Origin: Escherichia phage KIT03
Direction: 5' to 3' (one strand)
Sequence record: AP018932
DNA length: 64,000 nucleotides
Positions 1-64,000 of this stretch are shown in pieces. Both the position numbers and the translations under genes were made by a program. Positions within the stretch are counted from its first letter, which is position 1. Every line of letters starts with the position of its first letter. The notes under the pieces were generated by a model. That model searched no databases and was not told the DNA's origin. It worked only from the letters and a program-made list of their open reading frames with translations.

Positions 1-1190
1 CACTTCGTGCGGTATATGGTAAAGACCCAATCGCTTCCGGCGCTAAAGAAGCATTCCACCCAATGTATGGTCCAGATGCAATGTTCTCTGGTCAGGGTGC
101 TGCTAAGAAATTCGCTGCTTTGAAAGCAAGTGATACTCTTGAAGTCGGAACTATTTACACCCACTTCTTCCAGGACACTGGTACTGTGTATCTGCAAGCT
201 ACAGCAGCTAAACAAATTGATTCAGGTGCATCTGACGCAGACAAATTAGATGCTGAAATTAAGAAACAAATGGAAGCAGGTGTACTGGTAGAAATCGCTG
301 AAGGTATGGCTACTTCTATCGCTGAACTTCAGGAAGGTTTTAACGGTTCTACCGATAACCCATGGAATGAAATGGGCTTCCGTATCGATAAGCAAGTTAT
401 CGAAGCTAAATCTCGTCAGCTGAAAGCTGCTTACTCTATTGAATTAGCACAAGACCTCCGCGCTGTTCACGGTATGGATGCTGATGCTGAACTGTCTGGT
501 ATTCTGGCTACAGAAATTATGCTGGAAATCAACCGTGAAGTTGTTGATTGGATTAACTACTCAGCACAGGTTGGTAAATCTGGTATGACCCTGACTCCGG
601 GTTCTAAAGCTGGTGTATTTGACTTCCAGGACCCAATCGATATTCGTGGTGCTCGCTGGGCAGGTGAATCCTTTAAAGCTCTGTTGTTCCAGATTGATAA
701 AGAAGCAGTTGAAATCGCTCGTCAAACCGGTCGTGGTGAAGGTAACTTCATTATCGCTTCCCGTAACGTAGTTAACGTTCTGGCTTCAGTTGATACCGGC
801 ATTTCTTATGCTGCGCAAGGTCTGGCTACCGGCTTTAACACTGATACTACCAAGTCAGTATTTGCTGGTGTTCTGGGTGGTAAATACCGTGTATATATCG
901 ACCAGTATGCTAAACAGGATTATTTCACTGTAGGTTATAAAGGTCCGAACGAAATGGATGCTGGTATTTACTACGCTCCATATGTAGCTCTGACTCCACT
1001 GCGTGGTTCTGATCCGAAGAACTTCCAACCGGTAATGGGGTTCAAAACTCGTTACGGTATCGGTATCAACCCATTTGCAGAATCCGCTGCTCAGGCTCCG
1101 GCTTCTCGCATTCAGAGTGGTATGCCTTCTATCCTGAACAGCCTTGGTAAGAACGCTTACTTCCGCCGTGTATATGTTAAAGGTATCTAA
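1..1190 (+). CDS. 23: major capsid protein gp23, C-terminal ~375 codons (5' end lies upstream of window)
   Basis: ORF 63..1190 stays open in frame to the window edge; translation recognised as T4 gp23 C-terminal region; hairpin terminator follows. Confidence 0.95.
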   Translation, partial: LRAVYGKDPIASGAKEAFHPMYGPDAMFSGQGAAKKFAALKASDTLEVGTIYTHFFQDTGTVYLQATAAKQIDSGASDADKLDAEIKKQMEAGVLVEIAEGMATSIAELQEGFNGSTDNPWNEMGFRIDKQVIEAKSRQLKAAYSIELAQDLRAVHGMDADAELSGILATEIMLEINREVVDWINYSAQVGKSGMTLTPGSKAGVFDFQDPIDIRGARWAGESFKALLFQIDKEAVEIARQTGRGEGNFIIASRNVVNVLASVDTGISYAAQGLATGFNTDTTKSVFAGVLGGKYRVYIDQYAKQDYFTVGYKGPNEMDAGIYYAPYVALTPLRGSDPKNFQPVMGFKTRYGIGINPFAESAAQAPASRIQSGMPSILNSLGKNAYFRRVYVKGI

Positions 1191-1205
1191 TCTTTGACGA
1201 TTTAA

Positions 1206-1235
1206 GGGACCTTCGGGTCCCTTTAGTTGTTTTTA
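1206..1235 (+). terminator. rho-independent terminator after gene 23 (GGGACC-UUCG-GGUCCC hairpin plus T-run)
   Basis: perfect GC-rich stem with CUUCGG loop at 1206..1221 followed by tttagttgttttt. Confidence 0.7.
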
Positions 1236-1238
1236 TGG

Positions 1239-1246
1239 TATAAATA
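1239..1246 (+). promoter_or_regulatory. T4-type late promoter (TATAAATA) for gene 24
   Basis: exact TATAAATA about 28 bp upstream of the gene 24 ATG. Confidence 0.65.
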
Positions 1247-1273
1247 AATCATATAAACTGAAAGGAAAGCGCA

Positions 1274-2557
1274 ATGGCTAAAATCAACGAACTTCTGCGC
1301 GAATCAACCACAACGAATAGCAACTCAATCGGTCGCCCAAATCTCGTTGCTTTGACTCGCGCTACCACTAAATTAATATATTCTGACATTGTAGCAACGC
1401 AAAGAACTAATCAACCTGTTGCTGCTTTTTATGGTATCAAATACCTTAACCCAGACAACGAATTTACATTTAAAACTGGTGCTACTTACGCTGGCGAAGC
1501 TGGATATGTAGACCGAGAAAAAATCACAGAATTAACAGAAGAGTCTAAATTAACTCTCAATAAAGGCGATTTATTCAAATATAATAATATCGTTTATAAA
1601 GTATTAGAAGATACACCATTTGCTGATATTGAAGAAAGCGATTTAGAATTAGCTCTTCAGATTGCAATTGTTCTTTTAAAGGTTCGTCTATTTTCTGACG
1701 CAGCGTCAACAAGCAAATTTGAAAGCTCTGATAGTGAAATTGCGGATGCTAGATTCCAGATTAATAAATGGCAAACCGCAGTTAAATCTCGCAAACTTAA
1801 AACTGGTATCACAGTTGAATTAGCACAAGATTTAGAAGCAAACGGATTCGATGCTCCTAATTTCTTAGAAGATTTGCTTGCAACCGAAATGGCAGATGAA
1901 ATCAATAAAGATATTCTGCAGTCTTTGATTACAGTATCAAAACGTTATAAAGTTACAGGAATTACTGATACTGGATTCATTGATTTGAGTTATGCATCTG
2001 CACCTGAAGCTGGTCGTTCATTATACCGAATGGTATGTGAAATGGTTTCGCATATCCAAAAAGAATCAACTTATACAGCAACGTTCTGTGTTGCTTCTGC
2101 TCGTGCCGCTGCGATTCTTGCTGCATCAGGTTGGTTAAAACATAAACCAGAAGATGATAAATATCTTTCACAGAATGCCTACGGGTTCTTAGCTAATGGT
2201 TTACCGCTTTATTGCGATACTAACAGCCCATTAGATTATGTAATCGTTGGCGTAGTAGAAAATATCGGTGAAAAAGAAATTGTTGGATCAATTTTCTATG
2301 CTCCGTATACAGAAGGTCTCGACTTAGATGACCCTGAACATGTAGGTGCATTTAAAGTTGTGGTTGATCCAGAAAGCTTACAACCGTCTATCGGTTTATT
2401 AGTTAGATATGCTTTATCTGCAAATCCTTACACCGTAGCAAAAGATGAAAAAGAAGCAAGAGTAATTGATGGTGGAGACATGGATAAAATGGCGGGTCGT
2501 TCAGATTTGTCCGTTTTATTAGGTGTTAAGCTACCAAAAATTATCATTGATGAATAA
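1274..2557 (+). CDS. 24: head vertex protein gp24
   Basis: 427-aa ORF, gp23 paralog, position right after gene 23. Confidence 0.95.
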   Translation: MAKINELLRESTTTNSNSIGRPNLVALTRATTKLIYSDIVATQRTNQPVAAFYGIKYLNPDNEFTFKTGATYAGEAGYVDREKITELTEESKLTLNKGDLFKYNNIVYKVLEDTPFADIEESDLELALQIAIVLLKVRLFSDAASTSKFESSDSEIADARFQINKWQTAVKSRKLKTGITVELAQDLEANGFDAPNFLEDLLATEMADEINKDILQSLITVSKRYKVTGITDTGFIDLSYASAPEAGRSLYRMVCEMVSHIQKESTYTATFCVASARAAAILAASGWLKHKPEDDKYLSQNAYGFLANGLPLYCDTNSPLDYVIVGVVENIGEKEIVGSIFYAPYTEGLDLDDPEHVGAFKVVVDPESLQPSIGLLVRYALSANPYTVAKDEKEARVIDGGDMDKMAGRSDLSVLLGVKLPKIIIDE

Positions 2558-2562
2558 AACAA

Positions 2563-2588
2563 AGGGACCGAAAGGTCCCTTTTTATTT
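2563..2588. terminator. bidirectional hairpin terminator between gene 24 (+) and rnlB (-)
   Basis: GGGACC-GAAA-GGTCCC stem-loop flanked by T-runs on both strands. Confidence 0.65.
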
Positions 2589-3591
2589 AGCTCACCAACT
2601 CAATCCAAGCCGGACGAAGTACATCTTGTACCATTTTAACTAATTCCTTTTTAACCAAAGAAGGATTATCCGCTTGAGTTAGAGTAATACCTTCACGAGA
2701 AGTTTCTTCCAAAATATCTTGAACAGTTAATCCCATCACCTTTCCAAAATCTTTTGGACCAATTTCGCCAATTTTGGAAATAACGTTATTTACTCGGTTC
2801 AATGTAACATAACAAGCTAAAATTCCAACCAATTTGTTATCAGCTTCTGACAATTCAACTTTAGCTTTAATAGGCTTATCAGACTTTTTCTTTTCACTAA
2901 ATTTAGAATTCTTGCATTTGATGGCCACACGATTGCGATTAGGCAGCCAAGAAGGATAACAAGGTTTCAATACATATCCTTCAGCAGTAAATACTTCGCC
3001 TTTTGCTTCGGCATTCCAAACACATTTATTTGCATCAACTAATCCAGCATGGTCTACTGTAAAATTATAATCTTGGACGACAGAATCTAAATCATTTGGC
3101 AATTTAATAAGCTCTTCAAATTTACCGCGACCTAAAAGTGGAGCCATTTTAAATTTAAATGTATTACAGAATGATTCCATCATATAATCATCGACATAAG
3201 TCACATCACCACTTTCTGTAGTGACAATAATGTCAAATACATAAAAATCTTTATCACCATAATCAACATTCTTCTGAATGCCAGGTCCAGCGAATTCGCC
3301 AAAGACTTGATAAGATACAACCGCTGAAGTTTCCATAATATCTTGTACTGCTTTAATGGAATCAGCGTAATTCTTTAGAATAATTTCATACCCAAAGAAA
3401 TCTTCAGCAGGAATAATCGGTCCAGTACGTTTAGCGTAAGTTACTTTATCACGCTCAATAATCAATGAGAAATTTGTGCCGTGAATCTTTTCACGAGCTA
3501 CCCATTCGCCGCCAGTCAATCCTAAACTGTAAAGTTTTTCAATGAACTTAGAATTGTAATGATTTTCAAGACTGCTATACTTTTTAAACAT
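2587..3591 (-). CDS. rnlB: RNA ligase 2 (Rnl2)
   Basis: 334-aa ORF; N-terminus contains the nucleotidyltransferase lysine motif (KIHGTN). Confidence 0.93.
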
Positions 3592-3600
3592 AATTAATCC

Positions 3601-3879
3601 TCAAAATGTAATTTCTAACCAATCACCATCACGCTGATCACTATTGACTTTAAAGCTGAATCCTTCTTTTCTCAGCCAATCACCAATTTCTTCAGTAATC
3701 AATTTATCGCGAGCAGTACAATAATAACTAAAATATGTTTTACCTTGTTCAGCTGCTTTATTAGCAAGTTCTGAAAAATCTTTAATAAAACACTCTAGCT
3801 TAAACTGTTTACTTTTTAATGCTTTTTCGCGTAATTGATTAGCAAAAGATTCATTTTCATAAAGATCATACTGTTCCAT
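3601..3879 (-). CDS. 24.2: hypothetical protein (24.2 position)
   Basis: 92-aa ORF in conserved position between rnlB and hoc. Confidence 0.7.
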   Translation of the reverse strand: MEQYDLYENESFANQLREKALKSKQFKLECFIKDFSELANKAAEQGKTYFSYYCTARDKLITEEIGDWLRKEGFSFKVNSDQRDGDWLEITF

Positions 3880-4081
3880 TTTTCACCTTTTTATTAATAT
3901 GTCTTTTTCTATAGACAACTTTTTCTCGAGTTTCAAATTTATTCTTAGCAGTCATAGCTCGAGCCCATAATACAGCCACTTCTTTCGCCTGTAAGTTTAA
4001 TTCACGAGCAATTTCAATGAATGACTTTCCAGACTCATGAAGAGTAAACACCACAACCTCAGTTCTCATAATCAATCTCAT
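3866..4081 (-). CDS. 24.3: hypothetical small protein with helix-turn-helix-like segment (24.3 position)
   Basis: 71-aa ORF; segment GKSFIEIARELNLQAKEVAVLW looks like an HTH. Confidence 0.6.
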   Translation of the reverse strand: MRLIMRTEVVVFTLHESGKSFIEIARELNLQAKEVAVLWARAMTAKNKFETREKVVYRKRHINKKVKNGTV

Positions 4082-4136
4082 GTTATCGAGTTGGTGCCAT
4101 TATATACATCGTTTTCTGACTATGTTTTGTGTGCTT

Positions 4137-4164
4137 TCAAAATGAAGAAAGGGGCCGAAGCCCC
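4137..4164 (-). terminator. hairpin terminator downstream of hoc
   Basis: GGGGC-UUCG-GCCCC on the - strand followed by U-rich tract. Confidence 0.6.
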
Positions 4165-4170
4165 TTACGA

Positions 4171-5301
4171 TTATGGATAAGTATAGATGATACCATTTTC
4201 TAAAGCAGTTTTATGAATGATGTATCCATTACGTGATTCTTGAACATCAACTTCTGGATAGTCTTTCATCATCTTCTGAAGAGTGTAACGATGCAGGTAA
4301 TATTTACTATCTGGATCGTCAGTTTTCCAATCTTTACCTTCTTCAGTCATTTTTTGGATTTCATCCATAACCCACCAACCGCACCAGATGTAAGCTGAAG
4401 TACGGTGTGGAAGAGGATGAACATAAGGCAATTCACCTTCTGGTTCCGGAGCAACTTTATCAGTCACTTGAACTTGACCTGTTGTTTTAGCTGTTTTGCT
4501 ATCATAATCAGTTGCTGCAACGACAGCAGTAACTTCAATAGTTTGACTTCCAACAGATGAGGTATCGACAGTATATACGTTAGTTGACCCTTCTACAGGA
4601 GAAGAATCTTTCTTCCACGAGTAAGTAATTTGTGCTTCTTCTGGAGCATCCGTAACATTAGCCGTAAATGTAGCCGAAGCATCTTGCTGAACGTTAATAG
4701 AAGGAGGAGTCAATGTAACCTGTGGATTCATTGTCTTCTTATTAACCGTTAATGATACTTCATTCGAAGTAACTTCCTTTTCATTGTAATTTTCAGCAGT
4801 TACTTGGGCTACGCATTTAATTCTTTTTACTCCACTTGTAGTTGGAGTATAGCTAAATGTAGAGTTAGTTTCTCCACCAACTTGTGAATCATCTACATAC
4901 CACTGATACGTAGCAGATGCGCCTGATGGCTGCGAAGCCAAAGCAGCGGTAAATTTAACAGCTGTTCCAATCACTCCAGCCGCAGGACTAGCAGGAGTTA
5001 CGGCTAAGGTAGTCGTCTGTGTCTTATTTTTAACTGTGATAGTTGTTGTCGCTTCAGCCGTTTCCGGGCCTCCTTCAGAAAGTGTATTTGTTGCAACTAC
5101 TTTAATAGTCTTTTGACCAGCAGGACCTTTTAATACATAATCAAAAGTTGCTTCAGACCCATCTTGTGGAGCATTATCTACACTCCAAGCATAAGTAATA
5201 GTTCCACCTCCAGTTTCACCACTGGGTGCAGCAGTAAACTGCTTAGTCTCATCTATAACTCCAGTAGGTGTTTTAGGAGTTATATCAACTGTAAAAGCCA
5301 T
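4171..5301 (-). CDS. hoc: highly immunogenic outer capsid protein Hoc (Ig-like domains)
   Basis: 376-aa ORF with repeated Ig-like segments (TYSW/TYQWY motifs). Confidence 0.93.
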   Translation of the reverse strand: MAFTVDITPKTPTGVIDETKQFTAAPSGETGGGTITYAWSVDNAPQDGSEATFDYVLKGPAGQKTIKVVATNTLSEGGPETAEATTTITVKNKTQTTTLAVTPASPAAGVIGTAVKFTAALASQPSGASATYQWYVDDSQVGGETNSTFSYTPTTSGVKRIKCVAQVTAENYNEKEVTSNEVSLTVNKKTMNPQVTLTPPSINVQQDASATFTANVTDAPEEAQITYSWKKDSSPVEGSTNVYTVDTSSVGSQTIEVTAVVAATDYDSKTAKTTGQVQVTDKVAPEPEGELPYVHPLPHRTSAYIWCGWWVMDEIQKMTEEGKDWKTDDPDSKYYLHRYTLQKMMKDYPEVDVQESRNGYIIHKTALENGIIYTYP

Positions 5302-5310
5302 AAGTTATCC

Positions 5311-5991
5311 TTATTTTAATGTTACGAAAGAAGAATTACGTGTTTCACGAATTAGAACTGATCCGTCACGGTTAATGTAGTAAATTAAGCTAAACAGAGT
5401 TTGATGTGCCGACGCGTGTTCAAAACTAGTTGGGTGAGATTTCCAATCCGGAGTTTCAGCAATCCATTGGTAAATCCACCAAGGAACAGTACAGAATCCT
5501 GGATTTTTTCCAATCAACTGAAGATTCGGGCTAAAGTTTTCCGGAAGAGTAAATACAGACGGCTTTTCAGATTCAATAATCTCAGCTACAGCCTGTTCGA
5601 ATTTTTCTTCAACAAAAGGAGTATCTTCAATCAAAACATCGGTATTTTCAGGAATTTTATCCGTTTCTACTACTTCAATTTTAATATCAGATTTAACTGG
5701 AGAATCAATCAGAAGTGCTGCTTCTGGATTAACTTCTTCATCGTCATATTTTAATCCCTCTGCAGCATCAGCAGCATCAATTAAGTCTTTAATAGATAAC
5801 CCATCAGTCTCTGGCATAGGTTCACTAGCGAGCTTCTGGAGGGCTTCTTCAATATCAACAACGATATTATCAAAAGATTTATTCTTTTTGACCTTTATAC
5901 CAAACTGTTCAGCATATTCAGCTAATTTAGCTTTAGCTTCTTTATTATCATCAAGAGCCTTCAGCTCTGCAATATAATCTTTATCTATCAT
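5311..5991 (-). CDS. inh: inhibitor of prohead protease (Inh)
   Basis: 226-aa ORF adjacent to hoc. Confidence 0.85.
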   Translation of the reverse strand: MIDKDYIAELKALDDNKEAKAKLAEYAEQFGIKVKKNKSFDNIVVDIEEALQKLASEPMPETDGLSIKDLIDAADAAEGLKYDDEEVNPEAALLIDSPVKSDIKIEVVETDKIPENTDVLIEDTPFVEEKFEQAVAEIIESEKPSVFTLPENFSPNLQLIGKNPGFCTVPWWIYQWIAETPDWKSHPTSFEHASAHQTLFSLIYYINRDGSVLIRETRNSSFVTLK

Positions 5992-6004
5992 AATATTTCC
6001 TCAG

Positions 6005-6012
6005 TATAAATA
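6005..6012 (+). promoter_or_regulatory. late-promoter motif TATAAATA upstream of seg gene
   Basis: exact TATAAATA 29 bp upstream of the ATG at 6041. Confidence 0.5.
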
Positions 6013-6040
6013 TAGATATATTTATTACTCGGAAAATAGT

Positions 6041-6658
6041 ATGTACCACTTTGTATATGAAACAACAAATCTAATAAATGGTAAAAAGTATATAGGAAAA
6101 CACTCTACTGATGACTTAAATGATGGTTACCTTGGTTCCGGTAAGGCAATTCAGCAGGCTATAAAGAAATATGGTGAAAACAATTTCTCTAGAACAATAC
6201 TAAAAGAGTTTAAAACTTCCGAAGAAGCGTACATGTATGAAGAAGAAATTATAACTCCTGAACTAATAAAAAGCAAAAATTATTATAATATGAAACCTGG
6301 TGGAATTGGTGGAATTGTTATGACTACAGAGGTTATAGCAAAGATGAAAGAATCTTCCGCTAAAAGATTTGAAAACTCACCAGGCACGGTATTAGGTAAA
6401 ACTTGTTACACTAATGGAACTAAAAATATTTTTATTAAACCTGGAGAACTTGTTCCAGAAGGATTTGTAAAAGGGATGGTTCATCCTAATAGAAAGTCCA
6501 GAAAAGGATGTAAAGTCAAACCGACTACCACAGGAACTTTTTGGGTCAATAATGGCGCAATAAATAAATTAATACAACCAGACGGTATTATTCCCGACGG
6601 ATTTATTAAAGGTCGTCTCATGAAAAGAGATTCTAAAGGCAAATTTAGTAAGGCATAA
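6041..6658 (+). CDS. segE: GIY-YIG free-standing homing endonuclease (Seg family)
   Basis: 205-aa ORF; N-terminal GIY-YIG motif (VYETTN...GKKYIGKHS); sits between inh and uvsW on the opposite strand to its neighbours; segE versus segD assignment is uncertain. Confidence 0.8.
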   Translation: MYHFVYETTNLINGKKYIGKHSTDDLNDGYLGSGKAIQQAIKKYGENNFSRTILKEFKTSEEAYMYEEEIITPELIKSKNYYNMKPGGIGGIVMTTEVIAKMKESSAKRFENSPGTVLGKTCYTNGTKNIFIKPGELVPEGFVKGMVHPNRKSRKGCKVKPTTTGTFWVNNGAINKLIQPDGIIPDGFIKGRLMKRDSKGKFSKA

Positions 6659-6660
6659 TT

Positions 6661-8169
6661 ATGGATATTAAAGTACATTTTCACGACTTCAGTCATGTAC
6701 GCATCGATTGTGAAGAGAGCACGTTCCACGAATTAAGAGATTTCTTTTCGTTTGAGGCCGATGGATATAGATTTAACCCTCGCTTCAGATATGGCAACTG
6801 GGATGGACGAATCCGTCTTTTAGATTATAATCGCCTTCTTCCATTCGGCTTAGTCGGGCAAATTAAAAAGTTCTGTGATAACTTTGGCTATAAAGCCTGG
6901 ATTGACCCACAAATTAACGAAAAAGAAGAATTATCAAGAAAAGATTTTGATGAATGGCTTTCTAAATTAGAAATCTATTCAGGAAATAAAAGAATTGAAC
7001 CACACTGGTATCAAAAAGATGCAGTGTTCGAAGGATTAGTTAATCGTCGTAGAATTCTTAATCTTCCAACATCTGCAGGTAAATCTTTAATTCAGGCTCT
7101 GCTTGCGCGATATTATTTGGAAAATTATGAAGGTAAAATTCTTATCATTGTTCCAACAACTGCTCTGACAACTCAGATGGCTGATGACTTCGTTGACTAT
7201 CGTTTATTCAGTCATGCAATGATAAAGAAAATTGGCGGCGGAGCATCAAAAGATGATAAATATAAAAATGATGCACCAGTCGTTGTTGGTACATGGCAAA
7301 CTGTAGTTAAACAACCAAAAGAATGGTTCTCACAGTTTGGAATGATGATGAATGATGAATGCCATCTTGCTACAGGAAAAAGTATTTCATCTATCATATC
7401 AGGTTTAAATAACTGCATGTTCAAATTTGGTCTATCTGGTTCATTACGTGACGGCAAAGCCAATATCATGCAGTATGTTGGAATGTTTGGCGAAATATTT
7501 AAGCCAGTAACGACTTCTAAATTAATGGAAGATGGGCAAGTAACTGAGCTAAAAATTAATAGTATTTTTCTTCGTTATCCTGATGAGTTCACTACTAAAT
7601 TAAAGGGAAAAACTTATCAAGAAGAAATAAAAATTATTACGGGGCTTAGTAAAAGAAATAAATGGATCGCTAAATTAGCTATTAAGCTTGCGCAGAAAGA
7701 TGAAAACGCTTTTGTCATGTTTAAACATGTATCGCACGGTAAAGCTATTTTCGATTTAATTAAAAATGAATACGATAAAGTTTATTACGTATCAGGGGAA
7801 GTTGATACCGAAACACGCAATATAATGAAAACCTTAGCTGAAAATGGTAAAGGAATAATTATAGTAGCTAGTTATGGTGTATTTTCTACTGGTATTTCAG
7901 TTAAAAATCTGCATCACGTTGTTTTAGCACACGGTGTTAAATCAAAAATCATTGTATTACAAACAATCGGTCGTGTATTACGTAAGCATGGTTCTAAGAC
8001 AATAGCAACAGTCTGGGACCTCATAGATGATTGTGGTGTTAAGCCAAAATCTGCTAATACGAAAAAGAAATATGTTCATTTGAACTATCTTTTAAAACAC
8101 GGCATTGATCGTATTCAGCGCTACGCAGATGAAAAATTCAATTACGTAATGAAAACAGTTAATTTATAA
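6661..8169 (+). CDS. uvsW: UvsW SF2 DNA/RNA helicase
   Basis: 502-aa ORF with helicase motifs (LPTSAGKS Walker A, DECH box). Confidence 0.95.
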   Translation: MDIKVHFHDFSHVRIDCEESTFHELRDFFSFEADGYRFNPRFRYGNWDGRIRLLDYNRLLPFGLVGQIKKFCDNFGYKAWIDPQINEKEELSRKDFDEWLSKLEIYSGNKRIEPHWYQKDAVFEGLVNRRRILNLPTSAGKSLIQALLARYYLENYEGKILIIVPTTALTTQMADDFVDYRLFSHAMIKKIGGGASKDDKYKNDAPVVVGTWQTVVKQPKEWFSQFGMMMNDECHLATGKSISSIISGLNNCMFKFGLSGSLRDGKANIMQYVGMFGEIFKPVTTSKLMEDGQVTELKINSIFLRYPDEFTTKLKGKTYQEEIKIITGLSKRNKWIAKLAIKLAQKDENAFVMFKHVSHGKAIFDLIKNEYDKVYYVSGEVDTETRNIMKTLAENGKGIIIVASYGVFSTGISVKNLHHVVLAHGVKSKIIVLQTIGRVLRKHGSKTIATVWDLIDDCGVKPKSANTKKKYVHLNYLLKHGIDRIQRYADEKFNYVMKTVNL

Positions 8170-8194
8170 GGGCTTCGGCCCTTTGGAGAAAAAG

Positions 8195-8428
8195 ATGTTA
8201 CTAGAATTTAAACAATTTCTTTATGAAGCTTCTATTGATGAATTTATGGGTAAAATTGCCTCTTGTCAAACATTAGAAGGTTTAGAAGAACTTGAAGCTT
8301 ATTATAAGAAAAGAGTTAAAGAAACTGAATTAAAAGATACTGATGACATCTCAGTCAGAGATGCTTTGGCAGGAAAAAGAGCTGAATTAGAAGATTCAGA
8401 CGATGATGAAGTAGAAGAAAGCTTTTAA
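8195..8428 (+). CDS. uvsW.1: UvsW.1 small helical protein
   Basis: ORF following uvsW; ATG at 8195 preceded by GGAG; the tracked ORF begins at a TTG at 8183. Confidence 0.8.
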   Translation: MLLEFKQFLYEASIDEFMGKIASCQTLEGLEELEAYYKKRVKETELKDTDDISVRDALAGKRAELEDSDDDEVEESF

Positions 8429-8483
8429 ATTAAAAAAGGCCCAACCGAAAAGGAAGGGCCAAAACTATAGACTAAAGGTCACA

Positions 8484-8651
8484 CTATAGCAAAAGTTGTG
8501 TTTCATTTAATTGTTCTTCCGAACTTTCTGAAACTGGTAGTTCTTTAATGTAATTATAGCAAGGCCCAGGATGTACAGGACCTTTGTCTGTTTCAACAAC
8601 CAATGCAGAATCGATTGGAGTTTTACAGACAACACAAATCTTATCTGACAT
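8484..8651 (-). CDS. uvsY.-2: small Cys-rich (zinc-ribbon-like) protein, uvsY.-2 position
   Basis: start MSDKICVVCKT preceded by AGGAGA RBS; CxxC...C pattern. Confidence 0.65.
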   Translation of the reverse strand: MSDKICVVCKTPIDSALVVETDKGPVHPGPCYNYIKELPVSESSEEQLNETQLLL

Positions 8652-8774
8652 GATTGTCTCCTTTTGAATATAGTAATATTTATAAACCCATTTTAATCCG
8701 CATTTCTTGTACACGGATTAAGCAAGCTTCCATCTCTGCTAATAGTCGAAATACTTCTTTATAATCTGTCATAT

Positions 8775-9002
8775 TTACCCCATATCTCTCATATGCATAT
8801 CAATGCCCATATCTTTAGAATAAAAATATTCATCAAGATATCCGGCAAATTTTCCTTTAATATAAAGGACATCTTCACCACATGGGTGGTCGGCCAGGAT
8901 ACGAATATCCTGACGCTTAAGATTATGCTTTTTCATTAAGAATTGAATTTCCGTTTCAAATTCTTCTTCATAATTAAAAGCATCATCAATGCTATATCTC
9001 AT
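8775..9002 (-). CDS. uvsY.-1: hypothetical protein, uvsY.-1 position
   Basis: 75-aa ORF, start overlaps uvsY stop. Confidence 0.7.
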   Translation of the reverse strand: MRYSIDDAFNYEEEFETEIQFLMKKHNLKRQDIRILADHPCGEDVLYIKGKFAGYLDEYFYSKDMGIDMHMRDMG

Positions 9003-9415
9003 TATTTTCCAGCCTCAAATGCTCGCATGTCTTGAATATGCTTAATAGCAAATCCACGTGATTTAATAGCATCAAGAGCTCCGCTACAGAAATCTAATAA
9101 AATCCCCCAATACTGCAACGAGGTATCAACCTTTAAAACATCCTTATCAGCTGATAGAACTGTTTTCATTTCTGATTTCTCGTAACGATCCATACTAAAT
9201 TCATCACCATCTCCTCGTCCCGAGTAGTAGTCTAATTTAGCTTTAAGAGCAACTTTTTTCTGTGCGTCAATTCTAAGCATTTCCTTTTTAATACTTGAAT
9301 GCTTATTAAGCCATTTACTATATAACATCACATTATTAGCTGCTTCATACTGCAATTTAGTCGAATCTATAAACACATCTTTCTTCAATTCTTCTTGAAG
9401 ATCTTCTAATCTCAT
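9002..9415 (-). CDS. uvsY: recombination mediator UvsY
   Basis: 137-aa ORF recognised as T4 UvsY. Confidence 0.93.
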   Translation of the reverse strand: MRLEDLQEELKKDVFIDSTKLQYEAANNVMLYSKWLNKHSSIKKEMLRIDAQKKVALKAKLDYYSGRGDGDEFSMDRYEKSEMKTVLSADKDVLKVDTSLQYWGILLDFCSGALDAIKSRGFAIKHIQDMRAFEAGK

Positions 9416-9481
9416 ATTGTTCTCTATTCAATTGTTATTGGATGGACTTAGATTCATTATACCACGTTTATACGTGAAGCA

Positions 9482-9880
9482 TTATACTCTATTACTGGAA
9501 GCCAGTTGCAGTTTTATCTGCTCAATATCATCAGGATTATCGATGACCGAAAAGCGTATTTCTACTATCAAAGTATAATCATCATAAACCGGTATTACAT
9601 TAACTGCTAATTTATCAATACGTGGCTCATAGTTTCTTACTGCGCTTTCGATATTGCGCTCAACCGTGTCAGCAGTAAGAGGAGTCATATTCTCAAAAAG
9701 CTGGTCAGATAAATCACATCCAAATTCAGGGTCAAACGGTCTTGAACCTTTTCTTGTTGTAATAATTCCTAAAAGACTATTTTTAATTGACCTTAATCCA
9801 AGTGATCTTGAAACGTCTTTGTTCCAATCCATTTTCATCTCTGGGTCAATATCAGAATAAAGCTTATTAATATTTGCCAT
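9482..9880 (-). CDS. 25: baseplate wedge protein gp25
   Basis: 132-aa ORF recognised as gp25. Confidence 0.93.
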   Translation of the reverse strand: MANINKLYSDIDPEMKMDWNKDVSRSLGLRSIKNSLLGIITTRKGSRPFDPEFGCDLSDQLFENMTPLTADTVERNIESAVRNYEPRIDKLAVNVIPVYDDYTLIVEIRFSVIDNPDDIEQIKLQLASSNRV

Positions 9881-10506
9881 TACAATAGCTCAAAGAATTC
9901 TTTGAGTCCTCTTATTACATGAGCGTGAGTTTTTCCACACTCTGGACATTTAATTGGAACAGCCAAATAAACAGTAGGCTTTAAAAGAATATCTTTTATA
10001 GCTACAATATCTGACTCTGTGATGATAGAATATAAATCTTCCAACTCTTTTTCATTCAAGTCTTCAACTGGAATGCTTTCCCCGTTAGCGTGAATCGTTT
10101 CTATACATGATACTATCATGTGGGCTATATTTTTATCATCAAAAATTTTAGGGTAATGGAATTTAATTTTAATGTCACCCAGTGTATACCAGAGGTCTTC
10201 TGGTGCATCTATTTGTGTATGTAATAGATTTATATGGGTTGGTATTTCAGCTCCACAGGTGCACTTCCAGGAGTTTTCGTGATTAACTTCTCCAAGAGAA
10301 TGCGCCCATAAATGAATTAGTAATAGTTCTGATTCTTGGCGGTTTAAATCTTTTGCATTTGTACAGTCTTTGATTAGCTTTTTAACAATTACTTCTACGG
10401 AACCATTATTTTTGGCAGTAATAAGTTCTAGATATTCTTTAAGCGTGAATGCGCGACAATTGATTATTTTAGAACCAACTCTCACATCAAATTTGTATTC
10501 ATACAT
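9880..10506 (-). CDS. 26: baseplate hub protein gp26
   Basis: 208-aa ORF, conserved position. Confidence 0.9.
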
Positions 10507-10527
10507 ATTTAGCTCCTTTATTTATCA

Positions 10528-10539
10528 TATTTATAAATA
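10528..10539. promoter_or_regulatory. overlapping divergent late promoters (TATTTATAAATA) for gene 26 (-) and gene 51 (+)
   Basis: palindromic TATTTATAAATA gives TATAAATA on both strands between the divergent start codons. Confidence 0.6.
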
Positions 10540-10556
10540 GAATAAAAGGAGCATCT

Positions 10557-11309
10557 ATGGCAAACATTATTCGTTGTAAATTACCAGATGGTGTTCATCG
10601 TTTTAAACCATTTACGGTAGAAGATTATCGAGATTTTTTGTTAGTTCGAAACGATATAGAACATCGGTCACCACAAGAACAAAAAGAAGTAATTGCTGAT
10701 TTAATTGCTGATTATTTTGGAGACTATCCAAAGACTTGGCAACCATTTATATTTTTGCAGGTATTTGTAGGTTCAATAGGTAAAACTAAAGTACCAGTCA
10801 CATTTGTATGTCCAAAATGTAAAAAAGAAAAGACAGTTCCATTTGAAATATATCAAAAAGAATTAAAGGAACCTATTTTTGATGTAGCTAATGTTAAAAT
10901 TAAATTAAATTTTCCTTCTGAGTTTTATGAAAATAAAGCAAAGATGATTACTGAAAATATTCATTCTGTTCAAGTAGATGAAATGTGGTATGATTGGAAG
11001 GAAATTAGTGAATCGAGTCAAATAGAACTTGTTGACGCCATCGAGATAGAAACATTAGAAAAAATTCTCGATGCAATGAATCCTATTAATTTAACATTGC
11101 ACATGTCGTGTTGTGATAAGTACATTAAAAAATACACTGATATAGTAGATGTGTTTAAGCTATTAGTTAATCCAGATGAGATATTTACTTTTTATCAAAT
11201 TAATCACACGCTTGTAAAAAGTAATTATAGCTTAAATTCAATAATGAAAATGATTCCTGCCGAGCGCGGATTCGTATTAAAACTGATTGAGAAGGATAAA
11301 CATCAATGA
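10557..11309 (+). CDS. 51: baseplate hub assembly catalyst gp51
   Basis: 250-aa ORF. Confidence 0.92.
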
Positions 11310-12478
11310 GTATGTTACAACGTCCTGGATATCCAAATCTCAGCGTTAAATTATTTGAGAGTTATGACGCTTGGAGTAATAATAGATTTGTTGAATTAGC
11401 TGCTACTATTACCACATTAACTATGCGTGACTCTCTTTATGGTCGAAATGAAGGAATGCTACAATTTTATGATTCTAAAAACATTCATACAAAAATGGAT
11501 GGAAATGAAATAATTCAGATTTCTGTAGCTAATGCAAATGATATTAATAATGTTAAAACACGAATTTATGGATGCAAGCATTTTTCCGTGTCAGTAGATT
11601 CAAAAGGCGATAACATCATTGCTATTGAATTGGGAACTATTCATTCTATAGAAAATCTTAAATTTGGTAGACCATTTTTCCCTGATGCTGGTGAATCTAT
11701 AAAGGAAATGCTTGGTGTCATTTATCAAGACCGCACATTATTAACTCCAGCGATAAATGCTATTAATGCTTATGTTCCTGATATTCCATGGACTAGCACA
11801 TTTGAAAACTATTTGTCATATGTAAGAGAAGTTGCTCTAGCGGTAGGAAGCGATAAGTTCGTATTTGTATGGCAAGACATCATGGGAGTTAACATGATGG
11901 ACTATGATATGATGATAAATCAAGAACCATATCCAATGATTGTAGGTGAGCCAACTTTAATAGGTCAATTCGTCCAAGAATTGAAATATCCATTAGCATA
12001 TGATTTTGTTTGGTTGACTAAATCAAACCCGCATAAACGTGATCCAATGAAAAATGCTACTATCTATGCTCATTCATTTTTAGATTCTTCATTACCAATG
12101 ATTACTACAGGAAAGGGTGAAAACTCTATTGTAGTGTCAAGGTCAGGTGCTTATTCTGAAATGACTTATAGAAATGGATATGAAGAAGCTATTCGTCTTC
12201 AGACTATGGCGCAGTATGATGGTTACGCTAAATGTTCTACTGTCGGTAATTTTAACTTGACTCCCGGCGTTAAAATTATTTTTAATGATAGTAAAAACCA
12301 ATTTAAAACAGAATTTTACGTTGATGAAGTTATTCACGAATTATCAAATAATAATTCCGTAACTCATCTTTATATGTTCACTAATGCAACGAAACTGGAA
12401 ACAATCGACCCAGTTAAGGTTAAAAATGAATTTAAAACTGATACTACCACTGAAGAAAGTAGTTCTTCCGATAAGTAA
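11306..12478 (+). CDS. 27: baseplate hub protein gp27
   Basis: 390-aa ORF. Confidence 0.93.
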
Positions 12479-12959
12479 TAAAGAAGTTTCTATTCCTAAG
12501 ATGGGTCTTAAACATTATAACATTTTAAAAGATGTTAAAGGTCCTGATGAAAATTTAAAGCTTCTTATTGATTCTATTTGTCCAAATTTATCACCGGCAG
12601 AAGTTGATTTCGTTTCTATTCATTTGCTAGAATTTAATGGAAAGATTAAATCTCGTAAAGAAATAGATGGTTATACTTATGATATTAATGACGTTTATGT
12701 ATGCCAAAGATTGGAATTTCAATACCAAGGAAATACATTTTATTTTAGACCTCCTGGAAAATTTGAACAATTTTTAACTGTAAGCGATATGTTATCCAAA
12801 TGCTTGCTTAAGGTCAATGATGAAGTTAAAGAAATTAATTTTCTTGAGATGCCAGCATTTGTTTTAAAATGGGCAAATGATATTTCTACAACTTTAGCAA
12901 TTCCTGGCCCTAATGGTCCAATAACCGGAATTGGCAATATTATTGGATTATTTGAATGA
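12426..12959 (+). CDS. 28: baseplate hub distal subunit gp28
   Basis: ORF 12384..12959; likely start at MNLKL (177 codons), overlapping the gp27 3' end. Confidence 0.85.
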
Positions 12960-14728
12960 AAAAGCCACAAGAAATGCAAACGATGCGTAGAAAAGTTATT
13001 TCAGATAATAAACCAACACAGGAAGCGGCTAAATCCGCTTCTAATACTTTATCTGGTCTTAATGACATTTCTACAAAATTAGATGATGCTCAAGCTGCCT
13101 CTGAATTAATAGCTCAGACTGTTGAAGAAAAATCAAATGAAATAGTTGGAGCAATTGATAACGTTGAAAGCGCAGTAAGTGATACTACTGCCGGTTCTGA
13201 GTTAATTGCTGAAACTGTTGAAATTGGAAACAATATTAATAAAGAAATCGGTGAATCGCTCGGAAGCAAATTAGATAAATTAACAAGTTTACTGGAACAA
13301 AAAATTCAGACAGCTGGAATTCAGCAAACTGGAACGAGTTTAGCAGTAGTCGAAAATGCTATTCCTGTTAAAGTCGTCGAGGATGATACGGCTGAATCTG
13401 TGGGTCCTTTATTACCGGCTCCTGAAACAGTTAATAATGATCCTGATGCTGATTTTTTCCCTACTCCTCATCCAATTGAACCAAAACAAGAGTCTCCAGA
13501 AGAGAAGCAAAAAAGAGACGCATTTAACTTAAAATTATCTCAAGCTTTAGATAAATTAACAAAGACAGTTGATTTCGGATTTAAGAAATCTATTTCAATT
13601 ACTGATAAAATATCTAGCATGCTATTTAAGTATACCGTCAGTGCTGCTATTGAAGCTGCTAAAATGGTTGCATTGATAATGGCTGTTGTTATTGGAATAG
13701 ACCTGCTGATGGTTCATTTTAAATACTGGTCAGATAAATTTTCAAAAGCCTGGGATTTATTTAGCACTGATTTTAAAACTTTCTCAAGCGAAACAGGAAC
13801 TTGGGGTCCTTTATTACAAAGCATCTTTGAATCTATTGATGAAATTAAAAAGTTCTGGGAAGCTGGAGATTGGGGCGGATTAACAGTAGCTATTGTTGAA
13901 GGGCTTGGAAGTGTTCTTTATAATTTAGGAGAGCTTATTCAATTAGGTATGGCTAAATTATCTGCTGCAATTCTTCGAGTCATTCCTGGCATGAAGGATA
14001 CTGCTGATGAAGTAGAAGGAAGAGCATTAGAAAATTTCCAAAATTCTACTGGAGCATCTCTTAATAAAGAAGACCAAGAAAAAGTAGCAAATTATCAAGA
14101 TAAACGAATGAATGACGATCTTGGCCCAATAGCAAAAGGATTAGACAAAATTGCGAACTGGAAAACTCGTGCATCTAACTGGATTCGTGGTGTAGATAAT
14201 AAAGAAGCATTGACTACTGACGAAGAACGTGCAGCAGAAGAAGAAAAATTAAAACAACTTTCACCGGAAGAAAGAAAAAATGCTTTAATGAAAGCTAATG
14301 AAGCTCGTGCTGCGATGATTCGTTTTGAAAAATACGCTGATTCAGCTGATATGAGCAAAGACTCGACAGTTAAATCAATTGAAGCTGCTCATGAAGACCT
14401 TAAAAAACGAATGAATGATCCGGATTTAAATAATTCACCAGCGGTTAAAAAAGAACTTGCTTCTAGATTTGCTAAAATTGATGCCACTTATCAAGAGCTC
14501 AAGAAAAATCAACCTGAAGCAAAACCTGAAACTTCTGCTAAATCACCAGAAGCAAAACAGGTCCAGGTGATTGAAAAGAACAAAGCACAACAAGCTCCTG
14601 TTCAACAAGCATCTCCTTCAATCAATAATACTAATAATGTTATTAAGAAAAATACTGTCGTTCATAATATGACACCTGTCACAAGCACAACTGCTCCTGG
14701 TGTATTTGGTGCGACGGGAGTTAATTAA
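12956..14728 (+). CDS. 29: baseplate hub / tail length determinator gp29
   Basis: 590-aa ORF. Confidence 0.93.
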   Translation: MKKPQEMQTMRRKVISDNKPTQEAAKSASNTLSGLNDISTKLDDAQAASELIAQTVEEKSNEIVGAIDNVESAVSDTTAGSELIAETVEIGNNINKEIGESLGSKLDKLTSLLEQKIQTAGIQQTGTSLAVVENAIPVKVVEDDTAESVGPLLPAPETVNNDPDADFFPTPHPIEPKQESPEEKQKRDAFNLKLSQALDKLTKTVDFGFKKSISITDKISSMLFKYTVSAAIEAAKMVALIMAVVIGIDLLMVHFKYWSDKFSKAWDLFSTDFKTFSSETGTWGPLLQSIFESIDEIKKFWEAGDWGGLTVAIVEGLGSVLYNLGELIQLGMAKLSAAILRVIPGMKDTADEVEGRALENFQNSTGASLNKEDQEKVANYQDKRMNDDLGPIAKGLDKIANWKTRASNWIRGVDNKEALTTDEERAAEEEKLKQLSPEERKNALMKANEARAAMIRFEKYADSADMSKDSTVKSIEAAHEDLKKRMNDPDLNNSPAVKKELASRFAKIDATYQELKKNQPEAKPETSAKSPEAKQVQVIEKNKAQQAPVQQASPSINNTNNVIKKNTVVHNMTPVTSTTAPGVFGATGVN

Positions 14729-14736
14729 GGAATAAT

Positions 14737-15831
14737 ATGGCAATTGTTAAAGAAATAACTGCTGATTTAATTAAAAAGTCCGGTGAAACAATTTCAGCCG
14801 GACAGAGTACTAAATCAGAAGTAGGAACTAAAACATACACAGCCCAGTTTCCAACTGGGCGTGCTAGTGGTAATGACACTACAGGGGACTTCCAGGTAAC
14901 AGATCTATATAAGAATGGATTATTATTTACTGCATACAATATGTCATCTAGGGATTCTGGAAGTCTTAGAACGATGAGATCTAACTACTCTTCTTCATCT
15001 TCGAGTATTTTACGTACAGCCAGAAACACTATCAGTAATACAGTATCAAAACTATCAAATGGACTAATATCAGATAATAATTCAGGAACAATAAGTAAAG
15101 TTCCTGTTGCAAATATTCTTTTACCTAGATCTAAATCTGACGTCGATACGTCATCACATAGATTTAATGATGTTCAAGATAGTCTTATTACAAAAGGCGG
15201 AGGAACTGCTACGGGTGTATTAAGTAATATGGCTTCAACTGCGGTATTTGGTGCGCTTGAAAGTATAACACAAGGAATAATGGCTGATAATAATGAACAG
15301 ATCTATACAACAGCTAGAAGTATGTATGGCGGTGCTGAAAATAGAACAAAAGTGTTCACCTGGGATTTAACTCCGCGCTCAACAGAAGATTTAATGGCTA
15401 TTATTAATATCTATCAGTATTTTAACTATTTTTCTTATGGTGAAACTGGTAAATCTCAATATGCTGCTGAAATAAAAGGATATTTAGATGAGTGGTATCG
15501 TTCTACATTTATTGAACCATTAACGCCAGAAGACGCGATTAAAAACAAGACGTTATTTGAAAAAATGACATCGAGTTTAACGAACGTTCTTGTAGTTTCA
15601 AACCCGACAATTTGGATGGTGAAAAACTTTGGTGCAACTTCTAAATTTGATGGAAAGACTGAAGTATTCGGTCCATGCCAAATACAGAGTATTAGATTTG
15701 ATAAAACACCAAATGGTAACTTTAATGGATTAGCTATTGCTCCTAACCTTCCAAGTTCTTTTACACTCGAGATTACTATGAGAGAGATTATTACGTTAAA
15801 CCGTGCTTCTTTATATACGGGGACTTTCTAA
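14737..15831 (+). CDS. 48: baseplate tail-tube junction protein gp48
   Basis: 364-aa ORF. Confidence 0.93.
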   Translation: MAIVKEITADLIKKSGETISAGQSTKSEVGTKTYTAQFPTGRASGNDTTGDFQVTDLYKNGLLFTAYNMSSRDSGSLRTMRSNYSSSSSSILRTARNTISNTVSKLSNGLISDNNSGTISKVPVANILLPRSKSDVDTSSHRFNDVQDSLITKGGGTATGVLSNMASTAVFGALESITQGIMADNNEQIYTTARSMYGGAENRTKVFTWDLTPRSTEDLMAIINIYQYFNYFSYGETGKSQYAAEIKGYLDEWYRSTFIEPLTPEDAIKNKTLFEKMTSSLTNVLVVSNPTIWMVKNFGATSKFDGKTEVFGPCQIQSIRFDKTPNGNFNGLAIAPNLPSSFTLEITMREIITLNRASLYTGTF

Positions 15832-16796
15832 TGTATTCTTTAGAGGAATTTAATAATCAAGCAATAAACGCAGACTTCCAACGTAATAATATGTTCAGCT
15901 GTGTTTTTGCTACAACTCCATCAACTAAAAGCTCATCGTTAATAAGCTCAATTAGTAACTTTGCTTATAATAACTTGGGTCTAAATTCAGATTGGTTGGG
16001 ATTAACTCAAGGTGATATTAATCAGGGAATTACCACGCTAATTACCGCTGGAACACAAAAACTAATAAGAAAATCGGGAGTCAGTAAATATCTTATTGGC
16101 GCTATGAGTCAGCGTACTGTCCAGAGTTTATTAGGCTCATTTACAGTTGGTACATATTTAATTGACTTCTTTAACATGGCATATAACTCATCTGGATTGA
16201 TGATATATTCTGTAAAAATGCCAGAAAATAGATTATCTTATGAAACTGACTGGAACTATAACTCTCCTAATATTCGTATAACTGGAAGAGAATTAGACCC
16301 TTTGGTTATTTCATTCAGAATGGATTCAGAAGCTTGTAACTATCGTGCAATGCAAGACTGGGTTAACGCTGTTCAAGACCCAGTAACTGGATTGCGTGCT
16401 TTACCGCAAGATGTCGAGGCAGATATTCAGGTTAATCTTCATTCTCGCAACGGATTACCACATACTGCGGTGATGTTCACTGGCTGCATTCCAACATCTG
16501 TGAGTGCTCCTGAGTTATCGTATGATGGAGATAACCAAATAACTACATTTGATGTTACTTTCGCTTATAGAGTCATGCAGGCTGGAGCAGTTGATAGACA
16601 AGCTGCCCTTGAATGGCTTGAATCTGCTACTATAAATGGTATTCAAAGCGTTCTCGGAAATAGTGGAGGTGTTACTGGACTATCTAATTCGCTTTCACGA
16701 CTTAGTAGATTAGGGGGAACTGCAGGAAGCATTTCAAATATTAATACTATGACAGGAATTGTCAATTCGCAGAGTAAAATATTAGGAGCAATATAA
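15831..16796 (+). CDS. 54: baseplate tail-tube initiator gp54
   Basis: 321-aa ORF. Confidence 0.93.
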   Translation: MYSLEEFNNQAINADFQRNNMFSCVFATTPSTKSSSLISSISNFAYNNLGLNSDWLGLTQGDINQGITTLITAGTQKLIRKSGVSKYLIGAMSQRTVQSLLGSFTVGTYLIDFFNMAYNSSGLMIYSVKMPENRLSYETDWNYNSPNIRITGRELDPLVISFRMDSEACNYRAMQDWVNAVQDPVTGLRALPQDVEADIQVNLHSRNGLPHTAVMFTGCIPTSVSAPELSYDGDNQITTFDVTFAYRVMQAGAVDRQAALEWLESATINGIQSVLGNSGGVTGLSNSLSRLSRLGGTAGSISNINTMTGIVNSQSKILGAI

Positions 16797-16800
16797 CAAT

Positions 16801-16830
16801 GGGGACCGAAAGGTCCCCATATTTTTATTT
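16801..16830. terminator. bidirectional hairpin terminator after gene 54
   Basis: GGGGACC-GAAA-GGTCCCC flanked by T-runs on both strands. Confidence 0.65.
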
Positions 16831-17115
16831 ACGGAATGAAATAAAAGCAGCAACTGAAGCAACAGAGGTTTCTTCAATATAAACCTCAATTTTTACCGGA
16901 GCTTCTGACTCAAATTTACCTGTTACTACACCTTGGAAAATACTTTCAGTCTGTTCTGGCTTTGAAAAATTTTCAGAAGGAAAAATTCCAAACTTTTTAT
17001 CGGTTCCGAAAATTTTAATAAATTCATCATAAACTGCTTCATTGAAAGCGTTATCAGCGGGAATAACGCCTTCAACGACGAGTTCTTGACCTAAAAAGCG
17101 CAAAGAAGATTTCAT
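16825..17115 (-). CDS. hypothetical protein upstream of alt region
   Basis: 96-aa ORF with GAGGA RBS immediately downstream of an early promoter. Confidence 0.7.
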   Translation of the reverse strand: MKSSLRFLGQELVVEGVIPADNAFNEAVYDEFIKIFGTDKKFGIFPSENFSKPEQTESIFQGVVTGKFESEAPVKIEVYIEETSVASVAAFISFRK

Positions 17116-17146
17116 TTTGTGTTCCTCATGTTATGTCAGTAAAACT

Positions 17147-17176
17147 ACTATAACACAATACGAGGGACTTGTAAAC
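17147..17176 (-). promoter_or_regulatory. T4-type early promoter (-35 GTTTAC, 18 bp spacer, -10 TATAGT)
   Basis: gtaaac at 17171..17176 and actata at 17147..17152 on the + strand. Confidence 0.6.
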
Positions 17177-19233
17177 TACATTTTGAACTTTTTAGACATT
17201 CCGTTGATGTTAACCAAAGAAGCTAAGATTTGAGAAACTTCGTTTTCCTCTTCTTTTGATTCTTCTACAAGGAATTGATTAAATCCAGCCATTGGACGAA
17301 CTTCACCAGTTTCCATCAGATGGTCGCCATCATATACTGATTCTTCTAATTGTTCAGAAGGAGGAACGATTGTACCTTCGATTAGATACTTGTTATAAGC
17401 AGTTTCTTTCATCATGTACGTACTTACTTTATTAATCTTCAGTAAAATTCCACGCGGCAAAATAACTTCAGCTTCTGATGGAAATCCTGATAAATGACCC
17501 GGAACGATAACTTTGATTCGCTCAGCTCCTTTAATTACCATACCCACGCTAGTTTCAGCATCTTCATTAGCATATGTAGAATGACTACCCATATGCATCA
17601 AATCTTCTGCATCAACAGAACCTTCTCCTTCGCCAGAAAATACTGCACCGGAATCATCTAGAGCCATATAGTTTTTACCATGCTCACCGAAGATATTTGG
17701 TTTAAGTGATGTCGATACGAAGTTCTTGAAATAGAACATTTTATTTTCAATATTGTGACGCAAAGTTTTAAAGGTAACTTCTTGTCCACGGTAAAGTGTA
17801 GTTCCTGGAGGAAGAACTGAACCTTTAGCGAATGCAGAATCCAGCGTCTCAATATGTTTAATAGCTCGTTCCATATATTCTTCACGGGTAGAATCTGGTT
17901 TACCCAAAAGGAACGAGTTCATTTCAACATATGAATCTGCGCAATAATCTTCAATTACGTCAGATTCAGCCTGAGTTAATCCTTTTGGAGTTACTTCAGT
18001 ACTTGCATATTCATATGCCTGAGCGGCAGATTCATTAATCAATTTATAAATGCCATTCATGACAAATTGAATAATAGCTGTCTTTTCATCTGGCGTAGCT
18101 TTAGAACCTTTAACTAAATCATTGATAATTTTCTTAATAACATCAAAGCTATTAGAAATATTAATGTCAGCAAGATCGCTTAAAATTTTATCAGTTTTAT
18201 AATCAAAGAATTCTTTATTCTTTAAATATTCTTGAGAACCTTGATATGTTATATCGCTCTGCAACTTGATAGATGGATCACGTAAACGTGCATGGGCTAA
18301 TGCAATATGATTTCGGAAGTTTTCTAGTTCATAATCGCTAGATTTAAAACGAGAAGCGCTCCTCATACCACCGATAGCTCCTTTGTTGAAGTTTGAACCA
18401 ATCTGAATAACGCCAGAGTTCATTGGTCCTTCTGCTTTATATACCGGAACTTTAGATTCAAACTCTTGATATTTCTTAGCAGCGAAGCTATCACCCTGAA
18501 GTGAAGCATCAACAGTAGAATATTGAGCTTGTGCTGCTAATCGACGACTAATTTTAGTTTTCTGAATAACAGCTTGATCCGTGCGCTTATCATTTTCTAA
18601 GGCAATAGAAGCAGCAACAGCAACAGCTTTAGGAACAGCATTACCTGTTTTAACGTCTACATAAACATCACCAACCTTTGATTCAACTTTTGTGAATAAC
18701 TCAGTTGAAATAGGAGGTACACCTGGAATGTCTTCTAAATTGGCATTTTTACGGTAAACCATAATATATGCATATTTCTTATCATAGTCCCAGATTTCCT
18801 TTAAAAGAACATATCGGCCTGCTCCTTTAGTACGTACTAAACGGTCAGCAATAACTTGCATTTGACGAGCAGCGCCATTTGTTTTACTCTTTAGTACGCG
18901 GAATAAGCATGCATCAATTTTATACTGTTTCATTGTTTGAAGAGCAGTATCAAAAACAGCATTAATGACGCCAATTGGATTTCCACCCAAGTTTCTAAGC
19001 TTAACCAGCGATAATTTCTCGTTGACACCTATCATTACGATATGCATCATTTTATCGCCTGGCTTAACGTTTTTATTTGTATCACCACCAGAGGTGTATG
19101 TACAAAATCTAAATCCAGGAAGCACGCTTTCTTCACCGGCTTGGATAGCAAAAATTTGTGGTATTTTATGCTTAGGATTTAAGTTAACAACCGGCGCCGA
19201 AGCGCCGTCAAATAATTCTGTAATAAGTTCCAT
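17176..19233 (-). CDS. Alt-like ADP-ribosyltransferase paralog (intact, 685 aa)
   Basis: shares N-terminal MELITELFD...CTYTSGGDTN capsid-targeting region with Alt and a C-terminal ART domain carrying R (LYRG), STS (FVSTSL) and E (EAEVILPRG) motifs. Confidence 0.85.
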   Translation of the reverse strand: MELITELFDGASAPVVNLNPKHKIPQIFAIQAGEESVLPGFRFCTYTSGGDTNKNVKPGDKMMHIVMIGVNEKLSLVKLRNLGGNPIGVINAVFDTALQTMKQYKIDACLFRVLKSKTNGAARQMQVIADRLVRTKGAGRYVLLKEIWDYDKKYAYIMVYRKNANLEDIPGVPPISTELFTKVESKVGDVYVDVKTGNAVPKAVAVAASIALENDKRTDQAVIQKTKISRRLAAQAQYSTVDASLQGDSFAAKKYQEFESKVPVYKAEGPMNSGVIQIGSNFNKGAIGGMRSASRFKSSDYELENFRNHIALAHARLRDPSIKLQSDITYQGSQEYLKNKEFFDYKTDKILSDLADINISNSFDVIKKIINDLVKGSKATPDEKTAIIQFVMNGIYKLINESAAQAYEYASTEVTPKGLTQAESDVIEDYCADSYVEMNSFLLGKPDSTREEYMERAIKHIETLDSAFAKGSVLPPGTTLYRGQEVTFKTLRHNIENKMFYFKNFVSTSLKPNIFGEHGKNYMALDDSGAVFSGEGEGSVDAEDLMHMGSHSTYANEDAETSVGMVIKGAERIKVIVPGHLSGFPSEAEVILPRGILLKINKVSTYMMKETAYNKYLIEGTIVPPSEQLEESVYDGDHLMETGEVRPMAGFNQFLVEESKEEENEVSQILASLVNINGMSKKFKM

Positions 19234-19236
19234 GAT

Positions 19237-21330
19237 TTATCCTTGAACGAACTTGTAAGGCATGTTTGTAATATCTATGCAAGACGCAATAATTCCAAGA
19301 GATGATTCTACTTTCTGTTTAACATTTGATGAAACAAATGATGCAAAGTCAACTTTGTCTTCTATTTCAATATCACCTGTCATTGCAACCAATTCACCAG
19401 TTTCCATTAAATGGTCTCCATCATAGATTACCGATTCGGTGAGCTCTTCCGTGGTCATAACTTCAGCTTGAATGAGTTTTGTATTATTAGATGTTGTTCC
19501 GTCATTATTAGAAGCATCAGTTATTTTATTAACCTTGACCATCAATCCGCGTGGTAGAATAACTTCAGCTTCTGTTGCTATTCCGAGACTTCCTGGATAT
19601 ACAACATTAACTTTATGAGCTCCATCAATTGCCCATCCTATTTGAACTTTAACATATTCAGGATTTTCTTTATACGCTCTTATTTCGTTTGGATTAATAG
19701 TTATTCCTTCTTCATTTTTATCAACTGTTAATTCATTGCGAGCTTCTGGTTCTAAAAGACCAATACCAGCATGTGTGATTCCAAAACGTCCAAAAATGAT
19801 AGGAGTTAAAGAAGTAGATACAAAATTTCTGAAGTAGAACACTTTATTTTTAACTAACGCTTCATATATAGGAGCAGTCATACTTTGAGCACGATAAACT
19901 GTAATGCCTTCTGGTATACGGTCACCATTTTCAAAAGCTGAATCTAAGTTATTTATAGCAGATTCAATTTCTTTTTCACTCATTACATCGTATCGTTCTG
20001 GATTGTAACGACCTAAAAGAAGATTATTGATGTCAGTATATCCTGAACCGCAATATTCTCTAATGCCACGCTTTTGTGATGGAGTATATTTAGAACCATC
20101 GCGGGCAATAGTAATATCAATCATTGGACCAGCACCAATTCCAGAAAAACTGTAAATCATTCGTTTGAGGAATTTAGTTTTTGCTGCGTTCCAGGAATTT
20201 TTAGTTATTTCTTCCCAGACTTCATCTGGTTGTCCTTTACGATTTTTATTATGATTAGCAAGCCATTTATCTTTATAATCTTCAAAGAATTGATTTACAG
20301 CTGCTGCGTATTTCTCTAAACATTTTATTGAAGTAGTTGGTTCATTTTTAATTGCATTAAAAATTACTTCTTTAATTTTTTCTGAAACTTCACCGACTTG
20401 ACTCATTGGAAAGAATTTATAATCATAGTGAAGTTCATCTGCCGTTCCTTCAGCAATAATTTTTGCTGCCTTTGTTTTAGAAGCTAATGAATTAATTCCA
20501 ATTTTCATTTCTTCTGCTTCGGGAATTAAAGGTGCAGTAGCTGGTTTATTAAAATTGGCTGCTGTAGATTCATACTTCTGGAATAATTCACTTTCAAATC
20601 TAGAAGATTCCAATGACTGACTTTGTGCAATTGCTCTACGGGAAATTTTAACTTTAACGATTACAGCTTGATCAGAACGTTTATCGTTTTCTTGCGCAAT
20701 AGATGCTGCAATTGCCTCATTTTTAGTTACTTGAGCTCCGGTATCTTTATTGATATAAACATCGCCGACCTTCGATTCAACTTTAGTAAAGAGCTCTGTA
20801 CTAATTTCCGGAACTCCTGGAATGTCTTCTAGTGATACATTTTTGCGATGTATAAGAATATATGCGTACTTTTTATCATAATCCCAGAGTTCCTTAAGAA
20901 GGACGTATCTGCCACCTGAACGACTACGGATAAGTCTATCAGCAATAAGTTGAATTTGACGAGCTTGACCAGCAGTTTTAGACTTAAGAATACGGAGCAT
21001 GCAGGCATCAATTTTATACTGACGCATCGTCTGCATCGCAACAGTAAAAACTGAATTGATGTAATTAATTGGGCTTGGACCGAGACCTTTTAATTTAGCA
21101 ATTGAACCTTTAGCAGTTAATGTAAAAGGAACAATATGCATCATTTTATCGCCCATCTTTAAATCGCGATTAGTATCACCTCCAGATGTATAGGTACATA
21201 AACGAAAGCCTGGTTGTTCAATTGCGTCATCAACATGAACTGAAAAAATTTGCGGTATTTTCTTCTTTGGATTTAAGTTTGTAATCGGAAGAGTAGTATC
21301 TTCGTCAAATAATTCTGTAATGAGTTCCAT
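19237..21330 (-). CDS. alt: internal head ADP-ribosyltransferase Alt
   Basis: 697/698-aa ORF recognised as T4 Alt; R-STS-E catalytic motifs present. Confidence 0.92.
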   Translation of the reverse strand: MELITELFDEDTTLPITNLNPKKKIPQIFSVHVDDAIEQPGFRLCTYTSGGDTNRDLKMGDKMMHIVPFTLTAKGSIAKLKGLGPSPINYINSVFTVAMQTMRQYKIDACMLRILKSKTAGQARQIQLIADRLIRSRSGGRYVLLKELWDYDKKYAYILIHRKNVSLEDIPGVPEISTELFTKVESKVGDVYINKDTGAQVTKNEAIAASIAQENDKRSDQAVIVKVKISRRAIAQSQSLESSRFESELFQKYESTAANFNKPATAPLIPEAEEMKIGINSLASKTKAAKIIAEGTADELHYDYKFFPMSQVGEVSEKIKEVIFNAIKNEPTTSIKCLEKYAAAVNQFFEDYKDKWLANHNKNRKGQPDEVWEEITKNSWNAAKTKFLKRMIYSFSGIGAGPMIDITIARDGSKYTPSQKRGIREYCGSGYTDINNLLLGRYNPERYDVMSEKEIESAINNLDSAFENGDRIPEGITVYRAQSMTAPIYEALVKNKVFYFRNFVSTSLTPIIFGRFGITHAGIGLLEPEARNELTVDKNEEGITINPNEIRAYKENPEYVKVQIGWAIDGAHKVNVVYPGSLGIATEAEVILPRGLMVKVNKITDASNNDGTTSNNTKLIQAEVMTTEELTESVIYDGDHLMETGELVAMTGDIEIEDKVDFASFVSSNVKQKVESSLGIIASCIDITNMPYKFVQG

Positions 21331-21361
21331 CATATCCTCTCTAGTGTTTATTCTATTTATA

Positions 21362-21381
21362 AAATTAAAGGCCCGAAGGCC
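21362..21381 (-). terminator. hairpin terminator (AGGCC-UUCG-GGCCU) between ligase operon and alt
   Basis: GC stem with UUCG loop then UUUAAUUUU on the - strand. Confidence 0.6.
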
Positions 21382-21382
21382 T

Positions 21383-21571
21383 TTAATAATCTATTGGTAA
21401 GAGAGTACGATATATTTCAAACTTTGGACCTTTTTCATAAGCATCAAAAGTTTCTGTGAATTTATTATAAGCATATGCATCTATAAATTCAATCATGATT
21501 TGTGATACAGAAGTAGAAACATCTCCACCTTCTTTTTGAGCCACGACAATTGTTTCTAAGTAAGCTTTCAT
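21383..21571 (-). CDS. hypothetical small protein
   Basis: 62-aa ORF, start overlaps DNA ligase stop. Confidence 0.6.
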   Translation of the reverse strand: MKAYLETIVVAQKEGGDVSTSVSQIMIEFIDAYAYNKFTETFDAYEKGPKFEIYRTLLPIDY

Positions 21572-23031
21572 AAACCAGTTACCTCATGAAAATCACCAAA
21601 TACATCCTCGAATGTATTAGCTTTAGTTTTATCTTCACGCAAACGAATCGCAATTGGAAGAAATAATTTAACGTAATCAGTGCGGCCATCGGATTTTAAC
21701 CAACCGTTGCATTCGCACTCTAGAATTTTTCCAATATAATAATTTTGGTTTTCCATAATGCGAGTACGGTCAAGTTCATGTGATTTTACTCCGGCTTTAT
21801 CTTTTAAGCCTGAACCGGCATTTACCTTAATTTTTCCACACTCTGACTCAAGAATAAATCCACCTGCTTTAGTAGGGTCTTTACGGTGAGGATAAATTCC
21901 TACAATTTTTAAATCAACATCAATTACTTCTTTAAATTTATAGAGATTTTTTGAACGAGCATTTTCCCATAATCCATCGATATTTTTGAGAATAATACCT
22001 TCAAGACCTTGGTCAATATACTTTTTATAAATTACCTTAGCTTCATCTAGGTTATTTACTACTTGGTTTTCAATTAAAATTACTTTATCATATCCTGATG
22101 TCATTTGTTCTAATTTAGAAAAACGTACATCATATTTTAAACGAAATGCTGGAAGACCGTATATTTCTACCAACGGAACATAATCCCAGACCTGAAACTT
22201 CATGCATTGAGCTTCTTTTTCTGAAATAGTTCCCTTTAAAGATTTATTAGCGATTCCATTAGAAGTAGTACGTGATTCAGCTACTTCAGCAAACTCTTTA
22301 GCTTTACTAATTTCAGGATAAGCATCAAAAAGAAAATCTAGGCCTTCTGGCTCCTTTTTAACTTGCTCATGGTATACCAATTCGCCATCAATTAACACAC
22401 CTTCTGGATGAATCTGGCGGGCTTCAGCGGTCATTTTGATTAACTCTTCCTTAAGAAGATCTAATCCTAGATATTCATTACCAGCTCGTGATAAAAGACG
22501 GACATCATCTAATTCATCACCTCTAACTTCAGCAAAACACCGAGCTCCATCTGCTTTTAATTGTGCAAAGGCTGGAAATTTGATATTCTTACTAATGCCT
22601 TTTTCATCATAAGAACTTGCGAGCATTTGAGGTTGTTCAGGAATTAAACTTGGCCAAACTTTGTTTGCAATAGATACTGAAGCACCACATTCAAGGTCTC
22701 GCATCATCACTCGACGCAAAACTTCAACATCATCTTTTTTACCATCGGTGATATATCCAGATAATTCCTCAATTGCCGCATTTCCGGTCAATTTCCGAGT
22801 AGCTAACGTGAATTCAATGAAGTCAAGCATATCGGTAAGAGTCAACATTCCAAAACTCTGGGTAGCAATACCAGATTTAGGCCATTTCTTGATATAATAC
22901 TGCAACCCACGAGAATAAGTCAGACGATATACTCGTTTAAGCAATTCATTATCTTTATTCTTTTCAAGAATTGCTTGCTTCTGCTTAGTTGAACCAATAG
23001 ATGCTATTTCGTTCAGAATTTTAAGAATCAT
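21568..23031 (-). CDS. 30: ATP-dependent DNA ligase gp30
   Basis: 487-aa ORF recognised as T4 DNA ligase; adenylation lysine motif (KADGAR) present. Confidence 0.97.
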   Translation of the reverse strand: MILKILNEIASIGSTKQKQAILEKNKDNELLKRVYRLTYSRGLQYYIKKWPKSGIATQSFGMLTLTDMLDFIEFTLATRKLTGNAAIEELSGYITDGKKDDVEVLRRVMMRDLECGASVSIANKVWPSLIPEQPQMLASSYDEKGISKNIKFPAFAQLKADGARCFAEVRGDELDDVRLLSRAGNEYLGLDLLKEELIKMTAEARQIHPEGVLIDGELVYHEQVKKEPEGLDFLFDAYPEISKAKEFAEVAESRTTSNGIANKSLKGTISEKEAQCMKFQVWDYVPLVEIYGLPAFRLKYDVRFSKLEQMTSGYDKVILIENQVVNNLDEAKVIYKKYIDQGLEGIILKNIDGLWENARSKNLYKFKEVIDVDLKIVGIYPHRKDPTKAGGFILESECGKIKVNAGSGLKDKAGVKSHELDRTRIMENQNYYIGKILECECNGWLKSDGRTDYVKLFLPIAIRLREDKTKANTFEDVFGDFHEVTGL

Positions 23032-23297
23032 TGTTCATCCTTTAGAGTTTGGTTTACAGCTCTATTATAAATCAATTCATCATTAAGCTCAGTCAAAGAC
23101 CTATGGTACGTGGTTCTAACTTTATTTCCTTGCATCCAGTGTTTGACGTAAATGAAACCTTGCTCTACACATTTTTTAAAAATTCGTTCGTCTTTTTGAG
23201 CTCGGAATTCTGGATTGCATCTAAAAAATTGATTTACGTGACCGTAATCACGTGTAGTATTACCTTCATTTTCATAAATAGTGTGAACAACAAACAT
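23028..23297 (-). CDS. 30.1: hypothetical protein
   Basis: 89-aa ORF, translationally coupled. Confidence 0.7.
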   Translation of the reverse strand: MFVVHTIYENEGNTTRDYGHVNQFFRCNPEFRAQKDERIFKKCVEQGFIYVKHWMQGNKVRTTYHRSLTELNDELIYNRAVNQTLKDEQ

Positions 23298-24136
23298 TAG
23301 AATGCTCCTTGGAAAATATTATCACCACTAGTAGGTCTATTATACAAATACTCTATGCCACCAGGTTTAATATAGTTCCATGTCTGAAACGGATGTGTCT
23401 GATATGGATGATATGGATGATTATAAGGATTAAATCCAGGAGTTCTCCAGGTAGTGTTCCAACGAAAAGAATCATTTTTAATCATCTTTTCAATTACATC
23501 TTTTATAGCTTTTTCACTATCAAAACTTTCTTTATTTTCCTTTGGTGAAAAAAGCTTATTCTCTACATCGTTCCATGTATAAACTCGCTGAGCGGTTTTT
23601 GGAATACTGTCACGTTCCCCTCGAGCCATCCAATACACAGGAACACGTAATATTTCACTCGCATGATCGCAATGGTGAGCGAGATCGTCAATATAACAAA
23701 TTACGTTATATTTCTCTTTTGCCTTTTTGAACAACTCTTCTTTTGAAGAATCATGACCACACATCAATACTTCTGAGAAAGCACCAGGAAAAAGAGCATT
23801 CAAATTAAATTGACGATTCAACAGAGCGTCAATAGAATCACCCAATGCTGTAACAGCTACAAAATTATAATCTTCTTTTAATTTGTTAATTACACACAGT
23901 GCATCTTTATATGGAGACAAATAACGAATAAAATCTGATCGATTATATTTTTCAATTAACTTGACACCAAGTTCTTCATCACAATTAAAGAGTTTACCCG
24001 GAGAAATAAATTTCTCATCTTGGATCATTTTTAAAATATGTTCTAACGGAAGATTATATTTCTGAGCAAAATAAGGAAGGCCTGATTGCCAGCTTAAACA
24101 TACCCCGTCAATATCAGTCAAAATAGTAGGCTTCAT
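23297..24136 (-). CDS. 30.2: HAD-superfamily hydrolase-like protein
   Basis: 279-aa ORF; N-terminal DIDGV motif (HAD motif I) and later YIDD; Pro/His/Tyr-rich C-terminus. Confidence 0.75.
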   Translation of the reverse strand: MKPTILTDIDGVCLSWQSGLPYFAQKYNLPLEHILKMIQDEKFISPGKLFNCDEELGVKLIEKYNRSDFIRYLSPYKDALCVINKLKEDYNFVAVTALGDSIDALLNRQFNLNALFPGAFSEVLMCGHDSSKEELFKKAKEKYNVICYIDDLAHHCDHASEILRVPVYWMARGERDSIPKTAQRVYTWNDVENKLFSPKENKESFDSEKAIKDVIEKMIKNDSFRWNTTWRTPGFNPYNHPYHPYQTHPFQTWNYIKPGGIEYLYNRPTSGDNIFQGAF

Positions 24137-24597
24137 AGAGAGTCTCTTAATAGGTTTAACACATCAATAAATTCAGCTTCGGTTAGTATTGTATCATCTT
24201 TTGTTAGACCACTAGCCATGCTGTGCTTCAAAACTTTTCCTTTCGAGGCTAGTAATGCATTACGAAAGCCCTTGTTTTGAATCGCTGCTTCAAAATATGC
24301 ATTTGTGTATAATTCTTTCCACGCCGGGGAGTATCTTGAAAACGGAACTCCGAGCCAGAAGAGGGTCCCACGGTCCTGAGCTCTTGCATAAGACCTTCCA
24401 GCTTGTTGGGCGGCAAGCCCGGATAACCCAAATATACGACGCTGTTGTTCAACATTTTTCACCTTACATCCTTGGAGGAATCCTTCGAGACCTCCAAATT
24501 GGATACCATCCATAACAAAAGGCCATTGGGCGAAATTACTTAATGCACATGATGGCCATCTAAAATTGCTTCTTATCTCTAACTCAGACATTTTCAA
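24133..24597 (-). CDS. 30.3: NADAR/YbiA-like (DUF1768-like) protein
   Basis: 154-aa ORF; LSNF...GGLEGFLQGCK pattern resembles the NADAR family; assignment from memory. Confidence 0.65.
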   Translation of the reverse strand: MKMSELEIRSNFRWPSCALSNFAQWPFVMDGIQFGGLEGFLQGCKVKNVEQQRRIFGLSGLAAQQAGRSYARAQDRGTLFWLGVPFSRYSPAWKELYTNAYFEAAIQNKGFRNALLASKGKVLKHSMASGLTKDDTILTEAEFIDVLNLLRDSL

Positions 24598-24790
24598 TAC
24601 TTATAATTTCAACATCAGCCCAATGACCATAGCAAGGAAGACGAAATTCAACTGGCCAGTTAGGGTCCTTTTCTAATATAATAGACTGAACTTGTGGCTC
24701 TTCATGTTCATCGGTATACGGACCTTTATACGTTACTTTATATGTAACCTTAATGTACTGAATTCCAAAAATCTTATTAATTATATTCAT
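24584..24790 (-). CDS. 30.3': hypothetical protein
   Basis: 68-aa ORF. Confidence 0.6.
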   Translation of the reverse strand: MNIINKIFGIQYIKVTYKVTYKGPYTDEHEEPQVQSIILEKDPNWPVEFRLPCYGHWADVEIISIENV

Positions 24791-24984
24791 ATTAATTCCT
24801 TTAATCCATAGATAGGAGATAATTCATCACCCATACGAAGGTCTTCATTTCCATCTACCCAGGAAACAATATAAGCCTCTTTTATTTGAATACCACTCCA
24901 TTTAAATGGAGGTAGAACCTTAGAAATTAATCCAGGTATACCAACTCCCTTTAATTCAACAGTTTGACCCAAAAAGAATTTCAT
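24787..24984 (-). CDS. 30.4: hypothetical protein
   Basis: 65-aa ORF. Confidence 0.6.
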   Translation of the reverse strand: MKFFLGQTVELKGVGIPGLISKVLPPFKWSGIQIKEAYIVSWVDGNEDLRMGDELSPIYGLKELI

Positions 24985-25271
24985 TAGAACCTCATCTGAA
25001 AACCATGCGATTTAACATTACCGCCGCCAATATCAGAAATGTTAATTTCACGCGCAATTGAAGGGTCAATGTCAATTTCACGATTGAGTTTAGTGATAGC
25101 TAAAGTATCACGCCCATTTACTGTACGGAATTCTAAAGGACAAACCACATCAACGTAATTTTTAATCGATTCACTGGTAGGTTGCAAATGAGCAGGAAGG
25201 CCTTTGGGCGCCTTTGAGAAAACCACTTCACAGAAATTTTTGCGGGTGTCAAAATAAGTAGTCATAAACAT
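24984..25271 (-). CDS. 30.5: hypothetical protein
   Basis: 95-aa ORF with GAGG RBS just downstream of a CUUCGG hairpin. Confidence 0.65.
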   Translation of the reverse strand: MFMTTYFDTRKNFCEVVFSKAPKGLPAHLQPTSESIKNYVDVVCPLEFRTVNGRDTLAITKLNREIDIDPSIAREINISDIGGGNVKSHGFQMRF

Positions 25272-25312
25272 AATATTTTCCTCAGTAAGGGGCCGAAGCC
25301 CCTCATTTATTT

Positions 25313-25690
25313 TTAAATATCAAATTCGTTAAGAACTACATCAAAGATTGCTTCAAGATGCTCAGGTTTAGCTCTGTTACTCAGAATATGACGAATCCAA
25401 GTTTTAACCAAAAGCTTACGATTATCACCATTCCAGCAAGGATGAGTCCCTAAATCGCGTTGACGAAAATCATCATCCAGAGCGATTTTGAAGTTAGAAC
25501 CTTCCATTGTGATTGAAACCGTGATGCCATTTTCAAATCGCATATAAACGTAGTTAGGAGTCATATACTGTTCAATTTCGCATACTGATCCATTTTGATG
25601 TTTCCAAAGGCAAATAGTATCAATAGAACCTGCAATACTATTAGAAACATATTTACGTTCAAAGTTGATGTAGTTCATTTTATTCTCCAA
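25313..25690 (-). CDS. 30.6: hypothetical protein
   Basis: 125-aa ORF. Confidence 0.65.
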   Translation of the reverse strand: MENKMNYINFERKYVSNSIAGSIDTICLWKHQNGSVCEIEQYMTPNYVYMRFENGITVSITMEGSNFKIALDDDFRQRDLGTHPCWNGDNRKLLVKTWIRHILSNRAKPEHLEAIFDVVLNEFDI

Positions 25691-25745
25691 GATGTTTAAT
25701 TGCGGTACAGGTATATAATATCATATCCTGTACCAAAGTAAACAA

Positions 25746-26078
25746 TTATTTTACTACTTTCCAATGCTGCATGTCAAGTTTACCAACTTTTTTCATCTTC
25801 TCAATTAAGCGTTCTGCACGTTGACGAGCTGTAACATAATGCCATTCACCTAATTCATTTTGTTCAATTTTTCCAACGATTACTGTATTCAATTCATAAA
25901 TCCAACCAGTAAAGAAATTATGAACTTGAATAGTAAAGGTGAAATCTGTTCCCATACCTTCTGCTGTTTCTACTTCAATAATATCACCTTCAACTGCCAT
26001 TAAGAACCACATAGTTTCATCATATTTACCATTGAAGCATTTAGTTTTAACTGCAGCGTTCAGATTAATCGTTTTCAT
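25746..26078 (-). CDS. 30.7: hypothetical protein
   Basis: 110-aa ORF downstream of an early-promoter-like element. Confidence 0.65.
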   Translation of the reverse strand: MKTINLNAAVKTKCFNGKYDETMWFLMAVEGDIIEVETAEGMGTDFTFTIQVHNFFTGWIYELNTVIVGKIEQNELGEWHYVTARQRAERLIEKMKKVGKLDMQHWKVVK

Positions 26079-26187
26079 TTTATTCTCCTTTGTTTGTGTA
26101 AGATAATACTATCACAAAGGAGCTTACTGTAAACAACTTTATGCAATCTTTGGAAAATAAAAAAGGACTCCCGAAGGAGTCCTCAAC

Positions 26188-26364
26188 TTATGCTTTCTGC
26201 TTACCAAAACGAGAAGCATCATCTCGAAGAACCGCACGTGCTCGGCGCATGATCTTCTCAACAGTTTGATTGATACGAGAGTTCGACCCACGCTTGTAGC
26301 CAGCGCGTTTAGAATCACCAACTTTCTTTTCAACTGCTTTCTTTGCTTTAACTTGTTTTGCCAT
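26188..26364 (-). CDS. 30.8: small highly basic protein
   Basis: likely start MAKQVKAKK with AAGAG RBS (tracked ORF extends to 26406); Lys/Arg-rich. Confidence 0.55.
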   Translation of the reverse strand: MAKQVKAKKAVEKKVGDSKRAGYKRGSNSRINQTVEKIMRRARAVLRDDASRFGKQKA

Positions 26365-26609
26365 TATAAATTCTCTTTTAAATGAAAATGCAGGACTTAT
26401 TGGCATTGCCTGCGCAAGCCCTCAAGGGGAACATAGGTTTTTGGATATTTAACGACCAGGATAACCATAAACCCGTCATCATTCACATTCAAGAGGTACA
26501 CCGTAAAACTGCCGGGGTCTTAAAACTATAATGATTCGCAAATCATTAATCAGACAGTTCGACGGCTCCTCGATTTTAGCTCACACTAAGGCAGTGAATC
26601 TCCAATAAA

Positions 26610-26858
26610 TTACTTCAATGTTACCACAAAGTGACGAACTGCTTTTCGTGCAGCAGAAGCCAAAGGCTTAGCATATTTAAGTTCATCTTTTTCCTGAAGC
26701 TCAGCAGCTAGTGCAGTTTGAGCAGGATTCAGATGTTTGAAATAACGCAGGATTTCAAGAGCTTCGGCTTCAACATCAATAGATGCGCCATAGTTTTCGT
26801 GACCATTATTCCATGCGTTTCGTTGCAGTTCAAGAGCGTGTTGTAATTGTTTAATCAT
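26610..26858 (-). CDS. rIII: lysis inhibition accessory protein rIII
   Basis: 82-aa ORF recognised as rIII. Confidence 0.9.
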   Translation of the reverse strand: MIKQLQHALELQRNAWNNGHENYGASIDVEAEALEILRYFKHLNPAQTALAAELQEKDELKYAKPLASAARKAVRHFVVTLK

Positions 26859-27005
26859 TTAAAAATTCTCGTTAGAGATTAAAACTCGGTAGTCACGTTC
26901 TTCTGAATTTCATCTTCTTTCGACAGATCTCTCAGTTGTAGACTACCACATAGAATTGTTCGGTTAACTTATTATTCCGACACCCAATTCATATTATTAT
27001 TTATA

Positions 27006-27341
27006 TCACTTATAAAGACACGGAATAGCTTTATAGTGACAAGTAACGAATTTTTGTTTAATTTCTTTTGGCTGCTTAAGACCCAGAGCTACAAAAGGAT
27101 GCGGAACATTTCGAATTTGACCAACTGGAAGAGAAGTCAAATCACCAACTTCGCAGAAACCTTCAGGAACATCAGGACCAACAGAGTGAACTACACACAG
27201 TTCAGGAACTTCACCTTGAGCACGTTTACCGATAATAAGTCCTGATTCTGTAACTTCTTCATCACCGGCTTGTGCAGGTTCAGAAACTAAAATAACATAT
27301 TCACCGACAGCACGAATTGGTAGCTGTTGTACTTCAGACAT
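27006..27341 (-). CDS. 31: co-chaperonin gp31 (GroES analogue)
   Basis: 111-aa ORF recognised as gp31. Confidence 0.93.
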
Positions 27342-27397
27342 CGTTTTTCCTTTTTGTTAACAGATGAATTAATAATAACAAATAATTCTTAAAGCAT

Positions 27398-27706
27398 TTA
27401 TTTACCAATAAATTGGAGTAAATGCTCAACTTTCATACCATTAACAGAAATCAATTTGTCAATAGAAAAACCTCGCCACTCGCCAAGCTCAACATCAAAT
27501 ACTGGAATCATGCCAGTAGATTCTTTCCGAGTAGATTCAGTCAATTTACCGGTTTGCATGGTTGGCATAAAGTCTGCATCACGAGTACCTTTCATAGTAC
27601 GAATAGTACCATCAGACTTTTCAAAAACCACGTTTGAAATACCCATGGACAATTTAGTTTTCAAAATTTCACGAATTGCTACTTTCTGTTCAGTTGTCAG
27701 TTTCAT
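27398..27706 (-). CDS. 31.1: hypothetical protein
   Basis: 102-aa ORF. Confidence 0.65.
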   Translation of the reverse strand: MKLTTEQKVAIREILKTKLSMGISNVVFEKSDGTIRTMKGTRDADFMPTMQTGKLTESTRKESTGMIPVFDVELGEWRGFSIDKLISVNGMKVEHLLQFIGK

Positions 27707-27943
27707 TTATTTACCTATTACAGTTTTAATATGAGTTGTTCCACGTTCTTTAAGAGTGGAAAGCAACTTTTGGCATTTTTCTAAATCAGATTTCCAACTA
27801 TACGGCCTATCAATACAAACCCATTCTGACTTATAATACTGTTTCCATTTAGAGAAAAAATATTTCTTATACTCTACAGCAAATGAAATGTTCTCGTTAG
27901 AATAAGAACTAATTGCTGTGAGCTGTACCAAACGAAATTTCAT
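27707..27943 (-). CDS. 31.2: hypothetical protein
   Basis: 78-aa ORF. Confidence 0.6.
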   Translation of the reverse strand: MKFRLVQLTAISSYSNENISFAVEYKKYFFSKWKQYYKSEWVCIDRPYSWKSDLEKCQKLLSTLKERGTTHIKTVIGK

Positions 27944-28524
27944 TATTCACCACAGAATTCGTTGATATTTTCCCAGTTTAACTTATTCAAGTTTTTCTTA
28001 GGAACATTAAACACTTCAATACCTGCATTTCGCAGAATATCATCCCAGCCAGGTTTATTTTTATCGTATGTTTCACAATAAACCAACTTTTTAATTCCAG
28101 ATTGAGCTATCGCTTTTGCACAATCTGGGCAAGGAGAAAGTGTTACATACATAGTAGCACCTTCAATAGAAGAACCATTTCGTGCAGCAAACAAAATTGC
28201 ATTTAGTTCAGCATGAATTTCATTTTTAGACGACCATTCAGAGTGAGCGCTCCGGTGTTCTTTTGCCAAGATAAAACGATCAGTTGAACCAAATGATACA
28301 CATTCGGGCTTATGACCTTGGATGATAGTATGTTTAGGTTTATTCAGCAACCAACCTTGCTCGGCGGCATAATCACAACAGTTCACACCACCAGCAGGTG
28401 AACCATTATATCCGGTAGAAATAATACGTCCATTCTTTTCAATTACTGCTCCTACCTTCCAGGAGCAACATTTTGATTCTTGTGATACTAAATATGCAAT
28501 TTGAAGTACTGTACTCGCTTTCAT
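27943..28524 (-). CDS. cd: dCMP deaminase
   Basis: 193-aa ORF with cytidine/deoxycytidylate deaminase zinc motifs (HAE...PCPDC). Confidence 0.95.
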   Translation of the reverse strand: MKASTVLQIAYLVSQESKCCSWKVGAVIEKNGRIISTGYNGSPAGGVNCCDYAAEQGWLLNKPKHTIIQGHKPECVSFGSTDRFILAKEHRSAHSEWSSKNEIHAELNAILFAARNGSSIEGATMYVTLSPCPDCAKAIAQSGIKKLVYCETYDKNKPGWDDILRNAGIEVFNVPKKNLNKLNWENINEFCGE

Positions 28525-28859
28525 TTCATAATCACCAGATAAGCAGATTTAGCAGTTTCAACACGATAAATTTCGTGACGAAGTTTAGTTATACTTTTAA
28601 TAACAGAACTAATTATATTCTGCCCATCTTTAAAGCGGTTTTTCTTATCAATAAAAATTGCGCCAACCATCTTTTTGTGAAGCTCAACTGGATACTTCGT
28701 CACAATAATAGCATCATATACGGAAGGATGAATACTATTCACCAGAGTGTCATTCATTAAAGTTATTCTAATGAACTGAGCTGTTTCAGAGTCAAGCGCT
28801 CTATGATCGCCAGTATCATTTTCAAGACAATTATCAATTATATCAGTTAAATTCATCAT
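28521..28859 (-). CDS. cd.1: hypothetical protein
   Basis: 112-aa ORF. Confidence 0.65.
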   Translation of the reverse strand: MMNLTDIIDNCLENDTGDHRALDSETAQFIRITLMNDTLVNSIHPSVYDAIIVTKYPVELHKKMVGAIFIDKKNRFKDGQNIISSVIKSITKLRHEIYRVETAKSAYLVIMK

Positions 28860-29095
28860 AGTACGCCATACACCCTTTGTGCTTCAACTAATCCATCAAA
28901 ATCCAATTTGAGATGTGTTATTTGATCACCATCACCTGGATTCACAATTACTAATACTGAACGAGGAGTTTCGGTAATAACACGAACCGATGTTTCAGGA
29001 AATCGTTCAGAAACCTTATTTACCAATTCCTGGGCAAATAGTTTAACTTTTTCTTGGAATTCTTTAACAGTAATCGGTTTTTCACTTAGCAGCAT
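28856..29095 (-). CDS. cd.2: hypothetical protein
   Basis: 79-aa ORF downstream of an early-promoter-like element. Confidence 0.65.
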   Translation of the reverse strand: MLLSEKPITVKEFQEKVKLFAQELVNKVSERFPETSVRVITETPRSVLVIVNPGDGDQITHLKLDFDGLVEAQRVYGVL

Positions 29096-29156
29096 TTTGT
29101 TTTCCTCATTTGTTTGGTAGAGCTATAATATCACAACTCTACCGTAAAGTAAACTA

Positions 29157-29432
29157 TTAAATTGCTTTGAATTCTGCTGTCTGCGATTCAAAGCGAATGT
29201 CGCCTTTAATAACTAACTCAGCATCAAGACCGAATACGACAATGATATGCGCGGAACCTGGATACAGCGTAATGGCAACAGAATCCACCTGGTCTGGAAG
29301 CAAAGTGTTCAATACATGAGTCACTTGAGCATGGATTCGAAGCTCGGCTGCGTTATCAAGCTTTTCAAACATGTTATTAGCGATAATTTGACTAAACACT
29401 ACTTCTACGATTTTAGAATAAGTCGGAAACAT
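29157..29432 (-). CDS. cd.3: hypothetical protein
   Basis: 91-aa ORF. Confidence 0.65.
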   Translation of the reverse strand: MFPTYSKIVEVVFSQIIANNMFEKLDNAAELRIHAQVTHVLNTLLPDQVDSVAITLYPGSAHIIVVFGLDAELVIKGDIRFESQTAEFKAI

Positions 29433-29434
29433 AT

Positions 29435-29635
29435 TTACCTCACATAATTTTCTTCAAGCCAATCAATAACATCCAACGCATTATCAAAAGTTGAACCATC
29501 TACTTTGTCTTCTGTTTCATAATCAAGAACATCTAAACCTACTCTTCCATCAACAATAGGCCATAAACAAAATAGATATTTCTTTTCTTTTTCAATTTTA
29601 TCACAAAGACGATAAATCTTTTCTAGGTTATTCAT
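29435..29635 (-). CDS. cd.4: hypothetical protein
   Basis: 66-aa ORF. Confidence 0.6.
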   Translation of the reverse strand: MNNLEKIYRLCDKIEKEKKYLFCLWPIVDGRVGLDVLDYETEDKVDGSTFDNALDVIDWLEENYVR

Positions 29636-29824
29636 AAGTTTTCCATGGTAAAGGCAGTTTAGTTTTCTTTACTGTTAGTTCAATATCAGGATTCTTTTCT
29701 CTTAATTTAAGGCATTCCTCCCAAGCTCTGATTTCACTAGTGAAAACACAAAATTGACCATTACTAGTACCAACTAAACCGCTATTTACAATAACAATAG
29801 CCCAAGTTTCATGATGCAAAGCCA

Positions 29825-29825
<1 letters not shown>
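29628..29825 (-). CDS. cd.5: hypothetical protein
   Basis: 65-aa ORF; start overlaps the terminal stop of the pseT C-terminal reading frame. Confidence 0.6.
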
Positions 29826-31029
<1,204 letters not shown>

Positions 31030-31033
<4 letters not shown>

Positions 31034-31260
31034 TTATTTTTCTCAACCAATGATTGAATATAATCATGCAGGTCTTTAGATGCTTTACCCCACTTATTTT
31101 GATATTCATTTTTGAGATTAGCGCGTGATTGAGCTAATAAAACATCATTAGTTGGAGGTAAAGATTCTAATCGTTGAATCTGTCGTCCATAAATCATTGC
31201 AGCCATCTCGGATTCATAAATTAATCCTTTTAGATGTTCAAATTGATACCATGAAATCAT
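31030..31260 (-). CDS. pseT.2: hypothetical protein
   Basis: 76-aa ORF. Confidence 0.6.
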
Positions 31261-31556
31261 TTACATTTATCCTCTTTTAGCTCTTGACGATAATAACATA
31301 TCATAGTTTTCTGGTCATGTACATATCGTTTTACATCATTAAGCCAAATACGAAATTCCTGGGAATCTTCAAATGGCATACCGACCCAAGCTTTACCATC
31401 AATAACTTTAACTTGCCAAGATAGTTTAGCTTCATCATATGACTTTATTTGTACAGGCCAATTAGGATGAACTGCTTCTTTCTTTACTTCTAGAGGCTTT
31501 GTCGAACAACCAACTAGAAGACCAATAGATAATATTACTGCTGATAGTTTAATCAT
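31257..31556 (-). CDS. pseT.3: predicted lipoprotein
   Basis: 99-aa ORF; N-terminal signal peptide with lipobox LLVGC. Confidence 0.65.
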   Translation of the reverse strand: MIKLSAVILSIGLLVGCSTKPLEVKKEAVHPNWPVQIKSYDEAKLSWQVKVIDGKAWVGMPFEDSQEFRIWLNDVKRYVHDQKTMICYYRQELKEDKCK

Positions 31557-31906
31557 TTAGAAAGGTCCTGGATGTCTTCTGCGAACTTGTTGAAGGAGTT
31601 GTTGATTTGTTTTTCAACCAATCCTGGCTTATGAGCCACCACATCCGCCTTCTTTGCGTCTTTGCGCAGTTTTTCATTTTCACGCTCAATAGCAGCAATT
31701 GCCTCACGATTTTTATTATTCATCGCATCAATATAATTATACTGAATTCGCAAATTATTTAATGCTAAAGCGTTTTCATTGGCCGTTTTTGTAATTTCTA
31801 CAACAGACGTTTCTAATCTTTCAATTTTATTTTTTAAAATTAAAGAAGTTCCGCCCAATGCAATTACAATTAATAGCAAACCTGTTGTCGTATTACTTAA
31901 TTGCAT
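31553..31906 (-). CDS. membrane-anchored coiled-coil protein
   Basis: 117-aa ORF; N-terminal hydrophobic helix (LLLIVIALGGTSLIL) followed by charged coiled-coil-like region. Confidence 0.6.
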   Translation of the reverse strand: MQLSNTTTGLLLIVIALGGTSLILKNKIERLETSVVEITKTANENALALNNLRIQYNYIDAMNNKNREAIAAIERENEKLRKDAKKADVVAHKPGLVEKQINNSFNKFAEDIQDLSK

Positions 31907-32400
31907 AAAGTTTTAATAACCTCTATAATATCGTCTTGAGAAAGACCGTTAATTAAAATATGATGTTCAGCTGGAGATTTAGAAATTTTAAAGCATGCCT
32001 CAACATCTTCTGCCATATCCGATGCACTACGATTTGGATTACTAATACCAAGGCGGTGTTTTCCCGTCAAAGGATTAACGATGATATAGCATTTACAGCT
32101 ATTGATATGAACATTAGGTTGAGTCTGATTAATGAACACTTCACAATCATACTTAGCGAGTTGATTTTCTAAAAAGACTTTCATCTCCTCAACCGCATCA
32201 GGAAGCATATCACGGGCTTGCTCAAGACGACGATTTCGATATTCTTTAATGGTCGTTTTCCGCTTGACTTGTTTAGCTAAATCTTTCTTAAGATCAGTGA
32301 TATATCCAACTCGACGATTTCCTTTGAATACAGAAATCCCATCTGTAGTATCACCGTATGCTTCAACGACCATTTCAGTAGTAATAAGTTGTAAATCCAT
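31897..32400 (-). CDS. alc: Alc, host transcription elongation inhibitor
   Basis: 167/168-aa ORF recognised as Alc, immediately downstream of an early promoter. Confidence 0.85.
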   Translation of the reverse strand: MDLQLITTEMVVEAYGDTTDGISVFKGNRRVGYITDLKKDLAKQVKRKTTIKEYRNRRLEQARDMLPDAVEEMKVFLENQLAKYDCEVFINQTQPNVHINSCKCYIIVNPLTGKHRLGISNPNRSASDMAEDVEACFKISKSPAEHHILINGLSQDDIIEVIKTLCN

Positions 32401-32431
32401 CATAAAGTCCTCATGTTATGTCAGTAAGATT

Positions 32432-32461
32432 ACTGTAACACAACACGAGGGACTTGTAAAC
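32432..32461 (-). promoter_or_regulatory. T4-type early promoter (GTTTAC, 18 bp spacer, TACAGT) for alc
   Basis: near-identical copy of the element at 17147..17176. Confidence 0.6.
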
Positions 32462-32464
32462 AGC

Positions 32465-34052
<1,588 letters not shown>

Positions 34053-34079
34053 AATAAAATGGGCCTTGCGGCCCACTCC

Positions 34080-35258
34080 TTAAAAGTATTTTTTAAAACT
34101 CATCATAACTTTATCATCAACATCATTATCAATCTGTGCTACAAGGTAAGATGACAGCTCTACTTCTTGCGGTGCAGATTGAACATTATCAGAATTAAGA
34201 TATTCACGAATCCAAGGATATGGATGTTTAACCGGAGCATCGGTAATTGGGCATGGAAGACCACACTGTTTCATACGAGATACAGTTAAGTAATCAATAA
34301 AGCTCCACATGCTATTTGTATTTAATCCAGGAACATCGCCATCTTTAAATAAATGAACTGCCCAATCTTTTTCTTGGCGGTTAACTTCCATGAAAATATC
34401 AACTGCTTCTTGTTCACACTCTTGAGCAATTTTAACCCATTGATCGCCATCAGTACCAGATTGAAGTTGACGAATAATATATTGGGTGCCTTTAAGGTGA
34501 AGCTGTTCATCGCGTGCAATGAACTTCATAATCTTGGCATTACCTTCCATGATTTCCATGTTCTTATGGAAGTTAAAGGTACATGCGAAAGATACATAAA
34601 AACGAATAGCTTCCAATGCGTTGATTACATGCAAACAGAGGTAAAGAGATTTCATTAGCTCACGCTTCCAATATGTCTCATGCTCAATAGCATCTTCAAT
34701 AACGTCTTCGTCTGCATTAATTTCTTTTTGGTATTCGATATCAGCTTTAGCGTTTTCCCAATAACGAGTTTTAATCAGAACATCATCATAATAACGTCCA
34801 ATGGATTCAGCACGTTTCATAATAGCTTCATCTAATACAATTTCATCAAATACCTTCGATGGATCAGTATAAAGATTTCGCATGATATGAGTATATGAAC
34901 GACTGTGAATAGTTTCACTAAAAGTCCATGTAGCAACCCATGTATCAAGGCTCGGGTCTGAAATTAATGACATAAGTACAGCAGACGGCGCACGACCCTG
35001 AATGCTATCCAAAAGTGATTGATACTTCAGATTATTAGTAAAAATATTTTGCTGATACTGAGGAAGCTTATTAAACTGTGCAGCATCCATCATCAAGTTT
35101 ACTTCTTCAGGCCGCCAGAAAAATGATAATTGCTTTTCGGTCAAATCTTCAAAAACTTTATGACGTTGAATATCATAACGCGCAATACCAAGACCTGAAC
35201 CAAAAAACATAGGTTCTTTTAAAACATCAACTGGATTTGTATTAAAAACTGTGCTCAT
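34080..35258 (-). CDS. nrdB: ribonucleotide reductase small subunit NrdB (uninterrupted, no intron)
   Basis: continuous 392-codon ORF recognised as NrdB. Confidence 0.95.
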   Translation of the reverse strand: MSTVFNTNPVDVLKEPMFFGSGLGIARYDIQRHKVFEDLTEKQLSFFWRPEEVNLMMDAAQFNKLPQYQQNIFTNNLKYQSLLDSIQGRAPSAVLMSLISDPSLDTWVATWTFSETIHSRSYTHIMRNLYTDPSKVFDEIVLDEAIMKRAESIGRYYDDVLIKTRYWENAKADIEYQKEINADEDVIEDAIEHETYWKRELMKSLYLCLHVINALEAIRFYVSFACTFNFHKNMEIMEGNAKIMKFIARDEQLHLKGTQYIIRQLQSGTDGDQWVKIAQECEQEAVDIFMEVNRQEKDWAVHLFKDGDVPGLNTNSMWSFIDYLTVSRMKQCGLPCPITDAPVKHPYPWIREYLNSDNVQSAPQEVELSSYLVAQIDNDVDDKVMMSFKKYF

Positions 35259-35309
35259 AAATTTTCCGCTTAGTTAATAGATAGTGACTCGTCCGTGAGT
35301 CAAATTATA

Positions 35310-37574
35310 TCATAATTTACAGGATGAACAATCTTCAGCTTTTGGAGTTTCTATTTCATAATCATCAGTACCAGAACCGTCACGGGTATTATGATAATAG
35401 AAATTTTTTCCGCCAAAATACCAAAAATACAAAAGGTCATCAATCATTATTGACATTGGAACCTTGCCTTTAGGGAAGATTTGGGGGTCATAGTATGTAT
35501 TCGCCGAAGCTGATTGACAAACCCATTTCAGCATAATAGCTACCTGTGTAAGATAAGGTTTATTACCTTTCTTAGCTAATTTCCATGTATAGTCGTAAAG
35601 GTCTATGTTATGCTCAATATTGGGCACGACCTGATTAAAGGAGCCCTCTTTTGATTCTTTAACAGAGACTGGTCCACGTGGAGGCTCGATACCGTTTGTA
35701 CTGTTAGAAACTTGGGAAGATGACTCACATGGCATAAGTGCTGATAATGTGCTATTACGGATGCCAAAGAGCTTAAGGTCTTCCCGCAGCGCCGACCAGT
35801 CACAAACGTATTTTGGAGCTGCGATTTGGTCAATCTTTTTATTGTACCAGTCGATAGGTAATTCGCCTCGAGACCAACGAGTGTCTGAATAATATTCGCA
35901 AGGTCCTTTTTCTTTGGCGAGTTTAATGGATGCTTTAATGAGTCCATACTGTAATCTCTCAAATAGTTCATGTGTTAAATCGTTAGCATCTTCATAAGAA
36001 GCAAAGTTACTTGCCAACCAAGCTGCATAGTTAGTAACACCTACACCGAGGTTACGACGCTTTTTAGCTTTTTCTGCTTCAGGAACTGGATATCCTTGGT
36101 AATCCAAAAGATTATCAAGAGCACGAACCTGGACTTCTGCCAATTCATTAATTTTATCTTGGTCTTGCCAGTCAAAATTATCCAGTACGAATGCAGAGAG
36201 AGTACACAATCCAATTTCAGCATCAGGACTATTCACATCATTTGTTGGAATAGCAATTTCACAGCACAAGTTACTCTGACGAATAGGTGCCTTTTCACGA
36301 ATAAACGGAGTATAGTTATTCGTATTATCAGTGAACTGTACATAAATCCTTGCTGTTCCTGAGCGTTCAGTCATGAGCAATTCAAATAGTTCACGAGCTT
36401 TAATACGCTTTTTACGAATATTAGGGTCTTTTTCTGCGGCTTCATACAATTCACGGAAACGGTCTTGGTCTTTAAAATAAGAATAATAAAGCTCTCCGCC
36501 CATTTCATGGGGACTGAACAAAGTAATGTAATCGTTCTTTCCAAAACGTTCCATCATCAAATCATTCAGTTGAACACCATAATCCATATGACGAATGCGG
36601 TTTTCTTCTACGCCTTTGTTATTTTTCAAAACAAGAAGATTTTCAACTTCCAAATGCCAAATAGGATAATAAGCAGTAGCAGCGCCGCCACGAATTCCAC
36701 CCTGTGAGCATGATTTAACAGCAGTCTGAAAATGTTTCCAAAAAGGAATAACACCAGTATGGCGTACTTCACCCATGCCAATCTTAGAACCTTCAGCACG
36801 AATCATACCAACGTTAATACCAATTCCAGCGCGTTTAGAGATATATTCAACAATTGAAGCGGAAGCCTTATTGATAGACTTTAATGAATCACCTGCCTCA
36901 ATAACAACGCATGAACTAAACTGCCGGGTTGGAGTACGGCAACCAGCCATAATAGGAGTTGGCAATGAAATCTGTCGAGTAGATACTGCTTCATAAAAAC
37001 GGATAACGTGTTTTAATCTATCAACAGGTTCATCTTGATGCAATGCCATTCCAATAGTCATAAATGCAAACTGTGGAGTTTCATAAATTTGACCAGTGGT
37101 TTTATCTTTAACTAGATATTTTTCTTTTAATTGCATCGCCCCGGAATAAGTAAATTCCATATCCCGCTCGTGCTTAATTTTTGATTCTAAAAATGTAATT
37201 TCTTCTGCAGAATATTTTGACAACAATTCAGGGTCGTATTTACCTTCATTTACACAGTAAGAAATATGGTCAATAAATGAACGTGGTTCATACTGCCCAT
37301 AAACATGCTTACGAAGAGCAAACATTAAACAGCGTGCAGCTACATATTGATAATCAGGTTCTTCAACCGAAATAGAATTCGCAGCGGCCTTAATGACAAT
37401 AGTCTGAATATCATCAGTTGTCATTCCATCACGGAGATAAGATTTAATATTTTCATATAATTCATAAGGATCTACTGATGTTCCTTCAGCTGCCCAAGAT
37501 AAAACTTTAATAATTTTTTGTGGGTCAAAGCTCTGAGAAACACCACTACTTTTGATAACATTAATTAATTGCAT
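35310..37574 (-). CDS. nrdA: ribonucleotide reductase large subunit NrdA
   Basis: 754-aa ORF with active-site NLCCEI/SNLC-type and C-terminal CSSCKL motifs. Confidence 0.96.
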   Translation of the reverse strand: MQLINVIKSSGVSQSFDPQKIIKVLSWAAEGTSVDPYELYENIKSYLRDGMTTDDIQTIVIKAAANSISVEEPDYQYVAARCLMFALRKHVYGQYEPRSFIDHISYCVNEGKYDPELLSKYSAEEITFLESKIKHERDMEFTYSGAMQLKEKYLVKDKTTGQIYETPQFAFMTIGMALHQDEPVDRLKHVIRFYEAVSTRQISLPTPIMAGCRTPTRQFSSCVVIEAGDSLKSINKASASIVEYISKRAGIGINVGMIRAEGSKIGMGEVRHTGVIPFWKHFQTAVKSCSQGGIRGGAATAYYPIWHLEVENLLVLKNNKGVEENRIRHMDYGVQLNDLMMERFGKNDYITLFSPHEMGGELYYSYFKDQDRFRELYEAAEKDPNIRKKRIKARELFELLMTERSGTARIYVQFTDNTNNYTPFIREKAPIRQSNLCCEIAIPTNDVNSPDAEIGLCTLSAFVLDNFDWQDQDKINELAEVQVRALDNLLDYQGYPVPEAEKAKKRRNLGVGVTNYAAWLASNFASYEDANDLTHELFERLQYGLIKASIKLAKEKGPCEYYSDTRWSRGELPIDWYNKKIDQIAAPKYVCDWSALREDLKLFGIRNSTLSALMPCESSSQVSNSTNGIEPPRGPVSVKESKEGSFNQVVPNIEHNIDLYDYTWKLAKKGNKPYLTQVAIMLKWVCQSASANTYYDPQIFPKGKVPMSIMIDDLLYFWYFGGKNFYYHNTRDGSGTDDYEIETPKAEDCSSCKL

Positions 37575-37891
37575 AAGTCCTCAACTTGAAAATCGTCTTT
37601 AAACAATCGGTTAACTATATGAGCTATTATATCACCATGACACGGCTTTGGTTTACATGTGCATCCTAGCCTCATTCCACGTAAAGGCTCTAAATGTGCT
37701 TTAGTTATTTCTCCGGATTTAATTCGACGTATAAAATCTTTTTTGAATAATTCAATGGCAGCCTCCCGGCTGCCAGCATCTTTACCGACGTAATTTCCCC
37801 AAAATGTACCACGGTGAATATTAACATCAAAGTCGGATTTATATTTATTCACTACTCGGCATATACGGCCTGCGCGGTTGTAAGTGTTCAT
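37565..37891 (-). CDS. nrdA.1: hypothetical Cys/His-rich protein
   Basis: 108-aa ORF; [11 protein letters not shown] motif. Confidence 0.65.
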
Positions 37892-38120
37892 ATTGTTCTT
37901 CCGTTAAAACAGTAATATCGTAGTAACAGTCAGAAGAAGTTTTAACTGTGGAAATTTTATTATCAAAATACTCACGAGTCATTTTATGAGTATAATATTT
38001 TTTGCCATAAATGATAATAGGCTGATTTGGTCCTGGAACTTCTAACTCACTTGGATTAGGAAGTGTAAAAAGAACTACACCAGAAGTATCTTTAAATCGT
38101 AAAATCATATATCCTCGCAA
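37845..38120 (-). CDS. nrdA.2: hypothetical protein
   Basis: 91-aa ORF. Confidence 0.6.
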
Positions 38121-38128
38121 TAATAAAA

Positions 38129-38989
38129 TTACACCGCCATCTTTCCTTTAATAGGAGGATGTGATTCATAGTTGTTAAGAACAAAATTATGAGGCTTTGC
38201 AAATTGACTCAACCAAAATACCTGCGATTCTGTGTCCCATTCATCAAATTCATCTGGAAATTTTAATTGTAATTCGCATAAATCCATAGGTTCACGACAT
38301 AAAATTTCTTTACATTGTTCTACGTGATTCATATAGATATGAGTATTACCACCAGAAAATATCAAATCTCCCGGAATAAGATTACACATCTTAGCTACAA
38401 TATGAACTAACGTAGCATATGATGCAATATTAAATGGAAGACCGAGGAAAACATCTACCGAACGTTGATACCACTGAAGGTCAAGGTATCCATTACGCAC
38501 ATTAAACTGATAGAACATATGACAAGGCGGTAATGCCATATATTTAAGTTCAGCTGGATTCCACGCAGAAACAATTTGACGCCTATCATTTGGCAGTTTT
38601 TTAATACGATCAATAACTTCTATAATTTGATCTACACCGCCAAAATCACGCCACTGTTTTCCATAAATTGGACCAAGTTCACCACTATGGTATCCTAAAT
38701 CTTTTGCTTGATTTTCGTAATTTTCATCCCAGACTGTTTTGCCTTGGATTAACGAATCATGCTGAATTAATCGTAAATCATTGACATTTGTGCTTCCTGA
38801 TAAAAACCATATTAGCTCAGCAATGCATGCATTCCAGGCGAGCTTCTTAGTCGTTACTGCAGGAAAACCTTTAGTTAAATCCCAGCGTAATTTAGTACCG
38901 AACAAAGCAATTGTTCCTGTGCCTGTTCGGTCATCAGTTTCATAGCCATTTTCAAAAATGTCTTTAATTAAATCTTGGTATTGTTTCAT
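38129..38989 (-). CDS. td: thymidylate synthase Td (uninterrupted, no intron)
   Basis: continuous 286-codon ORF with TS active-site region ([12 protein letters not shown]). Confidence 0.96.
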
Positions 38990-39033
38990 TTAGTACCTTA
39001 TATAAATTATAATACATTTTATGAAGCTAATAA

Positions 39034-39393
39034 TCAATACGGTTTAGCATCAAATTTTCTTTCGATTTCAGGAGTGAAATATAATTCTTTACCACGTTTG
39101 GAAAAACGACCAATAATATGATAATTATTCTCATCAAACGTGATATTACCAATATCCATAGCTTTCAACCAAATATCGATATTTCTATCTAGTTTTATAT
39201 CAAAATTCCAATACGGAGAACTATTACCAAAAATACTACAAGCGGATTCAGTGAAACAACTGCTATAAATCTTGTCTTTAGGAACTACTAATTGATAGAC
39301 GCCTTTAATAAACTGAGGACCCTGCCATTTTGGTTGTTTCGCGTCTTTTTCTAATAGAATAGGGTAATAATTAAAATTCATATTTTCCGCCAC
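39034..39393 (-). CDS. hypothetical protein encoded in an insertion between frd and td
   Basis: 119-codon ORF (GTG start at 39393, or ATG at 39381) filling a ~410 bp gap between frd stop and td start; no recognisable domain. Confidence 0.6.
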   Translation of the reverse strand: MAENMNFNYYPILLEKDAKQPKWQGPQFIKGVYQLVVPKDKIYSSCFTESACSIFGNSSPYWNFDIKLDRNIDIWLKAMDIGNITFDENNYHIIGRFSKRGKELYFTPEIERKFDAKPY

Positions 39394-39401
39394 GTGTTAT
39401 T

Positions 39402-40231
<830 letters not shown>

Positions 40232-40242
40232 ATTATCTCCTA

Positions 40243-40575
40243 TTAAAAAGGATCAGGAACATACCCACTAGCTTTAATCATTTTAACTAATGTTACCATT
40301 CCTTTGTTAACTGCTTGTGAGATTTCATCAAAAACTTCATCATTAAAAAGTTCTAGCACACCCTTCTGAACTTTTAATTTACAGCCAACAATTTCGTCAT
40401 CGCCTATAGTAAATTCATTACCGCCAATTCCACCGAAAAACTTAATTACCCCAGTTAACTGTCTTCCACGAGAATATGGGTCATGTGATAAAGTAATATG
40501 AGTCACCCCAGGTACAGTTTTAAATTGACAGCGAATGTTTACTTGAGAAATTCCAGTTACATGAATGTCAGACAT
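40243..40575 (-). CDS. hypothetical protein
   Basis: 110-aa ORF. Confidence 0.6.
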   Translation of the reverse strand: MSDIHVTGISQVNIRCQFKTVPGVTHITLSHDPYSRGRQLTGVIKFFGGIGGNEFTIGDDEIVGCKLKVQKGVLELFNDEVFDEISQAVNKGMVTLVKMIKASGYVPDPF

Positions 40576-40585
40576 AATATTTTCC

Positions 40586-40828
40586 TCAAACAGACTTTTT
40601 CACAATTTTCCAATCAGCTTTAAACTGTTCAACGTCAGAATGGTAAATCCAGAATCCTGCGCTTTCTCCATCCTCATAAAGAGGGCATCCATCACATTCA
40701 TCTTCCCACCCCATGTCACGTAAAAGATGTTCAGCTTTTTCAACAAGTTCAGAATCTTTACCGATGATATTAAAATACCATTTACCTTTAACTTCTGAAT
40801 CTTTGATGCTCTGACGTTGTAATCTCAT
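40586..40828 (-). CDS. hypothetical protein
   Basis: 80-aa ORF downstream of an early promoter (40854..40883). Confidence 0.6.
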   Translation of the reverse strand: MRLQRQSIKDSEVKGKWYFNIIGKDSELVEKAEHLLRDMGWEDECDGCPLYEDGESAGFWIYHSDVEQFKADWKIVKKSV

Positions 40829-40882
40829 TTTATTCTCCTTAGTTGATAGGGTAATAGTATCACACTACTACCCTTCTGTAAA

Positions 40883-41245
40883 CTACTTTTTGAAAGTTTT
40901 TCGCAAAAGTTCAATGATTTCATCTACATTGTTTTCGTCTACAATGCAGTGAATTTTTGTTACGCCAGAAACCTTGTCTTCTATTTCATCTTCAGAAGTC
41001 GGTTCTTTATACTCACGAAAACAATGAAATTCATCTTCGCAGACGTTGAAGTAAAAATGCTTTCCATTGGCGCATTCTACGTGTTTTACTACTTTAAATC
41101 CATCAGCAAAGAAAACTTCTTTAACTTCAAACCATCCGCCATTTTCTTGAATAGCTTTAACTATTAATGAATTAGAACGCGGGCGATAATTAATAAATGT
41201 ATCAATAAGTCTTGGAACAAGTTCGTACTTTTTATCAATATACAT
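40883..41245 (-). CDS. hypothetical protein
   Basis: 120-aa ORF. Confidence 0.6.
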   Translation of the reverse strand: MYIDKKYELVPRLIDTFINYRPRSNSLIVKAIQENGGWFEVKEVFFADGFKVVKHVECANGKHFYFNVCEDEFHCFREYKEPTSEDEIEDKVSGVTKIHCIVDENNVDEIIELLRKTFKK

Positions 41246-41289
41246 TATGTTTTCCTCATTTTAATAGGGGCTTGATATCCCCTCGATAA

Positions 41290-41541
41290 TTACTGTTCAA
41301 TCAATCCCATGTAAAATTCTGCATCTTCAGCATCCATACCATCACAGTATTCATTAGCCATAAATCGTTCAAGAACTTCTAAAGGACCTTCAATAACAAT
41401 AGAAAAATTGCAATAATTGGGATCATCATGAATACTTGTGATACTAAGTTCAGGATAACGATTACGAATAATTTCTTCAATATATTCAAAATCAACGATG
41501 TCAATATCAACTTTAGCCATATTGTTTTCCTCTTTAATCAT
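41290..41541 (-). CDS. hypothetical protein
   Basis: 83-aa ORF downstream of an early promoter. Confidence 0.6.
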
Positions 41542-41563
41542 CAGCAGTATTGCCGATAGTTGT

Positions 41564-41593
41564 ATAGTACCATAAAGCTTTATGCTTGTAAAC
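41564..41593 (-). promoter_or_regulatory. T4-type early promoter (GTTTAC, 18 bp spacer, TACTAT) with A/T-rich upstream element
   Basis: gtaaac at 41588..41593 and atagta at 41564..41569; module repeated at 58271..58300 and 61924..61953. Confidence 0.6.
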
Positions 41594-41604
41594 CGTTTTG
41601 TGAA

Positions 41605-41644
41605 AAAATTTTTGAAATAAAAAAGGGGACCTCTAGGGTCCCCA
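41605..41644 (-). terminator. hairpin terminator downstream of gene 32
   Basis: GGGGACC-CUAG-GGUCCCC then UUUUUUAUUU on the - strand. Confidence 0.65.
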
Positions 41645-41665
41645 ATTAATTAGTAATATAATCTA

Positions 41666-42574
41666 TTAAAGGTCATTCAAAAGGTCATCCAGGTCCGTGT
41701 CATCAGCACTAGATGAACTGCCAGAGCTTGAGCTCATAAAATCATCTTCAGTTTTTGTATTGAAGTCATCAACATTGAATGCATCCAAATCATCAGCAAC
41801 TTTATCAGCTTTCTTAGCAGCAGTTGCTGCGGCACCACCCATAGCAGCAGTTCCCATAACTTGACTGAACTTAGTGCTCAGTTCTTCAAACGATTTGAAT
41901 TTATCTTTAGAAGTCATTTCAGAAAGGTCAACCATTTGTTCGAACAGTTCTTTCTGGAAAGATTCATCATCAATGTTTGGAATCGCAGATTGATTCAGGA
42001 ATTTAGATTCGTCGTAGTTACTAAAACCAGAAACTTGTTTAACTTTCAGTACAAAATTAGCACCTTCCCACGGACAAGTTACATCAACCGGAGTTTCACC
42101 CATTTCAACATCAACTGCAATCATTGCGTTGATTTTATCCCAGATTTTCTTACCGAAACGGTATTTAAATACTTTACCTTCATTTTCTGGAGCAGCTGGG
42201 TCTTTTACTACAAGAATGTTAGCCCAGTAAGAAGTTTTACGTTTAACAAGACTGTACTCTTTATTATCAGTGTTGTACAAATCATTTTTACTGATGTACT
42301 GACATACTGGACAAGAATCATAATCACCGTGGGTAGATGAGCAATTTTCGATATACCATTTACCGTTTTTCTTGAAACCGTGATTTACAAGAATTGCGAA
42401 TGGTGCTTGTTCATCATTTTTAGACGGAAGAAAACGAATTACTGCTTGACCGTTACCCGCATTGTCGAGTTTCAGTTTCCACTCGCCTTTATCTTCAGAA
42501 GAAAAACCACCTTTATTTCCAGCCAGTTTAGCCATTTGTGCAGCGAGTTCAGCAGTAGATTTACGTTTAAACAT
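41666..42574 (-). CDS. 32: single-stranded DNA-binding protein gp32
   Basis: 302-codon ORF recognised as gp32 including the acidic C-terminal tail. Confidence 0.97.
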
Positions 42575-42640
42575 TTTTATTTCCTTTTTAATTTAATTAA
42601 CAGTTGGTGCTATGACGATGTATGACCTCATAGCTGGTCA
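42575..42640 (-). promoter_or_regulatory. gene 32 translational operator (mRNA pseudoknot plus unstructured A/U-rich leader)
   Basis: leader reads UGAGGUCAUACAUCGUCAUAGCACCAACUG followed by UUAAUUAAAUUAAAAAGGAAAUAAAAAUG, matching the known autoregulatory site. Confidence 0.75.
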
Positions 42641-42673
42641 GTGAGATAATTATAATCTATTTATAATAAGCAA

Positions 42674-43327
42674 TTAATACTTACAAGATTTCACAGTTTC
42701 AATAAAAACTTTTTTAGCTTCCTGTGAATCAATATTTAAAATTTTTCTATAAGCCTTTAACTTTATAGAATAATTATTCCAGACTAAATTATCAGTCTGT
42801 TCATCATGTTTATCGATTATATTTAAAAACGAATCAAGCAAGATAAACGTCTCAAACGAAATTATATTCGATTGAAGTAGTTTAAAAATATAACTTGATT
42901 GAACTTTTGGATTATATTCAAAAATTTCTTTAAAAGCAGAAACTTCAACTTTTTTACTAAAATAATAAATGTTGCGAATATCTTCTTCAAACTTAAATTT
43001 AATTTGCTTTAAGCGTCCGATATATTCACGATAAAACACAAGTGCATCAGCGTCAGAGATGTCACCAATCCAAGCATCTTGGTTAGCAACCAAATTACTT
43101 ATAAAGATTAAAGCAAGTTCCTTTAATTTATATTTTTCTGATAACTTCTGAAAAAAATACTTATCCCTTCGCTTTTGATAAGCGGCATCAGACACCCGCA
43201 TGCACCAATTATACTTAATAACATCATACTTTCCATTCATATGCTGTTTTATCATTAAGTATAATTTATAAACTGATTTACCATCAATGTATCTTTCACC
43301 ACCAGCAGGCATGCGGAGTTTAATCAT
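42674..43327 (-). CDS. 59: helicase loader gp59
   Basis: 217-aa ORF. Confidence 0.93.
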   Translation of the reverse strand: MIKLRMPAGGERYIDGKSVYKLYLMIKQHMNGKYDVIKYNWCMRVSDAAYQKRRDKYFFQKLSEKYKLKELALIFISNLVANQDAWIGDISDADALVFYREYIGRLKQIKFKFEEDIRNIYYFSKKVEVSAFKEIFEYNPKVQSSYIFKLLQSNIISFETFILLDSFLNIIDKHDEQTDNLVWNNYSIKLKAYRKILNIDSQEAKKVFIETVKSCKY

Positions 43328-43662
43328 AGTAGAAAATCTAATGTATTAGTTTTTTCACAACGAACAACAGAAGGACGTAAAAGATTTTCGTCAATGGCTT
43401 CTGACTGAATTTTTTCAATTATACCCGAAGGAATAAATTTAGCAAATTGAGTTTCAGGAATAGAATTTTCTTCTAAGAATGCTGTTGTAGCTTCAAGATA
43501 ACTCATTCCAAACTCTTCTACCATTTTTTCAATAATAAATCCATTTTCTTGACGATCAAGAAGCTTTGCTATTTCATCCTTTTCTTTCTTAAGGGAAAGT
43601 TCTTTTTCTGAAAGCCCGGCCTCATCGACCGGACGAATATCATTTAGAGAAAACTGTGTCAT
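43324..43662 (-). CDS. 33: late transcription co-activator gp33
   Basis: 112 codons from MTQFSLNDIRP. Confidence 0.9.
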   Translation of the reverse strand: MTQFSLNDIRPVDEAGLSEKELSLKKEKDEIAKLLDRQENGFIIEKMVEEFGMSYLEATTAFLEENSIPETQFAKFIPSGIIEKIQSEAIDENLLRPSVVRCEKTNTLDFLL

Positions 43663-43909
43663 AAAGTTCAACTACCTCTTCAGTTTCAGCTTCAAACACA
43701 TCACGGTTATCTTTATGATATAGAGCCAAAAGACGATTAAACATCTTGCCATCAACACCAAGTTCATCTTTGGCACGAATTCGAATATCTTTAATCAATT
43801 CATTATAACCGGAAATTTTCAGTTTATGATCAGATGCTTCTTTAATAAATTTAGCCAAGTCTTCGCCATGGATAGCTTCATCAAATTCAACCATTTCTTT
43901 TTTAGCCAT
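43640..43909 (-). CDS. dsbA: double-stranded DNA-binding protein DsbA
   Basis: 89-aa ORF. Confidence 0.88.
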   Translation of the reverse strand: MAKKEMVEFDEAIHGEDLAKFIKEASDHKLKISGYNELIKDIRIRAKDELGVDGKMFNRLLALYHKDNRDVFEAETEEVVELYDTVFSK

Positions 43910-43917
43910 TATTCACC

Positions 43918-44835
43918 TCAAAATTCATTAATGCTGTTAGTTAATTTAGAAAGACCAGATTTTACAAAATAAGAATAAATTTTGCCACGCGGTGGTAATT
44001 TATATGAATTATAGTAATTCACAATGTTTGAAGCAATATTATCAGGAATATAATCAAAATCAATTAGAACTAAATTTTCTTTATAACGATTATATTCAGA
44101 TTCTGTGAGAAGCACCTTAGCTTGTTCACGGTCATTAGCAATAGCTTCAACGATTGAAGTTTTCATTGAAGGAGTTCGTTCACCTTCAACTTTGGTAAAC
44201 CAAAAGTCAGATCGTACTTTAACTGAAGCAACGTTATCCTTTTTGTCACCTTTAAGGATTTTAGTCATACAGTCAATTTCAGCAGAACCGCTTTTAATTT
44301 TAACCCATTTCTTATGCATCGGTGACCATTGCTTAACATTTGGGTATTTGTGAAGCTGTGTAAAGTCACCATCCGACGAAATGATTAAAATCTTATGTCC
44401 TTCTAAAGAGAACTTTTTAACAAGAACAGCAATATGGTCATCTGCTTCATACTTATCAATATCCATAACAATGTATGGCATATAAGCTTTCAATTCATCT
44501 ATAACTTTATGGCTGGATTCAAAATAACCTTCCCAGTCCCAAGTTGATTCTTCTCGTGCTTTTCCACGGTTTTTCTTATAATAATACGCGAAATCACGAC
44601 GCCAGTATCCAGATTTCGCATTATCAATACACAGTACAATTTTAGTGTATCCAAGAGTTTTTGCTTTTTTGACATTAAACTTAATTGAGTTCAATATCAA
44701 ATGACGAACCATTGATAAATTAATTTTTTCTTTATCTGGAAAGTTTACCAAAGCAGTTGAAAGCGCAATTTGACTAAAGTCAATAAAGCAAATTCCTTCT
44801 TTGTAATCTTCATCCAGCATCATTTCTAAATCCAT
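43918..44835 (-). CDS. rnh: RNase H (5'-3' exonuclease, FEN-1 family)
   Basis: 305 codons from MDLEMMLDEDYKEG; the tracked ORF has a 5-codon extension. Confidence 0.93.
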   Translation of the reverse strand: MDLEMMLDEDYKEGICFIDFSQIALSTALVNFPDKEKINLSMVRHLILNSIKFNVKKAKTLGYTKIVLCIDNAKSGYWRRDFAYYYKKNRGKAREESTWDWEGYFESSHKVIDELKAYMPYIVMDIDKYEADDHIAVLVKKFSLEGHKILIISSDGDFTQLHKYPNVKQWSPMHKKWVKIKSGSAEIDCMTKILKGDKKDNVASVKVRSDFWFTKVEGERTPSMKTSIVEAIANDREQAKVLLTESEYNRYKENLVLIDFDYIPDNIASNIVNYYNSYKLPPRGKIYSYFVKSGLSKLTNSINEF

Positions 44836-44897
44836 ATGAACCTCGTTCAATTAGTGAGATTTCTATTATATACCATCCAAATCTTAAAGTAAACAAG

Positions 44898-44905
44898 TAT
44901 AAATA
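44898..44905 (+). promoter_or_regulatory. late promoter TATAAATA for gene 34
   Basis: exact TATAAATA about 35 bp upstream of gene 34 ATG. Confidence 0.65.
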
Positions 44906-44939
44906 CTTATTATTGAAAACACAATAGGAGCCCGGGAGA

Positions 44940-47900
44940 ATGGCCGAGATTAAAAGAAAGTTCAGAGCAGAAGACGGTCTGGACGCAGGTGGTGATAAAA
45001 TAATCAACGTAGCTTTAGCTGATCGTACCGTAGGAACTGACGGTGTTAACGTTGATTACTTAATTCAAGAAAACACAGTTCAACAATATGATCCAACTCG
45101 TGGATATTTAAAAGATTTTGTAATCATTTATGATAACCGCTTTTGGGCTGCTATAAATGATATTCCAAAACCAGCAGGAGCTTTTAATAGCGTACGATGG
45201 AGAGCGTTACGTACTGATGCAAACTGGACAACTGTTTCGTCAGGACCTTATCAATTAAAATCAGGCGAATCGATTTCAGTTAACACTGCAGCGGGTAATG
45301 ACATTACATTTACTTTGCCATCTTCTCCAATTGATGGTGATACTATCGTTCTCCAAGATATTGGAGGAAAACCTGGAGTTAACCAGGTTTTAATTACAGC
45401 TCCGGTACAAAGCATTGTAAACTTTAGAGGTCAACAAGTACGCTCAGTACTAATGACTCATCCAAAATCACAGATAGTTTTAATTTTTAGTAATCGTCTG
45501 TGGCAAATGTATGTTGCTGATTATAGCAGAGAAGCGGCAGTTGTAACGCCAGCGAGTCTTTATCAAGCGCAATCAAACGATTTTATCGTACGTAGATTTA
45601 CTTCTGCTTCAGCAATTAATATTAAACTTCCAAGATTTGCTAATCATGGCGATATTATTAATTTCGTTGATTTGGATAAATTAAATCCACTTTATCACAC
45701 AATTGTTACCACATACGATGAAACGACTTCAGTACAAGAAGTTGGAACTCATTCCATTGAAGGTCGTACATCTATTGATGGTTTCTTGATGTTTGATGAT
45801 AATGAGAAATTGTGGAGATTGTTTGACGGGGATAGTAAAGCACGTTTACGCATTATAACGACTAATTCTAATATTCGTCCAAATGAAGAAGTCATGGTAT
45901 TTGGCGCGAATAATGGAACAACCCAAACAATTGAACTTCAGCTTCCAACTGATATTTCTATCGGTGATACTGTTAAGATTTCCATGAATTATATGAGAAA
46001 AGGACAAACAGTTAAAATCAAAGCTGCCGGTGAAGATAAAATTGCTTCTTCAGTTCAATTGCTGCAATTTCCAAAACGTTCAGAATACCCACCTGAAACT
46101 AAATGGGTGACTGTTCAAGAATTAGTTTTTAATGGCGAAACCAATTATGTTCCAGTTTTACAGCTTGCTTATATCGAAGATTCCGATGGAAAATATTGGG
46201 TTGTACAGCAAAACGTTCCAACCGTAGAAAGAGTAGACTCTTTAAATAATTCTACTAGAGCAAGATTAGGCGTAATTGCTTTAGCTACACAGGCTCAAGC
46301 TAATGCTGATCTAGAAAATTCTCCACAAAAAGAATTGGCAATTACTCCAGAAACGTTAGCTAATCGTACTGCTACAGAAACTCGTAGAGGTATTGCAAGA
46401 ATAGCAACAACTGCGCAAGTAAACCAGGATACCACATTCTCTTTTGCAGATGACCTTATCATCACTCCTAAAAAGTTGAATGAAAGAACAGCTACTGAAA
46501 CTCGCAGAGGTGTTGCTGAAATTGCTACGCAGCAAGAAACTAATGCAGGAACCGATGATACTACAATCATTACTCCTAAAAAGCTTCAAGCTCGTCAAGG
46601 TTCTGAATCATTATCTGGTATTGTAACCTTTGTATCTACTGCAGGAGCTACTCCAGCTTCTAGCCGTGAATTAAATGGTACGAATGTTTATAATAAAAAC
46701 ACTAATAATTTAGTTGTTTCGCCAAAAGCTTTGGACCAGTATAAAGCTACGCCTACTCAACAGGGTGCAGTAATTTTAGCAGTTGAAAGTGAAGTAATTG
46801 CTGGTCAAAGTCAAGAAGGATGGGCAAATGCTGTTGTAACGCCAGAAACGTTACACAAAAAGACATCAACTGATGGAAGAATTGGATTAATTGAAATTGC
46901 TACGCAAAGTGAAGTTAATACAGGAACTGATTATACTCGTGCAGTCACTCCTAAAACTTTAAATGACCGTAGAGCAACTGAAAGTTTAAGTGGTATAGCT
47001 GAAATTGCTACACAAGTTGAATTCGACGCAGGCGTCGACGATACTCGTATCTCTACACCATTAAAAATTAAAACTAGATTTAATAGTACTGATCGTACTT
47101 CTGTTGTTGCTCTATCTGGATTAGTTGAATCAGGAACTCTCTGGGACCATTATACCCTTAATATTCTTGAAGCAAATGAGACACAACGTGGTACACTTCG
47201 TGTGGCTACACAAGTTGAAGCTACTGCTGGAAAATTAGATAATGTTTTAATAACTCCTAAAAAGCTTTTAGGTACTAAATCTACTGAAGCACAAGAAGGT
47301 GTTATTAAAGTTGCAACTCAGTCTGAAACTGTGACTGGAACGTCAGCAAATACTGCTGTATCTCCAAAAAATTTAAAATGGATTGTGCAGAGTGAACCTA
47401 CCTGGGCAGCTACTACTACAGTAAGAGGCTTTGTTAAAACTTCATCTGGTTCAATTACATTTGTCGGTAATGATACAGTCGGTTCTACCCAAGATTTAGA
47501 ACTGTATGAGAAAAATAGCTATGCAGTATCACCATACGAATTAAACCGTGTATTAGCAAATTATTTACCGTTAAAAGCAAAAGCTGCTGATAGTAATTTA
47601 TTGGATGGTCTAGATTCATCTCAGTTCATTCGTAGGGACATTGCGCAGACGGTTAATGGTTCACTAACCTTAACCCAACAAACGAATCTGAGTGCCCCTC
47701 TTGTATCATCTAGTACTGCTACGTTTGGTGGTTCAGTTACAGCAAATAGTGTACTAACGATTTCTAATACTGGAACAGCAACTCGATTGATTTTTGAGAA
47801 AGGACCTCAAACTGGAACAAACCCAGCCCAAACGATGACTGTTAGAGTGTGGGGAAATCAATTTAGTGGGGAATTAGATACAACACGTTCTACCGTATTT

Positions 47901-48809
47901 GAAGTTAGTGATGAAACATCTAGTCATTTTTATTCTCAGCGCAATAAAGCCGGAAATATAACATTTAATATCAACGGTACAGTAACACCGATAAATGTTA
48001 ATGCTTCAGGAACATTGAATGCAAATGGCGTAGCAACATTTGGTAATTCAGTCACTGCAACTGGTGAAATTATTTCTCGAAGCGCAAATGCTTTCCGTGC
48101 TATTAACGGAAATTATGGTTTCATTGTTCGCAATGATGGATCAGTAACGAATTTTATGCTTACTGCATCGGGTGATCAGACTGGTGGATTTAATGGATTA
48201 CGTCCTTTGGCTATTAATAATGCATCTGGTCAAGTAACGATTGGTGAAAGCTTAATCATCGCCAAAGGTGCTACTATAAATTCAGGTGGTTTGACTGTTA
48301 ACTCGAGAATTCGTTCTCAAGGTACTAAAACATCTGACTTATATACACGTGCGCCAACATCTGATACTGTAGGATTCTGGTCAATTGATATTAACGATTC
48401 AGCTACTTATAACCAGTTCCCAGGTTATTTTAAAATGGTTGAAAAAACTAATGAAGTGACTGGTCTTCCATATTTAGAACGTGGCGAAGAAGTTAAATCT
48501 CCTGGTACACTGACTCAGTTTGGTAACACACTTGATTCGCTTTACCAAGATTGGATTACTTATCCAACGACACCAGAAGCGCGTACCACTCGCTGGACAC
48601 GCACATGGCAGAAAACCAAAAATTCTTGGTCAAGTTTTGTTCAGGTATTTGATGGAGGTAATCCTCCTCAACCATCTGATATTGGTGCTTTACCATCTGA
48701 TAATGCTACAATGGGTAATCTTACTATTCGTGATTTCTTACGAATTGGTAATGTTCGCATTATTCCTGACCCAGTGAATAAAACTGTTAAATTTGAATGG
48801 GTTGAATAA
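44940..48809 (+). CDS. 34: long tail fibre proximal subunit gp34
   Basis: 1289-aa ORF; internal ~40-residue repeats. Confidence 0.96.
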   Translation: MAEIKRKFRAEDGLDAGGDKIINVALADRTVGTDGVNVDYLIQENTVQQYDPTRGYLKDFVIIYDNRFWAAINDIPKPAGAFNSVRWRALRTDANWTTVSSGPYQLKSGESISVNTAAGNDITFTLPSSPIDGDTIVLQDIGGKPGVNQVLITAPVQSIVNFRGQQVRSVLMTHPKSQIVLIFSNRLWQMYVADYSREAAVVTPASLYQAQSNDFIVRRFTSASAINIKLPRFANHGDIINFVDLDKLNPLYHTIVTTYDETTSVQEVGTHSIEGRTSIDGFLMFDDNEKLWRLFDGDSKARLRIITTNSNIRPNEEVMVFGANNGTTQTIELQLPTDISIGDTVKISMNYMRKGQTVKIKAAGEDKIASSVQLLQFPKRSEYPPETKWVTVQELVFNGETNYVPVLQLAYIEDSDGKYWVVQQNVPTVERVDSLNNSTRARLGVIALATQAQANADLENSPQKELAITPETLANRTATETRRGIARIATTAQVNQDTTFSFADDLIITPKKLNERTATETRRGVAEIATQQETNAGTDDTTIITPKKLQARQGSESLSGIVTFVSTAGATPASSRELNGTNVYNKNTNNLVVSPKALDQYKATPTQQGAVILAVESEVIAGQSQEGWANAVVTPETLHKKTSTDGRIGLIEIATQSEVNTGTDYTRAVTPKTLNDRRATESLSGIAEIATQVEFDAGVDDTRISTPLKIKTRFNSTDRTSVVALSGLVESGTLWDHYTLNILEANETQRGTLRVATQVEATAGKLDNVLITPKKLLGTKSTEAQEGVIKVATQSETVTGTSANTAVSPKNLKWIVQSEPTWAATTTVRGFVKTSSGSITFVGNDTVGSTQDLELYEKNSYAVSPYELNRVLANYLPLKAKAADSNLLDGLDSSQFIRRDIAQTVNGSLTLTQQTNLSAPLVSSSTATFGGSVTANSVLTISNTGTATRLIFEKGPQTGTNPAQTMTVRVWGNQFSGELDTTRSTVFEVSDETSSHFYSQRNKAGNITFNINGTVTPINVNASGTLNANGVATFGNSVTATGEIISRSANAFRAINGNYGFIVRNDGSVTNFMLTASGDQTGGFNGLRPLAINNASGQVTIGESLIIAKGATINSGGLTVNSRIRSQGTKTSDLYTRAPTSDTVGFWSIDINDSATYNQFPGYFKMVEKTNEVTGLPYLERGEEVKSPGTLTQFGNTLDSLYQDWITYPTTPEARTTRWTRTWQKTKNSWSSFVQVFDGGNPPQPSDIGALPSDNATMGNLTIRDFLRIGNVRIIPDPVNKTVKFEWVE
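46290..47300 (+). repeat. degenerate tandem coding repeats in gp34 shaft (~40-codon units)
   Basis: repeated units of the type ITPKKL..R.ATETRRG...IATQ.E.N.GTDDT at least six times. Confidence 0.7.
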
Positions 48810-48817
48810 GAGGTATT

Positions 48818-49933
48818 ATGGAAAAATTTATGGCAGAGTTTGGACAAGGATATGTCCAAACGCCATTTTTATCGGAAAGCAATTCAGTAAGATATAAAAT
48901 AAGTATAGCGGGTTCTTGCCCGCTTTCTACCGCAGGACCATACGTTAAATTTCAAGATAATCCTGTAGGAAGTCAAACATTTAGTGCAGGTCTTCATTTA
49001 AGAGTTTTTGACCCTTCTACAGGAGCATTGGTTGATAGTAAGTCATATGTTTTTTCTACTTCAAATGATACAACATCTGCTGCCTTTGTTAGTTTCATGA
49101 ATTCTTTTTCAAGCAATAGACTTGTTGCCATATTAACTAGCGGAAAGGTTAATTTTCCTCCTGAAGTAGTATCTTGGTTAAGAACGGCAGGAACATCTGC
49201 TTTTCCATCTGATTCTTTATTGTCAAGATTTGACGTATCATATGCTGCCTTTTACACTTCTTCTAAAAGAGCTATCGCACTAGAGCATGTTAAACTGAGT
49301 AACAGAAAAAGCACAGATGACTATCAAACTATATTAGATGTAGTATTTGATAGTTTAGAAGATGTTGGAGCGACAGGATTTCCTAAAAGAACATATGAAA
49401 GCGTTGAGCAATTTATGTCAGCTGTTGGTGGAACTAATAACGAAATTGCACGTCTACCTACAGCATCTGCAATAAGTAAACTTTCTGACTATAATTTAAT
49501 TCCTGGAGATGTTCTTTATCTTAAAGCACAACTATATGCTGATGCTGATTTATTAGCGTTGGGAACTACTAATATTTCAATTCGTTTTTATAATGCGTCG
49601 AATGGATATATTTCCTCGACACAAGCTGAGTTTACTGGACAGGCTGGGTCTTGGGAATTAAAAGAAGATTATGTAGTTGTTCCAGAAAATGCAGTTGGAT
49701 TTACGATATACGCACAGAGAACTGCACAAGCGGGTCAAGGCGGTATGAGAAATTTAAGCTTTTCTGAAGTGTCAAGAAATGGTGGCATTTCAAAACCTGC
49801 TGAGTTTGGCGTCAATGGTATTCGAGTTAATTATATCTGTGAATCTGCTTCACCTCCGGATATAATGGTACTTCCTACGCAAGCATCGTCTAAAACTGGT
49901 AAAGTGTTTGGACAGGAATTTAGAGAAGTTTAA
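48818..49933 (+). CDS. 35: long tail fibre hinge protein gp35
   Basis: 371-aa ORF. Confidence 0.93.
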   Translation: MEKFMAEFGQGYVQTPFLSESNSVRYKISIAGSCPLSTAGPYVKFQDNPVGSQTFSAGLHLRVFDPSTGALVDSKSYVFSTSNDTTSAAFVSFMNSFSSNRLVAILTSGKVNFPPEVVSWLRTAGTSAFPSDSLLSRFDVSYAAFYTSSKRAIALEHVKLSNRKSTDDYQTILDVVFDSLEDVGATGFPKRTYESVEQFMSAVGGTNNEIARLPTASAISKLSDYNLIPGDVLYLKAQLYADADLLALGTTNISIRFYNASNGYISSTQAEFTGQAGSWELKEDYVVVPENAVGFTIYAQRTAQAGQGGMRNLSFSEVSRNGGISKPAEFGVNGIRVNYICESASPPDIMVLPTQASSKTGKVFGQEFREV

Positions 49934-49937
49934 ATTG

Positions 49938-49960
49938 AGGGAGCCTTCGGGTTCCCTTTT
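49938..49960 (+). terminator. hairpin terminator after gene 35
   Basis: GGGAGCC-UUCG-GGUUCCC followed by UUUUUCUUU. Confidence 0.6.
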
Positions 49961-49964
49961 TCTT

Positions 49965-49972
49965 TATAAATA
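49965..49972 (+). promoter_or_regulatory. late promoter TATAAATA for genes 36-37-38-t
   Basis: exact TATAAATA 24 bp upstream of gene 36 ATG. Confidence 0.65.
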
Positions 49973-49995
49973 CTATTAAAATAAAGGGGCATACA

Positions 49996-50652
49996 ATGGC
50001 TGATTTAAAAGTAGGTTCAACAACTGGAGGCTCTGTCATTTGGCATCAAGGAAATTTTCCATTGAATCCAGCCGGTGACGATGTACTCTATAAATCATTT
50101 AAAATATATTCAGAATATAATAAACCACAAGCAACTGATAACGATTTCGTTTCTAAAGCTAATGGTGGTACTTATTTAAATAAAGTAATTTTTAATAAAG
50201 GAATGACTGTTCCTGGTACTGGGTCAGGTGACAACGGTATTTTTGCCGGTCCTGGTGATAATGCCACATATGATACTACAAATATGGATATTGTTTCATG
50301 GTATGGTATCGGCTTTAAATCATCACAAGGGGCAGCAGGTAGAACTGTAGTAATTAACACACGAAACGGAGATATTAGCTCAAAGGGTGTAATTGAAGCA
50401 TCACAAATACGCGCAACTTCGTTATCACCAGTAAATAATTATGACCTTACGAGAAAAGATTATGTTGATGGAGCAATAAATATTGTTACAACAAATGCAA
50501 ACTCTAGAGTATTACGCTCTGGAGACACTATGATAGGAAATTTAACTGCGCCAAACCTTTTTTCACAGAATCCTGCATCTCAACCCTCGCATGTTCCGCG
50601 ATTTGACCAAATCGTAATTAAGGATTCTGTTCAAGATTTCGGCTATTATTAA
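49996..50652 (+). CDS. 36: long tail fibre distal connector gp36
   Basis: 218-aa ORF. Confidence 0.93.
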   Translation: MADLKVGSTTGGSVIWHQGNFPLNPAGDDVLYKSFKIYSEYNKPQATDNDFVSKANGGTYLNKVIFNKGMTVPGTGSGDNGIFAGPGDNATYDTTNMDIVSWYGIGFKSSQGAAGRTVVINTRNGDISSKGVIEASQIRATSLSPVNNYDLTRKDYVDGAINIVTTNANSRVLRSGDTMIGNLTAPNLFSQNPASQPSHVPRFDQIVIKDSVQDFGYY

Positions 50653-50660
50653 GAGGACTT

Positions 50661-53600
50661 ATGGCTACTTTAAAACAAATACAATTTAAAAGAAGCAAAA
50701 CGGCAGGTCAACGTCCAGCTGCTTCAGTATTAGCCGAAGGTGAATTGGCTATAAACTTAAAAGACCGTGTACTTTTTACTAAAGATGACCAAGGAAATAT
50801 TATTGATTTAGGTTTTGCTAAAGGCGGTAGTATTGACGGGAATGTTATTCATAAAGGCAATTATAACCAAACTGGCGATTATACTTTAAACGGTACATTC
50901 ACCCAGACTGGTAATTTTAATTTAACCGGTATTGCTCGAGTAACTCGTGATATTATTGCTGCTGGGCAGATTATGACTGAAGGCGGAGAACTTATTACAA
51001 AAAGTTCAGGAACGGCACACGTTCGTTTTCATGATTCCGCCGACCGTGAACGCGGTATTATTTTTTCTCCTGCTAATGACGGTTTAACTACACAAGTAAT
51101 TAACATCAGAGTTCAAGATTACAAAGCCGGTTCAGAAAGCACTTTCGCTTTTAATGGAAATGGTTTGTTTTCTTCACCAGAAGTTTTTGGGTGGAAATCT
51201 GTATCAACTCCGGTAATTTATACCAATAAAGTTATCACCAATAAAAAAGTTAAAGATGATTATGACATCTATTCGATGGCAGATAATGTTCCATTATCTG
51301 AAAGCACTACTGCTATTAATCATCTTCGTGTTATGCGTAATGCAGTCGGTTCTGGTATTTTCCATGAAGTTAAAGATAATGATGGAATAACATGGTATAG
51401 TGGAGATGGATTAGATGCTTATCTGTGGTCATTTACCTGGAGCGGCGGAATTAAATCAAGTCACTCAATTTCCATCGGTTTAACACCCGGACCTAAGGAT
51501 TACTCAATATTAGGACCGTCTAGTATCGCTTTAGGAGATAATGATACTGGATTTAAATGGCATCAAGACGGATATTATTTCAGTGTTAATAATGGCACAA
51601 AAACGTTTTTATTTAGCCCTAGCGAAACAACTAGCCTAAGAAAATTTGTAGCTGGATATTCTACTAATGGAACCGATTTAACTACTCCTCCGACTGAAAA
51701 CTATGCTCTTGCTACTGTCGTGACATATCATGACAATAACGCGTTTGGAGATGGTCAGACTCTTTTGGGGTATTATCAAGGCGGTAGATATCACCATTAC
51801 TTTCGCGGAAGAGGAACAACTAATATTAATACTGCTGGAGGGTTATTAGTTACTCCTGGTAATATTGATGTTATTGGCGGTTCTGTTAATATCGATGGTA
51901 GAAATAATGCTTCTACAGCTCTGTTTAAAGGTAACACAACAGGTAGTAGTTCTGTGGATAACATGACAATTTCTGTGTGGGGTAATACATTTACTAATCC
52001 AAGCGAAGGTAATCGCAAAAATGTCATGGAAATTTCCGATGCAACTAGCTGGATGAGCTATATTCAAAGACTTACTACTGGTGAAGTAGAAATGAACGTT
52101 AACGGTTCATTTGAATCATCTGGTGTTACTGCTGGAAATAGAGGAGTTCACACAACAGGCGAAATTTCATCTGGAGCAGTGAATGCTCTTCGCATTTGGA
52201 ATGCAGATTATGGAGCCATTTTTAGACGTTCAGAAGGTAGTCTTCATATTATTCCAACTGCTTATGGTGAAGGCAAAAATGGTGATATCGGTCCACTTCG
52301 TCCATTTAGTATTGCTTTGGATACTGGTAAGGTTGTTATTCCAGATTTAGAATCAAGTTATAACACGTTTGCTGCAAATGGCTACATTAAATTTGCTGGT
52401 CATGGCGCGGGTGCAGGTGGTTATGATATTCAGTATTCACAAGCTGCTCCTATTTTCCAAGAAATCGATGATGCTGCTGTAAGCAAATATTATCCTATTG
52501 TTAAACAGAAGTTTTTAAATGGTAAAGCTGTCTGGTCTTTGGGTACTGAAATTAATTCTGGTACATTTGTTTTACATCATTTGAAAGAAGATGGTTCACA
52601 AGGCCATACATCAAGATTTAATGCTGATGGTACAGTTAACTTCCCGGATAACGTTCAGGTCGGCGGCGGTGAAGCTACTATTGCTCGTAATGGTAATATC
52701 TTCTCTGATATTTGGAAAACATTTACTTCTGCCGGAGATACTACAAATATTCGCGATGCAATAGCTACTCGTGTTGCCAAAGAAGGCGATACGATGACTG
52801 GCAAATTAATCGTTAAAAGAGGCTCTGACGCTATTAACATTGCTGCCGATGAAAATGATTCTTGCTATTTACTTGGAACATCGGGTGGAGCGAATTCATG
52901 GTACATCGGTAAAGGAGGAGCAGATGACACTGCTTCATTTTATAATTTCAAAACTACCGCAGGAATTACTCTTAATAGTGTTGGTGATATTGATTTTAAC
53001 GTTAAAAATCAAGCTACTGCAGCTTCATTAAATTTTTATCGTTTATATTTAAATGGAAGACAGTGGACAGCTACACAAGGACATGGATATAATAATCAAT
53101 GGCAAACAGAAGCCCCATTCTTCGTTGACTTTGGCGAATCTGTTCCGAAAGATAGTTATATGCCTATAATTAAAGGAAGAAGCCAAATCATTAACGAAGG
53201 ATATGCCACAAAGGCAGATTTTGGTATTATTCGATTAGGCGGAAATGCTACTTGGGGAAATGCAGTAATTCGTGTTGGTTCTGCGGAAAGCGGAGATAGC
53301 AGTCATCCTAATGCAATATTTGTGTTTCAGGCTAATGGTGATTTTAAAGCTCCGGCTGGCCTTCGTGCTGGTGTTAACTTGGGCGTCGGCACAATTCCAG
53401 TATGGGGCGGAGCATCTATCGCCATCGGGGATGATGATACCGGTTTAGTTCATGGCGGTGATGGTCGAATTAATATGTATGCTAACTCGCAGCATATAGC
53501 ATCATGGGGCACAATGTATCAATCTCATCCAGGCCTTTGGGATTCGAATGGAGCTTTTTGGACAGAAGTTGGCAAAGCAATTATTTCTCATGGCCATTTA

Positions 53601-53987
53601 GTTCAGGCGAATGACAGCTATTCAACGTATGTCCGCGATGTTTATGTCCGCTCTGATATTCGTGTTAAAAAGGATCTAGTTAAATTTGAAAATGCTTCTG
53701 AGAAGCTTTCAAAAATTAATGGTTACACTTATATGCAGAAGCGAGGCCTAGATGAAGAAGGTAATCAGAAATGGGAACCAAACGCTGGGTTAATTGCTCA
53801 AGAAGTTCAAGTTATTTTACCTGAATTGGTTGAAGGCGATCAGGATAGTGAAGCTTTACTTCGTTTGAACTATAACGGTGTAATTGGTTTAAATACAGCT
53901 GCAATCAATGAGCATACTGCAGAAATTGCAGAACTTAAGTCAGAGATTGAAGAGCTTAAAAAATTAGTTAAATCATTGTTAAAATAA
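50661..53987 (+). CDS. 37: long tail fibre distal subunit gp37 with C-terminal intramolecular chaperone (self-cleaving) domain
   Basis: 1108-aa ORF; C-terminus carries an SDIRVKKD...coiled-coil region typical of endosialidase-type chaperone domains. Confidence 0.93.
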
Positions 53988-54018
53988 AATGAGGGGCTTC
54001 GGCCCCTTGGAGGTTTAT

Positions 54019-54813
54019 ATGGCAGTTGAAGGACCGTGGGTAGGATGGTCTGCGAGGGTACAAACTGGAGACCCTTGGATGGGTGGTGCCGCGCTGAGAT
54101 TGAGAATGGGAATTCCGTTTTGGATGAGTAATATGATAGGTCGATCTGTTGAAGTAATTCACACCCTTGGAGCGGACCATAACTTTAATGGTCAATGGTT
54201 CCGAGATAGATGTTTTGAGGCAGGTAGTGCACCTATAGTGTTTAATATTACCGGAAATTTGGTATCATATTCTAGAGACGTTCCTTTATTCTTCATGTAC
54301 GGAGATACACCTAATGAATATGTTCAGTTGAATATTGGTGGCGGCGTCCATATGTGGGGTAGAGGTGGACAAGGTGGATGGACTCATTCCGGCGGAGATG
54401 GTAATGGTCAACAAGGTGGTCATTGTATTCAAAATGACATCGGTGGACGATTAAGAATTAATAACGGTGGAGTAATTTGTGGTGGAGGTGGAGGTGGAGG
54501 TGGTATCGCTTATCGTCCTCACTCTGGTGCAAATTGGCAAGATATTGGTGGTGGTGGAGGAAGACCATTTGGCCCAGGAGGAGGCGGAGGTTATTCCGGC
54601 GGCGCAGCTTCTTATGATGGCCCAGGAGGTGGTTATAATTATGGTAATGCTCACTCTGGCCAGGGTGGTGATGCTGGCGCAAATGGACAAAATGCCTGGT
54701 ATGATGGCGGTAAAGTTCTAAAAGTTGGAGCTGGTGGCGCTGCCGGATATGCTGTTATAGGATCAGCTCCAACATGGCAAAATGTTGGAGTAATATATGG
54801 TCCAAGGGTATAA
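54019..54813 (+). CDS. 38: T2-type tail fibre adhesin gp38 (glycine-rich motifs separating variable segments)
   Basis: start [10 protein letters not shown] with GGAGG RBS; poly-Gly runs (GGGGGGGG, GGGGG) interleaved with variable segments. Confidence 0.88.
54481..54504 (+). repeat. (GGTGGA)n simple-sequence repeat encoding poly-glycine in gp38
   Basis: ggtggaggtggaggtggaggtggt. Confidence 0.8.
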
Positions 54814-54844
54814 TTTTGAATAAATATCCTTAAAAGGAGGGTCT

Positions 54845-55501
54845 ATGGCAGCACCTAGAATATCATTTTCGCCCTCTGATATTCTATTTGGTGTTCTAGA
54901 TCGCTTGTTCAAAGATAACGCTACCGGGAAAGTTCTTGCTTCCCGGGTAGCTGTCGTAATTCTTTTGTTTATGATGGCGATTGTTTGGTATAGGGGAGAT
55001 AGTTTCTTTGAGTACTATAAGCAATCAAAGTATGAAACATACAGTGAAATTATTGAAAAGGAAAGAAATGCACGCTTTGAATCTGTCGCCCTGGAACAAC
55101 TCCAGATAGTTCACATATCATCTGAGGCAGACTTTAGTGCGGTGTATTCTTTCCGCCCTAAAAACTTAAACTATTTTGTCGATATTATAGCATATGAAGG
55201 AAAATTACCTTCAACAATAAGTGAAAAATCACTTGGAGGATATCCTGTTGATAAAACTATGGATGAATATGCAGTTCATTTAAATGGACGTCATTATTAT
55301 TCCAACTCAAAATTTGCTTTTTTACCAACTAAAAAGCCTACTCCCGAAATAAACTACATGTACAGTTGTCCATATTTTAATTTGGATAATATCTATGCTG
55401 GAACGATAACCATGTACTGGTATAGAAATGATCATATAAGTAATGACCGCCTTGAATCAATATGCGCCCAGGCGGCCAGAATATTAGGAAGGGCTAAATA
55501 A
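54845..55501 (+). CDS. t: holin T
   Basis: 218-aa ORF recognised as T4 holin; single TM segment. Confidence 0.96.
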   Translation: MAAPRISFSPSDILFGVLDRLFKDNATGKVLASRVAVVILLFMMAIVWYRGDSFFEYYKQSKYETYSEIIEKERNARFESVALEQLQIVHISSEADFSAVYSFRPKNLNYFVDIIAYEGKLPSTISEKSLGGYPVDKTMDEYAVHLNGRHYYSNSKFAFLPTKKPTPEINYMYSCPYFNLDNIYAGTITMYWYRNDHISNDRLESICAQAARILGRAK

Positions 55502-55774
55502 TTATTTGTTCGTATACATCTCTAGATATCGATATACACCCTCAAAACCCTCGTTGAATTCGTCGATGAGGGTTTTCTTATCTTCTTGAGTTAATTCAGA
55601 AACAATTTTACGGAATGAATTCTGATTTAATTTTCTACCTTCATGCGTTACTCCAATCTCATTCAGAAATGCAATAAAATTAGCACGATTTTCAACAATA
55701 TCTTCTCTGGAAAATTTAATCAAAATAGACGCAACGGTAATAATTTCACGAACTGTATCAATATTTTTATTCAT
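55502..55774 (-). CDS. asiA: anti-sigma70 factor AsiA
   Basis: 90-aa ORF recognised as AsiA. Confidence 0.95.
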   Translation of the reverse strand: MNKNIDTVREIITVASILIKFSREDIVENRANFIAFLNEIGVTHEGRKLNQNSFRKIVSELTQEDKKTLIDEFNEGFEGVYRYLEMYTNK

Positions 55775-55786
55775 TAACTATACCAC

Positions 55787-55939
55787 TCAATTAGTTGACT
55801 TTATTATAATATCATCAGACGCTTGATTTGTAAACTGGTCTGTGTTATTTTCTTCAAAAATTTTTTCTACGAATTCCTTGAACGACTTACGTTCCTGAGC
55901 TACATTATGCTCGATTACTTTTTCAAGATTATGACTCAT
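55787..55939 (-). CDS. hypothetical small protein
   Basis: 50-codon ORF; ATG overlaps arn stop (ATGA). Confidence 0.45.
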   Translation of the reverse strand: MSHNLEKVIEHNVAQERKSFKEFVEKIFEENNTDQFTNQASDDIIIKSTN

Positions 55940-56214
55940 TCGAAATAATCTTCAATTTCATAATCATGGACGTAAATCATTATAGTTTTTAATACATCAT
56001 CAATACTTTTTCCTGGTGCTGGAATTACGTAGAAATATCCTGCTTTTGAAAGGTCTTTATAAGTTCCAATCAAGAAATCATTATTCTCGAGATGTAATTC
56101 TTCAACTAATTCATTAACAATTGAGTGGTATAAATTTGGTAGAAACTTATATAGCTTTTCTAGAATATCAATTTTGATTGTGTATTGAACCACGGACTGA
56201 GAATCAATAATCAT
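55936..56214 (-). CDS. arn: anti-restriction nuclease Arn (McrBC inhibitor)
   Basis: 92-aa acidic ORF recognised as Arn. Confidence 0.85.
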   Translation of the reverse strand: MIIDSQSVVQYTIKIDILEKLYKFLPNLYHSIVNELVEELHLENNDFLIGTYKDLSKAGYFYVIPAPGKSIDDVLKTIMIYVHDYEIEDYFE

Positions 56215-56297
56215 AGACCTTCCCCTTATGTTTCTGTTTGCGATTAGATTCTTTAAACGCTTTCTTCTTATCCTTATGAACAGAAGCTTTATTAAAA

Positions 56298-56516
56298 TTA
56301 TGTTTTGCGACTAAATTGTTCATAATGCTGAATTACCTCTCTTAAACATTTGCATGTGAATGAGAACTTTTTAGCTACACCACACTCAAATATATGTTCT
56401 CTTAAATCACGTGTATCAGTATATCCCATCTCAACAATAAAATGCCTTATTAGATTTTTATCTTTATCATTGAGAGAATTAAAATAATCAGATTTTGAAT
56501 TAATTTCCCTGGCCAA
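56298..56516 (-). CDS. hypothetical protein
   Basis: 72-aa ORF. Confidence 0.6.
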   Translation of the reverse strand: MAREINSKSDYFNSLNDKDKNLIRHFIVEMGYTDTRDLREHIFECGVAKKFSFTCKCLREVIQHYEQFSRKT

Positions 56517-56796
56517 ATTGAATCACCTTCAGTTGACGTTTTAATTCTTTTATCATTTCTTCGTTCATCGCAATATAAAGATCGTGTAAAGCAGGTTTTA
56601 GCATTCCATTTACTGGAGAACTAAATGGGCATACATAATCTTTTCCTACAAGCTTTTTGGTGAATTCCATATCACAAAATTTAAATGCCGGCTCATTCGC
56701 ATAAATTCCCCAATTAGTTGACATCATTTTATTGGCATATTCCAGTGCCTGAATTTGATTCATAATTCCATCAATTTGAAACTTTTTAATATTCAT
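56500..56796 (-). CDS. hypothetical protein
   Basis: 98-aa ORF. Confidence 0.6.
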   Translation of the reverse strand: MNIKKFQIDGIMNQIQALEYANKMMSTNWGIYANEPAFKFCDMEFTKKLVGKDYVCPFSSPVNGMLKPALHDLYIAMNEEMIKELKRQLKVIQFGQGN

Positions 56797-57257
56797 TAGT
56801 AAAGGTCCTCAGAGTAAAGTTCTTTTTCACTACCACCACGTTCAATACGTACTTGTCCAGCGTAAGTTGCAATAATCATTGCTTCTTCACGTGTCCAATA
56901 ATTACTGTATTGGTCAATAAACCCTTGGTCATCATCACAAACTTGTTGAGTAACTAATTGAGGTTTAACTACATCTAAAACTTCTGCCATATCTTTAGAA
57001 TAATGACGAGCACCTGGAATAACGAGAGTTCGTCCATCTTTTAATTTAAAACGGTTGGCTGCGCAAACAATTCGTCGTTGATACTTTTGGTTTTCATCCC
57101 AGTATGCAGTCTGCCAACAGATTTCAGGAACTTCTTTCAGAATATCTTCTTCTGTGCATTTATAACCATGCGCTTTAAATTTTTGAACAAGACTCTCCGG
57201 AGTCTCACGAGATAAAGGCACATTCAGCATTTTTAAACGATTAATAAATGAGTTCAT
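56796..57257 (-). CDS. hypothetical protein
   Basis: 153-aa ORF. Confidence 0.65.
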
Positions 57258-57583
57258 TTAAACCATCCTTTAATACGTTGCCACAAAGTTTTCTGTTGAG
57301 CTTTGTTAACACCAATTGAGCGAATAACCGGTTGAGATTCCTGGAATTCTTTATAATCAGCAAGGTAAATTTCGTAAGCTGCATCCGTAAATGAACTTAT
57401 CGCTGCCATAAAATTATTACGAATACCTACTGGAGCATCTTTACTTTCACGAATAATCATGTATTTACCAGTCTTAATCTTTACGATAGTTCCAAGATAA
57501 GCTCCATGATACCAGATGTCCCAACCCTCTTGGGTAGGTTCTGCACAACGACGAAGTTCATTAACAATTTCTAACTTGTTCAT
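57254..57583 (-). CDS. hypothetical protein
   Basis: 109-aa ORF. Confidence 0.65.
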
Positions 57584-57593
57584 TATTTATTCC

Positions 57594-58229
57594 TCACAGT
57601 TCAGATGCTACAGTGATTACTGCTTCAATGTTTTCTGCCGAACGTTTAATGTCAAGATACACATTACCGTTTTTAGCGATTTTACAAGACATTCCGATAT
57701 CGGTAAATTTCTGAATATGATGTTCCATCATTTTGTATCCAAAAATTCGCATGTTTCCATTATTGTTAATTTCAAAATTGCGAATTCCGTGAGTGCGTTT
57801 TTCTAAAATAGCAAGATAGTTACTGCGGTAAGTTTCAACCTTTTTAAGAACAAATCCATTTTCATCTAAAAGTTTTAACATGAGGTCTTTATCTTCTTCC
57901 ATATCGGAAGTAATCTCACGAGCTTTACGAGTTGCTCGTTTTTTCAGTAGTTCCGGAGCATTTTCCTGCGCGTATAAAGTTGCTGCATTTGAAATAATAT
58001 CTTGAGCTTCACCAGTAATGATTAATCCATCACCAGATTTCTCTACCAGGCCTTTTTTAATCAATACACCAATATTACTATTAACTACTGCATTACCTAA
58101 ATCTGGATGCACCTCACGAACTTCTGCAGCTGTAATGAAATCTTTCTTAGCAATAGTAATTAAAATCGCAGCAGTTTTTTCATTCAAAACATCGTTAGAA
58201 GCTTTGATGATGTAAGTTACTTTAGACAT
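57594..58229 (-). CDS. motA: middle transcription activator MotA
   Basis: 211-aa ORF recognised as MotA. Confidence 0.95.
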   Translation of the reverse strand: MSKVTYIIKASNDVLNEKTAAILITIAKKDFITAAEVREVHPDLGNAVVNSNIGVLIKKGLVEKSGDGLIITGEAQDIISNAATLYAQENAPELLKKRATRKAREITSDMEEDKDLMLKLLDENGFVLKKVETYRSNYLAILEKRTHGIRNFEINNNGNMRIFGYKMMEHHIQKFTDIGMSCKIAKNGNVYLDIKRSAENIEAVITVASEL

Positions 58230-58270
58230 TTTCTAATCTCCGTAATTCTGTATCAGTAGTTGATAGTTGT

Positions 58271-58300
58271 ATAGTACCACAGTATGCTTTGGTTGTAAAC
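58271..58300 (-). promoter_or_regulatory. T4-type early promoter for motA (GTTTAC, 18 bp spacer, TACTAT)
   Basis: gtaaac at 58295..58300 and atagta at 58271..58276. Confidence 0.6.
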
Positions 58301-58315
58301 CGTTTTGTGAAAAAA

Positions 58316-58354
58316 TTTTTGAAATAAAAAAAGGGGAGAGCCGAGGCTCTCCCC
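58316..58354 (-). terminator. hairpin terminator upstream of motA promoter
   Basis: GGGGAGAGCC...GGCTCTCCCC stem followed by U-rich tract on the - strand. Confidence 0.6.
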
Positions 58355-58359
58355 AAAAA

Positions 58360-58509
58360 TTACTGCATGACTGTGATAACTGTCATGATAACACGTTGAA
58401 TGCCGAACGCAAGAAGACCTCCTGCTACGGCTGGAACAACACCTACCCCCGCTAGTAAAATGCCGCCAGATACTAATGCTGCGCTTGTAATACCTATAAA
58501 TGGACTCAT
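58360..58509 (-). CDS. small hydrophobic membrane peptide (49 aa)
   Basis: MSPFIGITSAALVSGGILLAGVGVVPAVAGGLLAFGIQRVIMTVITVMQ; ATG overlaps gene 52 stop (ATGA). Confidence 0.55.
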   Translation of the reverse strand: MSPFIGITSAALVSGGILLAGVGVVPAVAGGLLAFGIQRVIMTVITVMQ

Positions 58510-59834
58510 TTGATTTCCTCTAAATCTTTGGTGTATTCTGTAACTACATCAGTAGTTTTCCAGTATTCGTTTTCTTCTTTTTTAGCTTTAGCTTCTTCAG
58601 CAAGTTTCTTTGCTTCATCAGAAGTCATATGAAAAATATTCATTCCAACCAGTTTATCAACATAAGAAGAATACATATCAATTTTAGAAAGTTCTTCGGT
58701 CAGTTCTTTACGAGTTTTACCTTGAACAACAATTTCACCTGAAATTACTTTCTTAATGAAATGTGACTTGGCAAAGGCTAAACGAAAAGCTGACTCAGTT
58801 TCTTTGATTTTGTTATCAATTCGTTTTTGGACATAAGTTTTACGAACTTCAACAAAGTCTTTAATTAAATCGACTACGTTATCGTAAACTTGTAGTTTTC
58901 CTTTCTCATTAATAACCGTAATATTCTGAGAACGACGCTCAATCAACCCGAAGTCTTTCATAATTTTTGCATGGCGTTCTTCTTCATTATCGCTCAAAGA
59001 ATATTCTTTACGGAATTTAACTTTAAAGCCAAACCCGTGCTCACCACAAGCATCATCCCATGTAATGAAGCCTTTATCTTCAAGTGGGTCTAAGATTTTA
59101 CTCACATAAGTTTCACGATCATACTTATACGGAATCTCAGTGATATGCATTTGAGTTCGTGAAGTAAACTTGTATGTTCCACGAATTTCATATTGACCGT
59201 CAATTTCAACGACTTCACCACGAAATTCTGGGAATTCTACCTTCGGTTTAATTACTTTCTTTCCTTGAAGAGCTTGTAATACAGCTTTCTTGACAGAAGA
59301 AACGCTATGAGGAAGAATGTAAGTTGCATAACCAGTTGCAATACCGGAAACACCATTAAGAAGAACGGTAGGAATAATAGGCAAATAGAAAGCAGGCGGA
59401 ATGTGTTCTTTATCTTGATGTACCGGAGCATATTCAGTATCTTTATATACGTTATAGAAATTTTTACTTACACGAGCAAAAATATAACGACTTGCCGCTG
59501 CTTTTTGAACGGTACGAGAACCAAAGTTTCCTTGACCATCTAACAGAGGAAAGTTATTGTTCCAAGTATTCGCCATCAAAGCACCTGCATCTTGTGCAGA
59601 GTTTTCGCCATGATGATATCCAAGGTCCGCTACACCACCTGCAATAGAAGCGAGTTTGTGAAACTTATCTTTATTTCCTCGTGCCAAATCAAGAGCTCGA
59701 GCAATAACAAATCGTTGAACTGGCTTAAATCCATCAATCATATTTGGAATAGCACGATTTTCAACCGTGTACATAGCATAAGCCAATGCTTCATTATCAA
59801 TGATACTTTTTAAATCGCGATTATTCAGTTGCAT
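58506..59834 (-). CDS. 52: DNA topoisomerase II medium subunit gp52
   Basis: 442-aa ORF recognised as gp52. Confidence 0.96.
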   Translation of the reverse strand: MQLNNRDLKSIIDNEALAYAMYTVENRAIPNMIDGFKPVQRFVIARALDLARGNKDKFHKLASIAGGVADLGYHHGENSAQDAGALMANTWNNNFPLLDGQGNFGSRTVQKAAASRYIFARVSKNFYNVYKDTEYAPVHQDKEHIPPAFYLPIIPTVLLNGVSGIATGYATYILPHSVSSVKKAVLQALQGKKVIKPKVEFPEFRGEVVEIDGQYEIRGTYKFTSRTQMHITEIPYKYDRETYVSKILDPLEDKGFITWDDACGEHGFGFKVKFRKEYSLSDNEEERHAKIMKDFGLIERRSQNITVINEKGKLQVYDNVVDLIKDFVEVRKTYVQKRIDNKIKETESAFRLAFAKSHFIKKVISGEIVVQGKTRKELTEELSKIDMYSSYVDKLVGMNIFHMTSDEAKKLAEEAKAKKEENEYWKTTDVVTEYTKDLEEIK

Positions 59835-59838
59835 AAAT

Positions 59839-59979
59839 TTACCATACTAGTGAATGTAGTGCCATAATAACATCAGAAATGAAAAGCACGACTTGAATTA
59901 ATCCGAACATTACTCCATAATATAACGCTATCAATAAAATAGCAAGGGCTAATGAATAGCCCAAGATTTTCTTAATCAT
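59839..59979 (-). CDS. small hydrophobic membrane peptide (46 aa)
   Basis: MIKKILGYSLALAILLIALYYGVMFGLIQVVLFISDVIMALHSLVW; start overlaps the upstream ORF stop. Confidence 0.5.
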   Translation of the reverse strand: MIKKILGYSLALAILLIALYYGVMFGLIQVVLFISDVIMALHSLVW

Positions 59980-60133
59980 CTTTAATCATCTTAAGTAAGC
60001 CAACAGAAGTAGAAAGCACCCAGCCAATAAACAGAAAACTTAAGAATACTGAACCTGGGGTCCACACGCCTAAAAAGAAGCAAACCGAACAGACAATAGC
60101 CGTAATAAGTTCAATAAAAACCAGAATAACCAT
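59972..60133 (-). CDS. ac: small hydrophobic membrane peptide (53 aa), probable Ac (acriflavine sensitivity)
   Basis: MVILVFIELITAIVCSVCFFLGVWTPGSVFLSFLFIGWVLSTSVGLLKMIKDD; position next to stp. Confidence 0.5.
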   Translation of the reverse strand: MVILVFIELITAIVCSVCFFLGVWTPGSVFLSFLFIGWVLSTSVGLLKMIKDD

Positions 60134-60140
60134 GTTTTCC

Positions 60141-60221
60141 TCACTGGCGTCCGAAGACGCCTTTGGTTTTAAGATTGTTACGATAGAACTGCATCACATG
60201 TTCGTTATGGAAATTACTCAT
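60141..60221 (-). CDS. stp: Stp peptide (26 aa), activator of host PrrC anticodon nuclease
   Basis: encodes [26 protein letters not shown]; ATG overlaps ndd stop. Confidence 0.85.
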
Positions 60222-60679
60222 TAGTATGCCTGTAAAACAAATTTAAAGTTATCAGCCAACATACGGTTCATTTCTTCAAGTGTTTGATACTCAGAATGAT
60301 GATTACGAGTAAACGCTAAAGCTAACTGTCCTTTTCCAAATCCCGTCGTCAGAGGTTTCATCTTAGAAGCAGGCAGATAAAATACTGTGTATGGAACATT
60401 GTTATTTGCAATAGTACGCGCAAGCTGAGACCGGCGTTGACGAATATGACTTAGAACTGCGCTGAATCCTTGCTTAGAACGCTGATTACCTACATAAAAT
60501 CGTGCAGACACACATGGATTACTAAATGGACGACCATCTAATTTACTCACTAAAAAGTAAAATCCAGGTTTAGATAAAATGTCTTTATGTGGAGTTCCCA
60601 AAAACCACTCACCGCCCTTGATTGTACCAATAACAGTAGCGCCCGCATTATTCAGATCAGTAACAGTCATATATTTCAT
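60221..60679 (-). CDS. ndd: nucleoid disruption protein Ndd
   Basis: 151 codons from [13 protein letters not shown]; the tracked ORF has a 16-codon extension. Confidence 0.9.
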
Positions 60680-60739
60680 ATTAATTTCCTCTAAATTATT
60701 TTCTACTCCAAGGCCGCATGAATACACGCGGCAATTAAA

Positions 60740-60955
60740 TTAATCGTCGCAGTCGACGCTCAATTCCCAAAACTCTTCTACGGTATAAGTTTCAGTATCA
60801 TTTTCAATACAGAAACGTTCATTACTGTTATTTGCTAAAGTAGCATTAACTGTCGGTTTCTCGCCAGTGCTCTTAAGAGGTGAAATACGAATTAACTGAT
60901 CACCATTATCTAAACAGAAAATTTCACCAACTTTTACATCTTTAAAACTTTTCAT
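60740..60955 (-). CDS. ndd.1: hypothetical protein
   Basis: 71-aa ORF. Confidence 0.6.
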   Translation of the reverse strand: MKSFKDVKVGEIFCLDNGDQLIRISPLKSTGEKPTVNATLANNSNERFCIENDTETYTVEEFWELSVDCDD

Positions 60956-61070
60956 AATTCACCTCAAGGAGTATAAAATCCGAATGCAGTTGTTGACCAT
61001 CCCATCCAATATGGAAAATTTGCACCAATGTAAAACATAAGAATATAAAACCAAATGTTTAGTAAATTCA

Positions 61071-61289
61071 TTATTTTACACCATTCCAAATTGTTTCAAC
61101 TACGGATTTTAAACCATTTTGATGAATATCCATTCCGACTACCGCCATCAAATAGATTCCAACTACAACTGAACCTAAGGCAAAAATCAGCATGAAAATG
61201 AATAAAGCCGGAAAAATATTATCGAAAAACCATTCAATAAATGTAAAAGCACTGCGTTTACGCTTCATATTTTCCTCACATAAATCCAA
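61071..61289 (-). CDS. hypothetical membrane protein
   Basis: 72-aa ORF with two hydrophobic segments. Confidence 0.6.
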   Translation of the reverse strand: MDLCEENMKRKRSAFTFIEWFFDNIFPALFIFMLIFALGSVVVGIYLMAVVGMDIHQNGLKSVVETIWNGVK

Positions 61290-61389
61290 AGTAAACGTTT
61301 AATACATCAATCATTAAAACGATTGGGAATATACTCAAAACTATTAGTATTATAACTACATTCCATATAGCTTTAATAATCTTTTTCAT
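61276..61389 (-). CDS. small hydrophobic peptide (37 aa)
   Basis: MKKIIKAIWNVVIILIVLSIFPIVLMIDVLNVYFGFM with GGAGGA RBS; the tracked ORF extension covers the promoter. Confidence 0.5.
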   Translation of the reverse strand: MKKIIKAIWNVVIILIVLSIFPIVLMIDVLNVYFGFM

Positions 61390-61417
61390 TTTCTGTTCCT
61401 CCGTAGTTGATAGAGTA

Positions 61418-61447
61418 ATAATACCACAGAGGAACAGTCTTGTAAAC
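61418..61447 (-). promoter_or_regulatory. T4-type early promoter (GTTTAC, 18 bp spacer, TATTAT)
   Basis: gtaaac at 61442..61447 and ataata at 61418..61423. Confidence 0.55.
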
Positions 61448-61631
61448 AACTTTTTAAAAATATTCGTAATAAATGTGAATACCAATCACTACTGCCGAAA
61501 CTTGTGCAACCCACCACGCACAAGCAATAAGTACAGAATTAAAAATTTTCATAATAACCTCATCACAAAAGTAAATGTTAAACAAATTACTGGAATACTA
61601 ATTAACCAAACAAAACACCACCATAGTGAAC

Positions 61632-61895
61632 TCATAGCTCAATCTCAGCGATTTTCATTTCATTACTATTAATAGCCGCTTTAAGACTATCTGAAAGAAT
61701 TACATTCCAATGGTCATTCATATGACCACTAACTAAGCGTGTAATTTCTTCAGGAGTTGAAAAATAAGGCTGATCAGACTCCCAATGCGATAGTCCCAAG
61801 CGAGTATAAATCATACCTTCATCATCGCTAGAATATTCAACTGACACAAACTCATCAGTTATTTTATGTTTAGCGTAATAAAATTTAAATTTCAT
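61632..61895 (-). CDS. hypothetical protein (87 aa)
   Basis: start MKFKFYYAKHK with GGAGGAG RBS; the tracked ORF 5' extension spans the promoter element. Confidence 0.6.
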   Translation of the reverse strand: MKFKFYYAKHKITDEFVSVEYSSDDEGMIYTRLGLSHWESDQPYFSTPEEITRLVSGHMNDHWNVILSDSLKAAINSNEMKIAEIEL

Positions 61896-61923
61896 TTTCC
61901 GCTCCTCCGTAGTTGATAGTTGT

Positions 61924-61953
61924 ATAGTACCACGATCCTTGTGGTATGTAAAC
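61924..61953 (-). promoter_or_regulatory. T4-type early promoter (GTTTAC, 18 bp spacer, TACTAT)
   Basis: third copy of the gatagttgtatagtacca...gtaaaccgttttgtgaaaa module. Confidence 0.55.
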
Positions 61954-61969
61954 CGTTTTGTGAAAATTT

Positions 61970-62527
61970 TTAAATGGAAAGATACCATCCGTTGTAGTTG
62001 CTTTTTCTTACAACCTTACGAAGGTCTTCTCTATCACCGATGAACTTCGGAGTGTACTGGATGACACCTGGATGAATTTCTTTAGTGTTGAATATAATTA
62101 TACAGTCCGCGACTTGATGATTTAGAATGGGCCCTAGATTTATTCCAGAACCATATGGATACTCTCCGCTGCATCCCGTTGTTACCGAAATCCAACGCGA
62201 GTCAGTTTGATGTGTCTTAACTTCTACACGGAGCCCACAGTATTTTGGATGTGCTAAAACATCCCATGCATACGTGTACGGATCATCGACATCTTCTTGG
62301 CCTTTATTGACATATCCGCTTAGCCAATCTGCCACCACATACTCGGCATACACTGCGATACGGCATCTTTCGATAACTTCTGCCTTATCCTGATTTGGGT
62401 TTTGTTTTAAAGAGTATCTCGCAGTATCAGCAATTTTGACCTTCATTTCACTGGTCAAGTCACCGTTCGATAGGGTAAATGTCGGAATCTGAAATAGTCT
62501 CTGTAGCCCCGGATTCGTTTTCTGCAT
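61970..62527 (-). CDS. denB: endonuclease IV (DenB)
   Basis: 185-aa ORF, size and position match DenB. Confidence 0.8.
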   Translation of the reverse strand: MQKTNPGLQRLFQIPTFTLSNGDLTSEMKVKIADTARYSLKQNPNQDKAEVIERCRIAVYAEYVVADWLSGYVNKGQEDVDDPYTYAWDVLAHPKYCGLRVEVKTHQTDSRWISVTTGCSGEYPYGSGINLGPILNHQVADCIIIFNTKEIHPGVIQYTPKFIGDREDLRKVVRKSNYNGWYLSI

Positions 62528-62789
62528 TTAGACTTTCCTTTTTACCACTAAGATAAGCGTTATACACTTTAAGAGTACCATAGTAAATTCGATCATTTTC
62601 ATCTAAAGAATTATGATCAAGTTCATCGAGATTATTTTTGTCCATGACTATAACATCATTACAGTAAAGAACTCCAAGTTTTTCGTGACCAAACTCTAAT
62701 TTATTACAATACACAATGTTAGCGTGATGATTTCCGTGCAGTTTAATCTCTTTTATGTCGGAATCGCCGATATTCATACAATAAATCAT
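62460..62789 (-). CDS. hypothetical protein
   Basis: 109-aa ORF, 3' end overlaps denB start. Confidence 0.55.
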   Translation of the reverse strand: MIYCMNIGDSDIKEIKLHGNHHANIVYCNKLEFGHEKLGVLYCNDVIVMDKNNLDELDHNSLDENDRIYYGTLKVYNAYLSGKKESLNAENESGATETISDSDIYPIER

Positions 62790-62827
62790 AATTTTTCCTT
62801 AAAACAAAAGGGCCGAAGCCCTTTATT

Positions 62828-63022
62828 TTACTTGAATTGTGCAATTCTTTTCTCTAGACATTCAGCATAAGATTTCATTGAGATGAACTGTGAAAGCAGC
62901 AGTTCTTGCTCAACTACACTAGCCGTTAGAAACTTTGTGCTTTCTAAAAATTTGCTCAGTGCATTAATTTTGAGCATTAATTGATCGTATTCTTCTTTTA
63001 CTCGTGCTTGATAACCTAACAT
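62828..63022 (-). CDS. hypothetical protein
   Basis: 64-aa ORF flanked by two GGGCC-UUCG-GGCCC hairpins. Confidence 0.55.
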   Translation of the reverse strand: MLGYQARVKEEYDQLMLKINALSKFLESTKFLTASVVEQELLLSQFISMKSYAECLEKRIAQFK

Positions 63023-63050
63023 AATTTTCCTTAGTTAAGGGCCGAAGCCC

Positions 63051-63989
63051 TTATTTAAATTGTTCAGTAACGTCTTCAATTACTTCATACTGGCAGGTAC
63101 GCATTTTAGCATCGTTGTAATCAATCGGAATTGATACTACATCGCGAGGATGAACTTTAACTTTTACAACTCGACTAGTTGAACCACCGAAGTGACGAAT
63201 ATAAGATTTAGAACACACATGCAGACCACGAGAACAAGTTTGTGTATCATCGTCATTCACACGAGTACGCGGCATTTTAACTACTTTACCAGGACTGTTA
63301 TCAAAGGTATTTGAGTGACAGTCAAAGTAATTATTGCGAACTACTTTCCAAGCATAGAAGTAACCATCTTCTGTAATTTCAATATCGTTTGCTACCAAGA
63401 AATCAAAAAGTCGAGATACCGCTTTCTGGCTTGGGTTTTCCAGCAGATTTTCCAAGAACGGAAAATAAAATTCAAAGTTTTCGCCTTTTTCCATCGAATC
63501 AAGAATACGATCAACCAAACCAGACCGCAATTCAATATTTTGATAGAATAAGCTTCCACCTTCAATTCGAACATCGCCGGAAATATATTTTTCAACAGCG
63601 CGACGAACATTAATTTTTTGTGCCGCTTCTTCCAGCTTATCCGCTACAAGCAGATTGAGAATTTCCTGGAAGTTTGAATGAGTATTAGGTGTTGCATTAT
63701 AAGTTACACCATCGACAGTAATCGAAATGAATTTTTTAGATGCATTCCAAATAATGTCAGATTTAGTAACTGGAGCAATAACTGCATCGCTATTAACTTT
63801 AACTGTAATATCACCGCTAATAGTAACTTTAGAGCGTTTAGCTTCTTCAGCATTTTTCAAAACACGACGGATTGTATCAACCGATACACCTTGCCAATCA
63901 GCCAATTCCTGCTGAGTATAATTACCGCTTGAATACAGTTTAACAATTTCAGCTTGTTCGTTTTTGGTCAGGCATTTAATATTGTACAT
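63051..63989 (-). CDS. rIIB: rIIB membrane-associated protein
   Basis: 312-aa ORF recognised as rIIB. Confidence 0.93.
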   Translation of the reverse strand: MYNIKCLTKNEQAEIVKLYSSGNYTQQELADWQGVSVDTIRRVLKNAEEAKRSKVTISGDITVKVNSDAVIAPVTKSDIIWNASKKFISITVDGVTYNATPNTHSNFQEILNLLVADKLEEAAQKINVRRAVEKYISGDVRIEGGSLFYQNIELRSGLVDRILDSMEKGENFEFYFPFLENLLENPSQKAVSRLFDFLVANDIEITEDGYFYAWKVVRNNYFDCHSNTFDNSPGKVVKMPRTRVNDDDTQTCSRGLHVCSKSYIRHFGGSTSRVVKVKVHPRDVVSIPIDYNDAKMRTCQYEVIEDVTEQFK

Positions 63990-64000
63990 AATTTTCCTTA

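Follow-up and report, generated by a model that had tools for sequence, protein, structure and literature searches.

segE of Escherichia phage KIT03, a T4-type free-standing homing endonuclease gene at the inh-uvsW junction

A stretch of 64,000 nucleotides of Escherichia phage KIT03 (AP018932), referred to here as the window, was analyzed with a focus on the gene that separates inh from uvsW. This gene, segE, is an ORF of 205 aa with an ATG start on the plus strand at 6041..6658, and a preliminary description of the locus had given both its coordinates and its nature correctly. The left neighbour is inh (hoc.1), a minus-strand gene of 226 aa at 5311..5991 that matched PHROG 1051, 'minor head protein inhibitor of protease' (2e-102). 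It is followed on the same strand by hoc (4171..5301), which encodes an Ig/PKD-repeat protein of 376 aa according to Pfam, and by rnlB to the left of hoc. On the right side lies the plus-strand helicase gene uvsW (6661..8169, 502 aa), in which Pfam detected UvsW_N (8.3e-44) and helicase domains. The ATG of uvsW starts 2 nt past the segE stop codon (6656-6658). The whole gene order, rnlB-24.2-24.3-hoc-inh-segE-uvsW-uvsW.1-uvsY, matches that of T4.

The nucleotide identity of 6041..6658 with T4 segE was 99.2% over 618/618 nt, and the DNA identity with RB7 segE was 99.8%. Five nucleotides differed from T4 segE, and four of these differences were synonymous. At the protein level, 204 of the 205 residues were the same as in T4 SegE (T4p183, UniProt P18060), with E97D in the linker as the sole change. 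The location between inh (hoc.1) and uvsW, the promoter, and the 2-nt gap before uvsW are likewise shared with T4 segE. In contrast, the rest of the window is another mosaic, without the td and nrdB introns, mobE, and segG of T4. The closest matches to the window in the phage collection were at 97-98%, namely vB-Eco-KMB40 for the left 25 kb (97.5%) and Sa45lw for the right 25 kb (96.9%). segE has been known as a T4 homing endonuclease since the early 1990s. We are highly confident that 6041..6658 is the orthologue of T4 segE in a mosaic T4-like Tequatrovirus, that is, a free-standing GIY-YIG homing endonuclease gene sited and homing as set out below, and the ORF should simply be labelled segE. 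The first identification as a gene of this kind between inh and uvsW was thus borne out by T4 synteny, by family hits, and by Table 1 of PMC2988022.

The GIY-YIG catalytic domain occupies aa 1-90 (6041..6310, plus strand) and includes FVY (4-6), YIG (17-19), E67/E68, and N83. The positions of FVY and YIG agree with the spacing of about 10-11 residues, in the first two beta-strands, that characterizes the GIY-YIG superfamily. The Pfam model PF19835 (SegE_GIY-YIG) scored 36.5 bits, above its cut-off of 25, while the general GIY-YIG model PF01541 scored 21.5 bits, slightly below its cut-off of 22.6. The protein also matched PHROG 314, 'homing endonuclease' (1.3e-43). In an alignment of 24 homologues with identities down to 31%, the residues Y6, N10, Y17, G19, H21, D28, Y30, G32-S33-G34, Y44, G45, F49, and N83 were invariant, and E67 was close to invariant.

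A single-sequence search of the PDB with SegE returned no GIY-YIG match. With the SegE family profile, the catalytic domain of I-TevI (1MK0) was the only PDB match, which was weak (E 0.9) and colinear across the whole domain. The AlphaFold model of SegE had a mean pLDDT of 80, with values of 92-98 over aa 1-80, and placed the GIY/YIG motif strands at 2-10 and 16-23. The best Foldseek matches of this model were the I-TevI structures 1MK0 and 1LN0 (probability 1.00, E 6e-3, target-normalised TM 0.61-0.64). The alpha/beta GIY-YIG fold was considered settled because the fold comparison reached I-TevI, where the sequence searches did not suffice. A borderline PDB match of aa 39-99 to the phage tail tube protein gp13 (8zdj, 8zdl; E 0.008) was also obtained and was set aside as probably due to chance.

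When the catalytic residues were checked by alignment, the Tyr, Tyr, Glu, and Asn positions were all present, whereas the canonical Arg could not be placed. SegE E68, one residue off E67, aligned with the metal-binding Glu of I-TevI, E75, and N83 aligned with N90. Both the MAFFT alignment and the profile-to-1MK0 alignment put I-TevI R27 within an I-TevI-specific insertion. At the place of the R27 helix, the SegE family has an invariant loop, H21...D28-x-Y30-x-G32-S33-G34. SegE shares with I-TevI, which is encoded in the td intron of T4, the catalytic fold and the motif order Tyr6, Tyr17-x-Gly19, Glu, Asn, but lacks the helix that carries R27. The SegE family might use a catalytic loop that replaces the canonical GIY-YIG arginine, a speculative proposal that belongs together with the three-part block of ~770 nt discussed further below.

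The canonical catalytic Arg that the alignment did not find could also be read as a sign that segE no longer homes, being a remnant that is inactive or in decay, or a protein domesticated for some other role; other T4 endonuclease genes are defective, for example I-TevIII according to its annotation. However, the Arg-less loop is invariant throughout the family, including the active T4 SegE. The KIT03 ORF is full length, it carries one conservative change relative to the biochemically active T4 enzyme, and its nucleotide differences from T4 segE are synonymous in four of the five cases. Furthermore, the sporadic distribution of the gene and its tightly linked flanking tract, both described below, are as ongoing homing predicts. 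Loss of homing can hardly be credited on this evidence, and segE is treated here as a homing endonuclease gene, with the cleavage and homing activity of the KIT03 protein extrapolated from the 99%-identical active T4 enzyme.

The C-terminal half of SegE is presumably the DNA-binding part of the protein. The putative DNA-binding region (6395..6616, plus strand) consists of two copies of a ~28-aa motif, at aa 119-146 (6395-6478) and aa 165-192 (6533-6616), which are identical at 11 of 28 residues. The motif pattern is xWxTNGxxNxxI...IPxGFxKG within SegE and WxTNGxxNKxI...IPxGWxxGR as the family consensus. The second copy is kept across the SegE family, as is the first copy in some homologues, and each copy was modelled by AlphaFold as a beta-hairpin. 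No Pfam family matched the C-terminal half at E <= 10. The motif stretch matched the C-terminus of the HNH-endonuclease family phrog_10820 (6.8e-8), and as a separate observation, the ~28-aa motif looks like a DNA-binding module common to GIY-YIG and HNH homing endonucleases.

I-TevI has a known DNA-binding domain of its own. SegE resembles I-TevI in its late expression and in having two domains, with the nuclease at the N-terminus and a DNA-binding part, putative in SegE, at the C-terminus. The two proteins differ in that the SegE C-terminal region is made of two beta-hairpin repeats rather than the DNA-binding domain of I-TevI, and in that SegE is free-standing whereas I-TevI is intron-borne.

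The gene is not universal among related phages. It was present in 161 of 499 phage records with inh/uvsW flanks at least 90% identical to those of the window, which is about a third, and segE at >=95% identity was found in 157 records. The comparison with relatives without the gene revealed empty inh-uvsW sites, in which the interval was 616 nt shorter than in the window; the ORF itself is 618 nt long.

Such a distribution could in principle have arisen by loss, with segE ancestral at the inh/uvsW site and the segE-less phages derived by repeated precise deletion rather than the carriers by invasion. The occurrence of SegE-like genes at this same site in three genera would fit that history. 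However, the empty sites have a clean promoter-to-uvsW layout with their own uvsW 5' allele, which was found in 343 records, and no segE remnants were seen in the four Tequatrovirus empty sites that were read. Gain by homing, on the other hand, has been shown experimentally for T4 x RB30. Repeated deletion is consequently regarded as very unlikely, and invasion of an originally empty site is preferred. Occasional loss of segE may still occur, and F26 is a possible case.

The region between inh and segE was examined for promoters. A T4-type late promoter has its motif at about -10 and no -35 element, shortly precedes a late gene, and directs gp55/gp33/gp45-dependent transcription that begins just beyond the motif. 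An exact motif of this type, TATAAATA, is located at 6005-6012 on the plus strand and is separated from the segE ATG by 28 nt, in agreement with the distance of '29 bp upstream' reported earlier. The window holds 12 copies of TATAAATA, compared with 8.6 +/- 2.8 in shuffled sequences, so that the count is not above chance. Their placement gave a different picture, with 8 of the 12 copies lying 17-34 nt 5' of a start ATG whose ORF is on the same strand and comprises >=50 aa. By position, the ORFs behind these eight copies are gene 24, segE, 51, 34, 26, alt, uvsY.-2, and a 218-aa ORF beyond gene 34. A chance match at 6005-6012 is unlikely, because the placement of the motif is non-random and because this copy is conserved in other genera.

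The same promoter was found in genomes without segE. In the empty-site phages RB68, SA20RB, FriedrichZschokke, and F26, the inh ATG is 13 nt away from TATAAATA, and uvsW starts 29 nt after the motif, a spacing equal to that of segE in the window. The identity of these four phages to the window begins at the inh start and extends 16 nt past TATAAATA (to 6028), after which the sequences diverge. The left insertion junction and the segE translation-initiation region thus fall at 6029..6040 on the plus strand, where a weak Shine-Dalgarno sequence, GGA, is present at 6031-6033. The SA20RB record annotates TATAAATA before uvsW as a T4 late promoter. Furthermore, the motif is conserved at this place in two members of Mosigvirus, NBG1, which carries the gene, and Shf125875, which does not, as well as in Gelderlandvirus STP4-a. 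Since segE-less genomes share the promoter, segE was inserted between an older uvsW late promoter and the uvsW ATG. On this comparison of sequences, 6005-6012 is the ancestral, resident uvsW late promoter and was not brought by the element.

The alternative is that TATAAATA is the element's own promoter, carried along with segE in a self-contained, late-expressed cassette. The motif does sit directly 5' of the segE ORF, and PMC2988022 lists segE among the endonucleases whose promoter lies in non-coding DNA upstream. Against this, the empty sites have the same motif together with 24 nt around it, at equal distances to the inh and uvsW ATG codons, and the insertion junction (~6029) is downstream of TATAAATA. 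None of the five empty-site relatives examined lacked the motif. An imported promoter is accordingly most improbable, and with the resident promoter as the preferred reading, the earlier statement that the gene is preceded by a late-promoter motif stands as far as the motif is concerned, but the motif is not the element's own and also occurs in segE-less relatives. A suitable label for 6005-6012 would be shared segE/uvsW late promoter.

A second, near-consensus late promoter, AATAAATA (7/8), is located at 6019..6026 on the minus strand, directed toward inh/hoc and back to back with the motif at 6005-6012. At the equivalent position, STP4-a has an exact minus-strand TATAAATA, and the T4 record X14869 annotates putative minus-strand promoters at this spot. 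A late promoter upstream of inh is also mentioned in PMC2988022. The 49-nt spacer between inh and segE thus holds two back-to-back late promoters. In this light, the opposite strand of segE relative to hoc and inh, pointed out in the preliminary description, is true but no oddity, because the late-promoter junction is divergent by nature and segE points the same way as uvsW. Apart from this locus, two exact copies of TATAAATA overlap on opposite strands at 10528-10539 between genes 26 and 51 (TATTTATAAATA), forming a second divergent back-to-back late-promoter pair that resembles 6005-6026.

A search for a MotA-box middle promoter before segE found none. An RNA hairpin hiding the segE ribosome-binding site, as in I-TevI, segB, and mobE, was also absent (z = 0.02), so that segE differs from I-TevI in lacking an RBS-sequestering hairpin. 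This absence is plausible, because no same-strand early or middle transcript lies upstream of segE.

In a time-resolved transcriptome and proteome of T4 (PMC9697503), segE, inh, and uvsW were all classed as 'late-RNA, late-protein', and the first appearance of the SegE protein coincided with that of UvsW and Inh. Expression of UvsW from a late promoter has also been reported (PMC3016281). The late expression proposed for segE is supported by this T4 classification, and the KIT03 gene would be expected to behave in the same way.

Features that may serve uvsW expression were found within segE itself. A candidate late promoter for uvsW, AATAAATA (7/8), is embedded in the 3' part of segE at 6559..6566 on the plus strand. 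The codons homologous to 6559-6566 contain an exact TATAAATA in NBG1 and AATAAATA in STP4-a, at protein identities of only ~62-64%. Promoters for the downstream gene have been described as embedded in segE (PMC2988022), and the motif at 6559-6566 fits that statement. This putative embedded promoter probably drives uvsW, and the conservation of this probable internal promoter across genera is a refinement from the present analysis. The uvsW Shine-Dalgarno sequence, AAGG, is located at 6650..6653 (plus strand) inside the last segE codons, with the same layout in NBG1 and STP4-a. We infer from this arrangement that segE and uvsW may be translationally coupled, and the two genes would be carried on one transcript.

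The 5' end of uvsW differs strongly between carriers and non-carriers of segE. Compared with RB68, an empty-site phage, uvsW was 73.9% identical over nt 1-138 and 99% identical over nt 139-240. The first 180 nt contained 36-37 differences from the empty-site phages, compared with 0-4 differences per 60 nt beyond. Among the first 46 codons, 28 differed (23 synonymous and 5 non-synonymous), plus one codon indel after the ATG. Several of the synonymous swaps are multi-step, such as TCG/AGC and CGC/AGA. These multi-step swaps suggest that the recoded tract is an old imported sequence, which is compatible with resistance but no proof of it. The recoded tract, located at 6661..6796 (~136 nt, plus strand), was inherited with segE and is presumed to be a cleavage-resistant form of the SegE target.

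The segE-type uvsW 5' allele was present in 156 records at >=95% identity and in no record at 90-95%, and the empty-type allele at >=90% in the 343 records mentioned above. The agreement of 156 allele records with 157 segE records indicates that the gene and the tract are nearly perfectly linked. The linkage is not absolute, since the empty-site phage F26 has a recombinant uvsW that is empty-type over nt 1-111 and segE-type over nt 115-136. On the other side of the gene, inh showed no segE-linked divergence, with 17-30 differences per 681 nt that were similar against segE-carrying and segE-less phages.

A corresponding pattern was obtained independently in Mosigvirus. Between NBG1, which has the gene, and Shf125875, which lacks it, 31 differences were counted in nt 1-180 of uvsW, compared with 0-2 differences per 60 nt in most of the later bins and 5 in one bin. 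A sharply bounded, linked tract is expected from homing with co-conversion and agrees with the published uvsW target. The recoded tract would confer resistance to SegE. As judged from these alignments, the inherited block is not confined to the ORF but reaches ~136 nt into uvsW.

SegE-like genes at the same inh/uvsW site, with TATAAATA upstream, are present in Mosigvirus NBG1 (243 aa) and Gelderlandvirus STP4-a (211 aa). Both share with KIT03 segE an ATAAATA core embedded near the 3' end, and the NBG1 element also shares the HEG-linked divergent uvsW 5' tract. They differ from KIT03 SegE in protein sequence, with an identity of ~62-64%, and NBG1 adds NUMOD3-like linker repeats. Several further observations were made at these loci. 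The STP4-a segE homologue is full length, with 211 aa from a GTG at 2481, and the record annotates an internal start. At 3119-5537 of STP4-a, a Salmonella phage, an intein-like sequence (CFDGDTLIKTPNGD...) breaks into uvsW after ~240 codons; a 291-aa ORF comes next, and the helicase then resumes. This intein-like insertion is a second mobile element within uvsW, the target gene of SegE. In Escherichia phage vB_Eco_F26 (1795-3777), besides the empty segE site and the recombinant uvsW 5' allele, a gene for a MobE-like HNH endonuclease occupies the usual place of uvsW.1 and overlaps uvsW at its end.

The window was also compared with T4 for other mobile elements. The td intron with I-TevI (1016 bp) is missing at the junction 38440/38441, and the nrdB intron with I-TevIII (~600 bp) is missing at 34582-34585; the td and nrdB proteins are uninterrupted in the window. 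Likewise, mobE (~700 bp) is missing at 35259-35313 and segG (~620 bp) at 42638-42672, and segD is absent, as genes 23 and 24 leave no room between them. No further endonuclease genes were detected in the window by tblastn with SegE, SegG, I-TevI, MobE, I-TevIII, and two other queries, and segE was the sole T4-type homing endonuclease gene found there. The proposal that the genome otherwise lacks intron-borne endonucleases holds for td and nrdB, while nrdD, the third T4 intron site, is outside the window. KIT03 therefore keeps segE, yet is without five T4 mobile elements in these 64 kb: the td and nrdB introns, mobE, segG, and segD. Separately, the frd-to-gene-32 region (39394-42637) showed 85-90% identity to T4 with indels, compared with 94-98% around it, and forms a hypervariable run of small ORFs.

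The activity of SegE has been described for T4. Table 1 of PMC2988022 gives T4 SegE as an active, free-standing endonuclease, inserted at inh/uvsW, with uvsW as the target gene. According to the passages on SegE in PMC2330249, which cite Kadyrov 1997, homing in T4 x RB30 crosses was almost 100%, was accompanied by co-conversion of the flanks, and needed intact segE and homology. The same passages report a cleavage site in the hoc.1-uvsW region of the segE-less phages RB30 and RB52. For SegE cleavage and biased inheritance versus RB30 and RB52, these passages and PMC2988022 cite Kadyrov et al. 1994 and 1997. [quoted passage not shown] The unidirectional gene conversion in mixed infection that had been suggested for KIT03 is thus already published for T4 segE in the T4 x RB30 cross, as treated in PMC2330249, and would apply to KIT03 by analogy.

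The free-standing endonucleases SegF, SegG, and MobE of T4 are behind localized marker exclusion (PMC2988022, PMC2330249). SegE has in common with them intronless homing, in which a neighbour gene that is essential or useful is cut in the endonuclease-less phage and the flanks are co-converted (PMC2988022, PMC2330249). It is unlike them in that their targets, 56, 32, and nrdB, and their insertion sites differ from those of SegE.

These results are best explained by the following course of events. segE, lying between the uvsW late promoter and the uvsW ATG, would be transcribed late, probably in one message with uvsW. On co-infection with a segE-less relative, SegE would cut the relative at the inh-uvsW junction or at the 5' end of uvsW. 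The segE-carrying genome would then serve as the recombination template for repair of the break, and in this repair segE would be copied into the relative along with the ~136 nt of uvsW next to it. As this stretch is recoded mostly at synonymous sites, the carrier is presumably a poor SegE substrate. Meanwhile, uvsW would be kept on by read-through from the upstream promoter, by the Shine-Dalgarno sequence in the last segE codons, and probably by the second late promoter at 6559-6566.

A more far-reaching reading is that the spreading unit is not the 618-nt ORF but a block of ~770 nt (~6029-6796) composed of the endonuclease, an internal late promoter that maintains uvsW expression, and a recoded 136-nt uvsW 5' end acting as immunity allele, with an Arg-replacing loop in the family. 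We hold this reading only tentatively, as rather improbable in its full form. Its further part, that SegE-like elements from two or more genera share this three-part layout, is likewise doubtful. If this were true and undescribed in such detail, it would add modestly to a known system, through the limits of the tract, the promoter inside segE, and an active site without the Arg.

The homing of segE, its target gene, and its late expression are already published, so that the discovery value of the locus is low. The refinements obtained here, namely the host promoter, the ~136-nt uvsW extension, and the probable internal promoter, are consistent with published generalisations on the free-standing endonucleases of T4. 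KIT03 segE therefore represents a clean textbook case of a selfish endonuclease gene placed between a host promoter and its gene, with a recoded piece of the target in tow.

Follow-up and report, generated by a model that had tools for sequence, protein, structure and literature searches.

An Early-Promoter Cassette Present Twice in a T4-like Phage Genome, with a Hairpin Predicted to Mask the Shine-Dalgarno Sequences of alt.-3 and alc

Introduction

PeSL (promoter-early stem-loop) cassettes are known in T4-like phages, including the T4/PST pair (Arbiol et al. 2010, PMC2839356; Comeau et al. 2014, PMC4122927). They are repeated within a genome and have been proposed to be a substrate for homologous exchange (PMC2839356; PMC4122927). 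Their stem-loops have been read as terminators or attenuators, and translation was not discussed in the 2010 paper (PMC2839356). A different use of a stem-loop has been described for the T4 genes e, soc, 49 and I-TevI, where transcripts that start at upstream promoters have the Shine-Dalgarno sequence locked in a helix (reviewed in PMC3014915). In these genes a promoter lies within the DNA of the 5' arm, and the transcripts that it produces lack that arm and are translatable; the promoters are of the late type (TATAAATA, gp55), and translation is limited to late infection (PMC3014915).

The window analyzed here, i.e., the whole stretch of 64,000 nt, belongs to a Tequatrovirus (T4-like phage) and carries two copies of a 54-nt block that is a further example of the cassette type already described in T4-like phages. 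As in the PeSLs, each copy is a unit running from a stop codon to a start codon, with the upstream stop at its 5' side, a sigma-70-type early promoter, a stem-loop overlapping the -10 element and spacer (z-scores from -2.3 to -5.8), and a Shine-Dalgarno sequence and ATG at its 3' side. The promoter form of the T4/PST PeSLs, TTTACW-N17-TAYWAT, is nearly matched, TATAGT and TACAGT differing from it at the fifth base. However, the present cassettes differ from the described PeSLs in that the Shine-Dalgarno sequence itself forms the 3' arm, with no U tract after it. In addition, the PST/T4 PeSLs are described as having short stems located upstream of the promoter, but the predicted stem of the cassettes has 19–22 bp and spans it. 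Finally, PeSLs flank a cluster of variable ORFs, whereas the two cassette copies flank conserved genes 15.3 kb apart.

The cassettes also resemble the e/soc/49/I-TevI type, in that the Shine-Dalgarno sequence is predicted to be paired in RNA from upstream and free in promoter-proximal RNA. However, their embedded promoter is of the sigma-70 early type and not a T4 late promoter (TATAAATA). Because the embedded promoter is early, we regard the cassettes as analogous to this group rather than as members of it, and the limit on translation that they would impose is predicted to be to the earliest phase of infection.

Results

The two blocks occupy positions 17123..17176 and 32408..32461, both on the minus strand, and are identical at 50/54 positions in a pairwise alignment, in which the similarity ends abruptly on either side. 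A repeat search of the window returned a family with two copies, 93% identity and a spacing of 15285. A 31-nt degenerate pattern derived from the block matched only at these two places, with no matches in 100 shuffles. The sequence-only reading, which had proposed aligning the two loci, described a near-identical duplicated module of ~58 bp with left ends at 17117 and 32407; the duplication is borne out, but the exact block is 54 nt long and its left ends lie at 17123 and 32408.

Copy 1, which begins with the G of GTTTAC and ends with the A of GAGGA, lies between the alt.-2 stop codon and alt.-3 (16825..17115, minus strand; 96 aa, Pfam DUF5498). Copy 2 lies between the rnlA stop codon (32465–32467) and alc (31897..32400, minus strand; 167 aa from the start codon annotated in T4, with a second in-frame ATG 3 nt upstream at 32401–32403). 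The upstream stop codons are 3 nt (rnlA) and 0 nt (alt.-2) before the module, the latter overlapping its first base: the G at 17176 also ends the alt.-2 stop codon TAG. The Shine-Dalgarno sequence GAGGA is at 17123..17127 for alt.-3 and 32408..32412 for alc, 7 nt from the annotated ATG. As had been claimed, the two downstream genes are unrelated: BLASTP gave no alignment between the alt.-3 and alc products, and their Pfam families are DUF5498 and ALC. An AUG inside CAUGAGGA opens a mini-ORF of four to five codons; this ORF lacks its own Shine-Dalgarno sequence and is probably incidental.

In copy 1 the -35 hexamer TTTACA lies at 17170..17175, where the preceding G at 17176 completes a T4-type GTTTAC, and the extended -10 element (TGT followed by TATAGT) at 17147..17155. 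By the sigma-70 position rule, transcription is predicted to start at an A 7 nt past the -10 element, at 17140. The corresponding features of copy 2 are TTTACA at 32455..32460, TGT followed by TACAGT at 32432..32440, and a start predicted by the same rule at an A at 32425, all on the minus strand. The order given by the sequence-only reading (GTTTAC, 18 nt, TA(T/C)AGT, GAGGA and ATG on the minus strand) was found at both copies. In the canonical reading, both promoters have TTTACA preceded by G, a 17-nt spacer, TATAGT or TACAGT, and TG at -15/-14, giving 10/12 consensus matches for the TATAGT copy and 9/12 for the TACAGT copy; in most other genomes, the alc copy also has TATAGT. Both sites have the -35 region, spacer, TAnnnT -10 element and extended -10 TGn of T4-type early promoters, and the leader of 25 nt that follows the promoter carries GAGGA. 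The 26 nt upstream of the -35 element are 73% A+T at alt.-3 and 65% at alc (counted by hand); this UP-element region consists of upstream coding sequence and differs between the copies. The GenBank record of phage SA21RB marks the site as a T4-type early promoter, by computational annotation.

The T4 'uber' UP/-35/TGn/-10 promoter class likewise has GTTTAC at -36 to -31, a 17-nt spacer, TGn and TAnnnT, but its consensus leaves the spacer and leader free (Hinton 2010 review, PMC2988021), whereas the cassette pair is nearly identical there. Among 66 pairs formed by 12 early-promoter-like sites in the window, spacer identity was 94% for the cassette pair, with a median of 41% and a next highest value of 65%. 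Because of this difference, the similarity extends well past the general T4 early-promoter consensus, in agreement with the initial observation that conservation continues beyond the hexamers.

The same module is carried by T4, where alt.-3 and alc are classed as early for both RNA and protein, whereas alt.-1 and alt.-2 are classed as middle for RNA and rnlA, the gene just upstream of alc, as late for protein. In a T4 motA-amber infection, compared with wild type using read means, RNA was raised to 2.38-fold for alt.-3 and 1.61-fold for alc, and lowered to 0.68-fold for rnlA. Also from read means, alt.-3 RNA per nucleotide was 1.6–3.4 times that of alt.-2 in 6/6 conditions. A literature search did not find a genome-wide dataset of T4 start sites. 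With the form of the promoters, the SA21RB annotation, the T4 early classes and the motA-amber RNA changes all pointing the same way, the description of the block as an early-promoter/leader module is supported. As judged from its sequence, the block contains a strong early promoter of the T4 type for sigma-70 polymerase, predicted to be active.

The blocks have a further property that the sequence-only reading had not noticed: each forms a long, imperfect inverted repeat, with the spacer and -10 element opposing the leader and Shine-Dalgarno sequence, and is predicted to yield an RNA helix of 19–22 bp. The predicted hairpin of copy 1 spans 17121..17168 (minus strand), with the spacer and -10 element in its 5' arm and the leader and Shine-Dalgarno sequence in its 3' arm; the predicted alt.-3 start (17140) is also the start of the 3' arm, and the GAGGA of alt.-3 is paired. 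The predicted hairpin of copy 2 spans 32405..32455 (minus strand), and the GAGGA of alc is fully paired within it. Minimum free energies were -28.6 kcal/mol for alc (z-score -5.8), -23.0 kcal/mol for T4 alt.-3 (z-score -4.2) and -16.8 kcal/mol for alt.-3 in the window (z-score -2.3), with a predicted value of -23 kcal/mol for the consensus cassette. Three alc-specific bases, CUU, lengthen the alc stem. The predicted energy required to open the Shine-Dalgarno sequence was 0.8–1.0 kcal/mol in RNA initiated at the promoter versus 9.2–10.5 kcal/mol in read-through RNA.

Sense RNA folded better than antisense RNA by 6–12 kcal/mol (-27.3 versus -15.4, and -23.0 versus -17.2 kcal/mol). Because this advantage comes from G-U pairs, the predicted hairpin belongs to the transcribed strand at the level of RNA. 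A DNA-level inverted-repeat search did not report the helix, which such a search misses because of the G-T pairs and the bulge. These results bear on the idea that the inverted repeat is instead a DNA operator, at which a dimeric phage or host protein would co-regulate both promoters. Such a site would account for a symmetry centred on the -10/start region and for a sequence common to both promoters. However, the block is a poor DNA palindrome, with three G-U pairs and one bulged base, and the DNA search was negative at alc. The advantage of the sense strand also argues against it, as do natural C-to-T changes at 5'-arm positions 11 and 15, which keep G-U pairs in RNA but would break the symmetry of the DNA. 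We consider an operator highly improbable.

Another idea, which is the role proposed by the authors who described PeSLs, is that the stem-loop acts chiefly as a terminator or attenuator for polymerase arriving from upstream, with the embedded promoter restarting transcription. In a reporter assay, a PeSL stem-loop from phage RB49/phi1 lowered the expression of lacZ placed downstream, an effect similar in size to that of the strong rrnB T1 terminator. Termination would also fit the finding that T4 rnlA and alc RNA vary independently across conditions, with a per-nucleotide ratio of 0.6 to 6.5 (from read means), and the presence of CUUUAU after the alc hairpin. However, the alt.-3 hairpin is followed by ACACAAAA, which has no U run, and an intrinsic-terminator scan found none at either cassette, reporting only the bidirectional terminator between gene 54 and alt.-3 (16799–16820). 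Moreover, instead of a short G+C-rich stem there is a long helix with a bulge and many A-U and G-U pairs, and termination leaves unexplained why the 3' arm coincides exactly with the Shine-Dalgarno region. For the present pair, we regard this explanation as unlikely.

The read-through duplex might alternatively be a processing site (e.g., for RNase III) or a 3' stabilizer, and cleavage would detach the upstream message and make the Shine-Dalgarno sequence accessible. The early RNase III sites of phage T7 are a precedent for such cleavage, and the predicted helix, of ~20 bp with a bulge, is intergenic. However, we found no processing data, the literature examined does not mention RNase III at these T4 sites, and an Rfam scan of positions 16000–34000 (E ≤ 1) gave no match at either cassette. 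We give this possibility very little weight. Cleavage by RegB was ruled out by inspection, the leader having no GGAG. By eye, the leader has no obvious likeness to the A+U-rich RegA SELEX consensus.

Both copies were found in ~500 sequenced Tequatrovirus genomes, nearly all matched records of the genus carrying two places each; the variants come mostly from GenBank phage records, scans of IMG/VR and metagenomes having added only ~20 copies. Predicted folds paired 3–5 of the five Shine-Dalgarno bases in 23/23 distinct variants, and standard pairs occupied 97% of the pair cells in the variant alignment. The observed variants destabilized the hairpin by a mean of 1.9 kcal/mol, versus 3.1 kcal/mol for random substitutions. 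Natural variants that weaken the stem do exist (G18A, G29A and G50A), and the alt.-3 copy in the window has the second-weakest hairpin of the 23. A covariation test on these variants was not significant: there were no double-sided compensatory changes, and column shuffles matched the observed scores. Divergence within the genus is too low for the helix to be resolved by covariation.

The consensus of the alc copies is the same as that of the alt.-3 copies, with zero fixed differences between the loci. Within Sf22, and within one IMG/VR genome, the two copies are identical. A three-site haplotype, T11/T15/A16, is carried at alt.-3 in ECML-134, IME340 and one IMG/VR contig, but at alc in ph0021. 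Divergence between the paralogues was 0.035, equal to the diversity within the loci (0.026 and 0.039). The single consensus, the lack of fixed differences and the haplotype common to both loci point to a common origin with ectopic exchange. The alt.-3 gene adjoins a variable alt.-1/alt.-2 region that is truncated in T4 and full-length in the window, and the ends of the homology sit at generic GTTTAC and GAGGA blocks. In Mosigvirus (alc and alt.-3) and Gaprivervirus (alt.-3), early promoters are present but the module is absent, and folding of the Mosigvirus alc and Gaprivervirus alt.-3 regions gave no Shine-Dalgarno hairpin. One locus would have been overwritten by, or copied from, the other within the Tequatrovirus lineage.

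Nucleotide diversity (pi) in the 5' arm (0.043–0.080) was similar to that at flanking third codon positions (0.057–0.109), and the loop also evolves at roughly the synonymous rate. The leader, i.e., the 3' arm, had a pi of ~0.01, on a par with non-synonymous sites. Because the leader is the only strongly constrained part, recent shared ancestry, and not selection for pairing, may account for part of the conservation beyond the hexamers. Taken further, a recent duplication or gene conversion would simply have copied the promoter region, leaving the extra identity as ancestry and the hairpin as incidental. The lack of fixed differences between the paralogues, the near-synonymous rates of the 5' arm and loop, the covariation result and the absence of the module from sister genera would all fit such a neutral legacy. 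However, chance is an unlikely source of a 19–22 bp helix with z-scores of -4 to -6, and the helix is strand-specific, with the predicted start exactly at the loop boundary. Also against neutrality are the constraint on the leader arm, the three alc-specific bases that extend the stem, and analogous helices between spacer and Shine-Dalgarno sequence at non-homologous early promoters. We judge it improbable that the hairpin is incidental; what probably keeps the copies alike is purifying selection on the leader together with occasional ectopic gene conversion.

The analogous helices are predicted at unrelated early promoters in the window whose -10 elements are at 26111 and 61423. Unmasking by at least 5 kcal/mol was predicted for 3/11 early-promoter genes in the window versus 5/72 controls. 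As a general trait of early promoters in the window, Shine-Dalgarno unmasking was rejected, the medians being equal to those of controls (Mann-Whitney p 0.28–0.37).

Discussion

The reading that we favor, with a probability of roughly 60%, is that the pair represents a PeSL-type composite cassette occurring twice in the genome, in which a promoter is combined with a hairpin predicted to mask the Shine-Dalgarno sequence, the two copies having a common origin. The sequence-only reading had offered two explanations for the extended conservation, and each survives in part. The 'shared extended signal' would correspond to the predicted RNA hairpin linking spacer to Shine-Dalgarno sequence, while the 'recombination-dispersed cassette' fits the PeSL concept, the single consensus and the haplotype common to both loci.

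On our favored reading, read-through RNA from alt.-2 or rnlA would contain both arms and form the 19–22 bp hairpin; we propose that alt.-3 and alc are poorly translated from this RNA because their Shine-Dalgarno sequences are buried. RNA from the embedded promoter would begin at the boundary between loop and 3' arm, and the proposal is that its ribosome-binding site is open because the 5' arm is missing. Synthesis of Alt.-3 and Alc would then be tied to their own early promoters, and this dependence would confine it to the first minutes of infection. Instead of silencing, the hairpin could couple translation: the alt.-2 stop codon overlaps the first base of the module, and a ribosome terminating there would melt the lower stem.

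A broader proposal, which we advance only tentatively and think rather doubtful, is that an early-only translational switch operates in a subset of T4 early genes and that ectopic gene conversion maintains the identity of the alc and alt.-3 cassettes over a distance of 15 kb. The subset would include alc (the strongest case) and alt.-3, together with two further genes, one starting at 26078 and one served by the promoter whose -10 element is at 61423. In each, the hairpin would mask the Shine-Dalgarno sequence on all transcripts except those of the embedded early promoter, and shut-off of that promoter would end protein synthesis while read-through RNA is still present.

In T4, transcription of the host on cytosine-containing DNA is stopped by Alc, and the timing of Alc synthesis is therefore important for host takeover. 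A hairpin working as predicted would provide a simple, protein-free means of confining the synthesis of Alc and Alt.-3 to the immediate-early period, and the classic promoter-in-hairpin logic of T4 would be extended from late to early genes. The practical value is modest; both sites are accessible in T4, where the sequence is the same. The pair is a clean natural case of a regulatory cassette present at two unrelated loci and apparently homogenized, and it bears on the shuffling of promoters in T4-like genomes envisaged by the PeSL hypothesis.

A Duplicated 54-Nucleotide Cassette

The window derives from a Tequatrovirus (a T4-like phage); in a similarity search, 3 kb of sequence from the region of the finding was 97.9% identical to phage RB18 and matched 498 phage records. 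A repeat search of the window returned a two-copy family of 54 nt, with 93% identity and a spacing of 15,285 nt, both copies being on the minus strand (copy 1, 17176..17123; copy 2, 32461..32408). The consensus of the block is GTTTACAAGTCCCTCGTGTTGTGTTATAGTAGTCTTACTGACATAACATGAGGA; each window copy is two positions off this consensus, and when the two loci were aligned, as the sequence-only reading had proposed, they differed from each other at four positions over the 54 nt, with an abrupt loss of similarity at either end of the block. A 31-nt pattern taken from the block had two matches in the window and none in 100 shuffles. The near-identical module described from the sequence was thus borne out, except that the left ends originally assigned to it needed correction by 6 nt and 1 nt.

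The first base of copy 1 is the last of the alt.-2 stop codon; alt.-2 in KIT03 encodes a full-length 685-aa Alt paralogue. Copy 1 finishes 7 nt 5' of the ATG of alt.-3, whose product has 96 aa (Pfam DUF5498). Copy 2 begins 3 nt past the rnlA stop codon and finishes 7 nt 5' of the T4-annotated alc ATG. The alt.-3 and alc proteins are unrelated to each other, as had been stated of the downstream genes. Two other features were seen around copy 1. A bidirectional intrinsic terminator (16799-16820; 9-bp stem, six G-C pairs) lies between late gene 54 (plus strand) and alt.-3 (minus strand). Two full-length genes for Alt-like ADP-ribosyltransferases stand in tandem on the minus strand (17176-19233 and 19237-21333; 685 and 698 aa), with about 71-80% DNA identity in blocks spaced by about 2094 nt; because T4 has only truncated alt.-1/alt.-2 remnants at this locus, the region is variable within the genus.

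The Cassettes Carry T4-Type Early Promoters

Both copies contain TTTACA, 17 nt and then TATAGT or TACAGT; a TG occupies -15/-14, and the T4-specific G lies at -36. T4 early promoters are UP/-35/TGn/-10 promoters with additional conserved positions (PMC2988021), and this match at both copies supports the original assignment as an early-promoter/leader module. The same module occurs in T4 itself at both alt.-3 and alc, so that published T4 data apply. In T4, alt.-3 and alc belong to the early RNA and early protein classes, alt.-1 and alt.-2, directly upstream of alt.-3, to the middle RNA class, and rnlA to the early RNA but late protein class (supplement of PMC9697503). On loss of MotA, RNA-seq of T4 showed alt.-3 RNA up 2.38-fold, alc RNA up 1.61-fold and rnlA RNA down to 0.68-fold (PMC6024815). 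From the read means in that study we computed that T4 RNA per nt was 1.6-3.4 times higher for alt.-3 than for alt.-2 in six out of six conditions. These expression data, which are not start-site maps, fit MotA-independent promoters immediately before alt.-3 and alc; our literature search found no genome-wide T4 transcription start-site dataset.

The similarity of the two cassettes goes past the early-promoter consensus. Among 12 early-promoter-like sites in the window of the form GTTTAC-N17-TAnnnT, the cassette pair had 94% identity over the 17-nt spacer, compared with a median of 41% for all pairs and 65% for the next best pair, which upholds the claim of conservation beyond the hexamers. Extended blocks are also common to other early promoters in the window. 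A second repeated family of 74 nt (41555-41628, 58262-58335 and 61915-61988; promoters on the minus strand), whose other two copies match the reference copy at 86% and 68% identity, has in common a terminator tail, the UP region plus -35, and a -10 to +10 block, with unlike spacers; in its two closest copies, 26 of the 26 nt compared upstream of the -35 are identical.

A Predicted RNA Hairpin Joins the Promoter to the Shine-Dalgarno Sequence

Folding prediction turned the block, as RNA, into a long imperfect hairpin that the sequence-only reading had not seen. With the G of GTTTAC as position 1, module positions 10-31 (the promoter spacer and most of the -10) form its 5' arm, and positions 36-54 (the leader and GAGGA) its 3' arm. 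Minimum free energies were -28.6 kcal/mol for the alc copy of the window (z-score -5.8), -16.8 kcal/mol for its alt.-3 copy (z -2.3) and -23.0 kcal/mol for the alt.-3 copy of T4 (z -4.2). With three of its pairs being G-U and one C bulged, the helix folds 6-12 kcal/mol better as sense RNA than as antisense. A DNA-level inverted-repeat search of the cassettes did not report the helix, which speaks for a structure in the RNA of the transcribed strand and against a DNA operator. By these predictions, the helix is thermodynamically strong, strand-specific and kept in every variant collected. At both cassettes a U tract 3' of the hairpin is absent, an intrinsic-terminator scan found no terminator, and Rfam gave no match.

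The 3' arm begins with the base 7 nt past the -10, where transcription usually starts, so RNA initiated at the embedded promoter would lack any 5' arm. Opening GAGGA was predicted to cost 0.8-1.0 kcal/mol in the promoter-initiated RNA and 9.2-10.5 kcal/mol in RNA with 60 nt of upstream sequence.

The AUG in CAUGAGGA starts a mini-ORF (17113-17130 and 32401-32415, minus strand) whose closing UGA overlaps a downstream AUG. At alt.-3 it reads AUG AGG AAC ACA AAA UGA and overlaps the alt.-3 start; at alc it reads AUG AGG ACU UUA UGA, and the overlapped AUG is in frame, 3 nt 5' of the annotated start. The arrangement recurs at alt.-3 of Mosigvirus and Gaprivervirus. The mini-ORF lacks its own Shine-Dalgarno sequence and is probably incidental.

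Variation among Tequatrovirus Copies

Nearly all Tequatrovirus records matched by BLAST have the block at two places per genome. In a sample of 44 copies (23 distinct 54-mers, about 25 genomes), the alc-copy and alt.-3-copy consensus sequences were identical. A genome's own two copies differed at no position in Sf22 and one IMG/VR genome, at one in T4 and at four in the window. Mean divergence between paralogues was 0.035, with diversity within each of 0.026 and 0.039. For ECML-134, IME340 and one IMG/VR contig, the three-site haplotype T11/T15/A16 was in the alt.-3 copy; ph0021 has it in the alc copy, and its alt.-3 copy is the consensus. Taken together, these sequence comparisons argue for a common origin of the copies, dating to the base of the sampled radiation or later, and probably for ectopic exchange between the loci, with assembly error at a 54-bp repeat a less likely source of the same pattern. 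Of the suggested recombination-dispersed cassette, the common origin is supported and the exchange probable.

Constraint along the module is uneven. Nucleotide diversity (pi) was 0 in the -35, 0.008-0.010 in the 3' arm (leader plus Shine-Dalgarno sequence) and 0-0.006 at flanking first and second codon positions; it was 0.043-0.080 in the 5' arm, 0.06-0.10 at unpaired positions and 0.057-0.109 at flanking third codon positions. Many 5'-arm changes (C11T, C15T, G16A, T27C) keep pairing, as do the 3'-arm changes G40A, C42T and A46G, and pair 27-40 occurs as U-G, C-G and U-A; G18A, G29A, G16T, T17C and G50A break pairs. In a formal covariation count 97% of cells were paired, with no double-sided compensation and nothing above column shuffles. 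The shared extended signal proposed earlier has a candidate in the predicted hairpin joining spacer and -10 to leader and GAGGA, and covariation gives no proof of selection on that helix.

The 19-nt transcribed arm UACUGACAUAACAUGAGGA (module 36-54; 17123-17141 and 32408-32426) is almost invariant (pi about 0.01). Since a transition at any of 11 of its positions would leave all pairs intact, the near-invariance suggests that the mRNA 5' end has a role, beyond pairing, that depends on its sequence.

Related Designs in the Window and in Other Genera

Hairpins from spacer to Shine-Dalgarno sequence were also predicted at two non-homologous minus-strand promoters with -10 elements at 26111 (gene start 26078; CUCCUUUGUG with CACAAACAAAGGAG) and 61423 (UUCCUC with GAGGAA). 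Promoter-dependent unmasking at 26078 was predicted to be 10.8 kcal/mol, and the helix at 61423 had -26.5 kcal/mol (z -4.0). In a control analysis, unmasking of at least 5 kcal/mol was found for 3 of 11 early-promoter genes versus 5 of 72 other genes, and median unmasking did not differ between these sets. As modeled, the hairpin is a subset design, strongest at alc (17 kcal/mol). At five gene starts without an early promoter (21330, minus, alt; 10506, minus; 10557, 27422 and 54019, plus), opening the Shine-Dalgarno/AUG region is predicted to cost 5-8 kcal/mol more with 90 nt of upstream RNA; these starts may add to the cases in which RNA structure, or a promoter inside a hairpin, controls translation.

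The early promoters of Mosigvirus alc and Gaprivervirus alt.-3 are ordinary, and in their predicted folds no hairpin covers the Shine-Dalgarno sequence; the early promoter of Mosigvirus alt.-3 is ordinary as well. Outside Tequatrovirus, the module is most closely matched by the promoter of a third, unrelated gene, Mosigvirus ndd.1 (1485-1546 and 1501-1561 in comparison sequences L016 and L017), in which the -10-to-ATG stretch is nearly as in the module (TATAGTAGTCCTACTGAAACATGAGGAACACAAAATG), the spacer is unlike and the hairpin covers the -10 alone. Orthologous sites had identities of 0.63-0.67 across genera, whereas the alc and alt.-3 loci inside one genus had 0.91 (Tequatrovirus) and 0.78 (Mosigvirus). 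Because the Mosigvirus match sits at a different gene and between-locus identity exceeds that of cross-genus orthologs, promoter-leader cassettes seem to move between loci, as proposed in the papers on promoter-early stem-loop (PeSL) cassettes.

Gaprivervirus EAWsc9 has an extra 77-aa ORF between rnlA and alc (L079, its comparison sequence, 1075-1308), whose translation resembles the Alc N-terminus by eye; a terminator-like hairpin and promoter-like sequence precede this ORF, not alc itself.

Relation to Known Systems and Possible Mechanism

PeSLs, the closest described entity, comprise an early promoter, a stem-loop overlapping it, a Shine-Dalgarno sequence and ATG, the same elements as in our cassettes. 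T4-like genomes carry them in repeated copies, a role as substrates for recombination was proposed for them, and the T4/PST pair is among the reported cases (PMC2839356, PMC4122927). The authors of those papers took the stem-loop for a terminator or attenuator; translation goes unmentioned in the 2010 paper. The two cassette promoters may already stand in earlier lists (Miller et al., 2003; PeSL figures). The control of T4 e, soc, 49 and I-TevI (PMC3014915) is analogous to the mechanism predicted here; those genes use late promoters, however, which places our early-promoter cassettes outside that group.

In the mechanism we propose, RNA initiated at the embedded promoter, without the 5' arm, would leave GAGGA open, and read-through RNA from alt.-2 or rnlA would mask it. 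Part of GAGGA sits in the lowest pairs of the stem, which would be opened by a ribosome terminating at the alt.-2 stop codon, whose last base is module base 1. On polycistronic RNA, the effect of the hairpin might therefore be to couple translation and not to silence it fully. On sequence grounds, the duplicated early promoter/hairpin cassette is real, strongly non-random and genus-wide, and the copies at alt.-3 and alc are best filed as new, well-defined PeSL members; from the folding models, an early-only translational switch for these two genes is plausible.

Follow-up and report, generated by a model that had tools for sequence, protein, structure and literature searches.

Does the alt locus of Escherichia phage KIT03 encode two working ADP-ribosyltransferases (ARTs) and, if so, do both act on the same host proteins? 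The window analysed here, a stretch of 64,000 nucleotides from sequence record AP018932, contains two adjacent open reading frames (ORFs) on the minus strand, and the ORF listing gives exactly the lengths reported in the initial annotation: AltB, of 685 aa, uninterrupted over 685 codons, at 17176-19233, and AltA, of 698 aa, the positional orthologue of T4 alt, at 19237-21333. The two ORFs are 3 nt apart, and all features described below within them lie on the same strand. According to gene-order comparison, the pair occupies the slot between alt.1/gene 30 and alt.-3/gene 54, as does the T4 Alt family. Such a tandem Alt pair is already known. The same pair is found in about 400 phage records, mostly annotated as two Alt-like ADP-ribosyltransferases; in T2, T6, RB51, SH7, wV7 and 6phi13 the tandem is annotated with the same genes in the same order (685 and 697 aa), and the KIT03 DNA is 94.8-97.4% identical to the loci of T2, T6, RB51, SH7 and others, so that the difference is essentially nil. 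Additionally, alt paralogues were listed by Nolan et al. in 2006 (PMC1524935), and a 2026 paper describes this pair too, giving 43% identity between the paralogues and speculating on their function along the same lines (PMC13600099). The novelty initially implied for the pair therefore does not hold, as it is annotated in hundreds of records and the duplication is noted both in the T4 annotation and in papers. KIT03, a T-even phage of the genus Tequatrovirus, carries the two-gene alt locus usual for that genus, the products of which would probably be functional arginine-type mono-ADP-ribosyltransferases that are packaged, injected and, most likely, directed at different targets.

From the perspective of their sequence, AltA and AltB are related far beyond chance (a full-length BLASTP match with 41% identity and E 1e-162). 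AltA is 71% identical to T4 Alt over its full length, rising to ~99% in the N-terminal 240 aa and in the C-terminal tail, and AltB is 41% identical to it over its full length, with the whole architecture in common. Both proteins match PHROG 802 (E 6e-273 for AltA and 1e-256 for AltB) and exceed the gathering score of 23.4 bits of Pfam PF03496 (ADPrib_exo_Tox), with 129.9 bits for AltA and 72.6 bits for AltB. The 698-aa ORF begins with MMELITE, and the AltA start is probably at 21330, giving a protein of 697 aa (the numbering used below), since the second ATG is the annotated start in T4 and RB51 and is also consistent with the published numbering of the ITE-6 cleavage site. The N-terminal region described initially as shared by the two ORFs ends near residue 238 and shows 67% identity, and the divergence described beyond it amounts to ~14% identity in the centre, ~33% in the ART domain and ~43% in the C-terminal tail. 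Both proteins would follow a common layout: a short MELITE propeptide comes first, then the N-terminal domain peculiar to Alt, a helical region and the R-S-E ART domain, with a second propeptide at the C-terminus. In AltB, these elements correspond to the N-terminal MELITE (19216-19233, by coordinate check), a predicted propeptide removed at ITE-6; an alpha/beta domain of residues 7-236 (18526-19215; 67% identical to AltA, pLDDT 85 in the AF2 model); an all-helical central region of residues 240-470 (17824-18516; ~14% identical to AltA); an ART beta-core of residues 471-628, delimited by Pfam, the model and the motif coordinates (17350-17823); and a predicted C-terminal propeptide of residues 632-685 (17179-17340; pLDDT below 50), homologous to the 63 residues that are cut from T4 Alt (PMC5694885).

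The active-site motifs attributed to both ORFs (R, S-T-S and E) are all present at the checked coordinates, and the PF03496 match passes in both. In AltA they comprise R480 of VYRA (19891-19893), which aligns with the arginine of CdtA TVYR, S505-T-S507 (19810-19818, by alignment and coordinate check) and E587-A-E589 (19564-19572), which aligns with CdtA E-Y-E; in AltB, coordinate checks place R482 of LYRG at 17788-17790, S507-T-S509 at 17707-17715 and E587-A-E589 at 17467-17475. The EAE motif is thus found in both proteins, as stated initially, but it is an E-x-E pair and not the single glutamate that had been described. Within the R-S-E clade, E-x-E is the arginine-type signature. The residues survive careful alignment to T4 Alt and CdtA, being intact in both proteins, and both sets align with R478, S503-T-S505 and E574-M-E576 of T4 Alt, an enzyme that is inactivated by mutation of the corresponding glutamate (PMC11404850). 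In the AF2 model, built from a shallow 13-sequence alignment with a mean pLDDT of 74, AltB has an ART fold: Foldseek matched it in the PDB to Vis, C3bot, Certhrax, CDTa and VIP2 with probability 1.0, with target-normalised TM-scores (TMt) of 0.54-0.66 for single-domain ARTs and of about 0.3 for longer multi-domain chains. AltA, for its part, matches CdtA and iota Ia in sequence searches, the fold having been modelled for AltB alone. Iyer and Aravind placed Alt in the Alt/VIP2 clade (PMC5512222). The toxins C3, iota Ia, CDTa, VIP2, Vis and Certhrax have the ART fold and the R/S-T-S/E-x-E active site in common with Alt, although the sequence identity of the clostridial and Bacillus R-S-E toxins to Alt is only 14-20%. 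These toxins rely on secretion or on a binary toxin partner, whereas Alt is delivered from the phage head, and, unlike them, Alt proteins carry an extra N-terminal domain and propeptides.

T4 Alt is a prohead core protein present in about 40 copies (PMC9958956; PMC11404850), and AltB might accordingly be thought to serve chiefly in the structure of the head core, with only vestigial catalysis. We regard this as very improbable, given that head assembly proceeds without T4 Alt (PMC9958956) and that few positions are near-invariant across 59 diverse family members, those of the five catalytic residues (R, S, S, E, E) being among them, as are E6 and E631. The head protease gp21 cleaves T4 Alt at ITE-6 and LTE-619 (PMC5694885), and motifs of this type stand at both ends of both KIT03 proteins. 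ITE is present in each, that of AltA lying at 21313-21321 (coordinate check) as the equivalent of the T4 ITE-6 site; at the other end, alignment identifies L-T-E in AltA (19435-19443) as the equivalent of LTE-619, and L-E-E in AltB (17341-17349), an L-x-E motif at which the modelled disordered tail begins, as a predicted gp21 site after E631. Among 59 family representatives, E6 and E631 are each at least 90% conserved. AltA and AltB would probably be built into the prohead core, as T4 Alt is, and gp21 would trim both ends, after ITE-6 and after LTE in AltA or LEE-631 in AltB. The N-terminal domain of AltB, for which no convincing fold match was obtained in the PDB, presumably serves to package the protein into the head core. 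This domain is confined to only 69 representative clusters among 1.84 billion proteins and is seen only at the N-terminus of Alt-length proteins; in a scan of 58 representatives plus AltB, PF03496 was present in 57 of the 59 and no other Pfam family was found, on which grounds a polymorphic-toxin-like locus was rejected. The likeness to such loci is a weaker one, limited to conserved ends and an exchangeable internal ART cassette.

A different view of the B-type enzyme is that it is an active ART which stays out of the head and acts late in the cell that makes it, in the manner of ModA and ModB, T4 enzymes that are not packaged and work once they have been synthesised. Both are paralogous R-S-E ARTs from the same phage group (PMC5512222); they are small and expressed early, and have neither the Alt N-terminal domain nor gp21 sites. 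The literature search yielded no proteomic evidence of the second paralogue in virions and no direct evidence of AltB production, packaging, cleavage, injection or enzymatic activity, the first of which fits an unpackaged enzyme. This reading is nevertheless improbable, because AltB still has the N-terminal domain peculiar to Alt and both cleavage motifs (ITE-6 and L-x-E), the glutamates of which are near-invariant across the family, and lies under a putative late promoter in a neighbourhood of virion genes.

The signals around the two genes are compatible with late expression as one unit. Upstream of the pair, an alt.1 homologue of 62 aa (21383-21571, minus strand; Pfam PF24647 'Phage blade protein', E 7.5e-29) adjoins the DNA ligase gene 30 (21568-23031), in the same position as alt.1 in T4 and RB51. 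Its stop codon is overlapped by a G+C-rich, terminator-like hairpin on the minus strand (AAAGGCC-TTCG-GGCCTTT at 21367-21384, followed by AATTTT), recognised by direct reading of the sequence; the terminator consensus scan did not flag it, related records have a terminator annotated where it stands, and a terminator upstream of alt is kept in five of six genomes (PMC1524935). A motif search located the T4 late-promoter motif TATAAATA at 21354-21361 on the minus strand, 20 nt upstream of the AltA ORF, and, as the T4 late-promoter consensus is established, it is the putative late promoter of the pair. A second TATAAATA, inside AltA at 19950-19957, is not above chance expectation. In the 3-nt gap the same search gave AltB no late promoter of its own, and co-transcription with AltA is therefore assumed. 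A Shine-Dalgarno-like AAGGA (19240-19244, by direct reading), 6 nt before the AltB ATG, falls within the last codons of AltA; because of this ribosome-binding site inside the end of AltA and of the short gap, translation of AltB may be coupled to that of AltA. The last gene of the unit is an alt.-3 homologue of 96 aa (ORF at 16825-17115, minus strand; Pfam DUF5498), beyond which the terminator scan of both strands found a bidirectional hairpin at 16799-16820, between gene 54 (plus strand) and alt.-3 (minus strand). A single late transcript would run from TATAAATA upstream of AltA through AltA, AltB and alt.-3 to this terminator.

T4 itself has no intact second copy, in agreement with the single Alt ascribed to it; this single-Alt state is a minority condition within its genus. 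The suggestion that the small T4 ORFs alt.-1 and alt.-2 (NP_049810 and NP_049809) are remnants of an AltB-type paralogue is borne out: they are the same gene as AltB, broken in T4, where a frameshift and a deletion explain both. Over the first 348 nt of the AltB gene (397 nt aligned with the upstream sequence), the T4 DNA shows 94.5% identity, and a 1-nt deletion in an A-run splits alt.-1 from alt.-2; beyond this stretch, a deletion of ~1.69 kb at a 9-bp imperfect repeat has removed everything up to the final 20 nt of the gene. The part of AltB absent from T4, by comparison with the T4 DNA, lies at 17196-18885, between CTAAAGAGT and CTAAAAAGT; neither the frameshift nor the 1.69-kb deletion occurs in KIT03 AltB. 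In the T4 RefSeq note, alt.-1/alt.-2 are already described as duplicating the beginning of alt. An origin from T4 alt itself was rejected, as the match is to the downstream paralogue. The low nonsynonymous-to-synonymous ratio (pN/pS) of the remnant, 0.06, suggests that AltB was broken recently in the T4 lineage, whereas the T4 annotation note speaks of an 'old duplication of the first part of alt'. The deletion junction is common to 91 records, and from these T4-like records without AltB it follows that the gene is dispensable, at least on laboratory hosts.

Since the T4 lineage did inactivate this gene, the KIT03 copy might be suspected of being a decaying duplicate, a pseudogene in the making. 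For KIT03 this is refuted, and we give it practically no credence: the ORF is intact, about 400 phage records carry AltB at no less than 95% aa identity, and dN/dS among its orthologues is 0.05-0.08, so that they are under strong purifying selection. The 90%-identity cluster of AltB has 772 member sequences. For AltA, dN/dS against RB51 is 0.025.

Comparison with other genera points to a longer history of the two types. Within AltA, windowed nucleotide identity (90-column windows, about 90 nt) delimits a variable internal cassette at 19476-20616 (gene nt about 715-1855), comprising the central helical region and the ART catalytic domain. Against T4 alt, the windows of this cassette show 34-76% identity, and against copy 1 of the Dhakavirus AnYang as much as 95%, whereas in the flanks the values are 91-99% for T4 and only 38-64% for AnYang. 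At the protein level, AltA and T4 Alt carry different alleles of the internal 380 aa, with 32% identity between them in the central part and 65% in the ART domain, and the AltA allele is nearer to a Dhakavirus gene than to that of T4. Tandem full-length Alt paralogues occupy the same genomic slot in the Dhakavirus phages JS98 (two) and AnYang (three), and also in Aeromonas phage 44RR, the alt duplication of which had been noted (PMC1524935). The downstream copy of JS98 and copy 3 of AnYang carry B-type effectors (46-55% identity to AltB), the A-type ART of KIT03 recurs in AnYang copy 1 (94% identity), and AnYang has a distinct third effector type, about 39% identical to all others. The N-terminal domains at these multi-copy loci, in contrast, are genus-specific, with 42-47% identity to those of KIT03. 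Identity tables were relied upon, and tree topology set aside, because the domain trees are unbootstrapped neighbour-joining trees; in these tables the N-terminal domains group by genus, unlike the effectors. These sequence comparisons indicate that the A- and B-type effectors predate the split between Tequatrovirus and Dhakavirus, and that the internal cassette has been exchanged between genera through recombination in the conserved flanks, while the ends remain genus-specific. Relative to T4 Alt (NP_049811), AltB represents a separate, older effector lineage.

The same comparisons bear on whether AltB merely repeats the work of AltA. It could be active and packaged yet redundant, only an extra dose or backup that hits whatever AltA hits (the RNA polymerase alpha subunit, for example); the two proteins have their catalytic motifs in common, their N-terminal domains show 67% identity, and the T4 lineage is still vigorous without AltB, its deletion being common to the 91 records. 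Redundant copies would, however, be expected to homogenise or decay, whereas the paralogues are only ~14% identical in the centre and ~33% in the ART domain, dN/dS stays at about 0.05 or below for each type, and the B type persists as a lineage of its own in two genera. Redundancy therefore appears unlikely, albeit less so than the other alternatives. Two injected enzymes with different targets are a plausible outcome, because the helical region and the active-site loops differ almost completely between the two proteins. The mature enzymes would be ejected into the next host along with the DNA and would there ADP-ribosylate host proteins using NAD+, AltA and AltB most likely modifying different ones.

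Extended to the whole group, and here only tentatively, with chances slightly below even, most T-even phages may inject two ARTs, and some perhaps three, with the B-type enzymes acting on host targets distinct from those of T4 Alt, possibly with host defence proteins among them, and the alt locus serving as a locus of effector diversification. If this is true, the T4-based knowledge of Alt would cover only half of the normal set of injected ARTs, and the helical-plus-catalytic cassette would be swapped between genera via the flanks that encode the N-terminal domain and the C-terminal propeptide.

Two adjacent minus-strand open reading frames (ORFs) with the features of full-length Alt-type ADP-ribosyltransferases (ARTs) had been noted in the initial annotation, and the ORF listing bears them out with exact coordinates: the upstream paralogue, AltA (19237-21333, 698-aa ORF), and the downstream or second paralogue, AltB (17176-19233, 685 aa), are separated by 3 nt. 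Their neighbourhood is the baseplate/alt/ligase region of T4, in which the ORF listing, Pfam and comparison with T4 place ORFs resembling gp29, gp48 and gp54 on the plus strand and alt.-3 (DUF5498), AltB, AltA, alt.1 and DNA ligase on the minus strand. Both products exceed the 23.4-bit cut-off of PF03496 (ADP-ribosyltransferase exoenzyme), with 129.9 bits for AltA and 72.6 for AltB, and each aligns from end to end with PHROG 802 ('Alt-like RNA polymerase ADP-ribosyltransferase'); PF26846 is a precomputed second domain on the homologues, and NCBIfam holds no model for either protein. The pairwise protein alignment proposed for the two ORFs was run and gives 41% identity over the full length (E 1e-162). 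AltA is 71% identical to T4 Alt and AltB 41%, which identifies AltA as the T4 alt orthologue. The AltA ORF opens with MMELITE, and its true product is probably 697 aa, because T4 alt also begins with ATGATG and its annotated start is the second ATG.

The catalytic motifs of ARTs (Arg, S-T-S and E-x-E), of which the initial annotation had read the Arg, the STS and one E from both ORFs, are kept in both and aligned with those of T4 Alt. In a three-way alignment, the equivalent positions are R478, S503-T-S505 and E574-M-E576 in T4 Alt, R481, S506-T-S508 and E588-A-E590 in AltA (numbered on the 698-aa ORF), and R482, S507-T-S509 and E587-A-E589 in AltB. In the HMMER alignment of AltA to CdtA and iota Ia, two toxins of solved structure, the arginine of VYRA falls on the toxin YR arginine and EAEV on the toxin E-Y-E; E-x-E is the mark of arginine-directed enzymes in this ART clade. 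The second glutamate of the T4 motif is E576 in RefSeq numbering, and mutation of the catalytic glutamate, published as E577A, abolished ADP-ribosylation (PMC11404850); we assume that the published numbering is one residue higher because it counts from the upstream ATG. Since no PDB chain matched AltB by sequence, its fold was shown via a predicted model. The AlphaFold model has a mean pLDDT of 74 (mostly 80-90 in the ART region) and matches Vis, C3, Certhrax, CDTa and VIP2 with a Foldseek probability of 1.0, at target-normalised TM-scores of 0.54-0.66 for single-domain ARTs and about 0.3 for longer chains.

The prohead core contains about 40 copies of T4 Alt, which is dispensable for assembly and is trimmed by the head protease gp21 (PMC9958956), and mass spectrometry has placed the gp21 cuts at ITE-6 and LTE-619, the latter removing 63 C-terminal residues (PMC5694885). 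MELITE starts both AltA and AltB, and LTE is retained in AltA; in AltB, LEE-631 fits the L-x-E pattern and precedes the conserved SV(I)YDGDHLMETGE, and the model is disordered from residue 629 on, exactly where the predicted propeptide starts. We infer that AltB is packaged, cleaved and injected. Among 59 aligned diverse proteins carrying the Alt N-terminal domain, positions conserved to at least 90% include the two cleavage glutamates (E6 and E631) and the catalytic R482, S507, S509, E587 and E589. Pairwise dN/dS is 0.05-0.08 for AltB (window, RB51 and SH7) and 0.025 for AltA (window and RB51), the C-terminal 446 aa of AltB are found at an identity of at least 95% in 400 phage records, and its protein cluster at 90% identity has 772 member sequences. 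The dN/dS values and the spread of AltB argue that both are functional genes.

A megablast search with the locus returned 539 phage records, 346 of them with a query coverage of at least 80%; many of the records carry the annotation 'Alt-like RNA polymerase ADP-ribosyltransferase (x2)'. Two copies are present in RB51, T2 and T6 (685 and 697 aa), in SH7 (a T4-type AltA and AltB) and in Dhakavirus JS98, three in Dhakavirus AnYang, and one in Mosigvirus WFK, Karamvirus CC31 and JK45. In print, alt paralogues were listed in RB49 and 44RR, along with the case of T4 alt.-1/alt.-2 (Nolan et al. 2006, PMC1524935), and two Alt-like paralogues with 43% identity, together with the idea of an 'expanded target range', were described for Tequatrovirus 6phi13 (PMC13600099, 2026); alt is not discussed by Petrov et al. 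2010. The tandem pair is the normal, already annotated T-even state, and because it has been both annotated and commented on in print, the arrangement is already known. In the literature searched, the second paralogue appears only in genome-annotation remarks, and no experimental work on it was found. Window positions 12000-30000 are 94.8% identical to T2 (longest block), 95.1% to T6 and 97.4% to RB51 (over 13802-24603), and the best matches to the alt locus, Kelasse and ESh33, reach only 97.8-98.0%, which makes the phage a Tequatrovirus isolate of its own, separate from the classic strains.

That alt.-1 and alt.-2 of T4 are remnants of this second paralogue, as the initial annotation had proposed, is upheld by their DNA identity to AltB, by a frameshift and by a deletion. 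Over 397 nt aligned in total, which take in the first 348 nt of AltB and sequence upstream of it, the identity of their DNA to the window is 94.5%. T4 is without one A of an A-run, and the resulting frameshift separates alt.-1 from alt.-2; the run comprises five A (window 19072-19076, minus strand, AltB codons 53-55), with AATAAAAAC becoming AATAAAAC in T4. At position 7105-7113 of the T4 locus, the match jumps from window position 18886 to 17195, with about 1.69 kb deleted in T4 between the imperfect repeats CTAAAGAGT and CTAAAAAGT. In the RefSeq note on T4, alt.-1/alt.-2 are 'an old duplication of the first part of gene alt', a description refined here in that they are the remains of a full-length paralogue. 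Since the differences between the T4 remnant and the intact copies are mostly synonymous (16.5 synonymous and 3.5 nonsynonymous; pN/pS 0.06), the loss of AltB in T4 is suggested to be recent. The T4 junction occurs in 91 records, against about 400 with an intact AltB. A-runs like the one at the T4 frameshift are susceptible to polymerase slippage; alt goes unmentioned in a preprint on phage contingency loci.

Upstream of the pair, a G+C-rich hairpin (21367-21384) overlaps the stop codon of alt.1; the T4 late-promoter motif TATAAATA comes next (21354-21361), 20 nt before AltA. The gap between AltA and AltB holds no promoter, AltB has a putative ribosome-binding site, AAGGA, within the final codons of AltA, and the terminator scan places a bidirectional terminator after alt.-3 (16799-16820). 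These signals are most simply read as one late transcript that would carry AltA, AltB and alt.-3. An internal TATAAATA (19950-19957) was considered as a separate AltB promoter and not counted, because one such 8-mer per 5 kb of AT-rich DNA is about the chance frequency. Sigma-70-like promoter matches in the region show no excess (20 found, 18.8 expected from shuffled sequence). A sigma-70-like promoter with an extended -10 (TTTACA, 17 nt, TG-TATAGT) lies at 17175-17147, just upstream of alt.-3. The latter (96 aa, 16825-17115, minus strand) directly follows AltB and apparently belongs to the same transcription unit, and T4 mutations that lengthen Alt.-3 at its C-terminus allow the phage to escape the CmdTAC defence system (PMC11618068). 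The alt.1 homologue (62 aa, 21383-21571, minus strand) matches PF24647, 'Phage blade protein' (E 7.5e-29).

Percent identities by region show that the N-terminal domain (aa 7-236) groups by genus, the Tequatrovirus AltA and AltB being 67% identical to one another and each only 41-47% identical to the Dhakavirus copies; for the centre, ART domain and C-terminal propeptide, the grouping follows type and crosses genera. In these three regions, AltB is respectively 46-48%, 55% and 61-67% identical to the downstream copy of JS98 and the third of AnYang, and only 14%, 33% and 43% identical to its neighbour AltA, which agrees with the central and C-terminal divergence described in the initial annotation. 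The ART domain of AltA is 94% identical to that of AnYang copy 1 and 65% to that of T4 Alt. A DNA mosaic scan of the AltA gene in 90-column (about 90-nt) windows gives flanks (nt 1-714 and about 1856-2094) that are 91-99% identical to T4 alt and 38-77% to AnYang-1, and an internal segment (nt about 715-1855) that is 34-76% identical to T4 alt and 63-95% to AnYang-1; the flanks of AnYang-1 are 84-97% identical to JS98. Rate differences cannot produce such a conflict between flanks and internal segment. An internal helical-plus-catalytic cassette has been exchanged between genera, with the genus-specific ends as likely recombination sites.

The alt locus resembles polymorphic toxin loci only loosely. 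The N-terminal domain forms 69 representative clusters among 1.84 billion proteins, nearly all of 600-712 aa, and a role as a general delivery module in polymorphic-toxin style was rejected, since 57 of the 59 proteins scanned carry PF03496 and no other domain family was found. Comparison of its predicted model yielded no convincing structural relatives. The AnYang locus (NC_055782, 4251-10511) contains a tandem array of three full-length Alt-like genes (694, 681 and 707 aa); the effector of the middle copy shares only about 39% identity with each of the other types examined. Shigella phage JK45 (NC_054940, 2751-4838), classified as Tequatrovirus, has a single alt gene that is 98-100% identical to that of Mosigvirus WFK in every region, with an N-terminal domain only 43-46% identical to Tequatrovirus ones; either its alt locus was transferred or its classification needs review.

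Elsewhere in the window (50661-54813, plus strand), a gp37-like ORF of 1108 aa is followed by one of 274 aa; T4 gp37 has 1026 aa and T4 gp38 183 aa. These ORF sizes suggest that the 274-aa ORF is a gp38 adhesin of the T2/T6 type and not a chaperone of the T4 type.

The observation of tandem Alt genes is thus confirmed and its interpretation supported wherever it could be checked. As a genome observation the pair is ordinary; what is worth an experiment is the role of a conserved second enzyme that T4, the model for Alt biology, has lost. Almost all experiments on injected phage ARTs come from T4, which is atypical in its genus in having recently lost this enzyme, and T2, T6 and about 400 sequenced relatives retain a second Alt that is strongly conserved and whose substrate-facing region is very different. 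If AltB is injected with targets of its own, early host takeover by typical T-even phages would depart from the T4 textbook account, and host range and evasion of bacterial defences could be affected, which matters because many such phages are in therapeutic use.

Follow-up and report, generated by a model that had tools for sequence, protein, structure and literature searches.

Introduction

T4-type phages contain cassettes, known as PeSL (promoter-early stem-loop), that work both as regulatory units and as sites of gene shuffling (Arbiol 2010, PMC2839356; Comeau 2014, PMC4122927). A PeSL is an intergenic unit of ~100 bp in which an upstream stop codon, a stem-loop terminator, an A/T-rich region, early -35 and -10 elements, an SD and an ATG follow one another; it is repeated round the genome and adjoins insertions, deletions and replacements of ORFs between close relatives. 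The copies described below resemble it in both respects. One example, taken from Comeau 2014 (PMC4122927), is a PeSL-mediated exchange in the ndd region, of T4 ndd.4/.5 for PST ORF268/269. The internal-protein loci of T-even phages have also been assigned shuffling elements (Repoila et al. 1994, cited by PMC2839356 and PMC4122927). The early promoters of T4 have been called 'uber' promoters, composed of UP, -35, TGn and -10 elements with extra consensus regions (Hinton 2010, PMC2988021).

In this work we analysed a 64-kb stretch of the DNA of phage KIT03 (AP018932), hereafter the window, in which three early promoters are alike far beyond their hexamers.

Results

Genome setting and promoter anatomy

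The window belongs to a Tequatrovirus, and its 56-64 kb region is 94-96% identical to T4. Its gene order is that of T4 ~105-169 kb, and the - strand carries the prereplicative genes. A megablast search with positions 40500-43000 matched 795 phage records, all T4-like, the closest of which was Escherichia phage 310Ecol104PP (98.5% identity).

A first-pass annotation had reported three copies of a promoter-terminator module, near gene 32, motA and denB. We found all three at those positions and on the same (-) strand, and the gene context was correct. Copy 1 lies between the stop codon of gene 32 (41666-41668) and the start codon of frd.3 (41518-41520), copy 2 between the stop codon of motA.1 and the start codon of motA (58227-58229), and copy 3 begins at the denB stop (61970-61972), with an 87-aa ORF (61632-61895) downstream. 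The features are as follows.

41625-41643, - strand: terminator after gene 32, with the hairpin GGGGACC-CTAGA-GGTCCCC (-14.3 kcal/mol) and a T-run behind it
41586-41624, - strand: copy 1 U block (39 nt, the same as in copy 2), comprising T-run, A/T-rich UP element and, at 41588-41593, the -35 GTTTAC
41573-41585, - strand: copy 1 variable spacer core, T4-type allele
41555-41572, - strand: copy 1 D block TGGTACTATACAACTATC, with TGG, -10 TACTAT at 41564-41569, start region and first transcribed bases
41518-41554, - strand: locus-specific frd.3 leader, SD and ATG (41518-41520); the translation is frd.3
58333-58354, - strand: terminator after motA.1, with the hairpin GGGGAGAGC-CTCG-GCTCTCCCC (-23.2 kcal/mol, z -5.5) and a T-run behind it
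58293-58331, - strand: copy 2 U block, with UP element and -35 GTTTAC at 58295-58300
58256-58280, - strand: copy 2 D block, with TGG, -10 TACTAT at 58271-58276 and ACAACTATCAACTAC; 25 nt identical to copy 3
58227-58255, - strand: motA leader, with GGAG SD (putative RegB-type site) and ATG at 58227-58229
61947-61975, - strand: shortened U block of copy 3 with 20 exact nt and the -35 GTTTAC (61948-61953)
61909-61933, - strand: copy 3 D block, -10 TACTAT at 61924-61929
61632-61908, - strand: copy 3 leader and 87-aa ORF (ATG 61893-61895), homologue of PST ORF268, absent from T4

Read 5' to 3' on the - strand, each copy runs through A- and T-tracts, GTTTACA, a spacer, TGG, TACTAT, ACAACTATC, a leader, an SD and an ATG. 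The UP region of copy 3 overlaps the end of denB, whose stop codon (61970-61972) lies inside it. A sigma-70 scan detected all three copies, with TG ahead of the -10 in each, and all of them read GTTTACA-N17-TACTAT, with 18 nt between GTTTAC and TACTAT. Hexamers and spacing are therefore those of T4 early promoters (17-18 nt from GTTTAC to the -10, or 17 when counted from TTTACA), and the extended -10 TGn and the A/T-rich UP element typical of this class are present in all three as well. These scans support the promoter reading of the first-pass annotation (UP element, GTTTAC, 18-nt gap and TACTAT on the - strand). When the window was searched for the pattern GTTTAC-N17/18-TAnnnT, 12 promoters were obtained, all 12 on the early-transcribed - strand. 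Over the 30 nt upstream of GTTTAC, copies 1 and 2 are 100% identical, as compared to about 15-57% among the other promoters of the window.

The site orthologous to copy 3 is annotated as a promoter, with -35 and -10 signals, in the T4D record X75802.1, and an early promoter of motA has reportedly been described (Uzan 1990). The leaders of the copies carry GGAG SD sequences of the RegB type, which are putative RegB sites (the consensus being GGAGRAYARAA; PMC3014915). No Rfam family scored above threshold anywhere in the window.

The spacer core of copy 1 is part of a perfect 14-nt palindrome, CATAAAGCTTTATG (41571-41584), at a position where most relatives have tccttgtccttcca. A MotA box might also be read in this spacer (aaaGCTTTA); we rejected this reading, since the motif ends 3 nt before the -10 and MotA boxes are centred at -30 (PMC2988021). 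Dyad symmetry is frequent in early-promoter spacers, copy 3 having TACCAC...GTGGTA (61930-61947), and inverted repeats bracket the -10 box of other promoters of the window, such as those at 25743, 29154 and 40883 (region 25700-25740).

The window also contains a second pair of near-identical early promoters, at 17123-17176 and 32408-32461, which are 15.3 kb apart and 93% identical over 54 nt. The identity covers GTTTAC, spacer, -10 and leader. The promoter version differs from that of the three-copy family, and the pair behaves like this family; one of its members lies behind the alt-like genes, the other ahead of a 168-aa ORF. The region around 17-21 kb holds two tandem ORFs, 17176-19233 (685 aa) and 19237-21333 (698 aa), that share about 71-75% DNA identity with a repeat spacing of 2094-2097 and sit just downstream of a 487-aa ORF (21568-23031), probably the DNA ligase gene 30. 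In this region T4 presumably has a single alt gene, and the ORF pair looks like a tandem alt duplication.

Two blocks shared by the three copies

The D block, TGGTACTATACAACTATC on the - strand, is exact over 18 nt in all three copies (41555-41572, 58262-58279 and 61915-61932), and its exact match between copies 2 and 3 reaches 25 nt. The U block, whose 3' end on the - strand is GTTTACA, is exact over 39 nt between copies 1 and 2 (41586-41624 and 58293-58331), and 20 nt of it are exact in copy 3 (61947-61966). Ranked by length, the top four exact direct repeats in the window (39, 25, 20 and 20 nt) all come from these blocks; in shuffled windows (n=20) the longest exact repeat was 15-18 nt. A 19-mer and a 17-mer core each occur exactly three times with zero mismatches. 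With up to 3 mismatches they give 4 and 3 matches, counts that none of 100 shuffles attained, and a repeat search of the window groups the three copies as one family. The 13 nt that separate the two blocks are no more similar than those of unrelated early promoters.

The first-pass annotation had named a likeness confined to the promoter hexamers as the outcome that would speak against it. Since the similarity runs well beyond the hexamers, this test of its own fails. Its two 94-nt spans need correction, being out of register by 3 nt; the true offset is 16707. When the three copies were aligned together with their flanks, the similarity stopped at functional borders, that is, at the T-run on one side and in the leader on the other, and neither terminal inverted repeats nor target-site duplications were found. 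The lack of both speaks against a transposable or MITE-like repeat, which was considered as a candidate.

Terminator hairpins

Copies 1 and 2 stand directly behind an intrinsic terminator, that is, a stable GC-rich hairpin followed at once by a T-run. The stem after gene 32 has 7 pairs, 6 of which are GC, and that after motA.1 has 9 pairs, 7 of which are GC. Both stems and loops differ between the two sites and only the T-run, which doubles as the distal part of the UP region of the next promoter, is common to them. For this reason the hairpins are not homologous and do not belong to the repeat, in which they had initially been included. As for copy 3, neither a GC hairpin nor a T-run was detected by scanning and folding its upstream stretch, which contains a weak A/T-rich stem inside the coding end of denB (-9.2 kcal/mol and z -1.8 for the whole 56-nt stretch). 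The view that each copy has a hairpin terminator thus holds for copies 1 and 2 and fails for copy 3.

Among close relatives, the centres of the hairpins vary as reverse complements (CTAGA or TCTAG after gene 32, TC or GA after motA.1). These variants look like small inversions of the loop within the stem, and the two sites vary independently.

Members of the family in T4 and in other phages

T4 contains the same three copies at the same three sites. Scanning T4 positions 1-100000 revealed three further full members; the G of their GTTTAC is at 27080 (before imm.1), 55384 (before nrdC.10) and 70696 (before e.8). A partial member is located at 53943. The nrdC.10 copy also stands behind a GC hairpin and a T-run. 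The number of three copies is therefore an artefact of the window, T4 having at least six full members. Copies 1 and 2 are kept in all five other Tequatroviruses compared (PST, T2, KMB22, HP3.2 and ECML-134), and copy 3 is found, with at most 2 mismatches, in PST, T2, KMB22 and HP3.2, but not in ECML-134.

In the window and in T4, the U blocks of the three loci are 86-100% identical to each other. The corresponding values are 49-69% in the two outgroup genomes, JS98 (Dhakavirus) and one Mosigvirus, which have other promoter versions at these loci; JS98 has a repeated version of its own, ctttaaacatgaTACTATagacctatcaa, at three sites. Among the three genera compared, near-identity of the copies is, on these alignments, limited to Tequatrovirus, which is a small addition to what was known. 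Aeromonas phage 44RR2.8t has three instances of the 19-nt UP/-35 core TTTCACAAAACRGTTTACA, all of them behind a GC hairpin and one in its 52-motA region; the core is also found in Mosigvirus promoters. The three copies of 44RR2.8t form a family in which the GC hairpin, tttgttgtttttattgaaatctt and TTTCACAAAACAGTTTACA are nearly identical in all three, whereas the -10 and the downstream sequence differ.

Spacer alleles and their probable exchange between loci

At the 32/frd.3 locus, two spacer alleles occur inside DNA that is otherwise 95-98% identical. The window and T4 carry the allele agcataaagctttat. In T4 and KMB39 an identical spacer belongs to the nrdC.11/nrdC.10 copy, and in KMB22 and REP1 this allele has matches at other loci. 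PST, T2, HP3.2 and ECML-134 carry the allele tccttgtccttccat, one base apart from the spacer of the T4 e.8 copy. When the phage collection was searched with a PST/T2-type query, about 400 records matched with at least 90% identity and 78 fell in the 80-90% band, T4 (85.3%) being within the latter. Leaders show a similar distribution: T4 has aactgatacggatttggagaataaaatg behind its nrdC.10 copy, whereas PST and T2 have it behind copy 3. In ECML-134 the same G-to-T change adjoins the -35 in both copy 1 and copy 2, and the T4 copies at 27080 and 70696 carry this T.

The apparent swapping of spacers between loci is a small addition beyond the known class of cassettes; exchange of spacers between loci is not mentioned in the available portions of the PeSL papers (PMC2839356, PMC4122927). 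Two other markers were considered and discarded. A C/T polymorphism of the UP element (atttCaaaa or atttTaaaa) is uninformative on concerted change, since copies 1 and 2 agree in only 4 of 7 genomes, and the presence of segG did not correlate with the gene 32 spacer allele in 7 genomes.

Gene cassettes at the copies and deletions between them

HP3.2 has an insertion between copy 2 and motA that consists of a 75-aa ORF, a stem-loop and another promoter, which is JS98-like. The junction of the insert falls immediately after ACAACTATCAA of copy 2, and the repeated leader ctatcaaataaatgaactgaaac flanks it; two other records give the same match in two pieces as HP3.2, about 1.34 kb long. The promoter that directly precedes motA in HP3.2 is the Dhakavirus (JS98) version and not the Tequatrovirus one (extracted loci, HP3.2 19140-19560 and JS98 19228-19620), so the cassette probably came from a phage of another genus.

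The first gene behind copy 3 is ndd.6 in T4, ORF269-like in PST and T2, and ORF268-like in the window, KMB22 and HP3.2, and the junctions of these swaps lie in the leader or at the ATG. Copies 2 and 3 are therefore located at borders of indels or replacements, as PeSL cassettes are, and at copy 1 only a spacer replacement is seen. In T4 and T2, ORF268 was lost by way of two ATGAAA microhomologies and not through the promoter; the body of the ORF268-like gene seems to have been removed from both phages by an in-frame deletion between these microhomologies. T4 has an 8-codon mini-ORF, MKIAEIEL, that overlaps the start of ndd.6 (extracted T4 locus 5497-5526) and corresponds to the 3' end of the 87-aa ORF268-like gene of the window (61632-61664). 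Between denB and denB.1, ~195 nt of the window (62542-62736) have no counterpart in T4, PST and T2. This stretch is within a 109-aa ORF (62460-62789), and ECML-134 and JS98 annotate an ORF of similar size there.

The copies are all direct repeats of one another. The tail-fibre genes 34-38, t, asiA and motA would be lost in a deletion from copy 1 to copy 2, and gene 52 in one from copy 2 to copy 3. Repeats of this kind had been proposed to serve for recombination and deletion between distant loci, with endpoints to be looked for in related genomes. We searched phage records with chimeric queries: a denB-motA junction through a hybrid promoter (denB|motA query) was contiguous in 0 of 673 records, and a motA.1-frd.3 junction (motA.1|frd.3 query) in 0 of 502. 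No deletion endpoint was thus found in these 502-673 records; the events observed are local exchanges at the copies, in the form of spacer swaps between loci and of insertion or replacement of ORF cassettes at the shared leader. The absence of deletions is expected from established T4 genetics, considering that the genes lying between the copies (tail-fibre genes 34-38, asiA, motA and 52) are required in T4.

Discussion

Origin and maintenance of the copies

The reading that we favour, with a probability of about 0.85, is that the three copies belong to a subfamily of immediate-early sigma-70 promoters found throughout Tequatrovirus, spread by descent and kept by selection together with occasional exchange. 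Each promoter, combining an A/T-rich UP element, the -35 GTTTACA, an extended -10 (TGG) and the -10 TACTAT, would be read by unmodified host RNA polymerase right after infection, as its sequence and the established biology of T4 suggest. At 32/frd.3 and motA.1/motA, upstream transcription would stop and a new early transcript would start within about 70 bp. Behind denB, where there is no terminator, the promoter would add to read-through transcription. The near-identity of the copies may derive from common descent, one promoter version having spread to several loci. It may persist because selection acts on promoter function and because the copies now and then undergo ectopic recombination or gene conversion. 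In such events the two invariant blocks would give the homology, while the intervening spacer and the ORFs downstream of the shared leader would be exchanged, as in the published behaviour of PeSL cassettes. The exact blocks are short for recombination (39 and 18 nt); homologous recombination in T4 reportedly drops sharply below about 50 bp (Singer et al. 1982).

The copies might instead be alike through independent selection on RNA polymerase contacts alone, never recombining together. The conservation of the TTTCACAAAACRGTTTACA core in genera as distant as those of 44RR2.8t and the Mosigvirus is in line with this, and it means that part of the U-block identity is deep functional conservation for which no recombination is needed; many other T4 early promoters, moreover, share gtgG/A-TAcTAT...ctatcaact at the consensus level. 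Selection of this sort does not account for the 15-nt spacers, which are at background level between most copies and yet identical or one base apart between certain loci, and which swap at one locus. Nor does it account for an identity that extends through the T-run and to +12..+18, or for the two outgroup genera, which lack near-identity at the same three loci. We therefore consider it unlikely. A distinct idea is that the extra conserved bases, which comprise the UP region plus the part of the D block that reaches from the -10 to about +12 (or to +18 in copies 2 and 3), are an operator for a phage factor that controls a subset of promoters, for instance in early shut-off. The blocks are indeed more conserved than the general early-promoter consensus, and PMC2988021 treats the way in which early shut-off works as unresolved; but RNA polymerase itself contacts promoter DNA from -60 to +20, we know of no candidate phage factor, and no theme unites the genes served (frd.3, motA, ORF268/ndd.6, imm.1, nrdC.10 and e.8). 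An operator, which would in any case be compatible with the explanation by descent, selection and exchange, appears very unlikely.

The position of the junctions bears on whether the exchange is site-specific. A mobile element or attachment site, at whose invariant blocks a recombinase or homing endonuclease moves ORF cassettes in integron style, would explain why cassette insertions and replacements start within a few bases of the same leader position, and the PeSL authors leave 'homologous or site-specific recombination' open. Against it, the junction positions do vary (leader, SD or ATG), terminal inverted repeats and target-site duplications are lacking, no recombinase gene adjoins any copy, and segG, which lies beside gene 32, does not track the spacer allele; such an element is, in our opinion, highly improbable. 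A broader form of the idea is that the invariant blocks are dedicated exchange sites, through which a set of at least six early promoters, specific to Tequatrovirus, evolve in concert, trade 15-nt spacers between loci and capture small ORF cassettes at a fixed leader position, maybe with the aid of a phage enzyme. We regard this as quite unlikely; if true, it would amount to an integron-like gene-capture system built into promoters.

Under the preferred explanation of descent, selection and occasional exchange, the longest repeats found in this portion of a T4-like genome are regulatory cassettes, and not mobile elements or assembly artefacts. They offer a clear example of a cassette whose promoter cores are fixed while the spacer and the small genes downstream are exchanged from one locus to another and from one phage to another. 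The annotation gains three early transcription units along with two terminators; for phage engineering, short homologies are flagged that could cause unwanted exchange. The finding of repeated promoter-terminator units opens no long-standing question and is real but ordinary, since such cassettes have already been described in T4-type phages.

Comparison with known systems

The three copies do not differ in kind from the T4 P_E promoters, with which they share the UP element, the -35 GTTTAC, TGn, a -10 of the form TAnnnT, the start-site consensus and the early strand (PMC2988021). They represent a tight subfamily, 86-100% identical in the UP/-35 block as compared to about 40-55% among the other early promoters of the window. 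The structures after gene 32 and motA.1 resemble intrinsic terminators in having a GC-rich hairpin directly followed by a T-run; they differ in that this T-run is also the far end of the UP element of the next promoter, and copy 3 has no such structure. The T-even internal-protein shuffling elements, as presented in the papers that cite them, are likewise T4-type early promoters and stem-loops that flank exchangeable small genes, although at another locus.

The closest likeness is to PeSL. The composite definition, by which a single intergenic space holds a stem-loop, an early promoter, an SD and an ATG and the unit recurs in the genome, describes copies 1 and 2; copy 3 differs by the absence of a stem-loop. 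Unlike the published PeSL, copies 1 and 2 adjoin conserved genes (32 and motA) and not only ORFans. The experimental hallmark of PeSL is the formation of mini-circles by recombination between copies; for the copies of the window, the matching deletions occurred in none of the 502-673 records searched. The PST/T4 PeSL consensus TTTACW-N17-TAYWAT (PMC4122927) fits the copies, and the ndd-denB exchange at copy 3 concerns the same small region as the example in Fig. 6A of the PeSL papers. Judged on this comparison, the three copies are T4 early promoters that match the published PeSL cassettes, a class already known.

Follow-up and report, generated by a model that had tools for sequence, protein, structure and literature searches.

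A predicted endosialidase-type intramolecular chaperone at the C-terminus of the distal long tail fibre protein gp37 of Escherichia phage KIT03

The chaperone of the K1F endosialidase endoNF (Schwarzer 2007, Schulz 2010) is the founder of the MEROPS/Pfam family Peptidase_S74. Autoproteolytic release of intramolecular chaperones (IMCs) has been demonstrated for K1F endoNF, for gp37 of phage S16 and for T5 pb1 (PMC7917993, PMC4690869). In T5 pb1 the Thr1263-Ser1264 bond is cut only after the trimer has folded, and the serine departs with the chaperone (PMC4690869). A lysine five residues further on activates the hydroxyl of the serine (Ser1264/Lys1269), and, once the beta-helix is correctly folded, a neighbouring subunit supplies the arginine that completes the site; Arg1250 of T5 serves as a folding sensor and contributes to the oxyanion hole, and an arginine sensor has also been described for K1F (PMC4690869). 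Replacement of the serine by alanine blocks cleavage, and uncleaved pb1 is non-functional in competition assays (PMC4690869). Both the T5 and the K1F chaperones contain a central trimeric coiled coil, which in T5 is flanked by an alpha/beta domain (PMC4690869).

Chaperones of this kind are also found on the long tail fibres of T-even-type phages. In S16 the last 113 residues of gp37 are autocleaved at DLNVS^SDRRIKK, which bares the docking surface for gp38 (PMC7917993), and the tryptophans of gp38 fit into pockets in the trimer's base, with one gp38 per gp37 trimer (PMC6851490). IMC autocleavage in S16 gp37 has been known since 2018 (PDB 6F45 construct; Dunne et al. 2018, Structure 26:1573). 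Proteolytic processing at the C-terminus of T2 gp37 was described as early as 1986 (Drexler, Riede & Henning 1986, J Mol Biol 191:267), and PMC3157838, citing this work, describes gp37 of T2 and T6 as cleaved and then capped by gp38. T4 is built differently: its gp37, the counterpart in both fibre subunit and gene position, folds with two separate chaperones, T4 gp38 and the g57 product (gp57A), T4 gp38 is absent from the virion, and the C-terminal domain of gp37 is itself the T4 adhesin.

Here we analyzed a stretch of 64,000 nucleotides from Escherichia phage KIT03 (AP018932), referred to as the window, and examined by computation the family to which the gp37 C-terminus belongs, its catalytic motif, its predicted fold, its place at the end of the protein and the genes around it. 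The tail fibre genes and the features discussed below are collected in Table 1; their order, 35-36-37-38-t, is that of T2. KIT03 is a Tequatrovirus, and between 52800 and 54100 its DNA shows 98.8-98.9% identity to two other members of the genus, Escherichia phage wV7 and O157 typing phage 7, in whose records the corresponding ORFs are annotated as gp35, gp36, gp37 and gp38. Upstream of the tip, in residues 449-551 and 729-773, gp37 matches the Pfam families Gp34_trimer (E=5e-8) and, below threshold, gp37_trimer; these matches reflect fibre-shaft modules common to the proximal and distal subunits.

Table 1. Positions of the gp37 features and neighbouring genes, numbered from the first letter of the window.
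Feature	Position	Strand	Basis and remarks
gp35	48818..49933	+	T-even long-tail-fibre gene block
gp36	49996..50652	+	T-even long-tail-fibre gene block
gp37 precursor, distal long tail fibre subunit	50661..53987	+	ORF list; 1108 aa, 119.4 kDa; stop codon included
Predicted mature gp37	50661..53651	+	Residues 1-997, 106.9 kDa, ending ...RDVYVR; S16 and T5 sites aligned to DVYVR^SDIRVKK
Distal tip of mature gp37	53406..53651	+	Residues ~916-997; phmmer to 6F45_A; S16 beta-helical tip, whose base docks gp38 (PMC6851490)
Predicted scissile bond R997-S998	53649..53654	+	S74 profile position 1 is S998; 3GUD begins SDERHK; S16 and T5 sites
Intramolecular chaperone (IMC, Peptidase_S74) domain	53652..53984	+	Residues 998-1108, 111 aa, 12.5 kDa; Pfam, 6F45 match, profile and fold
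S998, predicted nucleophile	53652-53654	+	Start of chaperone domain
K1003, predicted general base of Ser-Lys dyad	53667..53669	+	S+5 spacing as in T5 Ser1264/Lys1269 (PMC4690869)
Long C-terminal alpha-helix, predicted trimeric coiled-coil core	53871..53981	+	Residues ~1071-1107, heptad-like; AlphaFold pLDDT about 87-96
GGGGC-UUCG-GCCCC hairpin	53992..54007	+	In 31-nt gp37-gp38 spacer, 53988-54018; RNA fold and pattern scan
gp38 adhesin, T2/S16 type	54019..54813	+	264 aa, glycine-rich; Pfam GP38 E=1.3e-68, Gp38_N E=7.1e-19
t holin	54845..55501	+	Downstream of the gp38-type ORF
asiA		Opposite to tail-fibre block	Past t holin in gene list

Several lines of sequence evidence place an endosialidase-type chaperone of the Peptidase_S74 family at the end of gp37. 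The original prediction had proposed such a domain from the C-terminal peptide, which is indeed present in the frame given, within the plus-strand gp37 ORF. The HMM search it called for returned Peptidase_S74 (PF13884, "Chaperone of endosialidase") on residues 998-1057, covering profile positions 1-57 of 58 with S998 at position 1. The score on the last 129 residues was 49.9 bits (E=3.8e-13; gathering cut-off 22), and whole gp37 gave E=1.4e-11. PHROG tail-fibre families also match the C-terminal segment, with E-values down to 2e-54. The last 195 residues align over 193 residues with S16 gp37 (PDB 6F45_A, phmmer E=1.7e-44), placing SDIRVKK opposite SDRRIKK, and the segment directly upstream of the chaperone is homologous to the trimeric beta-helix tip of S16 gp37. 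A small profile reaches the autoprocessing (ICA) domain of MyRF (7DC3, 2e-9) and the tail fibre 8JOV (1e-8), with weaker matches to the GA-1 neck-appendage chaperone 3GUD and the T5 L-shaped fibre (E=0.04).

The domain occupies the extreme C-terminus, namely the last 111 of 1108 residues. This agrees with the predicted length of about 110, while the start proposed at 53600 has to be moved 52 nt (17 residues) downstream, to 53652. Relatives of the 111-residue domain were found by tblastn in 984 phage records; among the matches listed, most are annotated as tail fibre and come from Tequatrovirus-like, T5-like, Klebsiella, Vibrio and cyanophage genomes. In a large protein database, the 129-residue C-terminus returned 11 matches, mostly short, all of which carry PF13884. 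A phmmer search with the IMC as query, run over every ORF of 80 aa or more in the six frames of the window, together with an SD.R.K pattern scan, gave no second S74 domain, gp37 alone being matched.

The predicted structure is in line with this assignment. For the last 129 residues, AlphaFold gave a model with a mean pLDDT of 77 that exceeded 85 over most of the domain; it is a monomer model based on a shallow alignment of seven sequences, and residues 1-21 of the fragment, which include the scissile site, are of low confidence. The modelled elements (H33-38, E43-51, E57-64, H67-73 and H92-128 in fragment numbering) form a small alpha/beta module and a 37-residue helix. When the model was compared with the PDB using Foldseek, ranks 1-10 were all IMC structures, namely 7DC3 (E=1e-6), the K1F endosialidase chaperone 3GW6 and 3GUD; the overlap with 3GW6 is partial, with a TM-score of about 0.49 normalised to the query. 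In the model the gp37 C-terminus has an IMC fold, in which the alpha/beta module leads into a long helix that would form the core of a trimeric coiled coil.

The SDxR motif named in the original prediction is found as S998-D-I-R-V-K1003, in which the lysine lies five residues after the serine. It is in register in the alignments with S16, MyRF, 8JOV and GA-1, the counterparts being SDRRIK in S16, SDERLK in 8JOV, SDERHK in GA-1 and ADLRAK, with Ala for Ser, in the MyRF chain 7DC3. The junction of T2 gp37 aligns as NVYIR-SDIRLK. At P1, KIT03 shares Arg with T2 and the fPS phages, where S16 has Ser and T5 has Thr. R993 and D994 are conserved with S16 (VRDVYVR vs CRDLNVS) and not with T2, so R993 was not equated with the sensor Arg1250 of T5. 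Because S16, T5 and K1F cut the bond before the conserved serine, mature gp37 should end at R997 and the serine should leave with the chaperone. By this homology, cleavage of the R997-S998 bond would yield a 997-residue mature fibre and a released 111-residue chaperone of 12.5 kDa. The mature end, placed near residue 996 in the original prediction, is therefore better put at R997, with the cut N-terminal to the serine.

A genuine S74 chaperone could also be cut after the serine, between S998 and D999, in which case mature gp37 would end at S998 and the mature end would shift by one residue. This type of cut has been modelled for phi29 (PMC4690869), and the wording of the original prediction, cleavage "at the serine", is compatible with a cut on either side. 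We consider it unlikely, as the cut reported for S16, the closest homologue, lies before the serine (PMC7917993), the serines of T5 and K1F are lost with the chaperone (PMC4690869), and the GA-1 chaperone chain 3GUD starts with SD. Another reading is that the junction of the wV7/PP01 lineage, which carries Arg at P1 and, relative to S16, about 11 extra residues in the tip, is processed differently, through another bond, a slower or conditional cut, or a chaperone with a second role such as regulating the loading of gp38. The data do not point that way, and we give this reading only a slim chance. The paper on gp38 of PP01, one of the closest relatives, contains no mention of cleavage of gp37.

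It is very improbable that the domain aids trimerisation and then stays on the fibre, or that its removal depends on a separate protease from host or phage. The 1986 work on T2 spoke of "proteolytic processing" before self-cleavage was understood (PMC3157838), and this wording would suit a separate protease. However, both residues of the Ser-Lys dyad are intact and line up with those of family members proven to cleave themselves. Retention is also difficult to reconcile with the neighbouring gene: an uncleaved chaperone would block the surface where gp38 docks in S16, yet a gp38 with conserved tryptophans is encoded next, and T5 pb1 left uncleaved was non-functional in competition assays (PMC4690869). 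Finally, the similarity might be a chance or low-complexity effect of the coiled-coil tail, given that the last ~35 residues form a heptad-like low-complexity helix and that tblastn masked or stopped short of the last ~22 residues. The probability of this is next to nil: the Pfam match (998-1057) lies upstream of the coiled coil, E-values range from 1e-13 to 1e-44, and the significant or top-ranking fold matches are all IMC structures. Chance similarity was ruled out by the location of the Pfam match, the E-values and the profile and fold searches.

We therefore return to a gp37 precursor with a self-removing chaperone that is cut at R997-S998 and then capped by gp38, which is very probably the correct reading and upholds the original prediction in its essentials. 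Cleavage of KIT03 gp37, the exact bond, docking of gp38 only afterwards and the order of events would all follow by analogy with the described systems. The protein would be made as a precursor of 1108 residues, of which the last 111 (S998-K1108) would be the chaperone. Three chaperone domains would associate via their C-terminal coiled coil, and the chaperone trimer would nucleate in-register folding of the trimeric beta-helical tip from its C-terminal end. After correct folding of the trimer, the S998 hydroxyl, activated by K1003, would attack the R997-S998 bond of every chain, setting free the 12.5 kDa chaperone. The bared base of the gp37 trimer (...RDVYVR) would then be capped by one gp38, docking via the tryptophans of its N-terminal domain.

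Comparison with the described systems places KIT03 nearest to S16. Both have a distal fibre subunit with a chaperone at the extreme C-terminus and an S16-type gp38 gene next to it, and the chaperones are of similar size (113 aa in S16 vs 111 aa) with SDRRIKK in S16 corresponding to SDIRVKK. Unlike S16 gp37, KIT03 gp37 has Arg rather than Ser at P1 and a tip insertion of about 11 residues, and the host and the hypervariable loops of gp38 also differ; we regard the differences in P1 residue and tip insertion as minor. The resemblance to T2 extends beyond gene order to the aligned junction motif and to the processed tip, which is described as gp38-capped in T2 (PMC3157838). Identity with T2 gp37 is about 39% over the last 195 aa, and the chaperone of T2, which by count comprises about 99 aa (S1243-1341), is shorter, as is its C-terminal helix. 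The N-terminal subtype of gp38 also differs from that of T2 (47% identity), in line with the incompatibility of T2 and PP01 gp37 and gp38 reported in the PP01 gp38 paper.

K1F endoNF (PDB 3GW6) shares the Pfam family, the fold match and the Ser-Lys dyad, and its chaperone is released after trimer folding, but its passenger is a tailspike glycosidase rather than a fibre and its chaperone is larger, with long tentacle hairpins. With T5 pb1 the likeness lies in the tail-fibre passenger, the S+5 spacing of the dyad, the central coiled coil and the cut, which in T5 falls before the serine (PMC4690869). The sequence similarity to T5 is weak (profile E=0.04), and cleaved T5 pb1 binds its receptor directly, without a gp38-like cap. 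The KIT03 fibre tip is of the T2/S16 kind, a self-chaperoned gp37 with a gp38 cap, and not of the T4 kind. In all, this is a standard member of the Peptidase_S74/IMC family in a standard T2/S16 tail-fibre setting, which is already known biology; it opens no new question. A self-chaperoned gp37 is ordinary among phages with gp38-capped fibre tips. For annotation, the functional virion gp37 should be residues 1-997 rather than the 1108-residue ORF product. Therefore, constructs for tip expression, gp38 swaps or chimeric host-range fibres must keep the chaperone and should expect cleavage.

The cap proposed in the original prediction is supported by the next gene, which encodes a gp38 of T2/S16 type, with the correction that the S16 cap is a single monomer on the trimer (PMC6851490). 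The Gp38_N profile (positions 1-40) covers residues 1-40, and the protein is 99% identical to wV7 gp38 and 47% to T2 gp38. W7, W20 and W35 at the N-terminus are invariant when this gp38 is aligned with those of T2 and wV7, and the protein also has poly-Gly motifs. A T2/S16-type tip is recognised by an adjacent gp38 with an N-terminal attachment domain and glycine-rich motifs, and both are found here.

Some observations concern the gp37 tip itself. The insertion of ~11 residues relative to S16 lies just before the chaperone, in the segment 53490-53580 (residues ~944-975), which is rich in Trp, His and Gly. T2 gp37 lacks about 30 residues here. The segment might change the surface beside the gp38 docking site. 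Some of the phage records listed match only 53424-54100, at ~90-95% identity, a region that runs from the gp37 tip through the chaperone into the first part of gp38. Since these records match this region only, the three parts behave as a single exchangeable cassette, bounded on the left by the motif G-x-S-I-x-x-G-D-x-D-T-G (~53406-53444), which recurs within gp37 (~51510-51550) and is conserved in T2. Such a cassette agrees with the published proposal that recombination takes place between conserved motifs and that the C-terminus of gp37 and the N-terminus of gp38 fit each other like lock and key (PMC3157838).

A stand-alone chaperone ORF was also considered, as several of the database matches were 170-aa "tail fiber domain-containing proteins" on contigs of ~167 kb, and was ruled out in the single contig checked (L003). 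This contig of 167 kb is a phage genome deposited as part of an E. coli assembly (GCA_033877295.1). The protein annotated there at 5001-5513 corresponds to the gp37 tip plus chaperone, and an intact gp37 ORF of 1109 aa (2184..5513) spans the locus; the 170-aa protein is therefore an annotation artefact of an internal start and not a split gene.

The ORF list starts gp38 at ATG 53989 (274 aa). We rejected this start in favour of ATG 54019 (264 aa, MAVEGPW...), located 5 nt after GGAGG, because the alignment with wV7 and T2 gp38 and the Gp38_N match (1-40) begin there, while 53989 lies inside the hairpin region upstream of GGAGG. The spacer hairpin is perfect, with a C(UUCG)G tetraloop and an 8-bp stem in the RNA fold when flanking A-U pairs are counted, and directly precedes the gp38 Shine-Dalgarno sequence GGAGG (54009-54013). 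Read on the minus strand, the hairpin has a T-rich run after it and a terminator-like score. Such UUCG hairpins are known from the intergenic regions of T4, and this one could stabilise the mRNA, tune translation of gp38 or terminate antisense transcription.
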